64,000 bases of DNA from Gammaproteobacteria bacterium (GTDB lineage: Bacteria; Pseudomonadota; Gammaproteobacteria; Steroidobacterales; Woeseiaceae), in assembly GCA_009937615.1 (NCBI GenBank), contig JAACFB010000011.1, forward strand, positions 6,446 through 70,445, given 5' to 3'. Within the stretch, counting starts at the first letter, position 1, and each line of letters begins with the position of its first letter. The notes beneath the pieces are model-generated. The model did not search any database. It was not told the origin of the DNA and saw only the letters and a program-made list of their open reading frames with translations. Positions 1 to 64,000 of the stretch are shown here, in pieces. The translations under genes were made by a program, and so were the position numbers.

Positions 1-1345
<1,345 letters not shown>

Positions 1346-1424
1346 TCAGAGGTGGACTCTCAAAGTACCCTCAAAGCCTTATTTTTTAAGGTATTTTGCT
1401 TGCCGCACAGGTCCAGGCGGCGCC

Positions 1425-2492
1425 TCATTCGATTCGTGCCACGGCGCCGTGTTCCACGTGGAACACGGCGGGTGTTTCCGGGAATAGCCGGGGCTCAGGC
1501 TGCAGGCTCGTCGCCACGACCTGGCAGCCCAAGTTCACTACCCTCGCCATCAGCTGCCGCAGCGAGTCGCCGTCGAGCTCGGCCGCCGGGTCGTCCAGCA
1601 ATAGCAGCAGCGGGCGCTCGAGCGCCGTTAGCGCGGTTTCAGTGGCCCCGAGTATCATCGCGCACGCAAGGAGCTTTTGCTGCCCTCGCGATACGAGCTT
1701 GCGCGCGCGGCGCTCGTCATACACAAGCTTCAGGTCGGCTCGATGTGGCCCATATTGCGTGCTGCCGAGCTGGAGATCGCGATCGACGCCCCGCTCCAGC
1801 AATGTGAGCAAGCCCTTTTCCTGTGGCCACCCCGCCTGGTATTCGAACCCGACCGGCCCTCCGAGCAACTCGCTCCCCACCTCCTCCAGCGCCGGGATTG
1901 CCGCCGTCAGCGCTTGCCGCCGACCCGCATCGATTTTCTCGGCCAGCGTCACGAACTCGGCGTTCCAGCTCTGGATGAGCCGCGGTCCGGATGCGCTGCG
2001 CAGCGCCGCATTCCGCTGCTTTAACGCGCGGCGGAAGTGTCGCCATGCATCAAGGTATCCGTGTTCCACGTGGAACGCGATCCAGTCGAGGTACCGCCGC
2101 CGCTCGTCCGGCGCGCCTGCGACCAGGTTGTGTACATCCGGGTCGATGACCTGCAGCGGCAGCATCGTTGCGAGGGCGGCCGCCCCGCCGCCCGTGGCGC
2201 CATCTATCTTGACCTCGAGCCCCTCGGCGCTATTCCGCACACCGACCCGCGAGGTGCGCTCGCCAGCCCTGACCTGCCCGAATAGCACAAACTCTGATTC
2301 ACCGTGGCGGACCAGCTCGGACGGCGCCGCCCCGCGGAAAGACTTTCCCCGGCCGAGGTAGCCGAGGGCCTCGAGGATGCTGGTTTTACCGGATGCGTTG
2401 GCGCCGAAAATTACGTTGTAGTCGGTCGCCAGCCCGACCTCGACATCCCTGAGACAACGAAAGTTCTGCGCCCTGAACGTCTGGACAGTCAC
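1425..2492 (-). CDS. recF: DNA replication and repair protein RecF
   Basis: 355-aa ORF with a GTG start at 2492. It has a Walker A motif (GANASGKTS) near the N-terminus and lies between dnaN and gyrB. Confidence 0.93.
   Translation of the reverse strand: MTVQTFRAQNFRCLRDVEVGLATDYNVIFGANASGKTSILEALGYLGRGKSFRGAAPSELVRHGESEFVLFGQVRAGERTSRVGVRNSAEGLEVKIDGATGGGAAALATMLPLQVIDPDVHNLVAGAPDERRRYLDWIAFHVEHGYLDAWRHFRRALKQRNAALRSASGPRLIQSWNAEFVTLAEKIDAGRRQALTAAIPALEEVGSELLGGPVGFEYQAGWPQEKGLLTLLERGVDRDLQLGSTQYGPHRADLKLVYDERRARKLVSRGQQKLLACAMILGATETALTALERPLLLLLDDPAAELDGDSLRQLMARVVNLGCQVVATSLQPEPRLFPETPAVFHVEHGAVARIE
1450..1465. promoter_or_regulatory. parS centromere-like site, perfect 16-bp palindrome TGTTCCACGTGGAACA, inside the recF 3' end
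   Basis: Read directly from the sequence. It differs from the generic parS consensus TGTTTCACGTGAAACA only at the symmetric positions 5 and 12, the variant I recall from Pseudomonas. It is origin-proximal, and parA-parB lie at 27.4-29.1 kb. Confidence 0.75.
2062..2077. promoter_or_regulatory. second parS-like site TGTTCCACGTGGAACG (15/16 identical to the first), inside recF
   Basis: Read directly from the sequence, 612 bp from the first copy. The two copies share the core GTTCCACGTGGAAC. Confidence 0.65.
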
Positions 2493-2513
2493 GCGGCCGC
2501 CACACGACCGCCC

Positions 2514-3611
2514 CTAAAGGCGCATGGGCATCACAACGAATTTGCCGTCGTTGTTGCCCGGCTGCCGGATCAGGCAGCTCGAGTTGCTGTCTTGCACGGA
2601 CAACATGACCTCCTCGCCATCGATGGCCCCCAGCGCATCGAGTAAGTAATTGACGTTAAAGCCAATTTCGATGTCTTCCCCGCTGTAGCTGACCTCGAGT
2701 TCCTCCTCGGCCTCTTCTTGCTCCGGGTTGTGCGCCTGAATAACAACCCCGCTATCCCGGATGATCAGGCGGATTCCGCGATATTTTTCGTTTGACAGGA
2801 TTGCGGTTCGCTGTAGCGCCCCCCTGAGGCTCGCCTTGTCCGCTGTCAGCTGGTTCGCGGACTCCTTTGGAATAACGCGATCATATTCGGGAAACCGGCC
2901 ATCGATAAGCTTCGAAGTAAACCGAATCCCATCCAGCTGTATGCGGACGTGGTTGGCACCCAGCTCCAGGTCGAGGGCCCCCTCCCCATCCATGAGTCGC
3001 TGCAGTTCCAGCACGCCCTTTCTCGGCACAATGACCTGCTGCTCATCGAGGGAGGCGCCGTCGATGACCGCCTCGCACAGAGCCAGCCTGTGACCATCGG
3101 TCGCCACGGCCCGCAGGTGCTGCCCGCCGGTCTCAAGCAACATGCCGTTCAGGTAATACCGAACATCCTGTTGCGCCATCGAAAAGTGCGTCTTCTCGAT
3201 CAGTCGCAACAGCACCGCCCGGTCAACGGTTATCGTTTGTCCCGCCTTGATGTCCTCCACGGTCGGGAACTCTGCCGCCGGCAGGGTCGCCAGGCTGAAC
3301 TTGCTTCTCCCGGACCGAACGACGAGCTTTTCGCCCGACACGCTGATATCGACATCTGAGCCGTCCGGCAGCGCCCGACAGATATCCAGGAGCTTTCGTC
3401 CGGATACCGTTATTTCACCGCCAGCCTCGACTGCCACCTCCGCTTCGGCCACGAGCTCGACTTCCAGGTCGGTCGCTGTAACGGCGAGCTGGCCGTTTCG
3501 CGCTACAAGCAGAACATTCGATAGTATTGGCATCGTCTGCCGTCGTTCGACAACCCCGATTACAGCTTGTAATGGCTTCAATAGGGTATCGCGAGCAGCT
3601 CGTAAATTCAT
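2514..3611 (-). CDS. dnaN: DNA polymerase III beta sliding clamp
   Basis: The track ORF is 2514..3620. The ATG at 3611, preceded by AGGTGG, gives MNLRAARDTLLKPLQAVIG, a typical beta-clamp N-terminus. The protein ends VVMPMRL. It lies immediately downstream of dnaA. Confidence 0.93.
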   Translation of the reverse strand: MNLRAARDTLLKPLQAVIGVVERRQTMPILSNVLLVARNGQLAVTATDLEVELVAEAEVAVEAGGEITVSGRKLLDICRALPDGSDVDISVSGEKLVVRSGRSKFSLATLPAAEFPTVEDIKAGQTITVDRAVLLRLIEKTHFSMAQQDVRYYLNGMLLETGGQHLRAVATDGHRLALCEAVIDGASLDEQQVIVPRKGVLELQRLMDGEGALDLELGANHVRIQLDGIRFTSKLIDGRFPEYDRVIPKESANQLTADKASLRGALQRTAILSNEKYRGIRLIIRDSGVVIQAHNPEQEEAEEELEVSYSGEDIEIGFNVNYLLDALGAIDGEEVMLSVQDSNSSCLIRQPGNNDGKFVVMPMRL

Positions 3612-3677
3612 GGGTTCCACCTGTTAATAAATATTGGAGATTATTAATTTATTATTATTATTAGCCAAAGCAGGTCC

Positions 3678-3686
3678 TGTGGATAA
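3678..3686 (-). promoter_or_regulatory. DnaA box (TGTGGATAA on the plus strand = TTATCCACA)
   Basis: Perfect match to the 9-mer consensus, read directly. Confidence 0.8.
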
Positions 3687-3775
3687 AATAAATAATAACA
3701 TTAAAATCAATAACTTATAATCAAAAACATCAAACCAAACCCGGTGCATCAAAGGCCATCGAGCTGTGTACAGCC

Positions 3776-3784
3776 TGTGGATAA
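3776..3784 (-). promoter_or_regulatory. DnaA box (TGTGGATAA on the plus strand = TTATCCACA)
   Basis: Perfect match to the 9-mer consensus, read directly. Confidence 0.8.
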
Positions 3785-3810
3785 CATTCGTCGGTACTCT
3801 TATGCACGGG

Positions 3811-3819
3811 TTATCCACA
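3811..3819 (+). promoter_or_regulatory. DnaA box TTATCCACA abutting the dnaA stop codon
   Basis: Perfect match, read directly. It is followed by the 7/9 box TTATCCTGT at 3820-3828. Confidence 0.8.
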
Positions 3820-5157
3820 TTATCCTGTCAGTGTTCTCAACAGGTTCAAATAATCATCGTCTATTCGCTTGTCTGACTCACGTAGCGCGGCTATCCGGCG
3901 GCAGCCGTGCAGCACCGTCGTATGATCTCTGCCGCCGAAAGCATCGCCTATTTCCGGCAGGCTGTGATTCGTTAACTCCTTCGCAAGCGCCATGGCAAAC
4001 TGCCTGGGCCGGGCGACAGACCGGCTGCGGCGTTTCGATAGCAGGTCAGCAACGCGAATCTTAAAGTACTCCGCTACGGTCTTCTGAATATTTTCGATCG
4101 ACACGAGCCGGGCCTGCAAAGCGAGCAGATCCCTCAGCGCTTCTTTAGCGAAATCGAGGTTTATCGGTCTCTCGGTGAACCGGGAGTTGGCAATTACCCG
4201 GCGGAGCGCTCCTTCGAGTTCGCGAACGTTTGATCGAATGCGCTTGGCGATAAAAAATGCGACCTCTTCGGGCAGCTCCACGCCCTCGATAAGCGCCTTG
4301 CTCATTAAGATGGCTACGGACGTTTCGAGCTCCGGGGGCTCTATGGCAACGGTCAAGCCCCAGCCGAACCGGGATTTAAGGCGCTCCTCTAGTCCCACAA
4401 CCTCTTTCGGGTACCGGTCACAGGTCAGCACGATTTGCCGCTGTCCCTCGAGCAGAGCGTTAAACGTGTGAAAAAACTCTTCCTGCGATCGCTCCTTGCC
4501 CGCAAAAAACTGGATGTCGTCGATCAGCAGCGCGTCGAGCGATCGGTATGAGCGCTTGAATTCGGAGATCCGGTTGTGCTGGAGACCGCGAACCATGTCG
4601 CCGACAAACCGCTCAGAGTGCACATACGCAACCCTGGCCGCCGGGTCGCGCTGCAACATTGAGTTACCGATGGCCTGCATCAGGTGGGTCTTGCCAAGAC
4701 CAACGCCGCCGTATATGAACAAGGGATTGTAGGACGTTCCCGGATTTTCGCCGACCTGACAGGCCGCGGCTTTGGCCAGCTGATTGCTCTTGCCCTCGAC
4801 GAAGTCGTTAAACGTGAATGCAGGGCTCAGGCGCGACTCCAGGGTTGCAGCTGCAGGCCGCGCGGCCTGGACCTTGCGCTCCGGCGCCGCCGGCCTTGCT
4901 CCCGGCGCCGGTCCCCTCGAACCCACTTCGACAACAACCTCCGGATGGGTATCACTGTCCGCAACAATCTGCAGGATGCGCTCGATGTAGTGTTTTTGCA
5001 GCCAGTCGACAACGAAACGATTCGGCGCGAGCAGGCGCAGGACCTTGTCGTCCTCGATGGCCTGCAGCGGGCGGATCCAGGTGTTGAACTGCTGCTCGGG
5101 AAGCTCCGCCTGAAGGTCACGGATGCAACGATTCCAGAGCGTCAAGTCGGCTGGCAA
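3820..5157 (-). CDS. dnaA: chromosomal replication initiator DnaA
   Basis: The track ORF is open to 5400, but that extension runs into rpmH. The TTG at 5157, with GGGGA 5 nt upstream, gives [32 protein letters not shown]; the TTG at 5145 is an alternative. The protein has the AAA+ Walker A motif [10 protein letters not shown] and the C-terminal DNA-binding region [12 protein letters not shown]. Confidence 0.92.
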
Positions 5158-5293
5158 AAGAGTCCCCAAAAAGAGCGTTAAGAGTTGGTTGTGCGAAACG
5201 AGACCGGCCAGTCTATACCGTCTGCAGGAGCGCCGCCAGATGACGGCGGTCTTGAGATTGATACGGACGGCGATGGCGGGCAGGGCGGCTCTA

Positions 5294-5322
5294 TTGACAC
5301 AAATCGGCCACCTGCGTACCCT
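5294..5322 (+). promoter_or_regulatory. possible sigma70 promoter of rpmH-rnpA (TTGACA, 17-nt spacer, TACCCT)
   Basis: Perfect -35 at 5294-5299, a 17-nt spacer and a weak -10 at 5317-5322, 57 nt upstream of the rpmH ATG. Sequence pattern only. Confidence 0.3.
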
Positions 5323-5378
5323 TGCCGCCCTTCCAAGAAGGCGGTCGACAACGACCGAGACACACCAGGTACCGGGCA

Positions 5379-5513
5379 ATGAAACGTACGTATCAGCCAA
5401 GCAAACTCAAGCGCGCACGCACCCATGGGTTCCGCGCCCGCATGGCCACGAAGGCAGGCCGCCTCATCCTCAAGCGCAGGCGCGCCAAGGGCCGCGCCAA
5501 GCTCTCGCCCTAA
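5379..5513 (+). CDS. rpmH: 50S ribosomal protein L34
   Basis: [44 protein letters not shown] (44 aa), from the internal ATG of track ORF 5322..5513. Confidence 0.95.
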
Positions 5514-5566
5514 TTCGGGCCAGGCCCCGAAAGGCGCTCGTCACGGCCGCAGATACTCAATCATCG

Positions 5567-5959
5567 CTGGGGGGTAGTTCGCCGTACCGGTTTCGAAAGG
5601 ACAAGCGCTTACTAAATGCTGCGGCATTCAACCGTGTTTTCAAGCGGGCCACGGCAAGTCGCGACAAGTGGTTCACGATCCTTAGCGCAGACAACGACAT
5701 GGATGCAGCGAGACTGGGCCTGGCGATATCAAAAAAACACTGTCGTCAGGCCACGGGCAGAAACAGAATCAAGCGAATCGTCAGGGAGTCTTTCCGGCAA
5801 CACCAGGGAGCGCTCAGCGGACTCGACATCGTCGTTCTCAATCAACCAGCCGCAAGAACCGGGAGCAATCGGCAACTATTTGATAGCCTAAGGTCTCACT
5901 GGCAGCGATGCGAGCGGGCAAAGCAAGAGCGCGGCAAGCAGGAATTAGGGAATGGATAA
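5567..5959 (+). CDS. rnpA: RNase P protein component (start codon uncertain)
   Basis: This is the C-terminal part of track ORF 5123..5959. It reads RLLNAAAFNRVFKRA...LGLAISKKHCRQATGRNRIKRIVRESFR, the RNase P protein signature, directly after rpmH. There is no in-frame ATG, GTG or TTG between the rpmH stop and the conserved N-terminus, so the CTG at 5567 is taken provisionally. Confidence 0.8.
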   Translation: MGGSSPYRFRKDKRLLNAAAFNRVFKRATASRDKWFTILSADNDMDAARLGLAISKKHCRQATGRNRIKRIVRESFRQHQGALSGLDIVVLNQPAARTGSNRQLFDSLRSHWQRCERAKQERGKQELGNG

Positions 5960-7649
5960 TCAACGACTGCTGATATGGGCCTTTTTCGGGCTGATGGCCT
6001 GGATGACTTACCAGGCGTGGATGGAGGACTATGCGCCGAAGCCCGCTGCCGTGCCGGCCGCAAGCGAGGCGCCGGTGGTCGACGAGATCCCCGACGACCG
6101 TCTGCCGGAATTCATGGACGATACGATAGATGCGCCCGAGCCGCTGACGGCCAGCCGCGTCGACGCGGTGGAAGAGGACACGGCGGGGGCCGCGACCGTT
6201 CGTGTCACGACCGATGTTTTCGAGGTTGTTATTAGCTCGCAAGGCGGCACGTTGCAGGGCGCGGTATTGCGCAACTACCCGGTCGCCAAGGACAGGCCTG
6301 ACGAGCTCGTGGAGCTCTTGAGCACCGAGCCCAGCCAGGCCGGTCTCGTGCAGTCCGGACTGCGCTCCGCCGGCGAATCACCGGAGGCGAACCACCTCGC
6401 GATCTTCCGGGCCGAGCAGGACAGCTATTCAATGGGCTCAGCAGACGAGCTCGTCGTGCCGCTGCGCTGGTCTGATGGTGCCGGCGTTACCGTTGAAAAG
6501 CGCTACCGGTTCAAGCGCGGCGCCTATGCAATAGAACTCGAGCAAATCGTCAGCAACGAATCGGGAGCCGCGTGGCGGGGCGCCGAATACGTTCAGATAA
6601 AGCGACGGTCATCTGCGCAGGAGCGGTCGATGTTCGACGTCGACTCATACTCCTCCGACGGCCCGATCATTTATAACGGTGAGAAGTCCGAGAAGTTCGG
6701 TCATGACGATCTTGTCGATGATGGTCCGTACTCGTTCACGGCTGAGAACGGCTGGCTGGGGGCAATACAGCACCACTTCGTGAGCGTTGTCGTTCCGGAG
6801 CGGGGCACCACCCAGCGCTTCAATGTCGTGGTCCGGGGGCAGACGTCGACCGCGAGCGTCATTGGTTCGCCACGCACGATCGAGCCAGGCCGCAGCGGGA
6901 CTTTTTTCACGACGATCTTTGTTGGCCCGAAACTGCAGGCGCAACTCGAGGCCATCGATCCGAGCCTCAAGCTAACGGTCGACTATGGTTTCCTGACGAT
7001 CCTCTCGCAGCCGCTGTTCTGGCTGCTGGGCAAGGCGTACGGCCTGTTCGCCAATTGGGGCGTTGCGATTATTTCGGTGACGATCCTGATCAAGCTCGTC
7101 TTTTACAAGCTCACGGAGTCGAGCGGCCGGTCGATGGCCAAGATGCGCAATCTCCAGCCGCGGATCAAGGCGCTGCAGGAGCGGTACAAAGACGATCGCC
7201 AGCAGCTCAGCCAGGCAATGATGGAGCTATATAAACGCGAGAAGGTAAACCCGGCTGCCGGCTGTCTGCCGATTCTCATTCAAATGCCGTTTTTTCTCGC
7301 CTTCTACTGGGTGCTACTCGAGAGCGTCGAAATGCGCCAGGCGCCGTTTGCGCTCTGGATCACCGACCTCTCGTCACGAGATCCGTTTTTCATCCTGCCG
7401 CTGATCATGGGTGCGGCCATGTTCTTCCAGCAGAAGCTCAATCCGCAGGTCGGCGACCCGGTTCAGGTCAAGGTCATGCAGATCATGCCGGTCATATTTA
7501 CGGCTTTCTTCGCGTTTTTCCCGTCGGGGCTCGTGCTCTACTGGGTTACGAACACGCTGCTATCGATCGCTCAACAGTGGAAAATCAACAAGGTCGTCGA
7601 GCAGGAAGCAAAACAGCAAAAACACGGCAAGAAGCCCAAGGACAGCTAG
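5952..7649 (+). CDS. yidC: membrane protein insertase YidC
   Basis: 565 aa with an N-terminal TM helix, a large periplasmic domain, a C-terminal multi-TM Oxa1/YidC core (PILIQMPFFLAFYWVL) and a basic tail. Its start overlaps the rnpA stop by 8 nt. Confidence 0.93.
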   Translation: MDNQRLLIWAFFGLMAWMTYQAWMEDYAPKPAAVPAASEAPVVDEIPDDRLPEFMDDTIDAPEPLTASRVDAVEEDTAGAATVRVTTDVFEVVISSQGGTLQGAVLRNYPVAKDRPDELVELLSTEPSQAGLVQSGLRSAGESPEANHLAIFRAEQDSYSMGSADELVVPLRWSDGAGVTVEKRYRFKRGAYAIELEQIVSNESGAAWRGAEYVQIKRRSSAQERSMFDVDSYSSDGPIIYNGEKSEKFGHDDLVDDGPYSFTAENGWLGAIQHHFVSVVVPERGTTQRFNVVVRGQTSTASVIGSPRTIEPGRSGTFFTTIFVGPKLQAQLEAIDPSLKLTVDYGFLTILSQPLFWLLGKAYGLFANWGVAIISVTILIKLVFYKLTESSGRSMAKMRNLQPRIKALQERYKDDRQQLSQAMMELYKREKVNPAAGCLPILIQMPFFLAFYWVLLESVEMRQAPFALWITDLSSRDPFFILPLIMGAAMFFQQKLNPQVGDPVQVKVMQIMPVIFTAFFAFFPSGLVLYWVTNTLLSIAQQWKINKVVEQEAKQQKHGKKPKDS

Positions 7650-7659
7650 CGACCGCAGC

Positions 7660-8868
7660 TCACTCGAGCGCACTCCGGATTTTGATTTCGCCGTGCAGCG
7701 ACCTGTGCACCGGGCACTTGTCGGCAATCTGCAGAAGGCGCTCACGCTCTTCATCGCTGAGGTTTCCAACGAGCGAAATCCGTCGGCGCAGCTCGTCGAC
7801 GTTGCCCGTGTCAGAGTCGCAGTCTTCGCAGGCCTCGACATGAATTTTCCGATGTGAAACGCGCGCCGTGATCTGCTGCAGGTCGAGTTTCTTGTGTCGG
7901 GCATAGAGGCGCAGCGTCATCGTCGTGCATGCGGCGAGCGCAGCTGACAGCAAGCCATAGGGCGACGGCCCCAGGTCGGAGCCGCCAAAGTCTGCGGGCT
8001 CGTCAGCGATCAGGAGGTGTTTGCCGACCCGGATGTCCGTGCGGAAGCTGTCCTCCGAGTTGCTCGCGACAACCACGCCTTCAGGCGTGTCGGCTGCCGA
8101 TACGGGCGCGGCGGGCAAGTAGCGCGTGGCCCACGCGGCGAGCACATGACCGACGTACATCGAATCTTCGCTGCGAGACAGAAGGTGATCGGCCTTGTCG
8201 AGGCTGATGAAGCTCTTTGGGTGCTTGGCCGCGGCAAAAAGCTGCCCGGCATTCTCTATATCGACAATGTCATCGAGCGGTGCGTGCAGGATGAGCAGGG
8301 CCTTGCGCAGCGCGCCTATCGTACCCATGAGATTCTGCCGCTCCAGGTCGTCGATGAGCTGTTTCTTGATCGTGAACGGACGGCCGCCGATATTTACCTC
8401 GGCGATTCCGTCCCGCTGCAGTTCGTCCTCGGCGCTCGTAAGCAGTGCCATGACGTGCGCGGGCTGGGCAGGCGCCCCAATCGTCGCGACGGCAACGGCC
8501 GCGGGCAGTCGCGCGGCAGCCTGGAGCACGGCCGTACCACCTAGCGAATGGCCTACGAGGACTGCTGGTGGGGCATAATCACTGTCGAGAAAACTGGCGG
8601 CGGCAAGCAGGTCGCTCACGTTCCCCGAGAAATTGCTGTCGGCAAATTCGCCTTCGCTCTGCCCAAGGCCCGTGAAGTCAAAGCGCAGCACCGCAAGACC
8701 GGCATCCGTCATTGCGCGGCTGATGCTGTTGACGGCCCTGAGATTTTTCGAGCAGGTAAAGCAGTGCGCGAACAAGGCATAGGCACGAGGCGCGCCCGCG
8801 GGCAGATCGAGAATACCGGCGAGCATCTGCCCGGCCGCGTTAGGAAATTTCACTTTGATGTTCGGCAT
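7660..8868 (-). CDS. bifunctional alpha/beta hydrolase / OsmC-family protein
   Basis: 402 aa. The N-terminal half has the GHSLGG nucleophile elbow. The C-terminal ~140 aa are OsmC/Ohr-like, with the two conserved Cys (AALAACTTM and ADKCPVH). Confidence 0.8.
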   Translation of the reverse strand: MPNIKVKFPNAAGQMLAGILDLPAGAPRAYALFAHCFTCSKNLRAVNSISRAMTDAGLAVLRFDFTGLGQSEGEFADSNFSGNVSDLLAAASFLDSDYAPPAVLVGHSLGGTAVLQAAARLPAAVAVATIGAPAQPAHVMALLTSAEDELQRDGIAEVNIGGRPFTIKKQLIDDLERQNLMGTIGALRKALLILHAPLDDIVDIENAGQLFAAAKHPKSFISLDKADHLLSRSEDSMYVGHVLAAWATRYLPAAPVSAADTPEGVVVASNSEDSFRTDIRVGKHLLIADEPADFGGSDLGPSPYGLLSAALAACTTMTLRLYARHKKLDLQQITARVSHRKIHVEACEDCDSDTGNVDELRRRISLVGNLSDEERERLLQIADKCPVHRSLHGEIKIRSALE

Positions 8869-8897
8869 TACGATACGACCTGTGATTTGATGGCAAG

Positions 8898-10238
8898 GTG
8901 ATTGAGACGATGGACACGATTGTTGCGGCGGCGACCCCGCCCGGTGTTGGCGGCATCAGCGTCGTACGCATCTCCGGCCCTGCGGCGGAAGCCATTGCGA
9001 GCGCCATGCTTGGCAGTCTACCGGAACCGCGACGGGCTACGCACCTGGCCTTTTTCGGAGCACGGGGAGAACAAATTGATTCCGGTATCGCGCTGTACTT
9101 CCCAGCGCCGGGCTCATTTACGGGCGAGCCGGTTTTGGAATTACAGGGTCATGGCGGACCTGTCGTAGTCGGGCTGCTTGTGGATGCCGCCGTGGCGCTC
9201 GGCGCCCGGCTCGCCGAACCGGGCGAATTTACGCGGCGGGCGTTTCTCAATGACCGGCTGGATCTCGCCCAGGCAGAGGCGGTGGCCGACCTGATTTCGA
9301 GCGGGACGGAACAGGCGGCACGCGCTGCGCTGCGAACGCTGACCGGCGCGTTTTCGACGGAGGTCGACGCCCTGGTCGAGCAGCTGACGCGGCTGCGCAT
9401 CTACGTCGAGGCGGCGATTGACTTCCCCGAGGAGGACATCGATTTCCTGGCCGATGCCGACCTCGCAGCCCGAATCGAGACATGCGCGAGCGCATTTGCA
9501 GCGCTGATGCAAAAAACAAGCAGCGGCCGAGTGCTAAGAGACGGCTACCGGGTCGTAATCGTCGGTAAACCCAATGCGGGCAAGTCCAGCCTGTTGAACT
9601 ACCTGAGCGGAGAAGACGCGGCGATCGTCACCGAGCTGGCCGGCACGACGCGCGACATTCTTCGTGAGCAGATCAACATCGATGGCCTGGCCGTAGAGCT
9701 CGTGGACACCGCCGGGCTTCGTGAAAATCCAGACCGGATCGAGGAGGAGGGCATCAGGAGGGCTCGCGAGGCCATCAGAAGCGCCGATGCCGTGCTCTGG
9801 ATCCAGGACGCGACGGAGGCGAGCAACGTGGAACCCGACGAGGAAATTCCGAGAGGCGCCCAGGTCATTGTTGTGCGCAACAAGATCGACCTGACCAGCG
9901 ACGCGCCGAGCGAACCTGGCGACAATTGCGGCGTCGTCAACCTGTCTGCAAAAACCGGCGCGGGCGTCGACGCACTGCATGCCCGGATTCGGGATCTCGC
10001 GGGCTATCGACACTTCGGCGAAGGCGCGGTCACTGCGCGCAAGCGGCATGTTGATGCCTTAAGGCGCGCGTTAAAGCACTTCGAAGCCGGACGCAAAGCG
10101 CTCGCCGACAGCCGCGCCGGCGAGCTTTTCGCCGAAGAGCTGCGCCTGGCGCAAAACGCGCTCGGCGAGATTACGGGCACCGTTTCTTCCGACGACCTGC
10201 TCGGCAGAATCTTCGCCGACTTCTGTATCGGCAAGTAG
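8898..10238 (+). CDS. mnmE: tRNA uridine-5-carboxymethylaminomethyl modification GTPase MnmE
   Basis: The ORF starts at GTG 8898; the ATG at 8910 gives MDTIVAAATPPG and is the likelier start. It has the G-domain motifs GKPNAGKSSLLN and DTAG, and the C-terminal CIGK motif. Confidence 0.93.
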   Translation: MIETMDTIVAAATPPGVGGISVVRISGPAAEAIASAMLGSLPEPRRATHLAFFGARGEQIDSGIALYFPAPGSFTGEPVLELQGHGGPVVVGLLVDAAVALGARLAEPGEFTRRAFLNDRLDLAQAEAVADLISSGTEQAARAALRTLTGAFSTEVDALVEQLTRLRIYVEAAIDFPEEDIDFLADADLAARIETCASAFAALMQKTSSGRVLRDGYRVVIVGKPNAGKSSLLNYLSGEDAAIVTELAGTTRDILREQINIDGLAVELVDTAGLRENPDRIEEEGIRRAREAIRSADAVLWIQDATEASNVEPDEEIPRGAQVIVVRNKIDLTSDAPSEPGDNCGVVNLSAKTGAGVDALHARIRDLAGYRHFGEGAVTARKRHVDALRRALKHFEAGRKALADSRAGELFAEELRLAQNALGEITGTVSSDDLLGRIFADFCIGK

Positions 10239-10411
10239 GCTGCGGTATTGGAACCTGTTCCGCTTCGGCCGCGCATGGATTGCCAGGGTAAGCGCTTCGG
10301 ACAAGCTAAAGAGACAGTCTCAATTTGCGCGCTGCCTTGCGCGGCAGCCTACCTAGGAAAGAAGTTTCCCGGAGACGGGGTACGCTCGAGGGATTGGCGG
10401 TCGAAGACCGC

Positions 10412-11836
10412 CTAGTCCGCCGCTACGGTGGATTCGTCCGGGGGAGGTCGGAACCGTGGCTCGGTCATCGACATCTCGGTTACCGGCCCGTACTTCGCGA
10501 CGTCTTCGCGAATCGCCTGGGCGTCACCGAGGATAACGAAAACGAGATTGTCGGCGGCCGGGTAGGCGCTCGTAATCACGCCTTGGATCGTTTCACCGTC
10601 GGCCGATGCGATGGCGTCGCCGTAGGCATTGATATGCGAGTCGTCGAGCCCGTAGGCCTCGAGCTCGGCGAACTGGGCCGCGAGCTGCGCGCCCGTTTCG
10701 AGCCGCTGTGGGAACAGGCCGAGGATGTAATTCTTACCCGACGCGATCGTTTCTTCGTCGAAACCTTCGGCCCGCATCTTTTCGAGCAGATCGAGCGCAA
10801 GATCGATGGCGGTCGTGGTTGTGTCTGTCTTGGTGAACGAGCTGATCGCGATCGAACCCGGCCGGGAGGGCCTGCGAACCCGGGTTCCGGCGCCGTAGGT
10901 CAGACCGGCCTTGGTCCTGAGCTCGCTCTGGAGCAGCGACGTCATGCGCCCACCGAACAGCGTGTCGGCGATGTCGAATTCGGCTCGCTGCGCATAGTTG
11001 ATCGCGATACCGATATTGCCAACCCAGAAATAACTTTGTGTTGAACCCGGTTTGTCGATGAGCAGGACGCGACGACCTGAAACCGGTTCCGCTGCTTCGA
11101 CATCGGGTAGCGGTGCGTTTGCAGGCTCCCAGTCCTCGAAAGCCGCGCGCAGTTTCTCAGCCATGGCCCCGGCTTCGAAATCGCCCACGACGGCGACGAT
11201 CAGCCGGTCCGCCCCGACATGGTCTCGATAGTAGCGGGTCAGGTCGCCGTGGCGGATGCGGGCCAGGGATTCTTCGCTGCCGATTTGCGGCGTCCCGTAC
11301 GGGTGGTCGGCAAACAGGAAGGCGTTCCCGTAGATGCTCATCAGCGATCGCGGGTCCCCGTCCTTTGCCGCACGGATCTGGTTAATCTGCCGGTCCCGCA
11401 GTTTGACCGATTCGCGGGCATCGAGGCGGGGCCTGCGCAACATGTCGCCAAGCAGCTCGATCATGAGGTCGGCGTCACGTGACATGAACTCTCCCGACAC
11501 TCTGATCACTTCGAGATTCGCCCTTGCCGACAAGGCCGCGCCGACCGAGTCGATAGCGTCGGCAAACTGCCCTGCATCGCGGTCCCCGGCACCCTTTTCC
11601 ATGACGTTCGCAAGCAGGTTTGCCAGCCCACCCCTGTCTTCTGGATCAGCAACGGCGCCACCACGTATGACGGCCTCGACGCCGATCAACGGCACATCGT
11701 GCTTCTCGCTCAAAATCAGCACGGCACCGTTGTCGAGCTCGATACGTGTCGCATCGGGCAGCGTCACGCCCTGAGCCCACGCTCCGGCAACCGCGAAATA
11801 AAGACCAAGCAGGCAGCCGGGGCGGCGCAACATCAC
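10412..11836 (-). CDS. M16-family peptidase-like protein, non-catalytic subunit, secreted
   Basis: 474 aa with a signal peptide (AGAWA/QG). It has M16 architecture, but the zinc-motif position reads GLANLLANVMEKG where the partner has GLSHFFEHMMFLG. Its start overlaps the upstream stop (GTGATG at 11831-11836). Confidence 0.8.
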   Translation of the reverse strand: MMLRRPGCLLGLYFAVAGAWAQGVTLPDATRIELDNGAVLILSEKHDVPLIGVEAVIRGGAVADPEDRGGLANLLANVMEKGAGDRDAGQFADAIDSVGAALSARANLEVIRVSGEFMSRDADLMIELLGDMLRRPRLDARESVKLRDRQINQIRAAKDGDPRSLMSIYGNAFLFADHPYGTPQIGSEESLARIRHGDLTRYYRDHVGADRLIVAVVGDFEAGAMAEKLRAAFEDWEPANAPLPDVEAAEPVSGRRVLLIDKPGSTQSYFWVGNIGIAINYAQRAEFDIADTLFGGRMTSLLQSELRTKAGLTYGAGTRVRRPSRPGSIAISSFTKTDTTTTAIDLALDLLEKMRAEGFDEETIASGKNYILGLFPQRLETGAQLAAQFAELEAYGLDDSHINAYGDAIASADGETIQGVITSAYPAADNLVFVILGDAQAIREDVAKYGPVTEMSMTEPRFRPPPDESTVAAD

Positions 11837-13503
11837 TCTTCTTCCTCTGCTGCGGGCGCGCGCAGCACGCCGACCGTCATGTTGTTGGCGCGAAATACTT
11901 TCGCGGCGACAGCCTGCAGGTCCTGGAGCGTGACGGAGCCGACCCTGTCCGGCAGGCTGAACAGCTTTTCGTAACTGCCGTGAAACACTTCATAACGGCC
12001 CAGCGCCCAAGCCTTGCCGTCAATCGTCGCAAGAGTACGCCAGTAATCGGCGAGCATGACATTGCGCGCCTTGACGAGCTCGGATTCGCTTACGCCATCG
12101 TCGGCGACGCGCTGCAGCTCTTCGAGCACGCGTTGCTCGACAGCGGAATAGTCGCCGTCGGGCGGCAGGGTCAGGTAGAAGTAGGTTAGCCCGGGATCGA
12201 AACCTTCGTCCTGCCAGGCGCCGACCGATACTGCGATACCTTCTTCCTCGACCAGCAGCCGGTGCAGCCGGGACGAGTCACCATCGGTCAGTATGCTGAG
12301 CAGGAGACTCATCGGCAGCGTTTCGGGATCCGCGGCACGACCCGAGTGAAACGCGAGATGCAAAAGCGGCGTCTGCGCCGCCGCTTCCACGACGATCCGT
12401 CGCTCGCCTTGCTGCTCGGGCTCCACCGCACGCACGGGCGGCGGCGGCTCTGCGGCCTTGGCCGGCGCAAAGTGCTTGTCGGCAAGCTTGAATGCCTCTC
12501 TCGTCGTGACGTCACCGGTAATGATTACGACGCGGTTGTTCGGCGCGTAGTACGTCTCGAAGAAGCTCTCGAGGTCCTCCTGCGTCCATGCCTCGATATC
12601 GGATGGCCAGCCGATTACCGAGAACTGGTAAGGGTGTGCAACAAAAGCCGTTGCGTACATCTGCTCGTGCAGGCGCCAGAAATTGTTCGCGTCAATACTC
12701 GAACGTCGCTCCGAAAAAACGACCTGGCGCTCGGTTTCCACATACTCCGGGTACGGCGCCATGTTTTCGAAACGGTCACCCTCGAGCTCGAAGATCGTTT
12801 CTAGCGCCGAGCGGGGAAACCAGTCCTGGTAAACCGTGACATCACTCGACGTATAAGCATTGTTGGCACCCCCGGCGGCCTCCATGATCGTGTCGAACTC
12901 ACCCGGCGCGCGCTTGTCGGTGCCGAGGAACATCATGTGCTCGAAAAAATGCGACAGGCCCGTGAGGCTCGGACGCTCGTTACGGGCGCCTGCGCGCACG
13001 AACGTGTACATGACGACGTTGGGAATATCCTGATCCGGCCAGACGATGACCTTCAGGCCGTTGTCGAGGTTCAGGCTGCGGATGTCAGGGGGCGTTTTCA
13101 CCCTGCTCGGCGGATCTCCCTCGGGCGGGCCGAAAACAGGAACGGCGGGAAACTCGAAGGTCGGCATGAAGCGTTCACCGAGCAGCGCGAGCGCGCCGAG
13201 CACGAGCAATACGCAGACCGCAGCGTTCAGCTTTTGCCCGGTCTTGTAAACGATCGACTGCGTCTGGTCGACGTCGACGGCCTTCCTCAGGCCCGACGGC
13301 GTGATCTCATAAGCCCAGGCAAAAAACAGCGCAACCGGCAGACCAATAGCGAGCAAGATCACCACGACGGTCTCGGCCCAGACGGGCAGCCCGATGGTCT
13401 CCCCCGTGTGCCTTACAAACCACAGGGTCAGCCAGCTGGCGACTATGTATAGCAGCGCAACCTTGAGAACATTGCGCCGCCTGAGTTCGGCGAACAAAGC
13501 CAT
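11833..13503 (-). CDS. M16-family zinc metallopeptidase (pitrilysin-like) with an N-terminal multi-TM extension
   Basis: 556 aa. It has the HFFEH (HxxEH) zinc motif and a downstream Glu region (GGANNAYTSSDVTVY). The first ~125 aa carry three predicted TM helices (FAELRRRNVLKVALLYIVASWL...). Confidence 0.85.
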   Translation of the reverse strand: MALFAELRRRNVLKVALLYIVASWLTLWFVRHTGETIGLPVWAETVVVILLAIGLPVALFFAWAYEITPSGLRKAVDVDQTQSIVYKTGQKLNAAVCVLLVLGALALLGERFMPTFEFPAVPVFGPPEGDPPSRVKTPPDIRSLNLDNGLKVIVWPDQDIPNVVMYTFVRAGARNERPSLTGLSHFFEHMMFLGTDKRAPGEFDTIMEAAGGANNAYTSSDVTVYQDWFPRSALETIFELEGDRFENMAPYPEYVETERQVVFSERRSSIDANNFWRLHEQMYATAFVAHPYQFSVIGWPSDIEAWTQEDLESFFETYYAPNNRVVIITGDVTTREAFKLADKHFAPAKAAEPPPPVRAVEPEQQGERRIVVEAAAQTPLLHLAFHSGRAADPETLPMSLLLSILTDGDSSRLHRLLVEEEGIAVSVGAWQDEGFDPGLTYFYLTLPPDGDYSAVEQRVLEELQRVADDGVSESELVKARNVMLADYWRTLATIDGKAWALGRYEVFHGSYEKLFSLPDRVGSVTLQDLQAVAAKVFRANNMTVGVLRAPAAEEEE

Positions 13504-13512
13504 GGGGGAATC

Positions 13513-14691
13513 CTACCCCAGCAAGCCCTCGCGACGATACAGCCGGGCACAGATCCAGGTCAGCAGCGCGCCGATGGCCAGGGTGCTGGTCACGGAAATT
13601 GCCACGTGCAGCAGGTTGACAGGCTCGTTCTTGACCATATCGACGAGCAGCAGGTGTTGGCTGAGGCTCGGCACGAACATGAACGCGAGCTGGGGCCGCA
13701 GCGTCAGGATGCTGACGATGAGAATAGGCAGAGTCGGGGCGATGAGGACGATGCTGAGCCACGTCTGGGCCTCTTTGTAACTCTTCGTAAAAGACGCTAC
13801 GAGCGTCATGATCGACGCGCCGAGCAGCGCGAATGGTATGAGTATGAGAAATGCGCAAACGACAACCAGCGGACTGAAATTCGGGGTCATTCCGAGCTGC
13901 TCAAACGGCATGAACTTCAGGGCGACATAAAAAGAACACAGGCTCAGCATCAGCGACAGGGCCATGAAAAGACAGGCCGCCGCGATCTTGCCCAGCATCA
14001 GCTGATCGCGCGTGACCGGCAGCGCAAGAAGCGGCTCAAGCGAGCCGCGCTCACGCTCCCCGGCCGTTGTATCGATGGCGAGATACATTCCACCCATCAA
14101 CAGGGCGAAAATAAAAAAGTAACTCATCATGCCGAGGAGAATTGCCGAGCGACCACTCGGAGTGGAGACGTCGACGTCGTCGACATTGATGGCCCGGATT
14201 ACGAGCGGGCTGACGCCGCGAGCGACGAGCCTGATTGCGGCGATTTCCAGCGCATATTCCTCCAGCGCTCCTCGCGCACGCCGCGCGTCGCGCTCGGCCT
14301 GGGTGTTCGCCTGATCCGAAATGACCTCGACACGGGCCGGGATGCCATCAGCAAGCTGTGCCGGGAATTCTTCGGGAATAACGACAACAACATCGAGCGA
14401 ACCATTGTCCACGGCGGCGATAGCCGCCTCGCGGTCCGCCGGACCCGCCACCACCTCGAGGTTGCGGCTTCCCAGGTAGCGAACGAGGTTGGGCGCCCGT
14501 TCGGCGCCGATGACCGCAAGCTCGAGCGGTCGATCCGCATCCGACAGCGACCGCTCAATCGAGAGACTGATCACGAAAGCGAACAGCATGGGTCCAAACA
14601 GCGGGCCCATGACAAGAGCGGATACGAGAGTACGGCGGTCGCGGAAATTGTCGAGAATTTCCTTGGCAAAGACGACGAGCAGGGTGCTCAC
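13513..14691 (-). CDS. ABC-2 type (NatB-like) transporter permease
   Basis: 392 aa with a GTG start. TM1 is followed by a ~150-aa extracytoplasmic loop and then five or more TM helices. The start overlaps the ATPase stop by 1 nt (TAGTG). Confidence 0.8.
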   Translation of the reverse strand: MSTLLVVFAKEILDNFRDRRTLVSALVMGPLFGPMLFAFVISLSIERSLSDADRPLELAVIGAERAPNLVRYLGSRNLEVVAGPADREAAIAAVDNGSLDVVVVIPEEFPAQLADGIPARVEVISDQANTQAERDARRARGALEEYALEIAAIRLVARGVSPLVIRAINVDDVDVSTPSGRSAILLGMMSYFFIFALLMGGMYLAIDTTAGERERGSLEPLLALPVTRDQLMLGKIAAACLFMALSLMLSLCSFYVALKFMPFEQLGMTPNFSPLVVVCAFLILIPFALLGASIMTLVASFTKSYKEAQTWLSIVLIAPTLPILIVSILTLRPQLAFMFVPSLSQHLLLVDMVKNEPVNLLHVAISVTSTLAIGALLTWICARLYRREGLLG

Positions 14692-15419
14692 TATTCGGCC
14701 TCCACGAGCTTTATCGCGTGCACGAACGCGTCTTCAAGGTCGTCGCATCCGGTCTGATTACGAATGCCTTCGGCGGAAGCGGACATCGCGACCTTACCCG
14801 CTGCGATGATGACAATGTCGTCGCAAAGCGCGGCGACTTCCTGCATGACGTGACTTGAAAACAGAACACAGCGACCGGCGGATCTCAGTTTCAATATCAG
14901 GTGGCGCAACGAGCGCGTCGCCATCACGTCAAGCCCGTTGGTCGGCTCGTCGAGGATGATGTTCTGCGGGTCGTGAACCAGCGCTCGCGCCAGCGCTACC
15001 TTGGTTCGCTGGCCCTGCGAGAAGCCCTTGGTGCGGCGATCTGCAAAGTCCTGGATTTCCAGTAACTCGATAATGCCGGCGACCTTGGCCTCGATGCAGT
15101 TCTTGTCGAGACCGCAGAGACGGGCGTAGTAAGCGATGTTTTCACGGGCGGTCAGGTGTGGATACAGGCCCGCGCCGTGCGGCAGGGCACCAATACGCTG
15201 CCGTGCGCCGAGACTGTCGGCAACCACATCTACGCCGTCGATGCGGGCAGTGCCGGCATCGGGCTTGAGGACCGTGTACAGCACGCGCAGGGTTGTTGAT
15301 TTGCCCGCGCCGTTCGGGCCGAGAAGGCCGGTGATCTTGCCGTCTGGCGCATCGAAACTGACGCCGCGCAGGGCACGCACGGCGCCGAACGCCTTGTGAA
15401 TGTCGTTGACGACGATCAC
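14691..15419 (-). CDS. ABC transporter ATP-binding protein (NatA-like)
   Basis: The track ORF extends to 15836, but the homologous region starts at GTG 15419 (MIVVNDIHKAFG). It has Walker A GPNGAGKST, the signature FSQGQRTKV and Walker B IILDEP. Its GTG overlaps the upstream TGA (GTGA). Confidence 0.88.
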   Translation of the reverse strand: MIVVNDIHKAFGAVRALRGVSFDAPDGKITGLLGPNGAGKSTTLRVLYTVLKPDAGTARIDGVDVVADSLGARQRIGALPHGAGLYPHLTARENIAYYARLCGLDKNCIEAKVAGIIELLEIQDFADRRTKGFSQGQRTKVALARALVHDPQNIILDEPTNGLDVMATRSLRHLILKLRSAGRCVLFSSHVMQEVAALCDDIVIIAAGKVAMSASAEGIRNQTGCDDLEDAFVHAIKLVEAE

Positions 15420-16873
15420 GGCATCGGCCCGGAAAAGTCGATGAAGAAGGGCATCGCAAAGGCATCGGCGAGACAGTCTGCCGCGTTGTCCTCGAGCGCC
15501 ATCGACGTTACGAAGCCGGCAAGAATGCGGGGCACGCAACCGACGGAAACAAGTCCGTGGCCCTGATTCCGGCCGGTGAGCAACCACGCCCTGGACAAAC
15601 TGGCGGCGGCCAGCTCGGCGTAAGCCGGCGGCGTTATCGGGTCGGCCTCGCCCGACAGCAGCAGCACGGGCACATCCGTCGATAGCGGCTCTCGCAGGTC
15701 GGGGTCGAGTACGCCAACCGGCCAGACGGAACACATGGTCCGGATCGCCTCGAGCTGCAGTGGCCCGAGATAACTGCCATCCAGCGCCTCGTAATCGACA
15801 GCGCCCCAGTCGATGAAGGGCACGTCCTCCGTGCACATGACCGCGTTATGCATGCCGATGCTTAGCGATTCGGTCAGCGACGTCACGACCATCTGGAATT
15901 GCGCGGTCAGGGGAACGTAGTTGCCGTTTGCCGCCGCATCAATCAGCAGCGGCAGGAGCGCGATCGTCCGCGGGTCATACAGCAACAAACGAACGGCCGC
16001 GCCAAGCTGATCGCCGCCAAACTCAACAACGTCGGGCTGCGCGGTGAGCGGATCAGCGAGCTCGACGAACACCGGGTTGTCTTTGAGTGCCGCCTGCAGC
16101 CGGTCGAAATCGTCGCGTACCGTCGGGAAACGTCGACGGCAGTCAGCGTCGTTACTGCAGCGGTCGAATACGCGGTCAATCGCTCGCTGTGATTCGATGG
16201 CGATATCGGGCCCAAGCGGTAACTGCGGAGGCACCACGCCGTCGATGATGACGGTCCGGGTCGAGTCCGGGTAGCGGCGGGCATAGTGCTGAGCAACGCG
16301 GGTCCCGTAGGAAATGCCGTAAAGATTAAGGGCGCTATAGTTAAGCGCTTCACGCACTGCTTCAAGGTCAGTGACGGCAATGCTGGTCGTGAAAAACCGC
16401 GGGTCGTGCGGCAGCTCTTCGAGACATTCCGTGACAGCCTGAAGCGTCTGCTCGTCCGAGTACTTGCCCTCCACGATGTCATCGTCGACAGCGCAAGTCA
16501 GCGACGCCGAGTCGCCGGTGCCGCGCTGGTCGATCAGCAGAATATCCCGGTCACGGCGCACGCGCTCGAATGCGGTGTAAAGGCTGGCGTAGAAAGAAAC
16601 CGTTGACTGGCCGGGGCCGCCCGCTATGGGCACCAGCGGGTCGGGCTCAGGCTCGAGACTTAGTGCCGGCACGACGGCAACGTTCAGGTCGATTGTCGAA
16701 GATTCCGGGTCGGTGGGATCGAGGGGCCGCGCGATCGTGCCGCAGCGCGCGTCGATGCTCGGATACCCGGGGCCAGCGTTGATTCGACAGTCGCTGAGTT
16801 CGAGCGCCGACTGGCCTGAAGCGGCCACCGATATCGAAAACATCAGGGTTGCGATAACAGTTGATCGAAGCAT
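15416..16873 (-). CDS. secreted alpha/beta-hydrolase peptidase, S33 tripeptidyl/prolyl aminopeptidase (TAP-like) family
   Basis: It has the GISYGT nucleophile elbow, a C-terminal TAP-like region with GRNQGHG, and a signal peptide (MLRSTVIATLMFSISVAASGQS) from the ATG at 16873. The track ORF starts 18 codons earlier, at 16927. Confidence 0.75.
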   Translation of the reverse strand: MLRSTVIATLMFSISVAASGQSALELSDCRINAGPGYPSIDARCGTIARPLDPTDPESSTIDLNVAVVPALSLEPEPDPLVPIAGGPGQSTVSFYASLYTAFERVRRDRDILLIDQRGTGDSASLTCAVDDDIVEGKYSDEQTLQAVTECLEELPHDPRFFTTSIAVTDLEAVREALNYSALNLYGISYGTRVAQHYARRYPDSTRTVIIDGVVPPQLPLGPDIAIESQRAIDRVFDRCSNDADCRRRFPTVRDDFDRLQAALKDNPVFVELADPLTAQPDVVEFGGDQLGAAVRLLLYDPRTIALLPLLIDAAANGNYVPLTAQFQMVVTSLTESLSIGMHNAVMCTEDVPFIDWGAVDYEALDGSYLGPLQLEAIRTMCSVWPVGVLDPDLREPLSTDVPVLLLSGEADPITPPAYAELAAASLSRAWLLTGRNQGHGLVSVGCVPRILAGFVTSMALEDNAADCLADAFAMPFFIDFSGPMP

Positions 16874-17033
16874 GCAGGCTCTTGGTGACCGTGAAGCGGC
16901 GGTATCTTGTCTATATGCCGCAGGCAAGTAAAGGGCACAGGTCCCGAAAAACCGGAGCGCATGGCTGGCGGCGGCCCCTGTCTGCGACTAAAATGCCTCG
17001 CCTCGCAGACAGACGTTGCTCATCGACTGCCCA

Positions 17034-18935
17034 ATGCTTAATCACTACGAAGTGCTTGTTATCGGCGGAGGCCATGCCGGGACGGAAGCTGCCCTGGCAG
17101 CCTCGCGCTCCGGCGCACGCACGTTACTGCTGACGCAAAAAATCTCGACGCTCGGCCAGATGAGCTGCAACCCGGCGATCGGCGGAATAGGCAAGGGGCA
17201 CCTGACCCGGGAAATCGATGCCCTGGGCGGGGCCATGGCCAGGGCGATCGACCGGGCCGGCATCCAGTTTCGAACGTTGAACGCGAGCAAAGGCCCGGCG
17301 GTTCGGGCGACACGCGCACAGGCCGATCGGCAACTTTACCGCCAGGCCATCCGCTTCCTGCTTGAACATCAGGCGGGCCTCGCCATTGTCGAGCAGTCGG
17401 CCGAAGATCTGCTCATCGAGGGAGGCCGTGTCGCCGGTGTCGTTACAGCGGAGGGCGTCACGCTTCGGGCGAGCGCCGTCGTGTTGACGGTCGGCACGTT
17501 TCTCGGCGGGCGCATCCTGATTGGCCGGGAGGAGCGCCCCGGCGGTCGAGTCGGCGACCCGCCATCGATCCGGCTTGCCGAAAGACTTCGTGACCTGCCG
17601 TTTCGCGTGGGCCGACTCAAAACCGGGACACCGCCGAGGCTGGACGGAAGGACGCTCGACTTCGGTGCGATGAACGAACAGCCGGGTGACCAGCCGACGC
17701 CGGTATTTTCATTCATGGGACGCCGCCACGAGCACCCGCGACAGGTCTCGTGCCATATCACTAAGACGAGCGAGGCAACGCACGACATCATTCGTGCATC
17801 CCTCGACGAGTCACCGATGTATGCCGGCATTATCGAAGGCATCGGGCCGCGCTATTGTCCGTCCGTCGAAGACAAGATCGTGCGCTTTGCCGATAAACCC
17901 TCGCACCAGGTATTCGTCGAGCCCGAAGGGCTCGATACGGACGTCGTGTATCCGAACGGCATCTCGACGAGTTTGCCAGCCGAGGTACAGGAGCGCTTCG
18001 TGCGCTCGATCGCGGGATTCGAGAAGGCGCGTATTACGCAGCCGGGCTACGCGATCGAGTATGACTACTTTGATCCGCGCGACCTGAAGCCGACGCTCGA
18101 GACCAAGCCCGTGAGCGGCTTGTATTTTGCCGGCCAGATCAACGGCACGACCGGTTATGAAGAGGCCGGTGCCCAGGGGCTGCTCGCTGGAGTCAATGCT
18201 GCGCGACGGGCGCAGGGGGCTGAACAGTGGTTCCCGAGACGCGATGAAGCCTACATGGGCGTGCTTGTCGATGACCTGATCACGCGGGGTGTCAGCGAGC
18301 CCTACAGGATGTTCACGAGCCGTGCGGAGTACCGGTTGCTGCTGCGCGAGGATAATGCAGACCTGCGGCTGACGCCGATCGGTCGCGAGCTGGGCCTCGT
18401 CGACGACGCTCGCTGGCGCGCGTTCAACACCAAATACGATGCTGTCGCCGCCGAGCAAGAGCGCCTCGACAAGCTGATTGTTCGGCCCGATGCCATGACG
18501 GCCGAGGATACGCATCGGCTCGGGGCGTCCCTGCAGCGCGAGAGCACGGCGGCGGCACTGCTAAAGCGCCCGGAAATCAGGTATCGCGACCTTGCGGCGC
18601 TGTCGATGATTGGCGAGTCCGGCGCCGCGATGGGCGCGGACGACGAGCAGCGCGAGCAGGTAGAGCTGCAGCTCGAGGTGCGAGCCAAGTACGCCGGCTA
18701 CATCGAACGGCAGCAGCGTGAAATCGACAAGCACGCAAAACAGGAAACGTTGCGGCTGCCCGACGACATCGACTATGCCCGCGTAGACGGGCTCTCGAAC
18801 GAGGCGCGGCAGCGACTGGCATCGACGCGGCCCGTGACGCTGGGCCAGGCATCGCGACTGGAGGGCATGACACCGTCGGCCGTCTCGCTGTTACTGATTC
18901 ATCTCAAGAAGCGCCAGTTGCGCCAATCGGCCTGA
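17034..18935 (+). CDS. mnmG: tRNA uridine 5-carboxymethylaminomethyl modification enzyme MnmG (GidA)
   Basis: The ATG at 17034 gives [27 protein letters not shown], with the FAD GxGxxG motif. The track ORF starts at the TTG at 17016. Confidence 0.95.
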
Positions 18936-18972
18936 GTGTCCGCCGGAGGTCCGGGGACCTGTCGCGGCAGCG

Positions 18973-20283
18973 CTACTGCAGTGCGTTCATGGGAATCTGC
19001 ATCGGTGCACCGTTGATCGTCAGAACGCCATTCTTGATCCCGGCCCGCATCTCGTAGCTGTCGCCGTTCCGGCGCAGGTAACCCAGGCCAATCAACATGG
19101 TCGCGTCAGGACTCCACTCGGTGACGAGGCTGACGAAGTCGGCCGGCAGGACGACGTCGAAATTCGCGTCCAGGCCTAACAGCAGCGACCCCCAGCTGAC
19201 CCCGGCAGAATCTGTTGCAGCTACCTTCAGCGCGCTTTGCACGGCAATCTGCCCTGATGGCAACTCGACGTTGAGACGGTCCACGTGCAGCTCGAGACCC
19301 GCGGCAAGCAGGCGCTGAACATCGGCCTCGAGTTGCGCCCTGGCGAGGAGATTATCGGGGCCCGCGGTTTCGAGGCTGCGCCTGACGCGCCCAAGCGCCA
19401 TGCCGTCGGCGTCCTCGAGGCGCATTTCAAAAACGATATCTGCGGCACCGAGCTGCTCCAGCGGCGCATTGTCGATGCGAAGCCGGGTCGCGCCAGACAC
19501 GCGCTCCTGCCGGACCGAAACGGCAGTCATGAACGATACGGGCCCTATCGCGAGGGACTCGTCCTCCGTCACGACACTTATCCTGTCGACGGTCAGGCTG
19601 GCGTTTCCGACAGGGAAGCCGAACGGGCTCGGGTCCTGGTCGATGGAGAGCGCGATATTGCCGAGCTGCAGCGTTTCCTCCGCGGACTCGAACGACAGCG
19701 GACCGAGCTTGCCGAGCACGACCAGGTCGCTGGCGAATGGATCGCTCGTCACGTTGACCTCGCCCGCGCCCCAGGTTAACCGGCCGCCGTCAGCGGCTTG
19801 CGAGCCCGGCTCCAACACGTACTTGGACTGCAGTTCGCCGGTGATGCCGAGCGTGCTGTAGATCGTGCCAGGCAGCTCGACGGCCTCGCCATTCGCAAAT
19901 TCGAGCCTGGCCGTGGATACCGCGCGGCCCAATCCGGGCATCAATGATCCGTGGTCACGCGATATGGAGGTCATGGGAATCAAGCCGTGATCGAGACGCG
20001 TATCGATCACGACTGCGGGCAGGTCGCCGGCGCCCGCCGGGCCCATGAACGACCTCAGAAAGTCGCTCAGGTCTCCATCCTTGATGTCGACTCGGTGCTG
20101 GCCTTCCGACGAGAACCAGCCGCGATCGAATCCTTGCGACGTAATGACCACGTCGGCGGATTCAATGGGGGCCCGGTCGAGGCTCTCGTCCATCGACTGT
20201 TCCGCCAACCGGCCGACGATGCCGGGCGATAACAGCACGACCAGCGCGAGCAGGACGAGTACTGCGACAAAGCTTTTCTTCAC
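18973..20283 (-). CDS. DUF945 (YdgA-like) family membrane-anchored protein
   Basis: The GTG at 20283, preceded by AGGAA, gives MKKSFVAVLVLLALVVLL (N-terminal anchor). The GFDRGWFSSEG motif and the C-terminal ...NGVLTINGAPM are typical of YdgA-like proteins. This call rests on my recollection of the family. Confidence 0.6.
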   Translation of the reverse strand: MKKSFVAVLVLLALVVLLSPGIVGRLAEQSMDESLDRAPIESADVVITSQGFDRGWFSSEGQHRVDIKDGDLSDFLRSFMGPAGAGDLPAVVIDTRLDHGLIPMTSISRDHGSLMPGLGRAVSTARLEFANGEAVELPGTIYSTLGITGELQSKYVLEPGSQAADGGRLTWGAGEVNVTSDPFASDLVVLGKLGPLSFESAEETLQLGNIALSIDQDPSPFGFPVGNASLTVDRISVVTEDESLAIGPVSFMTAVSVRQERVSGATRLRIDNAPLEQLGAADIVFEMRLEDADGMALGRVRRSLETAGPDNLLARAQLEADVQRLLAAGLELHVDRLNVELPSGQIAVQSALKVAATDSAGVSWGSLLLGLDANFDVVLPADFVSLVTEWSPDATMLIGLGYLRRNGDSYEMRAGIKNGVLTINGAPMQIPMNALQ

Positions 20284-20446
20284 GACATTCCTCTGACCGG
20301 CATCCGAGACACGGTACGATGCTAGCACGCGAATAACGGGAGCTCGTGGCTCGCCGGCCTAGAAAATCAAACCTGTTGTCTCTACCATAGCGGCCTCGGT
20401 TTGCCGCCGGCATCTAGCAGGCGCCGAAAGCCCGGATCCGGTCCGC

Positions 20447-21061
20447 ATGATCACAATGCCAAAACCCGTCGTTGCCGCCATCGTCGCCATGCTCGCGGCG
20501 TCCGTCTATGTGCAAGTTGCCGCGGCCGAAGTCGACGCCTCGCGCGGCGAAGCAATCGGCGCCGGCTGCCTCGCATGTCACGGCATCGAGGATTTTCGAA
20601 ATGCCGATCCGCCCTACCGCGTTCCGAAGCTCGGCGGACAGGCGGCCACGTACCTCGTCAATGCGCTACAGGGCTACCGCAACGGCGCTCGCTCACACCC
20701 GATCATGTCGGCACAGGCGAAGAGCCTGACGGAACAGCAGATCGAAGACGTTGCCGCCTATCTTGCAGGCCTGGGTTCGGTAGCCGTCACGGCTGGCGGC
20801 TCGGACGGCTCGGCTCCCGCGGCAGCAAGGACCTGCGCCGCCTGTCATGGCCAGAACGGCATCAGTTTGTCCCCGACCTGGCCGACACTGGCCGGACAGC
20901 ATGAGGATTACCTGGTTTATGCGCTCGAGCAGTACCGCGACGGCAAGCGCAAGAACGGGGTCATGATGCCCGTTGGCGGCATGTTGAGCGATGCCGACAT
21001 CGAGGTGCTGGCTCGTTACTACGCGGGTCTGGAAGGCCTTGAAACAACAACGAAAGACTAG
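20447..21061 (+). CDS. dihaem cytochrome c4
   Basis: 204 aa with a signal peptide and two CxxCH haem motifs (CLACH and CAACH). Each is followed by a Met-containing segment, giving a duplicated class I cytochrome c domain. Confidence 0.85.
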
Positions 21062-21076
21062 CTGCGCGCCGGGACG

Positions 21077-22003
21077 ATGAGACCGGCTGACGGTGTAATC
21101 ACTGTCGATACCCGATACGCGCGTCCGCAGCAGGACGCGAGTCACCTGATCGTCGAACAGGGGCGGGCCGCATTCGTGGACACCGGCGTCAATGACAGCG
21201 TGCCCCTGTTGCTGGCGGCCCTGGAAAAGGAAAATATCGCTGTCGCCGACGTCGAATACGTTTTTCTGACCCATGTGCACCTGGACCATGCCGGTGGCGC
21301 CGGGTTATTGATGCAGCAGCTGCCCAGTGCCCGGTGCATCGTCCATCCGCGCGGTGCGCCGCACATGATCGATCCGACGAAGATCATGGCGGGGACGGAA
21401 GCGGTTTACGGCAAGGCGGCCGCGCGTCAACTGTATGGCGAGATTGTTCCCATCGAGGCGAGCCGCATAGATATCGCAGCGGACGGCGAATGGTTTCGAC
21501 TCGCCGGCCGGGCGCTGCAGGCTTTTTATACCGAGGGGCACGCCAGGCATCATTACTGCCTGTACGATCCCGCATCGAAAGGCGTATTTACCGGCGACAG
21601 CTTCGGCGTCTCCTACCGGGAACTGGATACCCCGGCCGGCCCGTTTATTTGTCCAACGACAACCCCGGTGCAGTTCGATCCGGCCGAGGCACACAGGTCC
21701 GTCGACCGGATTCTTGCGTATGATCCGGAGCAGGTGTTTCTGACGCACTACAGTCGTGTCGGCTCACCGGAGAGGCTGGCCGCAGACCTGCATTCGGGAA
21801 TCGATACCTATGTCGCGATCGCGATGGAGCACCGCGACGCGCCCGACCGCCGCGAGGCCCTGCAGTCCGCACTGTTCGAGCACTACCTGGAGGGCCTCGA
21901 GAAGCATGGCTATGGCGAGGATCGTAACGCCGCCTGGTCGGTGCTGGAATTGGACGTTACCCTTAACGCAAAGGGGCTCGAGGTCTGGCTGGATCGACAA
22001 TAA
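21077..22003 (+). CDS. MBL-fold metallo-hydrolase
   Basis: 308 aa with the HVHLDHAGG (HxHxDH) motif and downstream His/Asp ligands (EGHARHH, TGDSFG). Confidence 0.8.
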   Translation: MRPADGVITVDTRYARPQQDASHLIVEQGRAAFVDTGVNDSVPLLLAALEKENIAVADVEYVFLTHVHLDHAGGAGLLMQQLPSARCIVHPRGAPHMIDPTKIMAGTEAVYGKAAARQLYGEIVPIEASRIDIAADGEWFRLAGRALQAFYTEGHARHHYCLYDPASKGVFTGDSFGVSYRELDTPAGPFICPTTTPVQFDPAEAHRSVDRILAYDPEQVFLTHYSRVGSPERLAADLHSGIDTYVAIAMEHRDAPDRREALQSALFEHYLEGLEKHGYGEDRNAAWSVLELDVTLNAKGLEVWLDRQ

Positions 22004-22016
22004 CGGGAACAAAGCA

Positions 22017-23021
22017 ATGGATACGTTTCGCGCATACCGAATCAATCAAGAGGAAGGCAGTGTCGTTGCCGGTTTTGAAGAGCTTTCGATCGACGACCTG
22101 ACTGAGGGCAATGTCGTCGTCAAGGTGAGCCACTCGACAATCAACTACAAGGACGCACTGGCCGCGACGGGCGCCGGCAAGATATTGCGGCGCTATCCGC
22201 TGAACGGGGGCATTGACCTTGCGGGGACCGTCGTCAGCTCCGAAGACGCTGACTTTCAACCCGGAGCCGCAGTACTTGTAAACGGCTGCGGACTCAGCGA
22301 GACGGTTGATGGCGGCTATGCGGAATACGCGCGCGTTGACAGCGCCTGCCTCGTGCCGGTTCCGGAGGGGATGACGCCCAAACAGGCGATGCAGCTCGGC
22401 ACCGCCGGCTATACCGCTGCGCTTGCCATTCATCGGATGGAGCAAAATGGCCAGCGCCCGGAAAACGGGCCGGTCGTCGTCACCGGCGCCACCGGGGGTG
22501 TCGGCAGTGTTGCCGTCGACATGCTCGACGGCCGCGGCTACGAGGTCGTTGCGGTGACGGGCAAAGCGGATCAGCAGGAGTACCTCGCCAGGATTGGCGC
22601 AAGGCGGGTGCTGTTGCGCGACGACATCGACTTCGGCAAGCGGCCGCTGGAGAAGGGCGAGTGGGCGGGCGCCATCGACAATCTCGGCGGCGACTATCTG
22701 ACCTGGCTGACGCGCACGATGAATTACGGCGGCAACATTGCGAGCGTCGGCCTGGCCGCGAGCGTGGCGCTCAACACGACAGTGCTGCCCTTCATCCTCA
22801 GGGCGGTCTGCCTGCTGGGCATCAACTCGGTCGATACGCCGCGAGACTTGCGGCTGGCGGTCTGGTCGCGCATAGGCAGCGACCTCAAACCGCGGCACCT
22901 CGACACCATCGGGCACCGCACGGTCGGCTTCGATGAGCTGCCGGGTTTGTTCCAGGCGTATATCGACGGCAATGTCAGTGGCCGAACCGTCGTGGAAATG
23001 CCGAACAGGCGGGCGTCCTGA
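22017..23021 (+). CDS. acuI: acrylyl-CoA reductase AcuI / YhdH-family NADPH-dependent MDR oxidoreductase
   Basis: The ATG at 22017 gives MDTFRAY.... From memory, there is strong motif-by-motif resemblance to E. coli YhdH (SxINYKDALAxTG, VVTGAxGGVGSxAV, NYGGxxAxxGLA, VxPFILRxVxLxGxDSV, GRTxV). The track ORF has an upstream extension that I reject. Confidence 0.85.
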   Translation: MDTFRAYRINQEEGSVVAGFEELSIDDLTEGNVVVKVSHSTINYKDALAATGAGKILRRYPLNGGIDLAGTVVSSEDADFQPGAAVLVNGCGLSETVDGGYAEYARVDSACLVPVPEGMTPKQAMQLGTAGYTAALAIHRMEQNGQRPENGPVVVTGATGGVGSVAVDMLDGRGYEVVAVTGKADQQEYLARIGARRVLLRDDIDFGKRPLEKGEWAGAIDNLGGDYLTWLTRTMNYGGNIASVGLAASVALNTTVLPFILRAVCLLGINSVDTPRDLRLAVWSRIGSDLKPRHLDTIGHRTVGFDELPGLFQAYIDGNVSGRTVVEMPNRRAS

Positions 23022-23044
23022 AAGAATTTTAGCGGGCGCTCAAT

Positions 23045-23072
23045 TTGGGAAACGACCCTCCGCTGGTATAAA
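23045..23072 (+). promoter_or_regulatory. possible sigma70 promoter of prpBCD (TTGGGA, 16-nt spacer, TATAAA)
   Basis: Pattern only, in the relatively AT-rich spacer upstream of prpB. Confidence 0.3.
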
Positions 23073-23138
23073 ATCGCGCTCCCACAATTTTAATGTGCAT
23101 TAGAATTGTGACCAAGGTAAAGCAGGAGTAACTGCCAC

Positions 23139-24029
23139 ATGAGCGCAGGCCCACGACTTTGGAACGCCATCGAAGATGAGCGGCCGCTGCAAATTGTCGG
23201 CGCGATCAACGCCTATACGGCCTTGCTCGCCGAGCAGGCCGGGTTCAGGGCTATCTACCTGTCCGGTGCGGGCGTTGCGAACGCGTCTTTCGGTCTGCCC
23301 GACCTCGCGATGACGACGTTGAACGATGTTTGCGAGGACATCCGCCGCATCAGCGGCGCGACGGAGCTGCCGTTGCTCGTCGATGCGGACACGGGTTGGG
23401 GCAGCGCGTTCATGATCGGCCGCACGATCCGCGAGATGGCCCGTGCAGGAGCAGCTGGCTGCCACCTTGAGGACCAGGTTGCGGTCAAGCGCTGCGGGCA
23501 CCGGCCGGGCAAGGCGCTCGTGAATCCGGGCGAAATGTGTGACCGGCTGAAGGCGGCTGTGGACGCCCGTCAAGACGATCAGTTCGTGATCATGGCCAGA
23601 ACCGACGCGCACGCCGTCGAGGGCCAGCAGGCCGCGATCGATCGGGCCGCGGCGTATGTCGATGCGGGCGCAGACATGATTTTCGCCGAGGCGCTCACAA
23701 CGCTGGACGAATACAGGGAGTTCACAGACACGATCGACGTACCGGTGCTCGCCAACCTGACGGAATTCGGCAAGACGCCGCTGTTTACGACGGCCGAGCT
23801 TGCCGAAGCCGGCGTCCGGATCGCGCTGTATCCGCTGAGCGCCTTCCGCGCGATGTCGAAAGCCGCGTTCGCGGTCTACGAAACGCTGCGCAAGGACGGC
23901 ACGCAACGGGCATCGGTCGATAGCATGCAGACGCGCGATGAGCTCTACGAAGTGTTGGGTTACCGCGCATATGAGGCCAAGCTCGACGAGTTGTTCGCCG
24001 AAAAAGGCCTTGATACAGGTAAGGACTGA
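23139..24029 (+). CDS. prpB: 2-methylisocitrate lyase
   Basis: 296 aa in the PEP mutase/isocitrate lyase superfamily ([14 protein letters not shown]). It lies upstream of prpC and prpD. Confidence 0.9.
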
Positions 24030-24069
24030 AGCACCGGCGCCCGGGCGGCATCGGTGAAGGAGCACAGAC

Positions 24070-25191
24070 ATGACCGAGAAAAAGAAAGCGGGTGGCCTGG
24101 CGGGCGTGGTTGCCGGCCAGACGGCGCTCTGCACGGTCGGCAAGGAAGGGGCCGGGCTGACGTATCGGGGTTATGACATCTACGACCTCGCCGATAACGC
24201 GAGTTTCGAGGAAGTCGCCTACCTGCTGCTGCACGGGAAATTACCCAGCCGCGCCGAGCTCGACGGCTATATCGCCAACATCAAATCACTGCGGTCCCTG
24301 CCGGACGCGCTCAAGACCGTGCTGGAGATGGTTCCCGCAGGCACGCATCCGATGGACGTGCTGCGCACGGGGGTGTCATTCCTCGGCAACATCGAACCCG
24401 AGGGGGACTTCTCGAACCAGGCCGGCGTCGCCGATCGTCTGCTTGCCTGCCTTCCGTCGATTCTCCTGTACTGGCATCGATTTCACGCGGACGGCGTGCG
24501 CATCGAAACCACAACCGATGACGACAGTATCGCCGGCCACTTTCTGCATCTTCTGCACGGCGAAGCACCGCCCGAGTTAGTCAGAAAGAGCCTGGACACG
24601 ACCCTGATTCTGTATGCCGAACACGAATTCAATGCGTCGACTTTCGCGGGAAGAGTGATTACGGGGACGTTGTCCGACATGCACTCCGCGGTCGTCGGCG
24701 CGATCGGTGCTTTGCGTGGCCCGCTGCACGGCGGAGCCAACGAAGCGGCCATGGAGCTCATTCAGAAGTTCGACTCGCCGGACGCTGCGACGGCGGGCAT
24801 TCACGCGATGCTGGAACGGAAGGACCTGATCATGGGCTTCGGACACCGTGTCTACACGACATCGGACCCGCGCAATGCGCTCAATAAACGAATGTCGAAG
24901 GCGCTCGCGGACAGGGCCGGTGATACGTTGTTGTTTCCGGTCTCGGAAGCGATCGAAAAAGTCATGTGGGACGAAAAAAGACTGTTCGCGAATGCCGATT
25001 TCTACGCGGCGACGGTTTATCACTTCATGGGTGTACCGACCTACTTGTTTACGCCGATATTCGTTTGCTCACGCATCACCGGCTGGGCCGCGCATATCAT
25101 GGAACAACGCGCCGACAACAAGCTTATTCGCCCGGCAGCGGAGTATATCGGCCCGTCGCTGCGCGAGTGGGTCGCGATTGATGACCGCTAG
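24070..25191 (+). CDS. prpC: 2-methylcitrate synthase
   Basis: 373 aa of the citrate synthase family ([16 protein letters not shown]). It sits between prpB and prpD. Confidence 0.9.
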
Positions 25192-25232
25192 GCGCCGAGC
25201 GCGCGAATAACCACGACAAAAGCGGAGACTCC

Positions 25233-26681
25233 ATGTCCACAACCGATGTTCGTTCAGCGAAGCGCCCCGACTGGGACGCCGCCCTCGTTGATATCGCCGA
25301 CTACGTTTGCGATTACGCGATCGACAGCGATCTCGCATTCGAAACGGCGCACTACTGCCTGATCGATACGCTCGCCTGTGGCTTCCAGGCACTTGATTAT
25401 CCTGCCTGTACCAAGCTGCTCGGTCCCGTCGTGCCCGGGGCAACGCTCGCCGGCGGCGCGCGCGTGCCCGGAACGTCTTACGAGCTCGAGCCGGTCATGG
25501 CGGCGTTCAATATCGGCGCGATGAACCGCTGGCTGGACTTCAACGACACCTGGCTGGCGGCAGAATGGGGCCACCCCTCAGACAACCTGGGTGGAATTCT
25601 TGCGATTGCCGACTACCTGAGCCGGCAGAATCGTGCGACGGGGGCCGCGCCATTGACGATGGGCGATGTGCTTGCGGCGATGATCAAGGCGCACGAAATA
25701 CAGGGCGTGCTCGCGCTCGAAAACAGCTACAACAGGGTCGGCCTTGATCATGTCCTCCTGGTACGGGTGGCCTCGACGGCAGTCGTAACGCGGATGCTCG
25801 GCGGTGACCGTGACCAGGTCCTGAACGCGCTATCGCACGCCTGGATCGATGGCGGCGCACTGCGAACCTATCGTCACGCGCCGAATACCGGATCCCGGAA
25901 AAGCTGGGCGGCCGGAGATGCGACGAGCCGGGCAGTCCGGCTCGCGCTGATCGCGATGACCGGGGAGATGGGTTATCCGTCGGCACTGACCGCAAAGACC
26001 TGGGGCTACTATGACGTCCTGTTCAAGGGCCGGCCTTTCGCCTTTCAGCGCGGCTACGGCAGCTATGTCATGGAGAACGTGTTGTTCAAGATTTCCTACC
26101 CGGCCGAGTTTCATGCGCAAACGTGCGTGGAAGCGAGCATGACGCTGCACGCGGAGGTGAAGGACCGGATCGACGACATCGAGCGCATAGTGATCGAGAC
26201 GCAGGAGGCAGGCGCGCGGATCATCGACAAGACCGGCCCGCTCGACAACCCCGCCGATCGTGATCATTGTATTCAGTACATGGCTGCCGTGCCGTTGATT
26301 TTCGGCCGCCTCACCGCGGCAGATTACGAGGACGACGTAGCTCGCGATCCACGCGTGGACGCGTTGCGCGAGAAAATGGAAGTTCGCGAGAACGAGCAGT
26401 TCACGAAGGACTATTTCGATCCCGAAAAGCGTTACATCGGCAACGCCGTGCAGGTTTTCTTCACAGACGGCACGAGCACCGCGAGGGTCGAGGTTCCGTT
26501 CCCTATCGGCCATCGCGAACGCCGTGCTGAAGGTATACCGATACTCAAGCAGAAGTTCGCCAGCAGCGTCGCGCCGAAGCTCGGTGCGACGCAGTGGGCC
26601 GAGCTCGACGCACTATGCGCTGACCGGGAAAAACTTGTCGCTACGGCCGTCGACGACTTCATGGCGCTGCTGGTCGTCTGA
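25233..26681 (+). CDS. prpD: 2-methylcitrate dehydratase
   Basis: 482 aa of the MmgE/PrpD family, the last gene of the prpBCD cluster. Confidence 0.9.
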
Positions 26682-26768
26682 ACGGGCCGCGAGGCGCCGG
26701 GTTCAGAAACCCTTTTCGACGACCGCTGGCGGCGCCGTAAGCTGACGCTGGTCAAATGCCGGAGCAAA

Positions 26769-27404
26769 TTGCGAGTCAGGATGCTCGAAGAGATTCAGAA
26801 AGCCCTCGACAAACTCGGGCAGAGTTTCCCGGACGATACGGCGCGCAGGCTGGCGGCACTGCTTGGCGAGCTCGCACGCTGGAATGAGAAGGTCAACCTG
26901 ACGGCCATCCGCGATCCGGCGGGCATGATTTCCGGGCACCTGCTCGACAGCCTGGTCGTTCGGCCGCTCTTGCAGGGCCGGCGGATCCTCGACGTTGGCA
27001 CGGGCGCCGGTTTTCCGGGGCTGCCGCTCGCGATCGTCGAGCCGCAGCGCCAGTTTGAACTGATCGACGGCACGGGCAAGAAGATTCAGTTCGTCGAGCA
27101 CGTGATCGCGCTGCTCGGACTTGAAAATGTGCGGGGCATGACTGTTCGCGCTGAAGACTATGCGCCCGGTGAGGGCTTTGATACTGTGATCGCGAGAGCT
27201 GTTGCAGCGCTGCCGAAGCTCTTGGAAATAGCCGGGCACCTGGTGCACGAAGAGGGCGTGTTTATCGCGTTCAAAGGGCGCTATCCCGAAGAAGAACTAA
27301 AGGCGCTGCCGGACACGTGGAGTTATAGTGTAGAAGTACTCGATGTGCCGGGCCTCGAACCGGGGTCGCGGCACGCGGTGTTGATGCGACGCAAAAAACC
27401 ATGA
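26769..27404 (+). CDS. rsmG: 16S rRNA (guanine527-N7)-methyltransferase RsmG (GidB)
   Basis: TTG start at 26769; the ATG at 26781 is an alternative. It has the SAM motif ILDVGTGAGFPGLPLAI. Its stop overlaps the parA start (ATGA at 27401-27404). Confidence 0.92.
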   Translation: MRVRMLEEIQKALDKLGQSFPDDTARRLAALLGELARWNEKVNLTAIRDPAGMISGHLLDSLVVRPLLQGRRILDVGTGAGFPGLPLAIVEPQRQFELIDGTGKKIQFVEHVIALLGLENVRGMTVRAEDYAPGEGFDTVIARAVAALPKLLEIAGHLVHEEGVFIAFKGRYPEEELKALPDTWSYSVEVLDVPGLEPGSRHAVLMRRKKP

Positions 27405-28192
27405 CGCGAATTATTGCAGTAGCGAACCAGAAAGGCGGGGTCGGCAAGACGACCACCTGTGTCAATCTTGCGGCATCGCTGGCGGCGACGCAGCGTCGTG
27501 TATTGCTCGTCGACATGGACCCGCAGGGCAACGCCACGATGGGCTGCGGTATCGACAAGCGCGAGGTGGAGCGATCGGCGTGTGACGTGCTGCTCGGCGA
27601 GGCGACCGCAGCCGACACTATTGTCTCGGCGCCCGAGGGCGGCTTCGCCGTGCTGCCGGGTAACGAGGAGCTGACGCTCGCCGAAGTAAAGCTTTTGCAG
27701 GAAATCGGCCGTGAGATGAAGCTGCGCAAGGCGCTCGCGCCCGTGGTCGGGCTGTATGACTTCATACTGATTGACTGTCCACCATCGATCAATATGTTGA
27801 CCGTAAACGCGCTGACCGCGGCCGACGGCGTGTTGATCCCGATGCAGTGCGAGTATTATGCGCTGGAGGGCCTGAGCGCTCTGCTGGACACGGTTACTCA
27901 GGTCCGCGACTCGGTGAACCCCCAGCTCGAGGTGTACGGCATCTTGCGCACGATGTTCGATCCGCGCGTCAATCTGTCAAGCGAAGTATCGATGCAGCTG
28001 CTCGACCATTTCGATCGCAAGGTGTTTCGCACGGTAATACCGCGCAACATCCGCCTTGCCGAGGCCCCGAGTTTCGGCCGGCCGGTGCTGCTCCACGATC
28101 GCTCGTCGCGCGGCGCGATTGCCTACCTGGCCCTCGCCGGTGAAATTCTCCGGCTCGAAGATGCGCGCGAGCAACGCCTGCGGGTAGTGTAA
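27401..28192 (+). CDS. parA: chromosome partitioning ATPase ParA (Soj)
   Basis: 263 aa with the deviant Walker A KGGVGKTT, upstream of parB. Confidence 0.93.
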   Translation: MTRIIAVANQKGGVGKTTTCVNLAASLAATQRRVLLVDMDPQGNATMGCGIDKREVERSACDVLLGEATAADTIVSAPEGGFAVLPGNEELTLAEVKLLQEIGREMKLRKALAPVVGLYDFILIDCPPSINMLTVNALTAADGVLIPMQCEYYALEGLSALLDTVTQVRDSVNPQLEVYGILRTMFDPRVNLSSEVSMQLLDHFDRKVFRTVIPRNIRLAEAPSFGRPVLLHDRSSRGAIAYLALAGEILRLEDAREQRLRVV

Positions 28193-28243
28193 GGTTTGCC
28201 GATGCGACTAATGGCTATCAGCAGCTGCAAGGCTGTCACGTAG

Positions 28244-29149
28244 ATGAGCTCTGTGATGAATGTGAAAAAGAAACGACTAGGCCGCGGTCTCGACGCACTG
28301 CTGAGCAAGCCCGTTGCCGATACGGAGGCGGTCACAGGTGCGACAGAGACCGATAAGCTTCGACAGGTTCCAGTCGAACTGCTCGAACGCGGCCGGTATC
28401 AGCCGCGCGCCGACATCCGCCAGGATTCGCTCGAGGACCTCGCAAACTCGATTCGGGCGCAGGGTGTTGTCCAGCCGATCGTTGCCCGGCCGGTGGCAAG
28501 CGGCGAAGGCGCGCAGCGTTACGAGATCATTGCCGGGGAACGCCGCTGGCGTGCCGCGCAGATGGCCGGCCTCGATGCGATTCCGACCATCATTCGCGAC
28601 GTTCCCGACCAGGCCGCGGTGGCAATGGCGCTGATCGAGAACATCCAGCGCGAGAACCTGAACCCGCTCGAAGAGGCGCGTGCGCTCGATAGGCTGATTC
28701 GTGAATTCGATCTGACGCACGCCGAAGCGGCCGAGGCCGTTGGCCGGTCGCGCGCCGCGGTCAGCAACCTGCTGCGGCTGCAGGAGCTTTCGGACAAGGT
28801 CAAGCCACTGTTGGAATCGAGGCAGCTCGAGATGGGGCATGCCCGGGCGCTGCTGTCGATAAGCAGTGAGATCCAGCAGCTCGATGCGGCCCGGCAGGTC
28901 GTGAAGAAAGGCCTCTCGGTCCGGGAGACCGAGCGGCTCGTCAAGCGGATGCTCGAGAATGCCGGCAGGAGCAAGCCGGCAAGCAGCCCGGCCTCGGCTG
29001 ATGGCGATATTCGCCGGCTCGAGATTGAAGTGTCGGAAAAGCTCGGTGCGCGTGTGCGCGTGGAGCACACCAAGAAAGGCTCCGGCCGGGTTATCGTGCA
29101 TTACAATAACCTCGACGAGCTCGACGGCATTCTCAAACACCTGAAATAA
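28244..29149 (+). CDS. parB: chromosome partitioning protein ParB (Spo0J)
   Basis: 301 aa with the N-terminal LGRGLDALL and the GERRWRAA arginine patch, followed by HTH and C-terminal dimerisation regions. Confidence 0.93.
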   Translation: MSSVMNVKKKRLGRGLDALLSKPVADTEAVTGATETDKLRQVPVELLERGRYQPRADIRQDSLEDLANSIRAQGVVQPIVARPVASGEGAQRYEIIAGERRWRAAQMAGLDAIPTIIRDVPDQAAVAMALIENIQRENLNPLEEARALDRLIREFDLTHAEAAEAVGRSRAAVSNLLRLQELSDKVKPLLESRQLEMGHARALLSISSEIQQLDAARQVVKKGLSVRETERLVKRMLENAGRSKPASSPASADGDIRRLEIEVSEKLGARVRVEHTKKGSGRVIVHYNNLDELDGILKHLK

Positions 29150-29183
29150 AGGCTGGCGCAGCGGCAGTCCGCTGCCTGTGCTG

Positions 29184-29212
29184 TTGCCATGCAATAGGGC
29201 TGCCACTATAAT
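29184..29212 (+). promoter_or_regulatory. sigma70 promoter of the atp operon (TTGCCA, 17-nt spacer, TATAAT)
   Basis: Read directly: -35 at 29184-29189, exactly 17 nt of spacer, and a perfect -10 at 29207-29212, 108 nt upstream of atpI. Confidence 0.6.
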
Positions 29213-29319
29213 GCCCCCGCTATTTACAGGCCCGCCTGGAATCACCGATAAATCAAGCGCCACACACCGCCGGTTACCCCGATGGACGTGGCGTTTTTAG
29301 TGCCGGAGGCAAGCGAATC

Positions 29320-30544
<1,225 letters not shown>

Positions 30545-30586
30545 TTATTTTTTTTATTTCAACAAGTTGGACTTGATCCTATCTAG

Positions 30587-30865
<279 letters not shown>

Positions 30866-30866
30866 A

Positions 30867-30888
30867 CCGTTACCGCCGCCGGTAACGG
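30867..30888 (+). promoter_or_regulatory. 9-bp GC-rich stem-loop immediately after the atpE stop (CCGTTACCG-CCGC-CGGTAACGG), no T-run
   Basis: Read directly from the sequence. It is a likely intra-operon mRNA stabiliser or partial attenuator rather than a full terminator. Confidence 0.45.
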
Positions 30889-30928
30889 CGGCCGGTTCTC
30901 GATAGATACACGCTAGGAGTATCTGCAG

Positions 30929-31399
30929 GTGGATATTAATTTAACGCTCATCGGCCAGACGATCGCGATGATCGTGTTTGTCTGGTTCTGCATGAAGTTC
31001 ATATGGCCGCCGCTTCTTGGAGCGATCGAAGAGCGTCAGGAAAAGATAGCCGAGGGCCTCGCTGCTGCGGACAAGGGCCAGGAAAAGCTCGAACAAGCCA
31101 GCGCCGAGGCCGAGCAAATCGTCGCGGACGCGCGCAAGCAGGCAACCGGCATCCTCGACCAGGCGCACGCTCGCGCAAACGAAATCGTCGCCGAGGGCAA
31201 GGCCGATGGCGTCAAGGAGCGTGAGCGGCAGCTTGCCGCGGCCAAGGCCGAGATCGAGCAGGAAGCGAACCGTGCGCGCGAGGAACTGCGTGGACAGGTA
31301 TCAGCCATCGCGATCGCGAGCGCCGAGAAGATCCTGCGGCGGGAAATCGACGAAAAGCAGCATGGGGATATTCTCGGCAAGCTGGCAGCTGAGCTTTAG
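30929..31399 (+). CDS. atpF: F0F1 ATP synthase subunit b
   Basis: 156 aa with a GTG start, an N-terminal TM helix and a long charged coiled-coil region. Confidence 0.92.
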   Translation: MDINLTLIGQTIAMIVFVWFCMKFIWPPLLGAIEERQEKIAEGLAAADKGQEKLEQASAEAEQIVADARKQATGILDQAHARANEIVAEGKADGVKERERQLAAAKAEIEQEANRAREELRGQVSAIAIASAEKILRREIDEKQHGDILGKLAAEL

Positions 31400-31404
31400 C
31401 GACA

Positions 31405-31962
31405 ATGGCTGACAACCACACCATAGCAAGGCCCTATGCGCAGGCACTTTTCGAGCTGGCGCATTCGGCCGGAGAGCTCTCGGCCTGGTCCGAGTCGCTC
31501 GAGGTGGCACGCGCCTTTCTGGCCGACGGCCAGGTCGCTGCATACCTCGGGGACCCGGCTTTCAGCAACGCGCGGCGCCTTGAGTTTCTGACCGGCATGT
31601 TTGCAGACGGCAAAGCGGCGAGGTTGAGCGGCGAGGATACGCGCGGCGTTAACTTTCTCAAACTGCTGCTCGAGAATCGCCGTTTGCGGGTGTTGCCGGA
31701 AATTGCAGAGCATTTCGAGGTGCTCAAAGCCGAAATTGAAAACGTCGTAGACGTAACGGTGACCGCAGCAAGCCCGATTAGCGAGCAGCAACAGGAAGAG
31801 ATCTCGGCCGCGCTGCGCGCCCGGCTGGGCCGGGAAGTGCACCTGGAGACCGAGATCGACGAAGACCTTATCGGTGGCGCAGTCATACGCGCGGGCGATG
31901 TCGTAATAGACGGATCACTGCGGGCTAGGCTTGTTGGCCTGGCGAACGCGATGATCAAGTAA
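31405..31962 (+). CDS. atpH: F0F1 ATP synthase subunit delta
   Basis: 185 aa with N-terminal IARPYAQALFELA, in the expected operon position. Confidence 0.92.
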   Translation: MADNHTIARPYAQALFELAHSAGELSAWSESLEVARAFLADGQVAAYLGDPAFSNARRLEFLTGMFADGKAARLSGEDTRGVNFLKLLLENRRLRVLPEIAEHFEVLKAEIENVVDVTVTAASPISEQQQEEISAALRARLGREVHLETEIDEDLIGGAVIRAGDVVIDGSLRARLVGLANAMIK

Positions 31963-31977
31963 AAAGGAAAACAGACC

Positions 31978-33519
31978 ATGGCACTCAAAGCTTCTGAAAT
32001 CAGTCAGCTGATTAAAGAGCGTATCGAGAACTTCGAGGCATCTGCGGAAGCCCGCGATGTTGGTACGGTTATCGGCGTAACGGACGGTATTGTTCGTATC
32101 CACGGACTCGCTGACGCCCGTTACGGCGAGATGCTCGAATTTCCGCAGAACACGTTCGGCATGGCGCTGAACCTCGAGCAGGACTCCGTCGGTGCGGTGG
32201 TCCTTGGTGACTACAAGCATATTTCGGAAGGCGATACCGTCAAGACGACGGGGCGCATTCTCGAGGTTCCGATCGGTACCGCACTGCTCGGCCGCGTCGT
32301 GGATGCGCTGGGTATGCCGATCGACGGCAAGGGGCCGATCGATACCGACGAAACGGCGCCCATCGAGAAAGTCGCTCCTGGCGTCATTCAGAGGCAGTCC
32401 GTCGATCAGCCCGTGCAGACCGGCCTGAAATCGATTGACTCGATGGTGCCAATTGGTCGCGGGCAGCGAGAGCTGATCATCGGTGACCGGCAGACCGGCA
32501 AGACGGCGGTCGCGGTTGATACGATCATCAATCAGCGCGGCACGGGCATCAAGTGCATCTATGTCGCGATCGGTCAGAAAGCGTCATCCATCGCCGGTGT
32601 CGTAAGAAAGCTCGAAGAAGAAGGCGCGATGGCGCACACGATCGTGGTTGCCGCTGCCGCTGCTGACAGCCCGGCGATGCAGTACATCGCGCCCTATTCG
32701 GGAACGTCGATGGGCGAGTACTTCCTCGACAATGGCGAAGACGCGCTGATCATATTTGACGACCTGACCAAGCAGGCATGGGCATACCGCCAGGTCTCGC
32801 TGTTGTTGCGCCGGCCGCCCGGACGTGAGGCCTATCCCGGAGACGTTTTCTACCTGCATTCACGCTTGCTCGAACGCGCGGCTCGCGTTAATGCGGCGCA
32901 TGTCGAGGAAGTGTCGGGCGGCAGGATCAAGGGCAAGACGGGCTCATTGACCGCGTTACCCATCATCGAAACACAGGCGGGCGACGTATCGGCATTCGTG
33001 CCGACGAACGTCATCTCGATCACGGACGGCCAGATCTTTCTCGAGACCGATCTTTTCAACGCGGGCATTCGCCCGGCCATCAACGCCGGCTTGTCGGTGT
33101 CGCGCGTAGGCGGTGCGGCGCAGACGAAGATCATCAAGAAACTTGGCGGCGGCGTGCGCCTGGCGCTGGCCCAGTATCGGGAGCTTGCGGCATTTGCGCA
33201 ATTCGCTTCCGACCTCGATGCGACGACGCGCGCACAGCTCGAGCGCGGCGAGCGCGTGACCGAGCTAATGAAACAGAAGCAGTATTCGCCGCTGTCCGTC
33301 GCCGCGATGGCGCTGTCACTGTATGCCGTCAACGAGGGCTACCTCGATGATGTCGAGGTAGCGAAGGTCATTGATTACGAAACGGCGCTGCACGACTTTG
33401 CGAATGCGAACCACGCTGATGTGATCGAATCGATCAATGCAACCGGCGACTACAGCGACGATGTCGCGGCAAGCCTCAAGGTAATCTGCGACGGCTTTGC
33501 GGAGAAAGGGGCCTACTAG
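31978..33519 (+). CDS. atpA: F0F1 ATP synthase subunit alpha
   Basis: 513 aa with Walker [10 protein letters not shown]. Confidence 0.97.
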
Positions 33520-33598
33520 CTGTTGTCTTCCGAGATACAGCGCCAACGCATTTTTATGCGGCGTAGGAACAACGATTTAATGACCAGGGACTAGAGAC

Positions 33599-35861
<2,263 letters not shown>

Positions 35862-35877
35862 GAACCGGGACACGCTG

Positions 35878-36294
35878 ATGGCCACAATACAAGTCGACAT
35901 CGTTTCTGCCGAGGGCGAAATCCATTCGGGGGAGGCCAAGATGGTGTTCGCGCCGGCGAAAATGGGCGAGATCGGTATCGCGCCGCGGCACGCACCGCTG
36001 CTCACTGCGCTTAAGCCGGGCGAAGTTCGGGTTGAAGGGATCGATGGTAGCGACCATTTCTTCTACATTACGGGCGGCATGCTCGAAGTTCAGCCGCATC
36101 TCGTGACCGTGCTCGCGGATACGGCGCTACGCGGCGACCAGCTCGATGAAGCGGCGGCGCTGGCGGCGAAAGACGAGGCTGAGAAAGCGCTCGAGGGGGT
36201 GTCGGATGAGACCGATCTCGCGCGCGCACACGCGGAGCTGGCCGAGGCCGAAGCGCGCTACCGGGCGGCGCAAAAGCTCAAGGGCAAGCGTTAA
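35878..36294 (+). CDS. atpC: F0F1 ATP synthase subunit epsilon
   Basis: 138 aa, the last gene of the atp operon. Confidence 0.93.
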   Translation: MATIQVDIVSAEGEIHSGEAKMVFAPAKMGEIGIAPRHAPLLTALKPGEVRVEGIDGSDHFFYITGGMLEVQPHLVTVLADTALRGDQLDEAAALAAKDEAEKALEGVSDETDLARAHAELAEAEARYRAAQKLKGKR

Positions 36295-36312
36295 CCGCGA
36301 TAACCGCGAAGG

Positions 36313-36354
36313 GGCCAGGTTTATTTATCAATGGTAAATAAACCTGGCCTTTTT
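36313..36354. terminator. bidirectional rho-independent terminator between atpC and the convergent symporter gene
   Basis: The arms GGCCAGGTTTATTTA / TAAATAAACCTGGCC form a 15-bp stem with a 7-nt loop. It is flanked by a T-run on the plus strand and by AA/GAA on the other side. Confidence 0.8.
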
Positions 36355-37841
36355 CATGAGCCGGGTTTTTGCCCGCGAACCAGCAATAGCGGCAGGGTCC
36401 CCAGGCGATTCGTTGCCTCGATCTCGTTGCCATCCGAATCGACCAGCGGCCGCGGCGGGTCGAATTTCTGGGTGAGCGGGGTCACGACCAGCATCGTCAC
36501 GAGGCAGGCGCCGAGCCCCATGAAGTCTGCGGGTAATTCGGGTGCGCTGAGCAGCGTAAACAGCCAGACCGAAATACCGGCGGCCATGGCCGACAATGCC
36601 CCCGCGCGATTCGCTTTCTTCCACCACACGCCAAGGACGAACGGCACGATGATCGCGGCGAGCCCAAGTATGTTGGCGTTAACCATCAGGTCGAAGACGA
36701 CCTGGATTTTCATGGCAACGGCGATCGCGATGATGCCGCAGACAGGAATCGCCCAGCGTGCGACCAGCAGAGCCAGCCTGTCTGACGGGTTCTCTTTGAT
36801 AACAGGCAGCACGTTCTTCGCAAGCACGCTCGAGCATGCGAGCAACGCGCTGTCCGCGGTGCTCATGATCGCGGCCAGCACGGCCCCGACGAAAATGGCA
36901 ATTGCGACAGGATGTAAATGGGCCTTCGCGAGCTCCGGTATAACCGACTCAGACGAAGCGAGATCCGGCATCGTCACGCTACCGATGATGCCGAGGAACA
37001 CGGCAATCATGCCGAGCGACAGGTAACCAATGCTGCCGAGATAAAACGAGTTCTGGGCGACACGCTCGTCTTTTGCCGAAGCGATGCGCTGAAACAGGGT
37101 CTGGGCCGAGATATCCACGATGCCGATGATCGTCCAGGCGCGGAGGTAATTCAGCCATTCTTCCCCGGTGTGCTCGAGCGGGATCATGCGAAACGTCTGC
37201 TTGTCCAAATGCGGCGATATCGCGCTCCAGCCGCCCACGTCGATAAGAACCACCACGAGCAGAACGATGAGGCCGACGATGATGATCACTGTTTGGACGA
37301 AGTCGGTCAGCGCAACGGCCCACATGCCGCCGATAGCCGTGTAAACAAAGATGACAAGCGCGCCCGCGACAATGCCGGTTTCCATGGGGATAAAGGTCAG
37401 TGATTCGAAAATAAGCCCGAACGCCACGAGCATCGCGCCAACCCAGACGATGTTGGAAAAGAGCGTGGTTATTGTTATTCCCAGGGCGGCAACTGCGCCG
37501 AAACGCTGGTGCATGAAGTCGACGACGGTGATGATCCCAAGCCGCCTAAACAGACGCGCGAAAAAGAATCCAATCAGCAGGAGCGCCAGTGCCCCGCCCC
37601 AGGGGTCCTCGATGACACCGAGCATGCCATCGTCATAAGCAGCCCCTGCGCCACCCATCATGATGGCGCCGCCAAACCAGGTTGCGATCACGGTGATGGA
37701 GCAGATCCAGACCGGCAGGCCACGACCCGCGACCATGAATTCCGTGACCGTGTGGGTTTTCTTCGACGCGTACACGCCGACACCCAGCATGATGACCATG
37801 TAGATGGCCACACCGGTGAAAATAATACTTTCCGTCGACAT
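36354..37841 (-). CDS. sodium:solute symporter (SSS) family transporter
   Basis: 495 aa with about 13 TM helices and the N-terminal EFMVAGRGLPVWICSITVIATWFGG pattern typical of the SSS family. Confidence 0.85.
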   Translation of the reverse strand: MSTESIIFTGVAIYMVIMLGVGVYASKKTHTVTEFMVAGRGLPVWICSITVIATWFGGAIMMGGAGAAYDDGMLGVIEDPWGGALALLLIGFFFARLFRRLGIITVVDFMHQRFGAVAALGITITTLFSNIVWVGAMLVAFGLIFESLTFIPMETGIVAGALVIFVYTAIGGMWAVALTDFVQTVIIIVGLIVLLVVVLIDVGGWSAISPHLDKQTFRMIPLEHTGEEWLNYLRAWTIIGIVDISAQTLFQRIASAKDERVAQNSFYLGSIGYLSLGMIAVFLGIIGSVTMPDLASSESVIPELAKAHLHPVAIAIFVGAVLAAIMSTADSALLACSSVLAKNVLPVIKENPSDRLALLVARWAIPVCGIIAIAVAMKIQVVFDLMVNANILGLAAIIVPFVLGVWWKKANRAGALSAMAAGISVWLFTLLSAPELPADFMGLGACLVTMLVVTPLTQKFDPPRPLVDSDGNEIEATNRLGTLPLLLVRGQKPGS

Positions 37842-37962
37842 CCCTGGTTCTTCTTATGTCGTCGCGTGCCAAAAGATTAACACTGTTTGCCATGACAGCC
37901 GCACGCCGGAGCCACGATTCTTGCGGTATCATGCCCGCTCATCGAAACACGGACTGCCAGAC

Positions 37963-39324
37963 TTGGGCCTCAGCGTCATCATTCTTGCCGCAGGACAGGG
38001 CACGCGCATGCGTTCGGACCTACCGAAGGTGCTGCAGCCGCTCGCCGGTCGGCCGCTGCTCGGTCACGTCATTGACACGGCCGAACAACTTGCGGCTGAC
38101 GACATCTGCGTTGTGTACGGGCACGGAGGCGAGGCCGTATTGTCCAGCTTCCCGAACGGCGGGCTGCGCTGGGTACTGCAGGCCGAGCAGCTGGGCACGG
38201 GCCATGCCATGCAGCAGGCGATGCCAAATACACCGGCCGAGAACCGGGTGCTGGTTTTGTTCGGGGACGTGCCGTTGTTGATGGCCCCGACGCTGCGCCG
38301 GCTGCTCGACGCGACGCCGAATGACGAAGTCGCCGTGCTGACGGTCGATCTCGATGATCCGACGGGCTACGGGCGGATCCTGAGAAACGGCGATACGGTA
38401 ACCGGGATCGTGGAGCAGAAGGACGCGTCGAGCGAAGAGCAGGCGATTCGTGAGATCAACACCGGCGTTATGGTGTGCCCTGCCGGCCGGCTGAAGGACT
38501 GGCTCGAGCGAATTGATAACGACAATGCGCAGGGCGAGTATTATCTGACCGATGCCGTGGCGATGGCCGCCAGCGACGGGGTTGCCGTAAAAGGGATCAA
38601 GGCTGATAGCTGGGTGGAAGTGATGGGAATTAACGACAAGAAGCAGCTGGCCGAGGCAGAACGGGCGCTGCAGGCGCGACTCGTCGAGGAACACATGACA
38701 AATGGTGTCGGCTTCGCCGATCCGGCAAGGGTGGACATCCGCGGCACGCTCACCTGTGGCAAAGACGTTTTTATCGACGTCAACGCGGTTTTCGAAGGCA
38801 TTGTCACGCTGGGGGATGGCGTGCGGATCGAATCGAACAATCTCATCCGGGACAGTCAGCTGGGTGCCGGCACGCTCGTGCACTCGAACTGCCACATCGA
38901 AGGTGCAACCACCGGCGAGGGTTGCGAGATCGGGCCGTTCGCGAGGATGCGGCCCGGTGCGATGCTGGCCAACAACGTCAAGATTGGCAACTTTGTCGAG
39001 GTTAAGAACAGCGTGATTGCCGACGGCAGCAAAGTGAACCACCTGACCTATATCGGCGATACGAAAATTGGGACAGGCGTCAACGTCGGTGCCGGCACAA
39101 TCACGTGTAATTACGACGGCGCCAACAAGCACAAGACGACCATAGGCAATGACGTATTCATCGGCTCGGGGGTCAATCTCGTGGCGCCCGTCGAAATCGG
39201 TGACGGCGCGACAATCGGCGCCGGTTCGACGATTACCAAGGCGGCCCCGGCCGACCAGCTGACGCTCGAGCGCTCGAAACAGGTGACGATCAAGGGCTGG
39301 AAGAAGCCCGTGAAAAAAGCCTGA
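37963..39324 (+). CDS. glmU: bifunctional UDP-N-acetylglucosamine diphosphorylase / glucosamine-1-phosphate N-acetyltransferase
   Basis: The TTG at 37963 gives MGLSVIILAAGQGTRM. The C-terminal half has left-handed beta-helix hexapeptide repeats. The track ORF has an upstream extension that I reject. Confidence 0.93.
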   Translation: MGLSVIILAAGQGTRMRSDLPKVLQPLAGRPLLGHVIDTAEQLAADDICVVYGHGGEAVLSSFPNGGLRWVLQAEQLGTGHAMQQAMPNTPAENRVLVLFGDVPLLMAPTLRRLLDATPNDEVAVLTVDLDDPTGYGRILRNGDTVTGIVEQKDASSEEQAIREINTGVMVCPAGRLKDWLERIDNDNAQGEYYLTDAVAMAASDGVAVKGIKADSWVEVMGINDKKQLAEAERALQARLVEEHMTNGVGFADPARVDIRGTLTCGKDVFIDVNAVFEGIVTLGDGVRIESNNLIRDSQLGAGTLVHSNCHIEGATTGEGCEIGPFARMRPGAMLANNVKIGNFVEVKNSVIADGSKVNHLTYIGDTKIGTGVNVGAGTITCNYDGANKHKTTIGNDVFIGSGVNLVAPVEIGDGATIGAGSTITKAAPADQLTLERSKQVTIKGWKKPVKKA

Positions 39325-39394
39325 CTTGGGAAAATACGGCTCAAAAAGAGGCGTAGTTTCAATAAAATAGCAGTCCGCTAGGGAGAACCGTTTT

Positions 39395-41227
39395 ATGTGT
39401 GGAATCGTCGGTGCAGTTGCCGAAAGAAACGTGGTGCCGATACTGATGGAGGGCCTGCGCAGGCTCGAGTACCGGGGCTACGACTCGGCCGGCATCGCGG
39501 TCCTCGAGGAGAACGGCCTTACGCGCACGCGGCGGGTCGGCAAGGTCCAGGAGTTGCAAAGCGCGCTCGACGCGGCACCGGTCAGCGGCGTCCTGGGAAT
39601 CTCGCATACGCGCTGGGCGACGCACGGCGTGCCCAATGAAACGAACGCTCACCCGCACATGTCCGGCGAAAACATAGCGATCGTGCACAACGGCATCATC
39701 GAAAACCACGAAGAGCTGCGCAAGGACCTGCAAAGCAAGGGTTACGAGTTTACTTCCGACACCGATACGGAAGTGGTTGCGCATCGCATTGCTTACCATC
39801 TTGCTGAAACCGGGACGCTTGATACGGCGGTCAGGGCGACGGTCGCGGAGCTCGAGGGTGCTTACGCGCTCGTCGTCATGAGCAAGCAGGAGCCGGGCAG
39901 GCTCGTGCTGGCGCGCGCCGGCTGTCCCGTCGTGATCGGTCTCGGGATCGGCGAAAACTTCGTTGCCTCCGACGTTGCCGCGCTGCTTCCGGTTACGCGC
40001 AAGTTCCAGTTTCTCGAGGAAGGCGACATTGCGGTTGTCGAGCGCGAACAGGTGACCATCTGGGACCGGAGCGGCAAAGAGACCGCCCGGCCCGTAAAGG
40101 AAAGTGAACTGACGGCTGATGCCGCAGAGCGCGGCCGGTTCCGGCATTACATGCAAAAGGAAATCCACGAGCAGCCCGCGGCTGTTGCGCGCACGCTGGC
40201 CGAGCGCATAGTCGATGGCAGGGTGCTCGATGCGGCGTTCGGTCCCGGTTCGGCCGCCATTCTTGATAAGACCCAGGGAATCCATATCGTCGCCTGCGGC
40301 ACGAGCTATCACGCGGGTCTCGTGGCGCGGTACTGGATCGAGCAGCTATGCCGCATCCCGTGCACGGTCGAGATCGCGAGCGAATACCGGTACCGGTCGC
40401 CCGTAGTGCCGCCCAATACGCTGTTCGTCGCTATCAGCCAGTCAGGTGAAACGGCCGATACGCTGGCGGCGCTGCGTGCGGCCAGGGAGATGGGTTACCT
40501 GTCCACGCTGACGATTTGCAATGTCCCCGAAAGCTCGATGGTCAGGGAGTCCGACCTCGTCATGATGACGCATGCGGGGCCGGAGATCGGCGTCGCGTCG
40601 ACCAAGGCGTTTACGACGCAGCTTGCCGCGCTGGCATTATTGACCGTCGCGCTGGCGCGACGGGCGGGGCTCGAGGAGAAGCAGGAACGTGCGCTGGTCG
40701 CACAGCTGGCCGATCTGCCCGGGCTCATCGAGGAGGTGCTTGCGCTGGATTCTGCGATAGAGACGCTGGCCGAGCACTTCGCCGACAAGCATCACGCCCT
40801 GTTTCTCGGCAGAGGCGTGCAAAACCCGGTTGCGATGGAGGGCGCGCTCAAGCTCAAGGAAATCTCATACATCCACGCCGAGGCTTATGCCGCGGGCGAG
40901 CTCAAGCACGGCCCGCTGGCCCTGGTCGATGAAGACATGCCGGTGGTGGCGATCGCCCCGGACGACGAGCTGCTGGAAAAGCTCAAGAGCAACCTGCAGG
41001 AAGTGAGCGCGCGCGGCGGCGAGCTCTATGTGTTCGCGGACCCGCGCGTGCAGTTCGGTGATCGCGTCGGCATCCATACGATGCGCCTGCCCGCCCTGAT
41101 CCAGGATTTCCAGGCACCTATCCTGTACACGATCCCGCTGCAGCTGCTGGCCTATCACGTTGCCGTACTCAAAGGGACCGACGTCGATCAGCCGCGGAAC
41201 CTGGCCAAGTCAGTAACGGTTGAATAA
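39395..41227 (+). CDS. glmS: glutamine--fructose-6-phosphate aminotransferase
   Basis: 610 aa with the N-terminal MCGIVG nucleophile, two SIS domains and the C-terminal AKSVTVE. Confidence 0.97.
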
Positions 41228-41507
41228 GCCGCGGTACTGACTCGTTGACCGAAGATCCTGTCGCGTCAGGGTAGCGGCTGGCACGCAATATCCAGACGCG
41301 CCGGCGCAGCGAAGCCGCCGGCGACACCGATTGCGGCCACGTGATGGGTTTCGGAAGCGGTTTCTGAGTGCCCTCGTCCGGGTAAGGTCTGCCGCCGGTC
41401 CCGGCACGCCAGCCGACGATCAGGTAGCGCAGGCCATCAGCCGCGCGGCTTTGACCCGACCTGAATAAGTGGTCAGACTTACCGTTTTTTCCGCCGAACC
41501 CCGGGAA

Positions 41508-42671
41508 ATGACGATGACGCTTCTTAGAAAACGGCGTTCTATTTTGCTCGCTGCCGCTGCCCCCCTCCTTTTTACGGCCTGCTCGGATCCCGCACCGCCA
41601 CCCGCACCGCCACCGCCTGCCGTCGAAGTGAAGGCGGTTGCGATGGAACCGGTGGCTACCCAGTTCGAATTCGTCGCCCGCACCCGCGCCAGCGAGGACA
41701 CCGAGATCCGGGCCCGCATTACCGGCAACATCGTTGAGCGCAATTTTGCGGAAGGCCAGGTCGTGCAGGAAGGGGATCTGCTGTACCGCATCGATCCGCG
41801 CCCCTATCGCGCGGCGCTTAACGTCGCCAACGCCGAGCTTTCACAGGCAAGGGCCGCTGTCGATGTGGCGCAGCGCAACCTCAAGCGCGGCGAGGAACTG
41901 GCGCCCAACGGCTATATCAGCGACGCGGAGATGGACAAACTGCGCGGTGATTACGACGGCGCGCTCGCCAGCAGGGAAGCAGCGGAAGCCGCCGTCGAAA
42001 GAGCCTCTATCGATCTCGACTTCACGGACATCCGCGCTCCGTTTACCGGCACGGCCGGTCGCTCCCAGCTCAGCAAGGGCGACCTCGTCAATCCTACGGC
42101 GGGCGCGCTGGTCACGCTCGTGCAGCTCGACCCGATGCTGACGGACTTCGATATCGACGAGCAGGCCCTGGCCGAGAACATGAAGCTCAACCAGAGCCGC
42201 ATTGCGCAGGGCCTTGATCCGCTGGTCTATACGCCGCGGCTCAAGCTTGTGACCGGTGACGAATATGCGCAGGCCGGGGAAATCGACTACGCCAGCAACC
42301 GCATCAATCCCTCCACCGGCACGGTAACCGTGACAGCGAAGTTTCCGAACCCGGATGGCATGCTCATTCCCGGACAGTTCGTTCGCGTCGTCCTGCGGCG
42401 CGGCGAGGCGGAGATGCGCCTCATGATCCCGCAACCGAGCGTACTCGAGGATATGCAGGGCCGATATGTTTATACCGTTGCTGACGACGACACGGTCGTT
42501 CGCAAGAACGTGGTGCTTGGCAGCAGGCAGGGAATCAACTGGGTCGTTGAGAGCGGGCTCGAGGAAGGTGATCGCGTCATCGTGAACGGCGTCCAGAAAG
42601 TGCGGCCTGGCATCAAGGTAGTGCCGAGCACGGTCGCGGCCGTGCCGCACCGCGAAAATGCGCCGCAGTAG
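41508..42671 (+). CDS. RND efflux periplasmic adaptor (membrane fusion protein), lipoprotein
   Basis: The ATG at 41508 gives MTMTLLRKRRSILLAAAAPLLFTAC, which includes a lipobox. HlyD/AcrA-like barrel-sandwich and coiled-coil regions follow. Confidence 0.88.
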   Translation: MTMTLLRKRRSILLAAAAPLLFTACSDPAPPPAPPPPAVEVKAVAMEPVATQFEFVARTRASEDTEIRARITGNIVERNFAEGQVVQEGDLLYRIDPRPYRAALNVANAELSQARAAVDVAQRNLKRGEELAPNGYISDAEMDKLRGDYDGALASREAAEAAVERASIDLDFTDIRAPFTGTAGRSQLSKGDLVNPTAGALVTLVQLDPMLTDFDIDEQALAENMKLNQSRIAQGLDPLVYTPRLKLVTGDEYAQAGEIDYASNRINPSTGTVTVTAKFPNPDGMLIPGQFVRVVLRRGEAEMRLMIPQPSVLEDMQGRYVYTVADDDTVVRKNVVLGSRQGINWVVESGLEEGDRVIVNGVQKVRPGIKVVPSTVAAVPHRENAPQ

Positions 42672-42680
42672 AGCCACCGC

Positions 42681-45600
42681 ATGATCAGCGAAACGTTCAT
42701 CAACCGCCCCAAGTTCGCGATGGTCGTTTCCATCGTGATTGTGCTGGCCGGACTGATTTCCATCCCGGTCCTGCCGGTCGCGGAATTCCCCGAGATATCG
42801 CCGCCGCAGGTTAGGGTCGCGACGAGTTTTCCGGGCGCCAATGCCGAGACGCTGCGCGATGCCGTGGCTGGGCCGATCGAACAGCGGGTAAACGGCGTGG
42901 AAGGCATGATCTACATGCAATCCAGTAGCGCGAACGACGGTAGCTATACACTCGACATCACGTTCGACTTCGGCATAGATCCGGATCAGGCGCAGGTGAA
43001 CGTGCAGAACCTGGTCAGCCAGGTCGAGCCCGTGCTGCCCGAGGAGGTCAAGCGTCAGGGGGTCAGCGTCAAGAAGCAGTCTACCGACATGCTGATGGTC
43101 GTAAACGTCTTCTCACCGAACGGGACCCTGGCGCCCGAATTCATTTCGAATTACAGCACGATCAATATCGCGGAGGTCGTCGCGCGCGTTAACGGCGTTT
43201 CCGAAGCGCTGAACATGGGCGCGCTCGATTACGGCATGCGTGTCTGGCTCGATCCCGATCGCATGGCAGGCCTGGGCCTGACAACCGACGATGTCGTTGC
43301 GGCAATCCGGGAGCAGAACGTCGACGTTGCGATCGGGCAGATCGGTGGTGCCCCGGTTCCCGAAGGGCAGCAGTTCCAGTACACATTGACGGTCCAGGGC
43401 CGGCTTTCCCGCATCGAGGATTTTGAACGTATCGTGATTCGCGCAGGCGGGGATGCCCGGGTCGTATACCTGAGCGACATCGCGCGATTGGAGCTTGGCT
43501 CACAAACGTATTCCTGGTTTGGTGAGCTTGACGGCCAGCCTTCCGCCGTTATCGCAATCTACAAGCTGCCTGACGCGAATGCGCTGGAAGTGGCGGGCGA
43601 CATCGCGTCAACGATGGAGTCCCTGGCGGCGGGCTTTCCGGACGATCTCGACTACGTAATCCTTTACGACACCACGCGCTACATTTCGATCTCGATCCAG
43701 CAGGTGGTCATCACGCTGATGCAGGCCGTGGCGCTCGTAATCTTCGTCGTTTTCCTGTTCCTCGGGAACTGGCGCGCAACGATTATTCCAACCGTGACGA
43801 TTCCGATTGCGCTGATCGGCACCTTTGCTTTCATGCTGGCAACGGGCATGAGCATCAACACGGTGTCGCTGTTTGGACTCATTCTTGCGATCGGCGTGGT
43901 CGTGGACGACGCGATTGTCGTCATCGAGAATACGGAGCGGCACGTCGGTGACGGGCTGTCCGGCAAGGAGGCCGCGCTCAAGACGATGCGGGAGGTCAGT
44001 GGGCCGGTTGTGGCGACGACGCTCGTGCTGCTCGCTGTTTTCGTGCCGGTCACGCTGATGCCGGGCATCAGCGGCGCGCTCTATAGGCAGTTCGCCATGA
44101 CGATATCAGTCGCGGTCGTGATCTCGTCGATCAACGCCCTGACACTGAGTCCGGCCCTGGCGGCGATGCTAATTGGAAAGCACAGGGAACCGAAGGGAGC
44201 GCTCGGCTGGTTCTCGCGCATGCTTGATCGCGCAACGGAAGGCTACCGGGGCATCGTCGGCCTCAGCGTCCGGCGACTCCCGGTCACGATCGGTGTCTAC
44301 CTGGCACTCGCGGCGGTCATTGGCCTGCTCCTGCTGCGCCTGCCGAGCGCGTTCGTGCCGGACGAAGACAAGGGCGCATTTTTCGTCGACACGCAGCTGC
44401 CGGATGGCGCATCGCTGCAGCGTACCGAGGACGTCACCAAGGACGTCAACCGGATCATCCTGTCCGACCCGGACGTGGATCACGTCGTCACGGTTTACGG
44501 CTACTCGATGCTCAAAGGCGTCAGCAGCAGCAACAGCGCTTTCTCGATAGTGATCCTCAAGCCATGGTCCGAGCGACCGCAGCGCTCGCAACACCAGATG
44601 GCCGTGCTGCGCCGTGTCCAGGGACAGCTGATGGCGATACCGGGCGCACTGGCGCTGGGATTCGCGTCGCCCGCGATTCCCGGTGTCGGCAACGTATCGG
44701 GCCTCGATTACCGGCTTCTCGACCGGCTCGGCGGCTCGCCCCAGCAGCTTGCGTCAATTGCGCGCACGATCGTAACCCGGGCCAACGAGGCGCCCGAGAT
44801 CGCGCGTGCCTTCACGAGTTTTCGTGCCGCCATCCCACTGATCGAAGTCGAGGTCGACAGGGTCAAGGCCAAGGACCAGGGTATTCCGCTGAACAGCGTG
44901 TTTGGCGCGATGCAGGCGATGCTCGGGTCCCTGTACATCAATGACTTCAATCTGTTTGGGCGCACGTTCCGGGTCATGGTGCAGGCGGAGGGTGAATTTC
45001 GAAATGACGAGTCGGACATCGGCCGCATATTCGTGCGCAATGTCAACGGTGAAATGGTGCCGCTATCCACGCTGATTTCGACCAGCCCGACGCTCGGGCC
45101 GGAGATGCTCAACCGGTATAACCTTTTCGGGTCCGCCACGATAAACATCATCCCGGCACCGGGATACAGCGAGTCGCAGGCGATCGATGCTATCGCGAAA
45201 ATATCCGCCGAATTGCCGGCCGGCTATAGCTATGAATGGTCCGGCATCACCTACCAGTCGCTCGCGGCCGGCAATGTCGCGCCGATCATATTCAGTCTCG
45301 CGCTGGTCTTCGTGTACCTGTTTCTCGTGGCACAGTACGAAAGCTGGTTGATCCCACTGGCGATACTGTTGTCGGTGCCGCTGGCCCTGGTTGGCGCATT
45401 CGCGGGCCTCACGGCCCTCGGTATTCCACTGAACATCTATGCGCAGATCGGACTCGTGCTGCTCATAGGGATATCGGCGAAGACCGCGATCCTGATCGTC
45501 GAATTTGCGAAGGAGCTTCGCGAGAAGGAGGGTAAATCGATTCTCGACGCGGCCGTCGGCGCTGCCGGGCTGCGTTTCAGAGCGGTACTGATGACCGCGT

Positions 45601-45803
45601 TCTCGTTCGTGCTTGGCGTCGTGCCGCTCGTTCTCGCGTCCGGCGCTGGTGCGGCGTCCCGTGTTTCGATGGGAGCGACCGTGTTCTTCGGCATGCTCGC
45701 CTCGGCGGTATTGGGCACGCTGATGGTGCCGGCGGCTTTTGCCGCCATACAGCGCTTCCGGGAGTGGGCAAAGGCATCGTTGAGCCATGCCGGTAAGACT
45801 TGA
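42681..45803 (+). CDS. RND (HAE1-type, AcrB/MexB-like) efflux permease
   Basis: 1040 aa starting [24 protein letters not shown], with 12-TM RND architecture. Confidence 0.93.
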
Positions 45804-46299
45804 GCGCCCAACGCTTCGCCGCGCGGATGAATTCCTGCAGGCAGTGCGGCGCAGCCGCAAGCTGCATCGGGGCCTGGTATCGGCGCCCGACAGCGCTGAC
45901 AGGTTTTTGCATTATGTAAAAACGGCCAAGCGAAAGAGCCATGAAGGGTTCCTGGTCGTGGAGGCGTCATCAGGCGGTATCGCCGGTGTCGTGAACATCA
46001 ATGAAATCGTTCGCGGCAACTTTCAATCGGCCTACCTCGGCTACTATGCGCTGGAACCGCTGGCGGGTTCTGGACTGATGCGCCAGGGCCTCGCGCTGGC
46101 GATCGAGTACTCTTTCAAGCAGCTGCGCCTGCACCGGCTCGAGGCCAACATACAGCCCGGCAATCAGCGCTCGATCGACCTGGTCAAAGGGCTGGGATTC
46201 CGTCTCGAGGGGTTTTCGCGACGCTACCTGAAGATATCGGGCCGCTGGCGCGATCATGAGCGCTGGGCCATCCTGGCTGAAGAGTGGCGGCGGTCATGA
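45787..46299 (+). CDS. GNAT N-acetyltransferase (RimJ/RimL-like)
   Basis: 170 aa with the GNAT core ([28 protein letters not shown]). Its start lies 17 nt inside the RND 3' end. Confidence 0.78.
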
Positions 46300-46829
46300 G
46301 CGGCACATCCCCGGAGGATCCGGGCACCGGCGCACCGACGATCCGCCCGGGGGAATCGGCAGACCTGGCTGCGCTGGTCCGGATTTACAACCATTACATC
46401 ACCGAGACGCCGATTACATTCGATACGGAGTCCTATTCGATCGGCGCCCGCACCCAGTGGTTTACCCAATTCGCGGCAACGGGCCCTTACCGGCTTCTTG
46501 TCGCCGAACTCGACCGAGACGTCATCGGCTATGCGTCGAGCGTGCGGTTCAAGCCGAAGCCTGCGTATGCCACGTCCGTGGAAACCACGGTCTATATTGA
46601 CCCTCGCTACCTGGGTCGCGGATTCGGGCGGATGCTCTACGGCGCCTTGCTCGACGAACTCAAAGCCGAGCCAGGCTTGCATCGGGCATACGGAGGAGTA
46701 GCGTTACCGAACGAAGCGTCGGTGACGCTGCACAAGGAGCTGGGGTTCCAGCAGGTGGCGATCTACACGGAGGTCGGTTTCAAGTTCGGCAGGTATTGGA
46801 ACGTGGCCTGGTTCGAAAAAGAGGTATAG
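46296..46829 (+). CDS. GNAT N-acetyltransferase, phosphinothricin/methionine-sulfoximine acetyltransferase-like
   Basis: The ATG at 46296 overlaps the upstream TGA (ATGA); the track start is 46284. PAT-like motifs are IYNHYITETPITFDTE, YLGRGFGRMLY and LHKELGFQQV. Confidence 0.72.
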   Translation: MSGTSPEDPGTGAPTIRPGESADLAALVRIYNHYITETPITFDTESYSIGARTQWFTQFAATGPYRLLVAELDRDVIGYASSVRFKPKPAYATSVETTVYIDPRYLGRGFGRMLYGALLDELKAEPGLHRAYGGVALPNEASVTLHKELGFQQVAIYTEVGFKFGRYWNVAWFEKEV

Positions 46830-46834
46830 CAACG

Positions 46835-47395
46835 ATGCTGGAAGCGAATCACTGCACGATGGAAGAGCTCGCAGAGAGCCTCGATCATATCCTGGCCTCC
46901 CCAGCCAATGCGGGTGCGCTGCGCATGATCGTGCGCCGCCCGGCCGTCGATCAGCGCGAATCACTCACCGGGGCACGACTGGATATCGAAGAGGGGCTCG
47001 TTGGCGACAACTGGAAAGCGCGCGGCAGCCGCCACATGCCCGATGGCGCCGCCGATCCGGACATGCAGCTCAACATCATGAATGCGCGGGTTGCCGAGGC
47101 GGTTGCGAGAGACCCAGAGCGCATGCCGCTCGCGGGCGACCAGCTCTATCTCGATCTCGACCTGAGCCCGGAGAACCTTCCGCCCGGCACAAAATTGGCG
47201 CTCGGCGACGCCGTCGTCGAGGTGACCGAGCCGCCGCACACAGGGTGCAAGAAATTCGCGGCGCGCTTCGGCAACGACGCGATTATCTTCGTCAATTCGG
47301 GCAAGGGCAAAAAGCTCAATTTCCGCGGTATCAACGCAAAAGTCGTCAAGTCCGGCGATATCAGGGTCGGGGACATCGCCCAAAAGATCAGTTAA
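46835..47395 (+). CDS. MOSC domain-containing protein
   Basis: The ATG at 46835 is 5 nt after the upstream stop. The family call is my recollection of MOSC-domain proteins; the sequence ends with a Cys-containing segment (EPPHTGCKKF). Confidence 0.7.
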   Translation: MLEANHCTMEELAESLDHILASPANAGALRMIVRRPAVDQRESLTGARLDIEEGLVGDNWKARGSRHMPDGAADPDMQLNIMNARVAEAVARDPERMPLAGDQLYLDLDLSPENLPPGTKLALGDAVVEVTEPPHTGCKKFAARFGNDAIIFVNSGKGKKLNFRGINAKVVKSGDIRVGDIAQKIS

Positions 47396-48971
47396 GCGAA
47401 TTCGAGCGGCCGAATGTCTCGGCGTGCCATTCCTCAAACAGGCCGCACAGCTCCGCTTCGGGCGCGGGCTTGGAAAGCACCTCATCGCCTAGCTCCTGAA
47501 CACGAAATGACGGTGCTTCAAAGCGCGGCCAATCGGGCGTCGAGCTGCCATTCGGGTTCCCGGTTGCCGCGAACCGAACCCAGTACTGCTGCACGATCTC
47601 CTCCAGCGCGAGGTCCGTCTCGTTCGTGGTCATGTAGGCATCGTGCATGCCGAACACGTAGGGGTACTCGGAACCGTGATAGGCGCCAAGAGCCTGTCCC
47701 ACCTCATCTTCGCGGGTACGCGTAAAGTGATACATCCAGGCGTCATGCCTGTTCGCCGTCATCGTAGCGGCCACGTGTTGGGAGGCACAGAGCATCGAAG
47801 CCGCCGTTATGAGACGATCCATGGCCCGCCGCGGGTCCGCTTCACTGCGCACTATCTCGAGGGCAGCCTCATAGTCGATGCCTTCGATGAGGTCCGCACC
47901 TTTTCGGCTCACATCGTCCCAGGTCGTGTCCTCCGCCGCCGAGCTGTAATACTCGTGGTAGTTGCTGCCGAGAATCAACTGCCGCCCGGCAAAGCCCTCC
48001 GTGTGCACGCTCTCCCAGGTTGAACGAAACAGCAACTGTCCATCAATCGCCGGCGAGTGGTAGTAGTCGGGGTATGTCGCCGTATACACATCGAGAATCT
48101 GCTCGGCCGGAACGGCACGCATCGCTGCCAGGCTGTTGTCGGCGGGAATCCCCAGTGCCTCGGCAAGACCAAGGCCCCGTCGTTGCTCGTCATCGAGGTC
48201 CGACATTCGCTTGATCCCGAAGCCTGCCGAGCTCTGCAGGATGCCGCGGTGAAAAAGCCCGTCTGCTGCCGGTGCGAACATCAGCGTGAGAATATTCGCC
48301 GCGCCCGCCGATTCGCCGAACAGCGTAACCCGCCCCGGATCGCCGCCGAACTTCTCGACGTTGTCCCGAACCCACTCGAGCGATGCGACCAGGTCCCAAT
48401 AGCCGAAATTGGCTCGCGGTTCATTGTCCGGCAACTCCGGGTGCGACAGGAAGCCGAATACTCCCTGGCGGTAGGCCACTGACACCACCACGACATCTTC
48501 CTGCGCCAGCTTGTCGCCGTGATAGTTTTTTTCGTATGACCAGCCGCTCTTGTTGCTGCCGCCGTGAATCCAGACCATGACGGGCAGCTTCGCGTCGGGC
48601 TCCAAAGTTGGTGTCCAGACATTCAGGTACAGGCAGTCCTCGCTGATCTCGAGGTCTTCGTAGTAGTCGGGTGAAGCGCCAAACTGTTCCGCCATCCAGC
48701 GGTACCAATCGAGGATCCGCATGGTCTGCATGCAGGCCGGGGCAAATTCCCTGACCGGGCGTTCTTTAAGCTTCGTCACCACGGGCTGCGGAGCGCGCCA
48801 GCGCAGTGTGCCAACCGGCGGTTCGGCAAACGGCACGCCCAGGAATGCCGCTACCTTGCCGTCCTCGATGTATTTGCCGGCCAGCTTTTCGCCATTGACG
48901 CTGACAGCCGGCGATGATGAACCACAGCCGGTCAGCAGGATGAAGGTCAGGACAAGAGCGATGAAGCGCAT
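47388..48971 (-). CDS. type-B carboxylesterase/lipase family lipoprotein (cholinesterase-like fold)
   Basis: 527 aa with a lipobox (LLTGC), EDCLYLNVW, and GGDPGRVTLFGESAGA containing the GESAG nucleophile. Confidence 0.88.
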   Translation of the reverse strand: MRFIALVLTFILLTGCGSSSPAVSVNGEKLAGKYIEDGKVAAFLGVPFAEPPVGTLRWRAPQPVVTKLKERPVREFAPACMQTMRILDWYRWMAEQFGASPDYYEDLEISEDCLYLNVWTPTLEPDAKLPVMVWIHGGSNKSGWSYEKNYHGDKLAQEDVVVVSVAYRQGVFGFLSHPELPDNEPRANFGYWDLVASLEWVRDNVEKFGGDPGRVTLFGESAGAANILTLMFAPAADGLFHRGILQSSAGFGIKRMSDLDDEQRRGLGLAEALGIPADNSLAAMRAVPAEQILDVYTATYPDYYHSPAIDGQLLFRSTWESVHTEGFAGRQLILGSNYHEYYSSAAEDTTWDDVSRKGADLIEGIDYEAALEIVRSEADPRRAMDRLITAASMLCASQHVAATMTANRHDAWMYHFTRTREDEVGQALGAYHGSEYPYVFGMHDAYMTTNETDLALEEIVQQYWVRFAATGNPNGSSTPDWPRFEAPSFRVQELGDEVLSKPAPEAELCGLFEEWHAETFGRSNSLN

Positions 48972-48977
48972 TCGGGC

Positions 48978-50504
48978 TTACCGTATATCCGCTTTTAGCG
49001 ACTTAACGAGCGAGATCGTCATCATGACCCCGACGGCCAGTATCGGCAGGGAGACGACGAGCAAAATTACCTGCAAAGCGCGTAATGCGCCACCCGGATT
49101 TTCCGCATAGCGACCGATAAAAATGAGGGTAATCGGCATGATTGCCAGGGCAAAGGCCCAGAATACCCGGTGCCAGCGTGCGGGATCATCACCGGCCTTG
49201 AGATGCAGGGTGGCACTCGAGGCCAGTGTGTACGATGCGGAGTCATAGGTCGTGGCCGCGAAGATGATCGAGACGAAGGCAAACACCGTAATGACAAGCG
49301 GCGCGAGCGGCAGCGTCTCGAGTGTCGCGACAATCGCTGAGCTGCCGCTTAACGTATTGATTATATTGATAAAATCAAGAGCGCCGGTCAGCTGAAGAAA
49401 CAATGCATAGTTGCCGAGAACCATGTAGAAAATCCAGCTGCCCAGCGAACCGAAAATCAGCATTCCGGAGATGATCTGCCGGATCGTTCGGCCGCGGGAA
49501 ATCCGCGTAATGAACAGGCCGACATAAGGCGCGAACGCTATCCACCAGGCCCAGTAGAAAATGGTCCAGCTCTCGACGAATCCAGACTCGGTGAAGGGAT
49601 CGGTCCAGAAATTCATGCGGAAGAAATTCTGGGTCATGAGGCCGACGCCGTTCAGGCTCGTCTTGACGAGAAATATCGTCGGACCAACGATCAGCACGAA
49701 CAGCAGCAGCCCCAGCGCCAGATACATGTTGATGTCACTCAGGCGCTTGATGCCTTTCCGCAAACCCAGCCAGACGCTGAAAACAAACAGGCTGACGCAC
49801 AACAGCATTACGCCGACCTCGAGTTCAAAACCCGACTCTATGTCGAGCAGCCAGCCGAGACAGGCCGCGATCATCGGTGCCGAAAAACCAAGGCCCGTAG
49901 ACGCACCGCCGATCAAAGCGATCATGAACAGGAAGTCGATAAACCGCGCAACCAGGCCGTGGTCGTTGTCCTTCAAAAACCAGTTGCAGCTGCTGCTGAA
50001 GCGCAATATGTCGAGCTTGCGCACGTAATACGGATAGCCGATCGCTATCGTGGGCAGGCAATAGAACGCCCAGGCCGTAAAGCCCCAGTGAAACAACCCG
50101 TACGTCGACGCCCACTCGGTGGCCTCGGTACTGCGCGGCTCCACGCCGAACGGCGGGTTCTCGTAATAATAGGACCACTCGATGGCGCACCAGTACATGA
50201 GGCCCGCACCGACGCCGGCGCAAAACAGCATTGCGATCCAGCTCAGGGTCGGAAACTCGGGCTCTTCGTGAGGCTCGCCGAGCTTGACGTGACCGAAGCG
50301 ACTGGCCGCGAGCCAGAGAAGAAAACCAATAGCGGCGACGCTCGCCAGCAGGTACAGAATGCCGAATTCATTGGCAACATAGTCGTACAGGTTCTCGAGC
50401 AGCGGGCCGGCGGTTTCGGCGGTTAATGCCAGCGGGATGCACACGACGAGAATAATTGCGACGCAAGTTCCGAAAGTCGGCCAGTCGATCCTGCGCTGTT
50501 CCAT
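48978..50504 (-). CDS. BCCT family (betaine/carnitine/choline) transporter
   Basis: 508 aa with 12 TM helices. The N-terminal FGHVKLGEPHEEPEFPTLSWIAMLFCAGVGAGLMYW pattern is characteristic of BCCT carriers. Confidence 0.88.
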   Translation of the reverse strand: MEQRRIDWPTFGTCVAIILVVCIPLALTAETAGPLLENLYDYVANEFGILYLLASVAAIGFLLWLAASRFGHVKLGEPHEEPEFPTLSWIAMLFCAGVGAGLMYWCAIEWSYYYENPPFGVEPRSTEATEWASTYGLFHWGFTAWAFYCLPTIAIGYPYYVRKLDILRFSSSCNWFLKDNDHGLVARFIDFLFMIALIGGASTGLGFSAPMIAACLGWLLDIESGFELEVGVMLLCVSLFVFSVWLGLRKGIKRLSDINMYLALGLLLFVLIVGPTIFLVKTSLNGVGLMTQNFFRMNFWTDPFTESGFVESWTIFYWAWWIAFAPYVGLFITRISRGRTIRQIISGMLIFGSLGSWIFYMVLGNYALFLQLTGALDFINIINTLSGSSAIVATLETLPLAPLVITVFAFVSIIFAATTYDSASYTLASSATLHLKAGDDPARWHRVFWAFALAIMPITLIFIGRYAENPGGALRALQVILLVVSLPILAVGVMMTISLVKSLKADIR

Positions 50505-50519
50505 GCGTGTCCCCGTCGT

Positions 50520-51506
50520 TTAATCGATTGTGAGAATGACCGCGCCGCGAACAGTACCCTGTTCGATGAGCTCATTCGCCGTTGCAATGTCGTCAAGCGG
50601 CATCGAGGCTGCCACACGATGCTGCAGCCGGCCCTCCCGCAGTGCGGTGTCGATGTCAGCGATCGCACGTTGCTTGGCAGACTCCGGCATCGCGTAAACG
50701 ATGACAAAGCGAAGCGCGATATCCTGGTACATCATTTGAAAAAACGGCAGTTTCGGCTCTGGAACCTGGGTGGATGAGTACGTCGCTATCGTACCGCCGG
50801 TCCGCAGCACCTCCAGGGATACCGGGAGGTTTTCGCCAAATTCGACGTCGATGATTCGATCGACGCGCTCCCCCTGCGTCGCTGCCAGTATGTCCGCCGC
50901 GAAACTCCTGCTGCGATGATCGACGACGGACCCGGCTCCTGCAGAGCCGCAGGCCTCGGCGTCGGAATCGTTGCTTGCCGTTGCAACAACAGTTGCGCCC
51001 GCGTTGTTTGCCCACTGAATGGCGTAATGTCCCACGCGGCCCGCCCCGCCGGTGATCAACAAGGTTTGCCCGGTGACGTCGCCATCGGCGAAAACGCAGC
51101 GATGGGCCGTCATTGCCGGGATGCCCAGGCAGGCGCCGATGTCGAAGCCTGCGCCGCCGGAAAGAATCGGCGCGCGGGCGCTGTCGATTGCGACGTACTG
51201 CGCAGCGGTGCCAAAACGGCGGGCAAACTGGGCCTGGTAAACCCACACGCGCTCGCCGACACGGCGCTCATCGACGCCGTCACCCACGGCCTCTATGATT
51301 CCGGCGCCGTCGCTGTTTGGAATGACGAAGCCATCGTCCAGCAGATTCGGAAACGAGCCAGCGCGCTTTTTGACATCCGACGGGTTGACGCCGCTGGTAT
51401 GCAGGCGCACGAGTACCTCGCCGGGGGCCGCCGCTGGCGTTTCGACCTGACCGATCTGCAGGACCTCACTGGCCGGCCCGAATTGATCAAAGTAAGCCGC
51501 GCGCAA
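50520..51506 (-). CDS. NADPH:quinone reductase / zinc-independent MDR oxidoreductase
   Basis: 328 aa with a TTG start, a GroES-like N-terminal domain and the Rossmann motif ITGGAGRVGHYAIQ. Confidence 0.8.
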   Translation of the reverse strand: MRAAYFDQFGPASEVLQIGQVETPAAAPGEVLVRLHTSGVNPSDVKKRAGSFPNLLDDGFVIPNSDGAGIIEAVGDGVDERRVGERVWVYQAQFARRFGTAAQYVAIDSARAPILSGGAGFDIGACLGIPAMTAHRCVFADGDVTGQTLLITGGAGRVGHYAIQWANNAGATVVATASNDSDAEACGSAGAGSVVDHRSRSFAADILAATQGERVDRIIDVEFGENLPVSLEVLRTGGTIATYSSTQVPEPKLPFFQMMYQDIALRFVIVYAMPESAKQRAIADIDTALREGRLQHRVAASMPLDDIATANELIEQGTVRGAVILTID

Positions 51507-51546
51507 AGATCACCTGCATGTTGTCGGTTTCGGAGAGAGCATAAGA

Positions 51547-52164
51547 GTGGCCGGTGATATGGATATCAAAGCATCTAGTCGCGTATTGTTGCGTATCATG
51601 AACGAAGAAAAAACCGATGTCTTGCGGCTGCCCAAAAAGCACGCGAGCAAAGTCCGTGAAAAACCCACGCCGGCCGACGCCAGGCGGCTGATCGAGTCGC
51701 AGTCACTGCGTGATGCAATCGCTGCCGGCCTGATAGTGATTGTTCTGTTCAGCATTTTCTGGGCGATGCTGTCCTCGCTGGCCAATCGCATATTCCCGTG
51801 GATGACGTTGCTGCTTGGAATGCTCGTCGGGCTGGCCGTACGGCGGGCCGGGCGGGGACTGGACTGGCGCTTTCCGGTCGTTGCGGCCGTGCTGGCCGTA
51901 GCGGGCTCGCTGGCAGGCAATGTCGTTGTTGCCGCAGCCTTTACGGCGCCGGTACTCGAAACGTCGACGCTCAACGTGCTGCGCAGTCTTACGGCGATGA
52001 CCTGGCCCGTGTTCTTTGCCGAGGTCCTGACCCCGGCCGATACGGTCTTCGCCCTGTTCGCGGCAGCGATCGCGGCTTTCTACGCCAATCGAAGGCTGAA
52101 GCGGACGGAGGTTCTCGCACTGCGAAACTGGCACAAGCATGGAAACGGCAGCGACGCTGAATGA
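51547..52164 (+). CDS. hypothetical inner-membrane protein (basic N-terminal tail plus 4-5 TM helices)
   Basis: Supported by ORF length and clear hydrophobic helices. I recognise no family, and the start is uncertain. Confidence 0.5.
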   Translation: MAGDMDIKASSRVLLRIMNEEKTDVLRLPKKHASKVREKPTPADARRLIESQSLRDAIAAGLIVIVLFSIFWAMLSSLANRIFPWMTLLLGMLVGLAVRRAGRGLDWRFPVVAAVLAVAGSLAGNVVVAAAFTAPVLETSTLNVLRSLTAMTWPVFFAEVLTPADTVFALFAAAIAAFYANRRLKRTEVLALRNWHKHGNGSDAE

Positions 52165-52171
52165 GCGTGGT

Positions 52172-53275
52172 CTATATGGGCATCAACAGCGTATTGTCGT
52201 TCGTCACGGCTTTCCCGGCGAGGGCCCCGAGCTGTCTCGATACCAGCGTCTCGAGGTCATTGACTGCGCTGATAATGCCGAGAAAGAAAGGTGGCTCGCG
52301 GCGCAACAATGACCAGTCGCCGGCCTCGATGATGCGCACGAGGTGCGTGATGTTGCTGCGAATCGCCTCGATGTAAGGATTCTGGCCGTCGTATAACACC
52401 TCGATGTACCGATATGCACGATTGAATTTGCGCTGCAGGCGTTCGCGCATGACCTGCTGGTAGAACGCCGGCGTCTTGGCCAACAGATCCTTGCCCGACT
52501 TGTAGCGGACCATGTATTGCCCGGGTGTTGAATTTTCAACCGCAACACCGCCAACGACGAACTCCTGGTACAGCCGGTCGCGACACTTCTCGAGGTAGCA
52601 GCGATCGGCCATCTGGGCAATGAGGTCGGCCGTCCCGATCAGGTGACCGGTGATAATGTCGCGGGGGTCGTCGAGCTCAATCTTGTCGAGGTCCAGTTCA
52701 TAGCCGGTAAAATGAACGATCATGCTGCTTACCGCGACATCTTTGGACAGGCCGATCTCCGGCAGGTACCGGCGCAGAAAATCCGCGCTGCGCGAAACGT
52801 GACACAGCGTGAACTGAGCGCCATTGGAGAAATCCCGATCTCGCTCTTTGTGGCGTATATAGCCTGAGTCGTGGAACAAAGACGTTACGATGGCCATCTG
52901 GGCGCGCCGTGCGCCGAGACGCTCGCTGGGGCCCACGCTGCGCTCATAACCCGCCACGAGGCGCGCCAGGGCGAGCGTCATGTCGAGCGTATGCTGTACG
53001 TCGTGATAGGTCGTATCGCAGCCCCGGTAGCCCGGGAAGCGCCCCGTGAACAGTCGCTCGAAATCGTAAAAGGCGAGCCAAAGCTTGTCGAAAGATGCGC
53101 CGGGAAAGGTTTCGCTGAACAGTTCGTGCACCGCGTCGCGCACCGCGGCAGGGTCACTGACGTTCACAGTATTGGTGACGTCGTGATCATTACGGCGATC
53201 CTGGGACATCACTCGACGCTTGCTGCCTGCGCTTCCCTGGACGCCGGTCGCCGACCTGTCACCGCTATTCGTCAA
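52172..53275 (-). CDS. HD-domain (metal-dependent phosphohydrolase-like) protein
   Basis: 367 aa. The H...HD...D pattern appears as YHDVQH, LFHDSGY and GTADL. The N-terminal ~40 aa are low-complexity, and an internal Met at codon 23 is a possible start. Confidence 0.6.
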   Translation of the reverse strand: MTNSGDRSATGVQGSAGSKRRVMSQDRRNDHDVTNTVNVSDPAAVRDAVHELFSETFPGASFDKLWLAFYDFERLFTGRFPGYRGCDTTYHDVQHTLDMTLALARLVAGYERSVGPSERLGARRAQMAIVTSLFHDSGYIRHKERDRDFSNGAQFTLCHVSRSADFLRRYLPEIGLSKDVAVSSMIVHFTGYELDLDKIELDDPRDIITGHLIGTADLIAQMADRCYLEKCRDRLYQEFVVGGVAVENSTPGQYMVRYKSGKDLLAKTPAFYQQVMRERLQRKFNRAYRYIEVLYDGQNPYIEAIRSNITHLVRIIEAGDWSLLRREPPFFLGIISAVNDLETLVSRQLGALAGKAVTNDNTLLMPI

Positions 53276-53387
53276 CCTCGCCCCCGGGATGAGACCTTAT
53301 GCCTGCCAATGATACACCGACCTCGGCTACCGCACCGGACAATAACACCTAATTTGTCATGAATTTGGACGCGGTGGCCGGTCTCTG

Positions 53388-54161
53388 TCAATCGGCCAGC
53401 GCAAACTCAGCGACTACCGGCGCGTGATCGGACGGCCGCTCCCACGCACGCGGTTCCTTGTCCACGTAACTCGAGGTGCAGGCTGACGTCATCGCATCGC
53501 TGGTCAGGATCAGGTCGATCCGCAAACCCGCGTTACGTCGAAACCCGGCCGCCCGGTAGTCCCACCAGCTGAAGCTCTTGTCCGGCTGATCGAACTTTCG
53601 AAAGACGTCGGTCAATCCCAGGTCCAGGAGCCGGCGGAGCGCTTGGCGCTCGGCCGGGCTGCAGAGAATGGCCTCCCCCCATTTTTGCGCGTCGTAAACA
53701 TCCTCGTCTGCCGGCGCAATATTGAAGTCACCGAGGACGACGAGCTTTTCGTGTTGCCGCAACTCATCCTGCAGGAAGCCGCCCAGCGCATCGAGCCAGT
53801 CGAGCTTGTAAGCGTATTTCTCGGAACCGACTGCCTGGCCATTAGGCACATATAGATTGACGATCCGGACACCGTCGATCGTCGTCGCAAGAATCCTGCG
53901 CTGCGGATCATCGAAGCCCGGAAAGTCGGTAACGGGATCGTTCGCGGCATGACGACTGACCATGGCGACGCCGTTGTATGTCTTCTGACCGCTGACAACC
54001 GATTGATAGCCGGCTTCGGCGAGTTCGTCAGCCGGGAACGCATCGCTCAGCTGCTTGATCTCCTGCAAGACCAGCGCGTCCGGGTTGTGCGCGTCCAGCC
54101 ACTCGAGGACGTGGGGCAGCCGGACCTTCATTGAATTGACGTTCCAGGTAGCGATTTTCAT
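53388..54161 (-). CDS. xthA: exodeoxyribonuclease III
   Basis: 257 aa starting MKIATWNVNS, with LQE, GDFNIAP and SDHAPV (EEP nuclease motifs). Its start overlaps the prlC stop by 4 nt. Confidence 0.92.
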   Translation of the reverse strand: MKIATWNVNSMKVRLPHVLEWLDAHNPDALVLQEIKQLSDAFPADELAEAGYQSVVSGQKTYNGVAMVSRHAANDPVTDFPGFDDPQRRILATTIDGVRIVNLYVPNGQAVGSEKYAYKLDWLDALGGFLQDELRQHEKLVVLGDFNIAPADEDVYDAQKWGEAILCSPAERQALRRLLDLGLTDVFRKFDQPDKSFSWWDYRAAGFRRNAGLRIDLILTSDAMTSACTSSYVDKEPRAWERPSDHAPVVAEFALAD

Positions 54162-56176
54162 CCGGCTTCGATGCCGCTTTGCCTGAGCAAAGCGTCCAGT
54201 TCGGGTTTCCGTCCGCGGAACGCAACGTACGCCTGCATGATGTCGCGGCTGCCGCCGATCTCGAGGATCTCACGGCGAAAGCGCTCGGCCGTTTTCGAAT
54301 CGAAGATGCCGGCCTCTTCGAACGCGCCGAAGGCATCAGCGGCAAGGACTTCGGCCCACTTGTAGCTGTAATAACCGGCAGCGTAACCGCCGGCGAAAAT
54401 ATGCGAAAAACTATGCGGCTGCCGGTTGTAATCGGGGTGTTTCAGCAGCGAGACTTCGTTCCGAACCTCCCGCAACGTCTCGAGGGGCGCGGCGCCCACT
54501 GCAGTGTCGTACTCGGCATGCAGGCGGAAGTCGAACAAAGCAAATTCGAGCTGTCTCAGCATCGCCATGGCGGCACCTGTATGGCGTGAGTCTGCGAGGC
54601 GGTCGAACAGCGCTTGCGGCAGCGGCGCACCAGACTCGACGTGCGCGGAGCATCGTATTAAGACCTCGTAGTTCCACGCAAAATTTTCCATGAACTGGCT
54701 CGGCAGCTCCACCGCATCCCATGCGACACCGTTGATACCGGCGATGCTCGGATAATTGATGCGCGTCAGAAGGTGATGCAGCATATGGCCGAATTCATGG
54801 AACAGCGTGACAACATCATCATGGGTTAACAGCGAATTGCCGTCCGCATCAAGCGGCGGAAAATTGCACACGAGATAGCCGACCGGCAGAGCCGAATGGC
54901 CGTTGATGTTCTTGCGGCTGATGCATTCATTAACCCATGCCCCGCTGCGTTTGCCGCTGCGCGCATAGAGGTCGGCGTAAAAGCCGCCGATCAGGGCACC
55001 GGTTTCGTCCTTGATCTGGTAATAACGAACATCCTCGTGCCATGCGGCGACATCAACCTGCACGTCCAGCCGCACGCCATACAGACGCTCGGCAAGCTCG
55101 AACAGACCGCTGATGACGGAATGCACCGGGAAATACTGTCGCAGCTCTTCGTTGGACAGGGAGTACTTGGACTGCTTCAGTTTCTCGAACCAGAAAGCGG
55201 TGTCCCAAGGGGCCAGCGCGGTCCCGGCAATTTCAGCGAGTTCGGCCAGCTCCTTCTCGGCTGCCGCCCGTGACCGTGCGGCAAGCTCACGCAGGAACTT
55301 GAAGACAGCCTGGGTCGAGTCCGCCATTTTTGTCGCCAGCGAGTACTCTGCGTAGTTGGAGAAGCCGACCAGGCGGGCCGCCTCGTGGCGCAATGCGAGA
55401 ATGGTCTCGATGTTGCGGCTGTTGTCCCAGTCCGGGTTTGTGCCCTCGTCCGACGCTCGCGTGGCCCAGGCCCGGTAGAACGTTTCGCGAAGGCCACGGC
55501 TCTCGGCGTGCGTCATGACGTCGTGATACGTCGGATAGTCCAGAGTCAGCAGCAGGCCCTGCCGGTCCCGCCTGCGCGCTTCGGCCGCGGCCCGGGCAAC
55601 AGCCTGCGGCGGCAGTCCCGCGAGCTTGCTCTCATCCTCGATGTGCAGGCTCCAGGCATCGGAAGCGTCCTGGATATTGTGTTCGAAAGCAGCCTGTGTC
55701 GCGGCCAGCTTCTGCATGATGTCCCGAAAGCGGTTCTTGTCTTTTTCCGGGAGATCCACGCCGGCGAGGCGGAAGTCACGCAGCGCGTGTCCAACGACAG
55801 ACTTGCGCGCAGGATCATCGGCGCCCAGCTGCTTGTCCACTGCCGCATAGGCCTGCTGCAGGCGTGTATTTTGCGATAATTCGGTGCCGTACTCGGTCAG
55901 CAGCGGCAGGGCCTGGTTGTAAGCATCGCGCCACTCGCGTGATCCGAGTACGCTCTGCAGATGACTGACGGATGACCATGCGCGAGACAACTGATGGTCC
56001 ATCTCCTCGAGAGGCGCAACAATAGAATCGAACTCCGCCGGAGACGTCTGCTCGAGCAGCAGCCTGAGCTTTTGACGATTTGCTGCGATAAGCTCGGTGA
56101 CCGCGGGCAGCACGTGTTCTGCTTTGATGTCTTCAAATCGCGGTAGCGATGTAGTGTCGAGAAGTGGGTTCGTCAT
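54158..56176 (-). CDS. prlC: oligopeptidase A (M3 family)
   Basis: 672 aa with the HEFGH zinc motif and full-length M3A architecture. Confidence 0.9.
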   Translation of the reverse strand: MTNPLLDTTSLPRFEDIKAEHVLPAVTELIAANRQKLRLLLEQTSPAEFDSIVAPLEEMDHQLSRAWSSVSHLQSVLGSREWRDAYNQALPLLTEYGTELSQNTRLQQAYAAVDKQLGADDPARKSVVGHALRDFRLAGVDLPEKDKNRFRDIMQKLAATQAAFEHNIQDASDAWSLHIEDESKLAGLPPQAVARAAAEARRRDRQGLLLTLDYPTYHDVMTHAESRGLRETFYRAWATRASDEGTNPDWDNSRNIETILALRHEAARLVGFSNYAEYSLATKMADSTQAVFKFLRELAARSRAAAEKELAELAEIAGTALAPWDTAFWFEKLKQSKYSLSNEELRQYFPVHSVISGLFELAERLYGVRLDVQVDVAAWHEDVRYYQIKDETGALIGGFYADLYARSGKRSGAWVNECISRKNINGHSALPVGYLVCNFPPLDADGNSLLTHDDVVTLFHEFGHMLHHLLTRINYPSIAGINGVAWDAVELPSQFMENFAWNYEVLIRCSAHVESGAPLPQALFDRLADSRHTGAAMAMLRQLEFALFDFRLHAEYDTAVGAAPLETLREVRNEVSLLKHPDYNRQPHSFSHIFAGGYAAGYYSYKWAEVLAADAFGAFEEAGIFDSKTAERFRREILEIGGSRDIMQAYVAFRGRKPELDALLRQSGIEAG

Positions 56177-56265
56177 TGCGGTAGCTGCTATTGTTTTCCG
56201 GCGCCGGATGTTAGCACAGCACAGGGTCGAACGACCGCAGCAACGGCCAGGCCTGAGGAGCCAGT

Positions 56266-57612
56266 GTGAAAAAGCATTTTGATCTTATCGTGATCGGCGG
56301 CGGCAGCGGCGGTGTTGCTCACGCGCGCCGCGCCGCGGAGTACGGCGCGCAGGTCGCGCTCGTCGAATATGGGCGGCTCGGGGGCACCTGCGTCAATGTC
56401 GGCTGCGTGCCGAAGAAAGTCATGTGGTACACGGCAGGCCATGCACATCACTTTGAACATGCCGCAGATTACGGATTCGATGTAACCGTCAACGGTCATG
56501 ACTGGCGTGGCCTGAAGCGGCGGCGTGACGCGTATATCAGGCGCCTCAATGAGATTTACGGCAAGCTGCTCGACGGCAGCGGCGTCACGACGATCAGCGG
56601 AACAGCACGGTTTATCGATGCGCACACGGTCGCGGTCGGCACCGAGCACTATACGGCGGAGCGCATCGTCGTCGCTACGGGAGGCCGGCCAATGGTACCC
56701 GGGTTGGCCGGCGCCGAGCTTGGCATAACCTCCGACGACTTCTTTGCGCTCGACGAACGCCCGCAGCGGGTGCTGATTGCCGGCAGCGGCTACATTGCCG
56801 TCGAGCTGGCCGGCGTGTTCCATGGCCTGGGCAGCGCTACACAGCTTGTTGTGCGCAAGGACGGCATCGTTCGCAGCTTCGACGCGATGCTGGGTAGCGA
56901 GCTCATGCAGGCCATGCACAAGGACGGCGTCGATATCGTGACTCGCGTCGTGCCAACGGCACTTGAGCAAACGGCCGCCGGGATTGTGATGCATGCCGGG
57001 GACGGCCGCTCTTTTGGCCCCGCGGATTGCGTGCTGTGGGCGATCGGGCGCGAACCCAATACGGATGGCCTCGATCTCGCCAAGGCCGGTATCAAGACGG
57101 ACGGGGGCGGCTTTATTCCTGTCGATACGTTGCAACAGACGAATGTTGAACACATTTTTGCGCTGGGTGACGTGACCGGGAGGCAGGCGTTGACGCCGGT
57201 CGCAATCGCAGCGGGGCGACGGCTGGCCGATCGGCTTTATGGTGGCATGGAGGGCAGGCGTCTCGACTACAAGCTCGTGCCCACGGTGATTTTCAGTCAT
57301 CCCCCGATCGGGACGGTTGGCATGACCGAGGACGAGGCGCGCGCCGAATTTGGTGAAGCAGTCAACGTCTATTCGTCGCGGTTCACCGCGATGTATTACG
57401 CGCTCGGCGACAGGAAACAGCGCTCCGTCATGAAATTAATTACCGTGGGTGAGGATGAGCGCATCGTTGGCTGCCACGTCATTGGTGACGGTGCTGACGA
57501 GATGCTTCAGGGTTTCGCCGTGGCCATACGCATGGGTGCAACGAAGGCAGACTTCGACGATACCGTTGCGATTCACCCAACGAGCGCGGAAGAGCTCGTT
57601 ACAATGCGCTGA
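56266..57612 (+). CDS. gor: glutathione-disulfide reductase
   Basis: The GTG start follows GAGGAG. It has GGGSGG, the redox-active [13 protein letters not shown], and the C-terminal dimerisation HPTSAEE. Confidence 0.88.
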
Positions 57613-58441
57613 TCGACAGTTGCTTCAGGACCGGCGCGGTGTCTGGGCGGATGCCGCGCCAGATCTGAAAGGATTCCGCGGCCTGCTCGACGAGCATGCC
57701 CCATCCCATGACCGATCGAGCGGCGCCCTGTTCATGGGCCCAAACGCTGAAAGGGGTCGGGTTCAACCCGTAGGACAGGTCATAACAAAATGTGTTTTCC
57801 GAAACGGCTGCTGCCGGATACGGCGGCGTATCGCCCCGCAGGCCGGCCGACGTCGCGTTGATGACCAGGTCGTAGGAGTCACTCATGGGCACGGTACTGA
57901 AGCGGCAGGCCGCTACCGGACCGAGCTGTCCGAAATGTTCCGCGAGTGCCTGCGCTTTCGCGATCGTCCGGTTGGCGATGCACAGGGACGCAGGGCGCAT
58001 TTCAAGCAGCGGTGCGATAATGCCGCGCGTCGCACCGCCAGCGCCCAGGATCAGAATATTGCTGCCCTCGATGTTGAGCTCGAGATTGACAACCAGGTCT
58101 CTCAGCAAGCCGATCCCGTCGGTATTTTCGCCGAGAATCGTACCGTCTTTGAATGTCAGCGTATTGACGGCGCCGGCCATGCTGGCGCGCTCGCTCAAAC
58201 GATCGACCAGCCGCGTGACTTCGCTTTTATGCGGGACCGTGATGTTCAGGCCTTTGCCGCCGGCGCGCTGAAACTGGCGGATCGCGGTCTCCAGATTCTC
58301 CGGCGCAACCTGGAGCAGCTCGTACTGCATATGCTGCCCGGTCTGCAGGGCGAACAGCCGATGTATGACCGGCGAACGGCTGTGCGAGACGGGATAGCCC
58401 ATCACGCCATAACGATCTATGGTTGTCGTCTCAGTCTGCAA
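57599..58441 (-). CDS. aroE: shikimate dehydrogenase
   Basis: 280 aa with [21 protein letters not shown] and GAGGATRG. Confidence 0.92.
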
Positions 58442-58508
58442 AATGATCTGTCCCGTTCACCGAGATGACGTCACGAATAGCGCGGACCCGGCTGAGGCAG
58501 CAGCATAC

Positions 58509-59522
<1,014 letters not shown>

Positions 59523-59637
59523 TCAGCATAACAGTAACAATTTCCGATTTTCCCTGTATTTAGGTAGGGTTTCCACGTCTGGACCACAGATTTCTGCCGT
59601 TTCCGTAATAAATATCAGACCGGGCGGGTCATCTCGT

Positions 59638-60153
59638 ATGCAAAGCAACAATGCCGAGCTCAATCGGCGTCAGAGGTTTGATCAGGTAGTGGGTGAGTTC
59701 CATCAGGACATGTACCGTTACGCAGCGTGGCTGAGCCGGGATACCGCCGTCGCCGAAGACGTGGTCCAGGAAGCACTGCTGCGCGCCTGGCAGTCTCTTG
59801 ACGCGCTCCGCGACGATGCGGCTGCAAAACCCTGGTTACTGACGATCGTGAGACGCGAAAACGCCCGTTACTTTGAGCGCAAGCGTCTGGATACGATAGA
59901 CATCGATAACCTGACCGCGTCGCAGTCAGCGATGCTGGCCGAACACCCGGACGAAGAGCTCGACGATGTGCGCAAGGCGATATATGCGCTGGATGATGAT
60001 TATCGTGAGCCGCTCGTACTCCAGGTTCTCATGGGGTTCAGCACCACGGAGATCGCAGAGCAGCTCGGACTCAAGCAAGGCGCCGTGCTGACGCGGCTGC
60101 ACCGCGCCAGGGCGAAGCTGAGGGAAACGATGAACGCCGGGACGGTCGAGTGA
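59638..60153 (+). CDS. ECF-type RNA polymerase sigma factor
   Basis: The ATG at 59638 gives a 171-aa protein with region 2 (VVQEALLRAW...PWLLTIVRRE) and region 4 (EIAEQLGLKQGAVLTRLHRAR). The track ORF extension overlaps hemB and is rejected. Confidence 0.88.
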   Translation: MQSNNAELNRRQRFDQVVGEFHQDMYRYAAWLSRDTAVAEDVVQEALLRAWQSLDALRDDAAAKPWLLTIVRRENARYFERKRLDTIDIDNLTASQSAMLAEHPDEELDDVRKAIYALDDDYREPLVLQVLMGFSTTEIAEQLGLKQGAVLTRLHRARAKLRETMNAGTVE

Positions 60154-60875
60154 GCGCCGGTAACCAGATCATGAATTGCGAAGATTACAGACAGGCCGTT
60201 GCCGCCGAGCCGTCATTCGACGGCGGCGCAGGGCATCTTGCCGACTGTTCGTCTTGCCAGGAATACCGGAAGGAGATGCTGGCGCTGGACCGGAAACTAG
60301 GACTTGCGATGGCCATTGCCGTGCCGAAGCTCGTGATGCCCGAATTGCCCGACATCGAAAATGTCGTCGCGCTGCCGCGCCGGCAGCGAATCACGACACC
60401 GGCGTGGTTCGCCATGGCGGCAACGGTGGTTCTTGCCGCCGTGCTCGGTGTTCGCATGTTTAGCAGCAGTATTGAGTATGACTCGCTCGCAGACGAAGTA
60501 TTGGCGCATTTGCAGCATGAGCCTTACGCACTGCGCGTAACGGACGAGGCGGTCCCGGATGCGAGGCTCGAAGCGGTTGTGCCGGCGACTGTCGCGAGAT
60601 TCGATCGCAACGCCGGGCTGATTACGTATGCGCAGAGTTGCGTCATCAACGGCAACGAGGTGCCGCACCTCGTGATCCAGGGCGAACGGGGACCCGTGAC
60701 AATCCTGTTGATGCCTGATGAAAGGTCGACCGAAGCGGTGTCTTTCGGCAACGCCACGACGAAGGGCGTGATATTGCCCGTCGGCAGTGGCAGCATTGCG
60801 ATTCTTGGTGAGCGCGACGAGCAGCTCGAGAAGTTCGAACAGAGTGTAGTGAAATCGGTGATGTGGAGTACCTGA
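60150..60875 (+). CDS. single-pass anti-sigma factor (DUF3379-like) with an H-x3-C-x2-C motif
   Basis: The GTG at 60150 overlaps the sigma stop (GTGA); the ATG at 60171 is an alternative. The N-terminus carries HLADCSSC, followed by one TM helix (WFAMAATVVLAAVLGV) and a periplasmic C-terminal domain. The DUF3379 assignment is from memory. Confidence 0.75.
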   Translation: MSAGNQIMNCEDYRQAVAAEPSFDGGAGHLADCSSCQEYRKEMLALDRKLGLAMAIAVPKLVMPELPDIENVVALPRRQRITTPAWFAMAATVVLAAVLGVRMFSSSIEYDSLADEVLAHLQHEPYALRVTDEAVPDARLEAVVPATVARFDRNAGLITYAQSCVINGNEVPHLVIQGERGPVTILLMPDERSTEAVSFGNATTKGVILPVGSGSIAILGERDEQLEKFEQSVVKSVMWST

Positions 60876-60936
60876 AGGATACGTCGCCAAATCGGATGCC
60901 CAACCTGGGCAAACAAACCCTAGCAGGAGAGAGAAA

Positions 60937-61269
60937 ATGTCGGAAAAGAAAGTTGTAAAACCTGTAGCGCTGGCCGTAGGTGCGGCACTGGCCGGATCTT
61001 TCGCGCTGAGCGGCAGCATCGCCAGTGCGGAGGCCGTTGACAATCCGTTCGCCATGTCGACGTTGAGCGCGGGCTACATGCTCGGCGAGGGCGAAGGCAG
61101 CTGTGGCGGCGACAAGGAAGGTAAGGGCGATTCCGAAGGCAGTTGCGGCGAAGGCAGCTGTGGCGGCGACAAGGAAGGCGAGAAGGAAGGCGAAGGTTCC
61201 TGCGGTGAGTCCGGCGAGAAAGAAGGTGAAGGCTCCTGCGGAGAGGGCAGCTGCGGCGCCGAGACGTAG
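60937..61269 (+). CDS. secreted Gly/Glu/Lys-rich protein with six EGSCG repeats (HvfA-like putative metal-binding RiPP/protein precursor)
   Basis: AGGAGAG RBS. The signal peptide is MSEKKVVKPVALAVGAALAGSFALSGSIASA/EA, followed by an NPFAMSTLSAGY linker and then six E-G-S-C-G repeats within 60 aa. A terminator follows at 61361. Confidence 0.8.
   Translation: MSEKKVVKPVALAVGAALAGSFALSGSIASAEAVDNPFAMSTLSAGYMLGEGEGSCGGDKEGKGDSEGSCGEGSCGGDKEGEKEGEGSCGESGEKEGEGSCGEGSCGAET
61090..61178 (+). repeat. perfect 32-nt direct repeat (GGCGAAGGCAGCTGTGGCGGCGACAAGGAAGG) at 61090-61121 and 61147-61178, inside the EGSCG gene
   Basis: Read directly. The copies are offset by 57 nt (19 codons) and encode GEGSCGGDKEG. 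Confidence 0.9.
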
Positions 61270-61360
61270 TGAGACCGCACCACTGAAGGCAAATGCGGTG
61301 ATGGCTGCCGCGTAGAGATCCTCTACGATCGACCGTCGCCCCTGCGCTTCAGGTGCCGAG

Positions 61361-61388
61361 AGCCCGTGCTTTTGCGCGGGCTTTTTTA
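61361..61388 (+). terminator. rho-independent terminator after the EGSCG-repeat gene
   Basis: AGCCCGTGC-TTTT-GCGCGGGCT forms a 9-bp stem with one G-U pair. It is followed by TTTTTAT. Confidence 0.8.
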
Positions 61389-61521
61389 TGCGCGGATGAT
61401 GTGCCCGGAGTCGAGCCGGGTGGTGTGCTTCGAGCAGGTGAAGCGGTTCCACGTATCTTGCCGATCCGCTCTAAAACGCGCTCGCTAACGCGTGAGCTCA
61501 GCTGGTACATTAATCCCTGCC

Positions 61522-62118
61522 ATGGCCAAGCAGGTAACACGATGCCGATGGGCCGAGGGTGTCAGCCTCGACTACATCGAATACCACGACAAGGAGTGGG
61601 GCGTGCCCGTTTACGATGACCGGGTGCAGTTCGAGTTTTTGATTCTGGAGGGAGCGCAGGCGGGCTTGAGCTGGTCAACGATACTGAATAAGCGAGAGGG
61701 TTACCGCAACGCGTTTGCTGACTTCGATGCTCAAAAGGTGGCGCGTTTCACGGCTCGGCGCGTCGAAAAATTACTGCAGGATCCCTCGATCGTTCGGAAT
61801 CGCCTGAAGGTTCAGTCGGCGATTACGAACGCCAAAGCGTTCCTGGCGGTCCAGGACGAGTTCGGTAGCTTCAGCGAGTATATCTGGGGTTTCGTTGACG
61901 GCCGGCCCGTTCAGAACCGGTTCCGGAGAGACAGGGATATTCCGGCGACATCTGCGGTGTCGGACAAGCTGAGCAAGGACCTGAAACAGCGGGGCTTCAA
62001 GTTCGTCGGCAGCACGATCATGTACGCGCATCTGCAGGCGACCGGGCTCGTCAACGACCACGTTACCGGCTGTTTCCGTTACAGGCATTGCGCCGATCTT
62101 GCCTCGAAGCGAGGCTGA
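61522..62118 (+). CDS. tag: DNA-3-methyladenine glycosylase I
   Basis: The ATG at 61522 gives MAKQVTRCRWAEGVSLDYIEYHDKEWGVPVYDD, with FEFLILEGAQAGLSW and the zinc-snap residues of Tag. Confidence 0.9.
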   Translation: MAKQVTRCRWAEGVSLDYIEYHDKEWGVPVYDDRVQFEFLILEGAQAGLSWSTILNKREGYRNAFADFDAQKVARFTARRVEKLLQDPSIVRNRLKVQSAITNAKAFLAVQDEFGSFSEYIWGFVDGRPVQNRFRRDRDIPATSAVSDKLSKDLKQRGFKFVGSTIMYAHLQATGLVNDHVTGCFRYRHCADLASKRG

Positions 62119-62188
62119 GGGCCGCAGATAGCCCGGCGGCTTGCAATCCGCTACGGGCCGGTGGATTATCGTGTGACTCTCGCAGGTC

Positions 62189-62650
62189 ATGCAGTCAACG
62201 GGGGCGATCGCCATGTCGATAGAACTCAACGGCAAACCGGGCGCAAATTTCTGGATCATTGGCGCGGCTGCGCTGGTCTGGAACCTGATCGGCCTGGTCT
62301 TCTATTTCGGACACGTCACGCTATCGCCGGAGGCGCTGGCGAAGCTACCCGAAGCGCAGCAGGACTTTCTGACGTCGACACCCACCTGGGCAACCGCGGC
62401 GTTCGCGACTGGCGTAAACGCGGGCATGCTCGCCAGTCTCTTGCTGCTGTTGCGCAAAGCCTGGGCTGTGCCTGTTTTCGCCGTATCGCTGGCCGGTATC
62501 GTCCTTCAGGATTTCGATGCGTTCGTATTGCGCGGCGGGTTCGCCGTGGTCGGTGTTAACGGCGTCATCATCCCGTCGATGGTTTTGGTTATCGCGGTGC
62601 TGTTGCTCTGGTATGCGAGGGCCGCCAAAGCCAGGAACTGGCTTGCATAG
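62189..62650 (+). CDS. hypothetical 4-TM membrane protein
   Basis: 153-aa ORF with four clear hydrophobic helices. I recognise no family. The ATG at 62213 is a possible start. Confidence 0.5.
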   Translation: MQSTGAIAMSIELNGKPGANFWIIGAAALVWNLIGLVFYFGHVTLSPEALAKLPEAQQDFLTSTPTWATAAFATGVNAGMLASLLLLLRKAWAVPVFAVSLAGIVLQDFDAFVLRGGFAVVGVNGVIIPSMVLVIAVLLLWYARAAKARNWLA

Positions 62651-62659
62651 ACGCGACGC

Positions 62660-64000
62660 TTAGTTGCCGATCCGGATGACGGTGATCGCCGACAGCCCTT
62701 GCGGCGTATTGTGCGATATGCCGCCAAGGTAGATCGTATCGGGTGACAAGCCGCCCCAATTGACCGTGACAGTCTCGGTCGTGCCGGCATTTACAAACGC
62801 AGGCCCGCTCGCCGACATGTTGCCCTGATCGTCGAGCAGCCCGAAGGACCAGGCCAGCAGGCTGTAGTTGGCGCCGGGTCCGCCGGCAACCTCGTCCGTT
62901 TCGAAACCGTGAATTAAAATTGCGTAGCGCCCGGCCGTCGGCAACAGCACGTCGAACTCCTCATCCGATGTCGGGTTGCCGCTCTCGCCGATCAGTACGC
63001 AGTCGACGTTGTCCGCGCAGAAGTACACATACATGTCGAGGTCGTCGTCGCCGTCGGTCAGTGCGTCGAACAGGGCGAAGCGGAGGTAGGCCTGGCTGTC
63101 GGGCACATCGATCAGGTGGGCGGTCACGCCGTTGCCGGTGCGGAACGAAAAAGTCTTTGTCGGGTCGTTGTCGACAAAACCGCTAATAACGAGCGGTAGC
63201 CTCAGCCCATGCACTCCCGGCGAATAGGAGCCGGTGTAGCCGAACTCGACCGGGAAGCTCAGCGCCCCGCTTTCGCCAAAAGAAGTGATCTCGGCGGGGG
63301 CCGTGACCGAGATTGGTCGAATGGCAATGCTGCTATAAACGGACCGCCCCGCGCCCGTCCATGCCAGAGAACCGAAGCGCCAGAGGTCCAGTGGACCCGA
63401 CTGATAGCTGAACGTGACATCGAAAGAAGCGGACTGGCCGGCCGGCACCGTAATGCTTGTGGGCGTGACGTTGACCAGGATGCCCGGTGGCGCGACAACG
63501 CTCGCGTTGTAGGTTGCCGCCTCATCCGAGACGTTGGTGACGCGGCGGGTGATCGTGCGTTCGTTGGCAAGTCGTTCGATCGCGATCGAAGGCTGGTTGA
63601 GGTCGGCCGCGGCGAACGAGTAGCCTGCCGAGGACAGCTCGTCACAACGAGCCGTGGACACGCCGGGCGATGCCGTCCCGCAGGCAAACGCATCGTACTC
63701 ATCGGCAGCGACGTCATACACGAGACCGGGATCGACCGCGTCATTCGGCACGATGTGGCCGGCCCCGTAATCGAATGGAATCGCGGGATCTTCGCCGTTG
63801 GAGGCTGTTACGGACTGACGCGCCGTCGTCATCAGTGCGGACTTGATGGCTGACGGGCTCCAGTCGGGATGCGCCTGCATCAGAAGCGCAGCAACACCAG
63901 CAACATGCGGTGTCGACATCGAGGTGCCCGACAAATAGGCGAAGTCCTCGCCCGGAGTCGCGTTGGCGGCGTCCGGCGTAAATCCTGCAAGAATGTTAAT
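62660..64000 (-). CDS. subtilisin-like S8 serine peptidase, C-terminal part (5' end beyond the window edge)
   Basis: The frame stays open to position 64000. It carries the catalytic Ser motif [21 protein letters not shown], followed by beta-rich C-terminal domains (Fn3-like and pre-peptidase-like). The track start at 63934 is only an internal TTG. Confidence 0.85.

Follow-up and report, generated by a model that had tools for sequence, protein, structure and literature searches.

In a member of the Woeseiaceae, an ECF sigma factor, a DUF3379 anti-sigma factor and a 110-amino-acid secreted protein with six EGSCG repeats form a single terminated unit (59638-61269) in the window, the whole 64,000-nucleotide stretch of DNA analyzed here. 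No gene for an enzyme that would modify the repeats lies in the window, and comparison of related sequences indicates that this split layout is old, stable and conserved across the family. We favor, at roughly 60%, the reading that the repeat protein is a precursor matured in trans to 5-thiooxazoles by enzymes encoded elsewhere in the genome. The locus would then probably be a split captophorin or bufferin-like (HvfA/FonA “EGKCG”) system that holds only the precursor and its regulators.

A three-gene unit between hemB and tag

A preliminary description of this DNA had reported an ECF sigma factor and a ZAS-motif anti-sigma factor in tandem with a secreted EGSCG-repeat protein, and Pfam, NCBIfam and the sequence itself reproduce this arrangement (Table 1). 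The trio has hemB upstream and tag downstream. The sigma factor contains regions 2 and 4 only and has its cognate anti-sigma gene alongside, as in group 4 (ECF) sigma factors; it scores 206.5 bits against PRK12517 (cut-off, 197). Its stop codon overlaps the anti-sigma start as called (GTG 60150). The precursor gene is co-oriented with both regulator genes and is very likely co-transcribed with them, judging by the anatomy of the unit. The 61 nt from the anti-sigma stop to the precursor start had been described as free of an intervening hairpin, which in substance holds: they contain only a weak 6-bp stem without a U-run, and we reject an internal terminator there because this stem is not significant (z = 0.09). 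The strong terminator placed at 61361-61388, 3′ of the precursor, is also confirmed, with a hairpin and U-run at approximately 61358-61392 and a fold z score of −3.6 versus shuffles. Scanning the window against Rfam and for tRNAs gave no matches.

Table 1. Coordinates of the features of the three-gene unit and its flanks
Feature	Position	Strand	Basis or description
Conserved promoter-like block, hemB/sigma intergenic region	59547..59612	+	Candidate autoregulated ECF promoter
ECF sigma factor, 171 aa	59638..60153	+	Pfam Sigma70_r2, Sigma70_r4_2; TIGR02937; NCBIfam PRK12517
Single-pass DUF3379 anti-sigma factor	60150..60875	+	Pfam PF11859, E = 2e-33
Precursor, Sec-type signal peptide, residues 1-31 (MSEKKVVKPVALAVGAALAGSFALSGSIASA, then EA)	60937..61029	+	Read from sequence
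Precursor, leader region, residues 32-49 (EAVDNPFAMSTLSAGYML), NPF-x4-L-x2-GY	61030..61083	+	Motif conservation
Precursor, core region, residues 50-110, six E-G-S-C-G units, plus stop codon	61084..61269	+	NCBIfam NF050137
Intrinsic terminator closing the unit	61358..61392	+	GC-rich 9-12 bp stem, UUUU loop, then U-run

The promoter-like block upstream of the sigma gene consists of TTTTCCCTGTATTTAG (59548-59563), TTTCCACG (59570-59577) and CACAG-N15-GTAATAAA (59585-59612). These sub-blocks are almost invariant among the 73 distinct upstream regions compared, and the G[TA]AATAA element is retained in distant lineages too. The combined pattern has no second copy elsewhere within the 64-kb window, and no sigma-70 consensus promoter was found within 59400-61600. 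The block is the candidate autoregulated ECF promoter, and its −35 and −10 elements would lie among these sub-blocks.

The precursor and its repeats

The precursor ORF (60937-61269) encodes exactly six EGSCG units in a Gly/Glu/Lys tract and no other Cys. Its signal peptide, assigned by reading the sequence and not by a predictor program, has a Lys-bearing n-region, a hydrophobic h-region and an A-x-A site; it ends SIASA/EA and is strongly conserved in the family. The NPF-x4-L-x2-GY leader, found in 119 of 121 homologues, follows the cleavage site, and it should therefore remain in the mature protein. The repeats, the signal peptide with its SIASA/EA end and the NPF-x4-L-x2-GY motif had been described previously and could be reproduced from the sequence. 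The proposed kinship with HvfA and other EGKCG proteins is supported by NCBIfam model NF050137 (HvfA family; 28.3 bits versus a cut-off of 19.5) and by alignment with FonA, leader included; the score for the full-length HvfA equivalog model NF050188 was below its cut-off (18.3 bits versus 95).

Across 990 Cys sites in the 121 homologues, the repeat is nearly fixed at E(−3) (99.4%), G(−2) (99%) and G(+1) (99.7%). Position −1 is the sole variable one, with S, A, K and T together making up ∼99%. In 57 of 85 genes, the Ser codons of EGSCG swap between the TCN and AGY families, leaving the amino acid motif unchanged. More than 100 loci keep the gene in frame along with its signal peptide, ribosome-binding site and terminator, and the search for homologues returned 1868. 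Gene callers overlook the precursor at times, as at locus L099, and in relatives a few repeat units have degenerated, as with EGSSG at locus L100. AlphaFold predicts a disordered precursor (pLDDT 46.5), as expected of an apo RiPP substrate.

The DUF3379 anti-sigma factor

The anti-sigma factor matches PF11859 over its full length (residues 8-235; 116 bits versus a gathering score of 33.2). Its true start is probably ATG 60171 (MNCEDY...) rather than GTG 60150, because MNCEDY fits the family N-terminus MNCxEFR. The protein begins with a cytoplasmic three-helix anti-sigma domain, crosses the membrane with a helix at approximately residues 85-104 and continues as a periplasmic alpha/beta domain (approximately 105-241). 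The N-terminal three-helix domain is visible in the AlphaFold2 model (pLDDT 89.7). A Foldseek search with this model matched no solved fold at E < 0.08, and the resemblance to MucB/RseB was weak.

The N-terminal HLADCSSC had been read as an H-x3-C-x2-C motif of the ZAS type, and this was borne out. It corresponds to H29-x3-C33-x2-C36 with an upstream Cys10, and these four putative ligands are invariant in 71 orthologues and nearly so in 73 diverse DUF3379 representatives. Motif and modeled domain together match those of ZAS factors; redox sensing does not follow from the motif by itself. The periplasmic domain adds H120, C164 and H173, invariant among the same 73 representatives, plus E124. 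DUF3379 is a sizable family, with 1364 representative clusters at E ≤ 0.001, and in the literature searched it comes up in a single, unrelated paper.

One reading in the preliminary description made the pair a dedicated switch. This is probably not so, because two related lineages (GCA_045110335.1 and ERZ25039502:contig_32932) keep hemB, the sigma/DUF3379 pair and tag in place with the precursor gene missing. Around the DUF3379 pairs of Aeromonas and Pseudoalteromonas there is likewise no precursor and no MNIO gene. These pairs also lack the ZAS motif, and we rejected DUF3379 as a general marker of MNIO clusters on these grounds.

Search for maturase genes

In characterized relatives, the enzymes are an MNIO (DUF692, PF05114) and its partner PME1 (DUF2063/HvfC). 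In the 64-kb window, no tblastn match to five MNIO seeds was stronger than E = 0.2 and tblastn with five PME1 seeds found no PME1/DUF2063; Pfam on the called genes revealed neither family. DoxX was absent from the window and from ∼120 related loci (tblastn with three seeds; Pfam on the window's called genes). This agrees with the earlier report that the window has no maturase gene. An MNIO/DUF2063 pair just beyond the window, which would have made this a conventional cluster, was looked for as well, and the 10 kb past the window end contain no MNIO, PME1 or DoxX. The locus therefore lacks the adjacent MNIO, the adjacent PME1 and the DoxX of a canonical cluster; DoxX genes occur in ∼68% of captophorin/bufferin clusters. 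We also rejected two hidden candidates: the four-TM protein at 62189-62650 as a divergent DoxX (nothing in Pfam up to E = 10 and no tblastn support) and, for locus L110, the insertions between precursor and tag as a maturase, since these encode regulators.

Beyond the window, tblastn with five MNIO and five PME1 seeds found nothing at E < 0.01 in the ∼120 related loci (1.9 Mb), a sample of one region per genome. A protein search with FonB, which was not exhaustive, returned Nevskiales-like matches only and none named Woeseiaceae. Ten high-GC FonB-like MNIOs combined into a profile matched Thiogranum, Nitrosomonas and gammaproteobacterial sequences; none of these matches, in a likewise non-exhaustive search, bears a Woeseiaceae name, and in neither search did a match fall on a trio-bearing contig. 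The literature and supplements searched contained nothing on a Woeseia with DUF692/MNIO. Woeseiales does not figure in a published table that counts, order by order and down to n = 1, the MNIO-PME1 clusters next to a precursor; the table seems mostly isolate-based and would miss enzyme pairs without a local precursor. About one in two Pseudomonadota reference genomes has MNIO-PME1 clusters.

Two layouts for one type of precursor

The hemB / sigma, anti-sigma, precursor / tag layout occurs in 80 species-level Woeseiaceae genomes, among which sigma orthologues share 66-84% identity, and in deeper relatives. The precursor occurs in about 250 genomes, and carriers of the trio include the 3.49-Mb Woeseiaceae chromosome OZ245060.1, the 2.73-Mb scaffold ERZ21271795:scaffold_4305 and GCA_037386785.1. 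We ran the survey of homologous precursors for maturases and DUF3379 that the preliminary description had proposed. Among 80 metagenome loci with this precursor type, ∼48 have a FonB-like MNIO and PME1 immediately downstream and ∼22 show the hemB / sigma, DUF3379, precursor / tag layout; no surveyed locus combines the two. The NPFxxxxLxxGY leader is common to precursors of both kinds, and it persists in deep lineages despite anti-sigma identities down to 30-40%. EGSCG units also occur in enzyme-adjacent precursors (loci L105, L113, L117, L130, L177 and L182). Canonical rnf-nth-DUF1841-precursor-MNIO-HvfC-DoxX-copA clusters were found at two loci in other metagenome-assembled genomes. The genes copA/copZ adjoin canonical clusters, and so a role in copper handling would fit.

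Comparison with characterized systems

The closest comparison is the “Lys-Cys” captophorin (fontiphorin) system of Fontimonas thermophila, consisting of FonA, the MNIO FonB and the PME1 FonC (PMC13097082). FonA has 108 amino acids versus 110 here and, like the window precursor, has a Sec signal peptide, a leader F-x4-L-x2-GYM and paired E-G-x-C-G in a Gly/Glu/Lys tract. The two differ at repeat position 3 (Lys in FonA, Ser here) and in their surroundings. The MNIO and PME1 genes directly follow fonA, whereas tag follows the window precursor and no maturase is found in the 64-kb window; the upstream sigma/DUF3379 pair is present only in the window system. Work on FonBC shows what the enzymes use: Glu1 is gripped by FonB Arg15/Arg16, only a small residue is accepted at position 5, A, R or T can stand at position 3, and the leader stretch is retained in the minimal in vitro substrate; single Ala changes in the FonA leader are tolerated (PMC13097082). 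In Microbulbifer MmrA, the PME1 partner has been modeled to engage the conserved leader. The preliminary description had named an oxazolone-thioamide as the MNIO product, and this chemistry has since been revised: MNIO/PME1 enzymes of the HvfA/FonA group are now reported to install 5-thiooxazoles (PMC13097082).

HvfA (oxazolin, Haemophilus influenzae) and NgoA (gonophorin, Neisseria gonorrhoeae) share the same NCBIfam HvfA-family repeat domain, and NgoA has natural AEGSCG units. Both proteins are exported and have been tied to copper or oxidative stress. Unlike the window precursor, they have no NPFxxxxLxxGY leader and sit within DoxX-precursor-MNIO-PME1 operons. For the regulators, there is a precedent in Neisseria sigmaE/MseR (NMB2144/NMB2145; PMC2893595), an autoregulated ECF sigma factor and ZAS anti-sigma factor co-transcribed with an EGxCG precursor and governing the ngo-type cluster. 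MseR shares the N-terminal Cys and the H-x3-C-x2-C, but it is a soluble protein of ∼59 amino acids without a TM segment or DUF3379 domain, whereas the window anti-sigma factor is membrane-bound. We accordingly rejected MseR as a DUF3379 protein: it is a 59-amino-acid, ZAS-only protein. The sigma factors are 25% identical, and the NMB2140-2145 operon includes MNIO, PME1 and DoxX, none of which is in the window unit. None of the oxidants tested elicited a response from MseR (PMC2893595).

Bufferin clusters (Buf1/DUF2282, Buf2) also encode signal-peptide-bearing, Cys-containing MNIO substrates, often near an ECF sigma/anti-sigma pair; their anti-sigma factor is NrsF, in contrast to DUF3379 here. 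The precursor had been called an orphan and, in one reading, part of an undescribed architecture. The lack of a local maturase stands, but orphan status alone is not new, because stand-alone bufferin-type precursor genes are already on record and a sizable share of precursors do not adjoin an MNIO gene (PMC12452194). Those stand-alone precursors have not been described as a conserved sigma/anti-sigma/precursor module.

An established case of precursors encoded away from their enzyme is that of the prochlorosins, RiPP precursors served by a single modifying enzyme. They share the in-trans logic, although the chemistry and enzymes differ and the enzyme of the window genome is itself hypothetical.

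Maturation in trans or an unmodified protein?

If the precursor is matured in trans, the system may work as follows. The DUF3379 protein would hold the ECF sigma factor through its zinc-type anti-sigma domain until a metal or an oxidative/thiol signal, sensed in the cytoplasm (C10/H29/C33/C36) and/or the periplasm (H120/E124/C164/H173), causes release. The freed sigma factor would then transcribe its own operon from the upstream block through the precursor to the terminator. In the cytoplasm, PME1 would bind the NPFxxxxLxxGY leader and the MNIO would convert each EGSCG Cys into a 5-thiooxazole, both proteins being encoded elsewhere in the genome. By analogy with characterized relatives, the product would be exported by Sec, lose its signal peptide and sequester periplasmic Cu(I).

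Of the two alternatives raised in the preliminary description, maturation in trans and an unmodified minimal buffer, we consider the second less likely, because leader and pentapeptide keep the features that a characterized MNIO/PME1 pair uses; it is this match between motif conservation and the requirements of FonBC that favors the first. NF050137 membership, the FonA alignment, the shared leader and the motif kept through codon-family switches all point the same way. Further points are the natural EGSCG of NgoA, the precedent of ECF/ZAS control in Neisseria and the enzyme-distant precursors already known. On the other side stand the 1.9 Mb of clade DNA with no MNIO or PME1 and the Woeseiales missing from the published table. 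Since the leader is retained in the mature protein, its conservation could have a cause other than PME1, and FonA tolerates single Ala changes in its leader.

Those same absences speak for the reading that Woeseiaceae and their relatives wholly lack MNIO and PME1 and use the EGSCG/EGKCG protein unmodified, as a thiolate buffer or a DUF3379 partner, a possibility that we regard as unlikely though a serious one. As a buffer, the disordered Cys/Glu-rich protein, under sigma/DUF3379 control, would bind Cu(I), or Zn or Cd, in the periplasm by thiolates and carboxylates, much as a secreted metallothionein would. The absence of DoxX as well from the clade DNA, the MNIO protein searches that link none to the clade and the local mutual exclusion of the two architectures are consistent with this, as is the age and stability of the orphan layout, which would be expected of a functionally self-sufficient gene. 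However, thiolates alone hardly explain a near-invariant E-G-x-C-G and a leader that are shared with enzyme-adjacent precursors and match the known recognition pattern of the enzyme. The clade DNA sampled is also one region per genome, in a phylum where MNIO-PME1 clusters are as frequent as noted above. We give far less weight to the idea that the repeat protein is not a metallophore at all and acts on the periplasmic DUF3379 domain as its ligand or “bait”, with its metal-loaded or oxidized form feeding back on anti-sigma activity. The clade-wide, same-orientation pairing with DUF3379, the invariant His/Cys/His of a domain of uncharacterized fold with weak MucB/RseB-like similarity and the retention of the leader in the mature protein would suit such a role, but DUF3379-free clusters have precursors with this same leader and these repeats, and DUF3379 pairs exist without any such repeat protein. 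Finally, the low-complexity composition, the gene missed at L099 and the EGSSG at L100 might suggest a non-gene ORF or the decaying remnant of a former cluster. This is effectively refuted by the conservation data: the in-frame retention of all signals, amino-acid-level selection across codon families and the large number of homologues.

Implications

EGKCG-type peptides (oxazolin/HvfA, fontiphorin, gonophorin, bulbicupramide) have so far been studied starting from the MNIO enzymes, and enzyme-distant precursors were previously mentioned only in passing. Here, the precursor with its ECF sigma factor and DUF3379 protein is a fixed, origin-proximal, core-genome module of the Woeseiaceae, which are among the most abundant marine-sediment bacteria, and of deeper relatives. 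For the uncharacterized DUF3379 family, it offers the first concrete member of a regulon together with a candidate role in metal or redox sensing. The NPFxxxxLxxGY leader enables precursor-first genome mining where enzyme-centered surveys miss such loci. The locus is also a clean natural test of peptide maturation in trans against unmodified function. If the clade does prove to have no MNIO or PME1, HvfA-family proteins would have an enzyme-independent, possibly ancestral, function, with DUF3379 then acting as an anti-sigma domain that senses metal in the periplasm.

A regulator-precursor module near the replication origin

The locus consists of three co-oriented + strand genes, encoding an ECF sigma factor, a DUF3379 anti-sigma factor and a secreted EGSCG-repeat precursor, flanked by divergent hemB and by tag. 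The sigma stop codon is overlapped by the anti-sigma start at 60150; because 73 DUF3379 family representatives share the N-terminal consensus MNCxEFR, translation probably begins instead at ATG 60171. A gap of 61 nt, in which no terminator-like element was found, separates the anti-sigma gene from the precursor, whose cysteines all lie within its six EGSCG units. When gene matches, gap and hairpin were rechecked, the preliminary description of this trio was right in every detail. A search of 59400-61600 gave no sigma-70 consensus promoter.

The intergenic stretch 60876-60936 holds an invariant AGGAGAG ribosome-binding site and a conserved GCCC…GGGC(AAA) element, which may be a processing site or a stabiliser of the precursor mRNA 5' end. 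A small hairpin there is thermodynamically not significant and without covariation.

The window is origin-proximal, with recF, dnaN, dnaA, yidC, mnmE, mnmG, gidB, parAB, the atp operon and glmUS; the origin-region gene set spans 1400-45800.

Features of the window and their positions
Feature	Position	Strand	Remarks
recF	1425-2492	-	
dnaN	2514-3620	-	
dnaA	3820-5400	-	
yidC	5952-7649	+	
mnmG	17016-18935		
prpB, prpC, prpD	~23100-26681		methylcitrate-cycle set amid origin-proximal genes
atp operon	about 29-36 kb		
glmS	39395-41227		
RND efflux pump	41469-45803		
hemB	58509-59516	-	divergently transcribed, upstream of trio
ECF sigma factor	59638-60153	+	171 aa; Pfam Sigma70_r2, r4_2; NCBIfam PRK12517, 206.5 bits (cut-off 197)
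Anti-sigma factor	60150-60875	+	end-to-end Pfam DUF3379, E = 2e-33
Precursor	60937-61269	+	110 aa; Sec-type signal peptide (…SIASA/EA), NPFAMSTLSAGYM stretch, six EGSCG units
Terminator	~61358-61392		strong hairpin then U-run, z = -3.6
tag	61492-62118		downstream of trio
4-TM protein	62189-62650		145-153 aa, downstream of tag

An HvfA-family precursor in a fixed setting

On sequence grounds, the small protein belongs to the HvfA/Buf_EGKCG ("Lys-Cys" captophorin) precursor family, as first proposed: it scores 28.3 bits against the NCBIfam HvfA-family repeat model NF050137 (cut-off 19.5). A large protein collection contains 1868 homologues, the nearest from Woeseiaceae MAGs. In 121 homologues, with 990 cysteine sites between them, E(-3), G(-2) and G(+1) are conserved at 99.4%, 99% and 99.7%, and position -1 is S in 93%, the rest being mostly A, K or T. 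The serine codons vary (TCN 367, AGY 163, both families mixed in 57 of 85 genes) while the amino acid motif is kept, which argues for purifying selection on EGSCG and against DNA-level repeat homogenisation. That the open reading frame is no real gene is barely credible. From an alignment of 42 sequences, AlphaFold2 models the protein as disordered (pLDDT 46.5).

Scanning a single genome for each species recovered 80 Woeseiaceae loci. Without exception they have the order gor, aroE, hemB, sigma/anti-sigma/precursor, tag, and none has an MNIO (DUF692) or PME1 (DUF2063/HvfC) gene within 10 kb of the trio. The same synteny is retained further out, in lineages whose anti-sigma factors are 30-40% identical. 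Their precursors have either canonical EGKCG units, as in L096, or a mixture of EGKCG and EGSCG, as in L100, so we read EGSCG as a Lys-to-Ser variant inside an EGKCG lineage.

Regulators and candidate promoter

The ZAS-type motif first noticed in the anti-sigma factor is borne out: ligands C10, H29, C33 and C36 are invariant in 71 orthologues and nearly so across 73 diverse DUF3379 proteins. An AlphaFold2 model (pLDDT 89.7) has an N-terminal helical anti-sigma domain, a transmembrane helix at ~85-104 and a periplasmic alpha/beta domain (residues 105-241). No solved fold in the PDB matches this domain at E < 0.08, the best being a weak MucB/RseB-like similarity. H120, C164 and H173 are invariant in the 73 members and E124 nearly so; together they form a candidate periplasmic metal site, and the domain may be an uncharacterised metal-sensing domain. 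DUF3379 appears in a single, unrelated paper in the searchable literature.

The closest regulatory precedent is Neisseria sigmaE/MseR, which controls the DoxX-NgoA-NgoB-NgoC operon (PMC2893595). MseR, however, is a 59-aa soluble ZAS protein, unlike the membrane-spanning anti-sigma factor here, and identity between the two sigma factors is just 25%. The DUF3379 pairs of Aeromonas and Pseudoalteromonas have neither a ZAS motif nor a precursor nearby. Upstream of the sigma gene lies a nearly invariant block, …TTTTCCCTGTATTTAG…TTTCCACG…CACAG-N15-GTAATAAA, which occurs once in the window and is a candidate autoregulated promoter.

Two related lineages, L095 (ERZ25039502 contig_32932, 9474-11457, on a 1.14-Mb contig) and L192 (GCA_045110335.1, JBGCGB010000006.1, 9465-11476, a Woeseiaceae MAG), keep hemB, sigma/DUF3379 and tag, and no HvfA-like precursor gene follows their anti-sigma factor. 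The regulator pair therefore either was there before the precursor was inserted or outlasts it. It is unlikely to be the dedicated switch originally envisaged, and must have other targets.

Two architectures, one leader

MNIO, PME1 and DoxX queries came from the PMC13097082 supplement (FonB/C of Fontimonas thermophila, HvfB/C, NgoB/C) and from loci retrieved later. The 64-kb window has no homologues by tblastn (best E = 0.2), in line with what was first reported from the sequence, and Pfam annotation of its genes, precomputed or fresh, agrees; the window searched together with every related locus, 1.9 Mb in all, gave nothing at E < 0.01. Identical contigs extend past the window end with an S8 protease, a CMD-family protein, hemF, yrdC, topA, smg and dprA, which excludes a maturase pair just outside, the finding that would have made the cluster conventional. 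Since adjacency of MNIO, PME1 and DoxX was tested for each and found for none, the locus is not a canonical captophorin cluster. The 4-TM protein downstream of tag is conserved in ~70 of the 94 related loci. Pfam and NCBIfam give no match to it, even with the threshold relaxed to E = 10, and no kinship with DoxX can be detected.

When metagenomes were scanned with an alignment of FonA-like precursors, 80 loci were recovered. In ~48 (class A), a FonB-like MNIO (57-70% identity to FonB) and PME1 directly follow the precursor; ~22 (class B) have the sigma/DUF3379 layout, ~10 are too short or otherwise unclear, and none has both arrangements. NPFxxxxLxxGY follows the signal peptide in both classes. 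By leader similarity, class B is essentially one group, each of its sequences having a class B nearest neighbour. DoxX, copA and copZ adjoin example class A clusters.

Two canonical FonA-like clusters from other marine gammaproteobacteria (L184, 5638-11580; L187, 5507-12519) share a conserved rnf-nth-DUF1841-precursor-MNIO-HvfC-DoxX-copA-copZ order, and the L187 EGKCG protein contains EF-hand-like calcium-binding motifs. In a third situation (L104, 10001-10528; L161, 4422-4766), a FonA-like precursor has neither sigma/DUF3379 nor MNIO in the flanks covered (10 kb upstream, 3-6 kb downstream). The plasmid collection includes whole chromosomes filed as plasmids (NZ_CP119142.1, L103, Neisseria gonorrhoeae, 2.17 Mb; NZ_AP026896.1, L102, Aeromonas caviae, 4.94 Mb), which is a flaw in data quality.

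Stand-alone precursor genes were noted earlier (PMC12452194), so an orphan precursor is not in itself undescribed. In the searchable literature we found no description of the conserved sigma/DUF3379/precursor module, of its clade-wide fixation near the replication origin or of the fact that it and the enzyme-adjacent arrangement exclude each other.

Modified in trans or unmodified

Is the precursor modified at all? The minimal in vitro FonBC substrate keeps the FonA stretch QASVFQASDLGAGYMV, its "leader region", and a Microbulbifer PME1 partner has been modelled as engaging the conserved leader. In FonBC substrates, Arg15 and Arg16 grip Glu1 between them, Cys4 is indispensable, only Gly or Ala is accepted at position 5, and A, R or T but not F or E can stand at position 3. 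Class B variation is confined to position 3, among S, A, K and T, and natural EGSCG units also occur in the characterised NgoA and several class A precursors. The enzyme pair is the sole partner known to be shared by precursors of both classes, and the simplest reading is that class B organisms would encode an MNIO/PME1 pair elsewhere in the genome. Because leader, position rules and natural EGSCG match what FonBC-type enzymes require, we favor maturation in trans, at a probability of about 0.6. The product for this enzyme group has been revised from the oxazolone-thioamide assumed at first to 5-thiooxazole (PMC13097082).

We go no higher for the following reasons. A FonB protein search and an MNIO profile search gave no match attributable to Woeseiaceae. 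A published table that counts, order by order, the MNIO-PME1 clusters having a precursor next to them also has no entry for Woeseiales, and it includes gammaproteobacterial orders with as few as one cluster (n = 1). Only 12 of its 12,235 gammaproteobacterial clusters lack an order, so classified isolates appear to be its main source, and it would omit enzyme pairs without a local precursor. Finally, the leader is still part of the protein after maturation and so could have another role. An unmodified buffer is therefore a possible, if unlikely, alternative, and a signalling partner a far more doubtful one.
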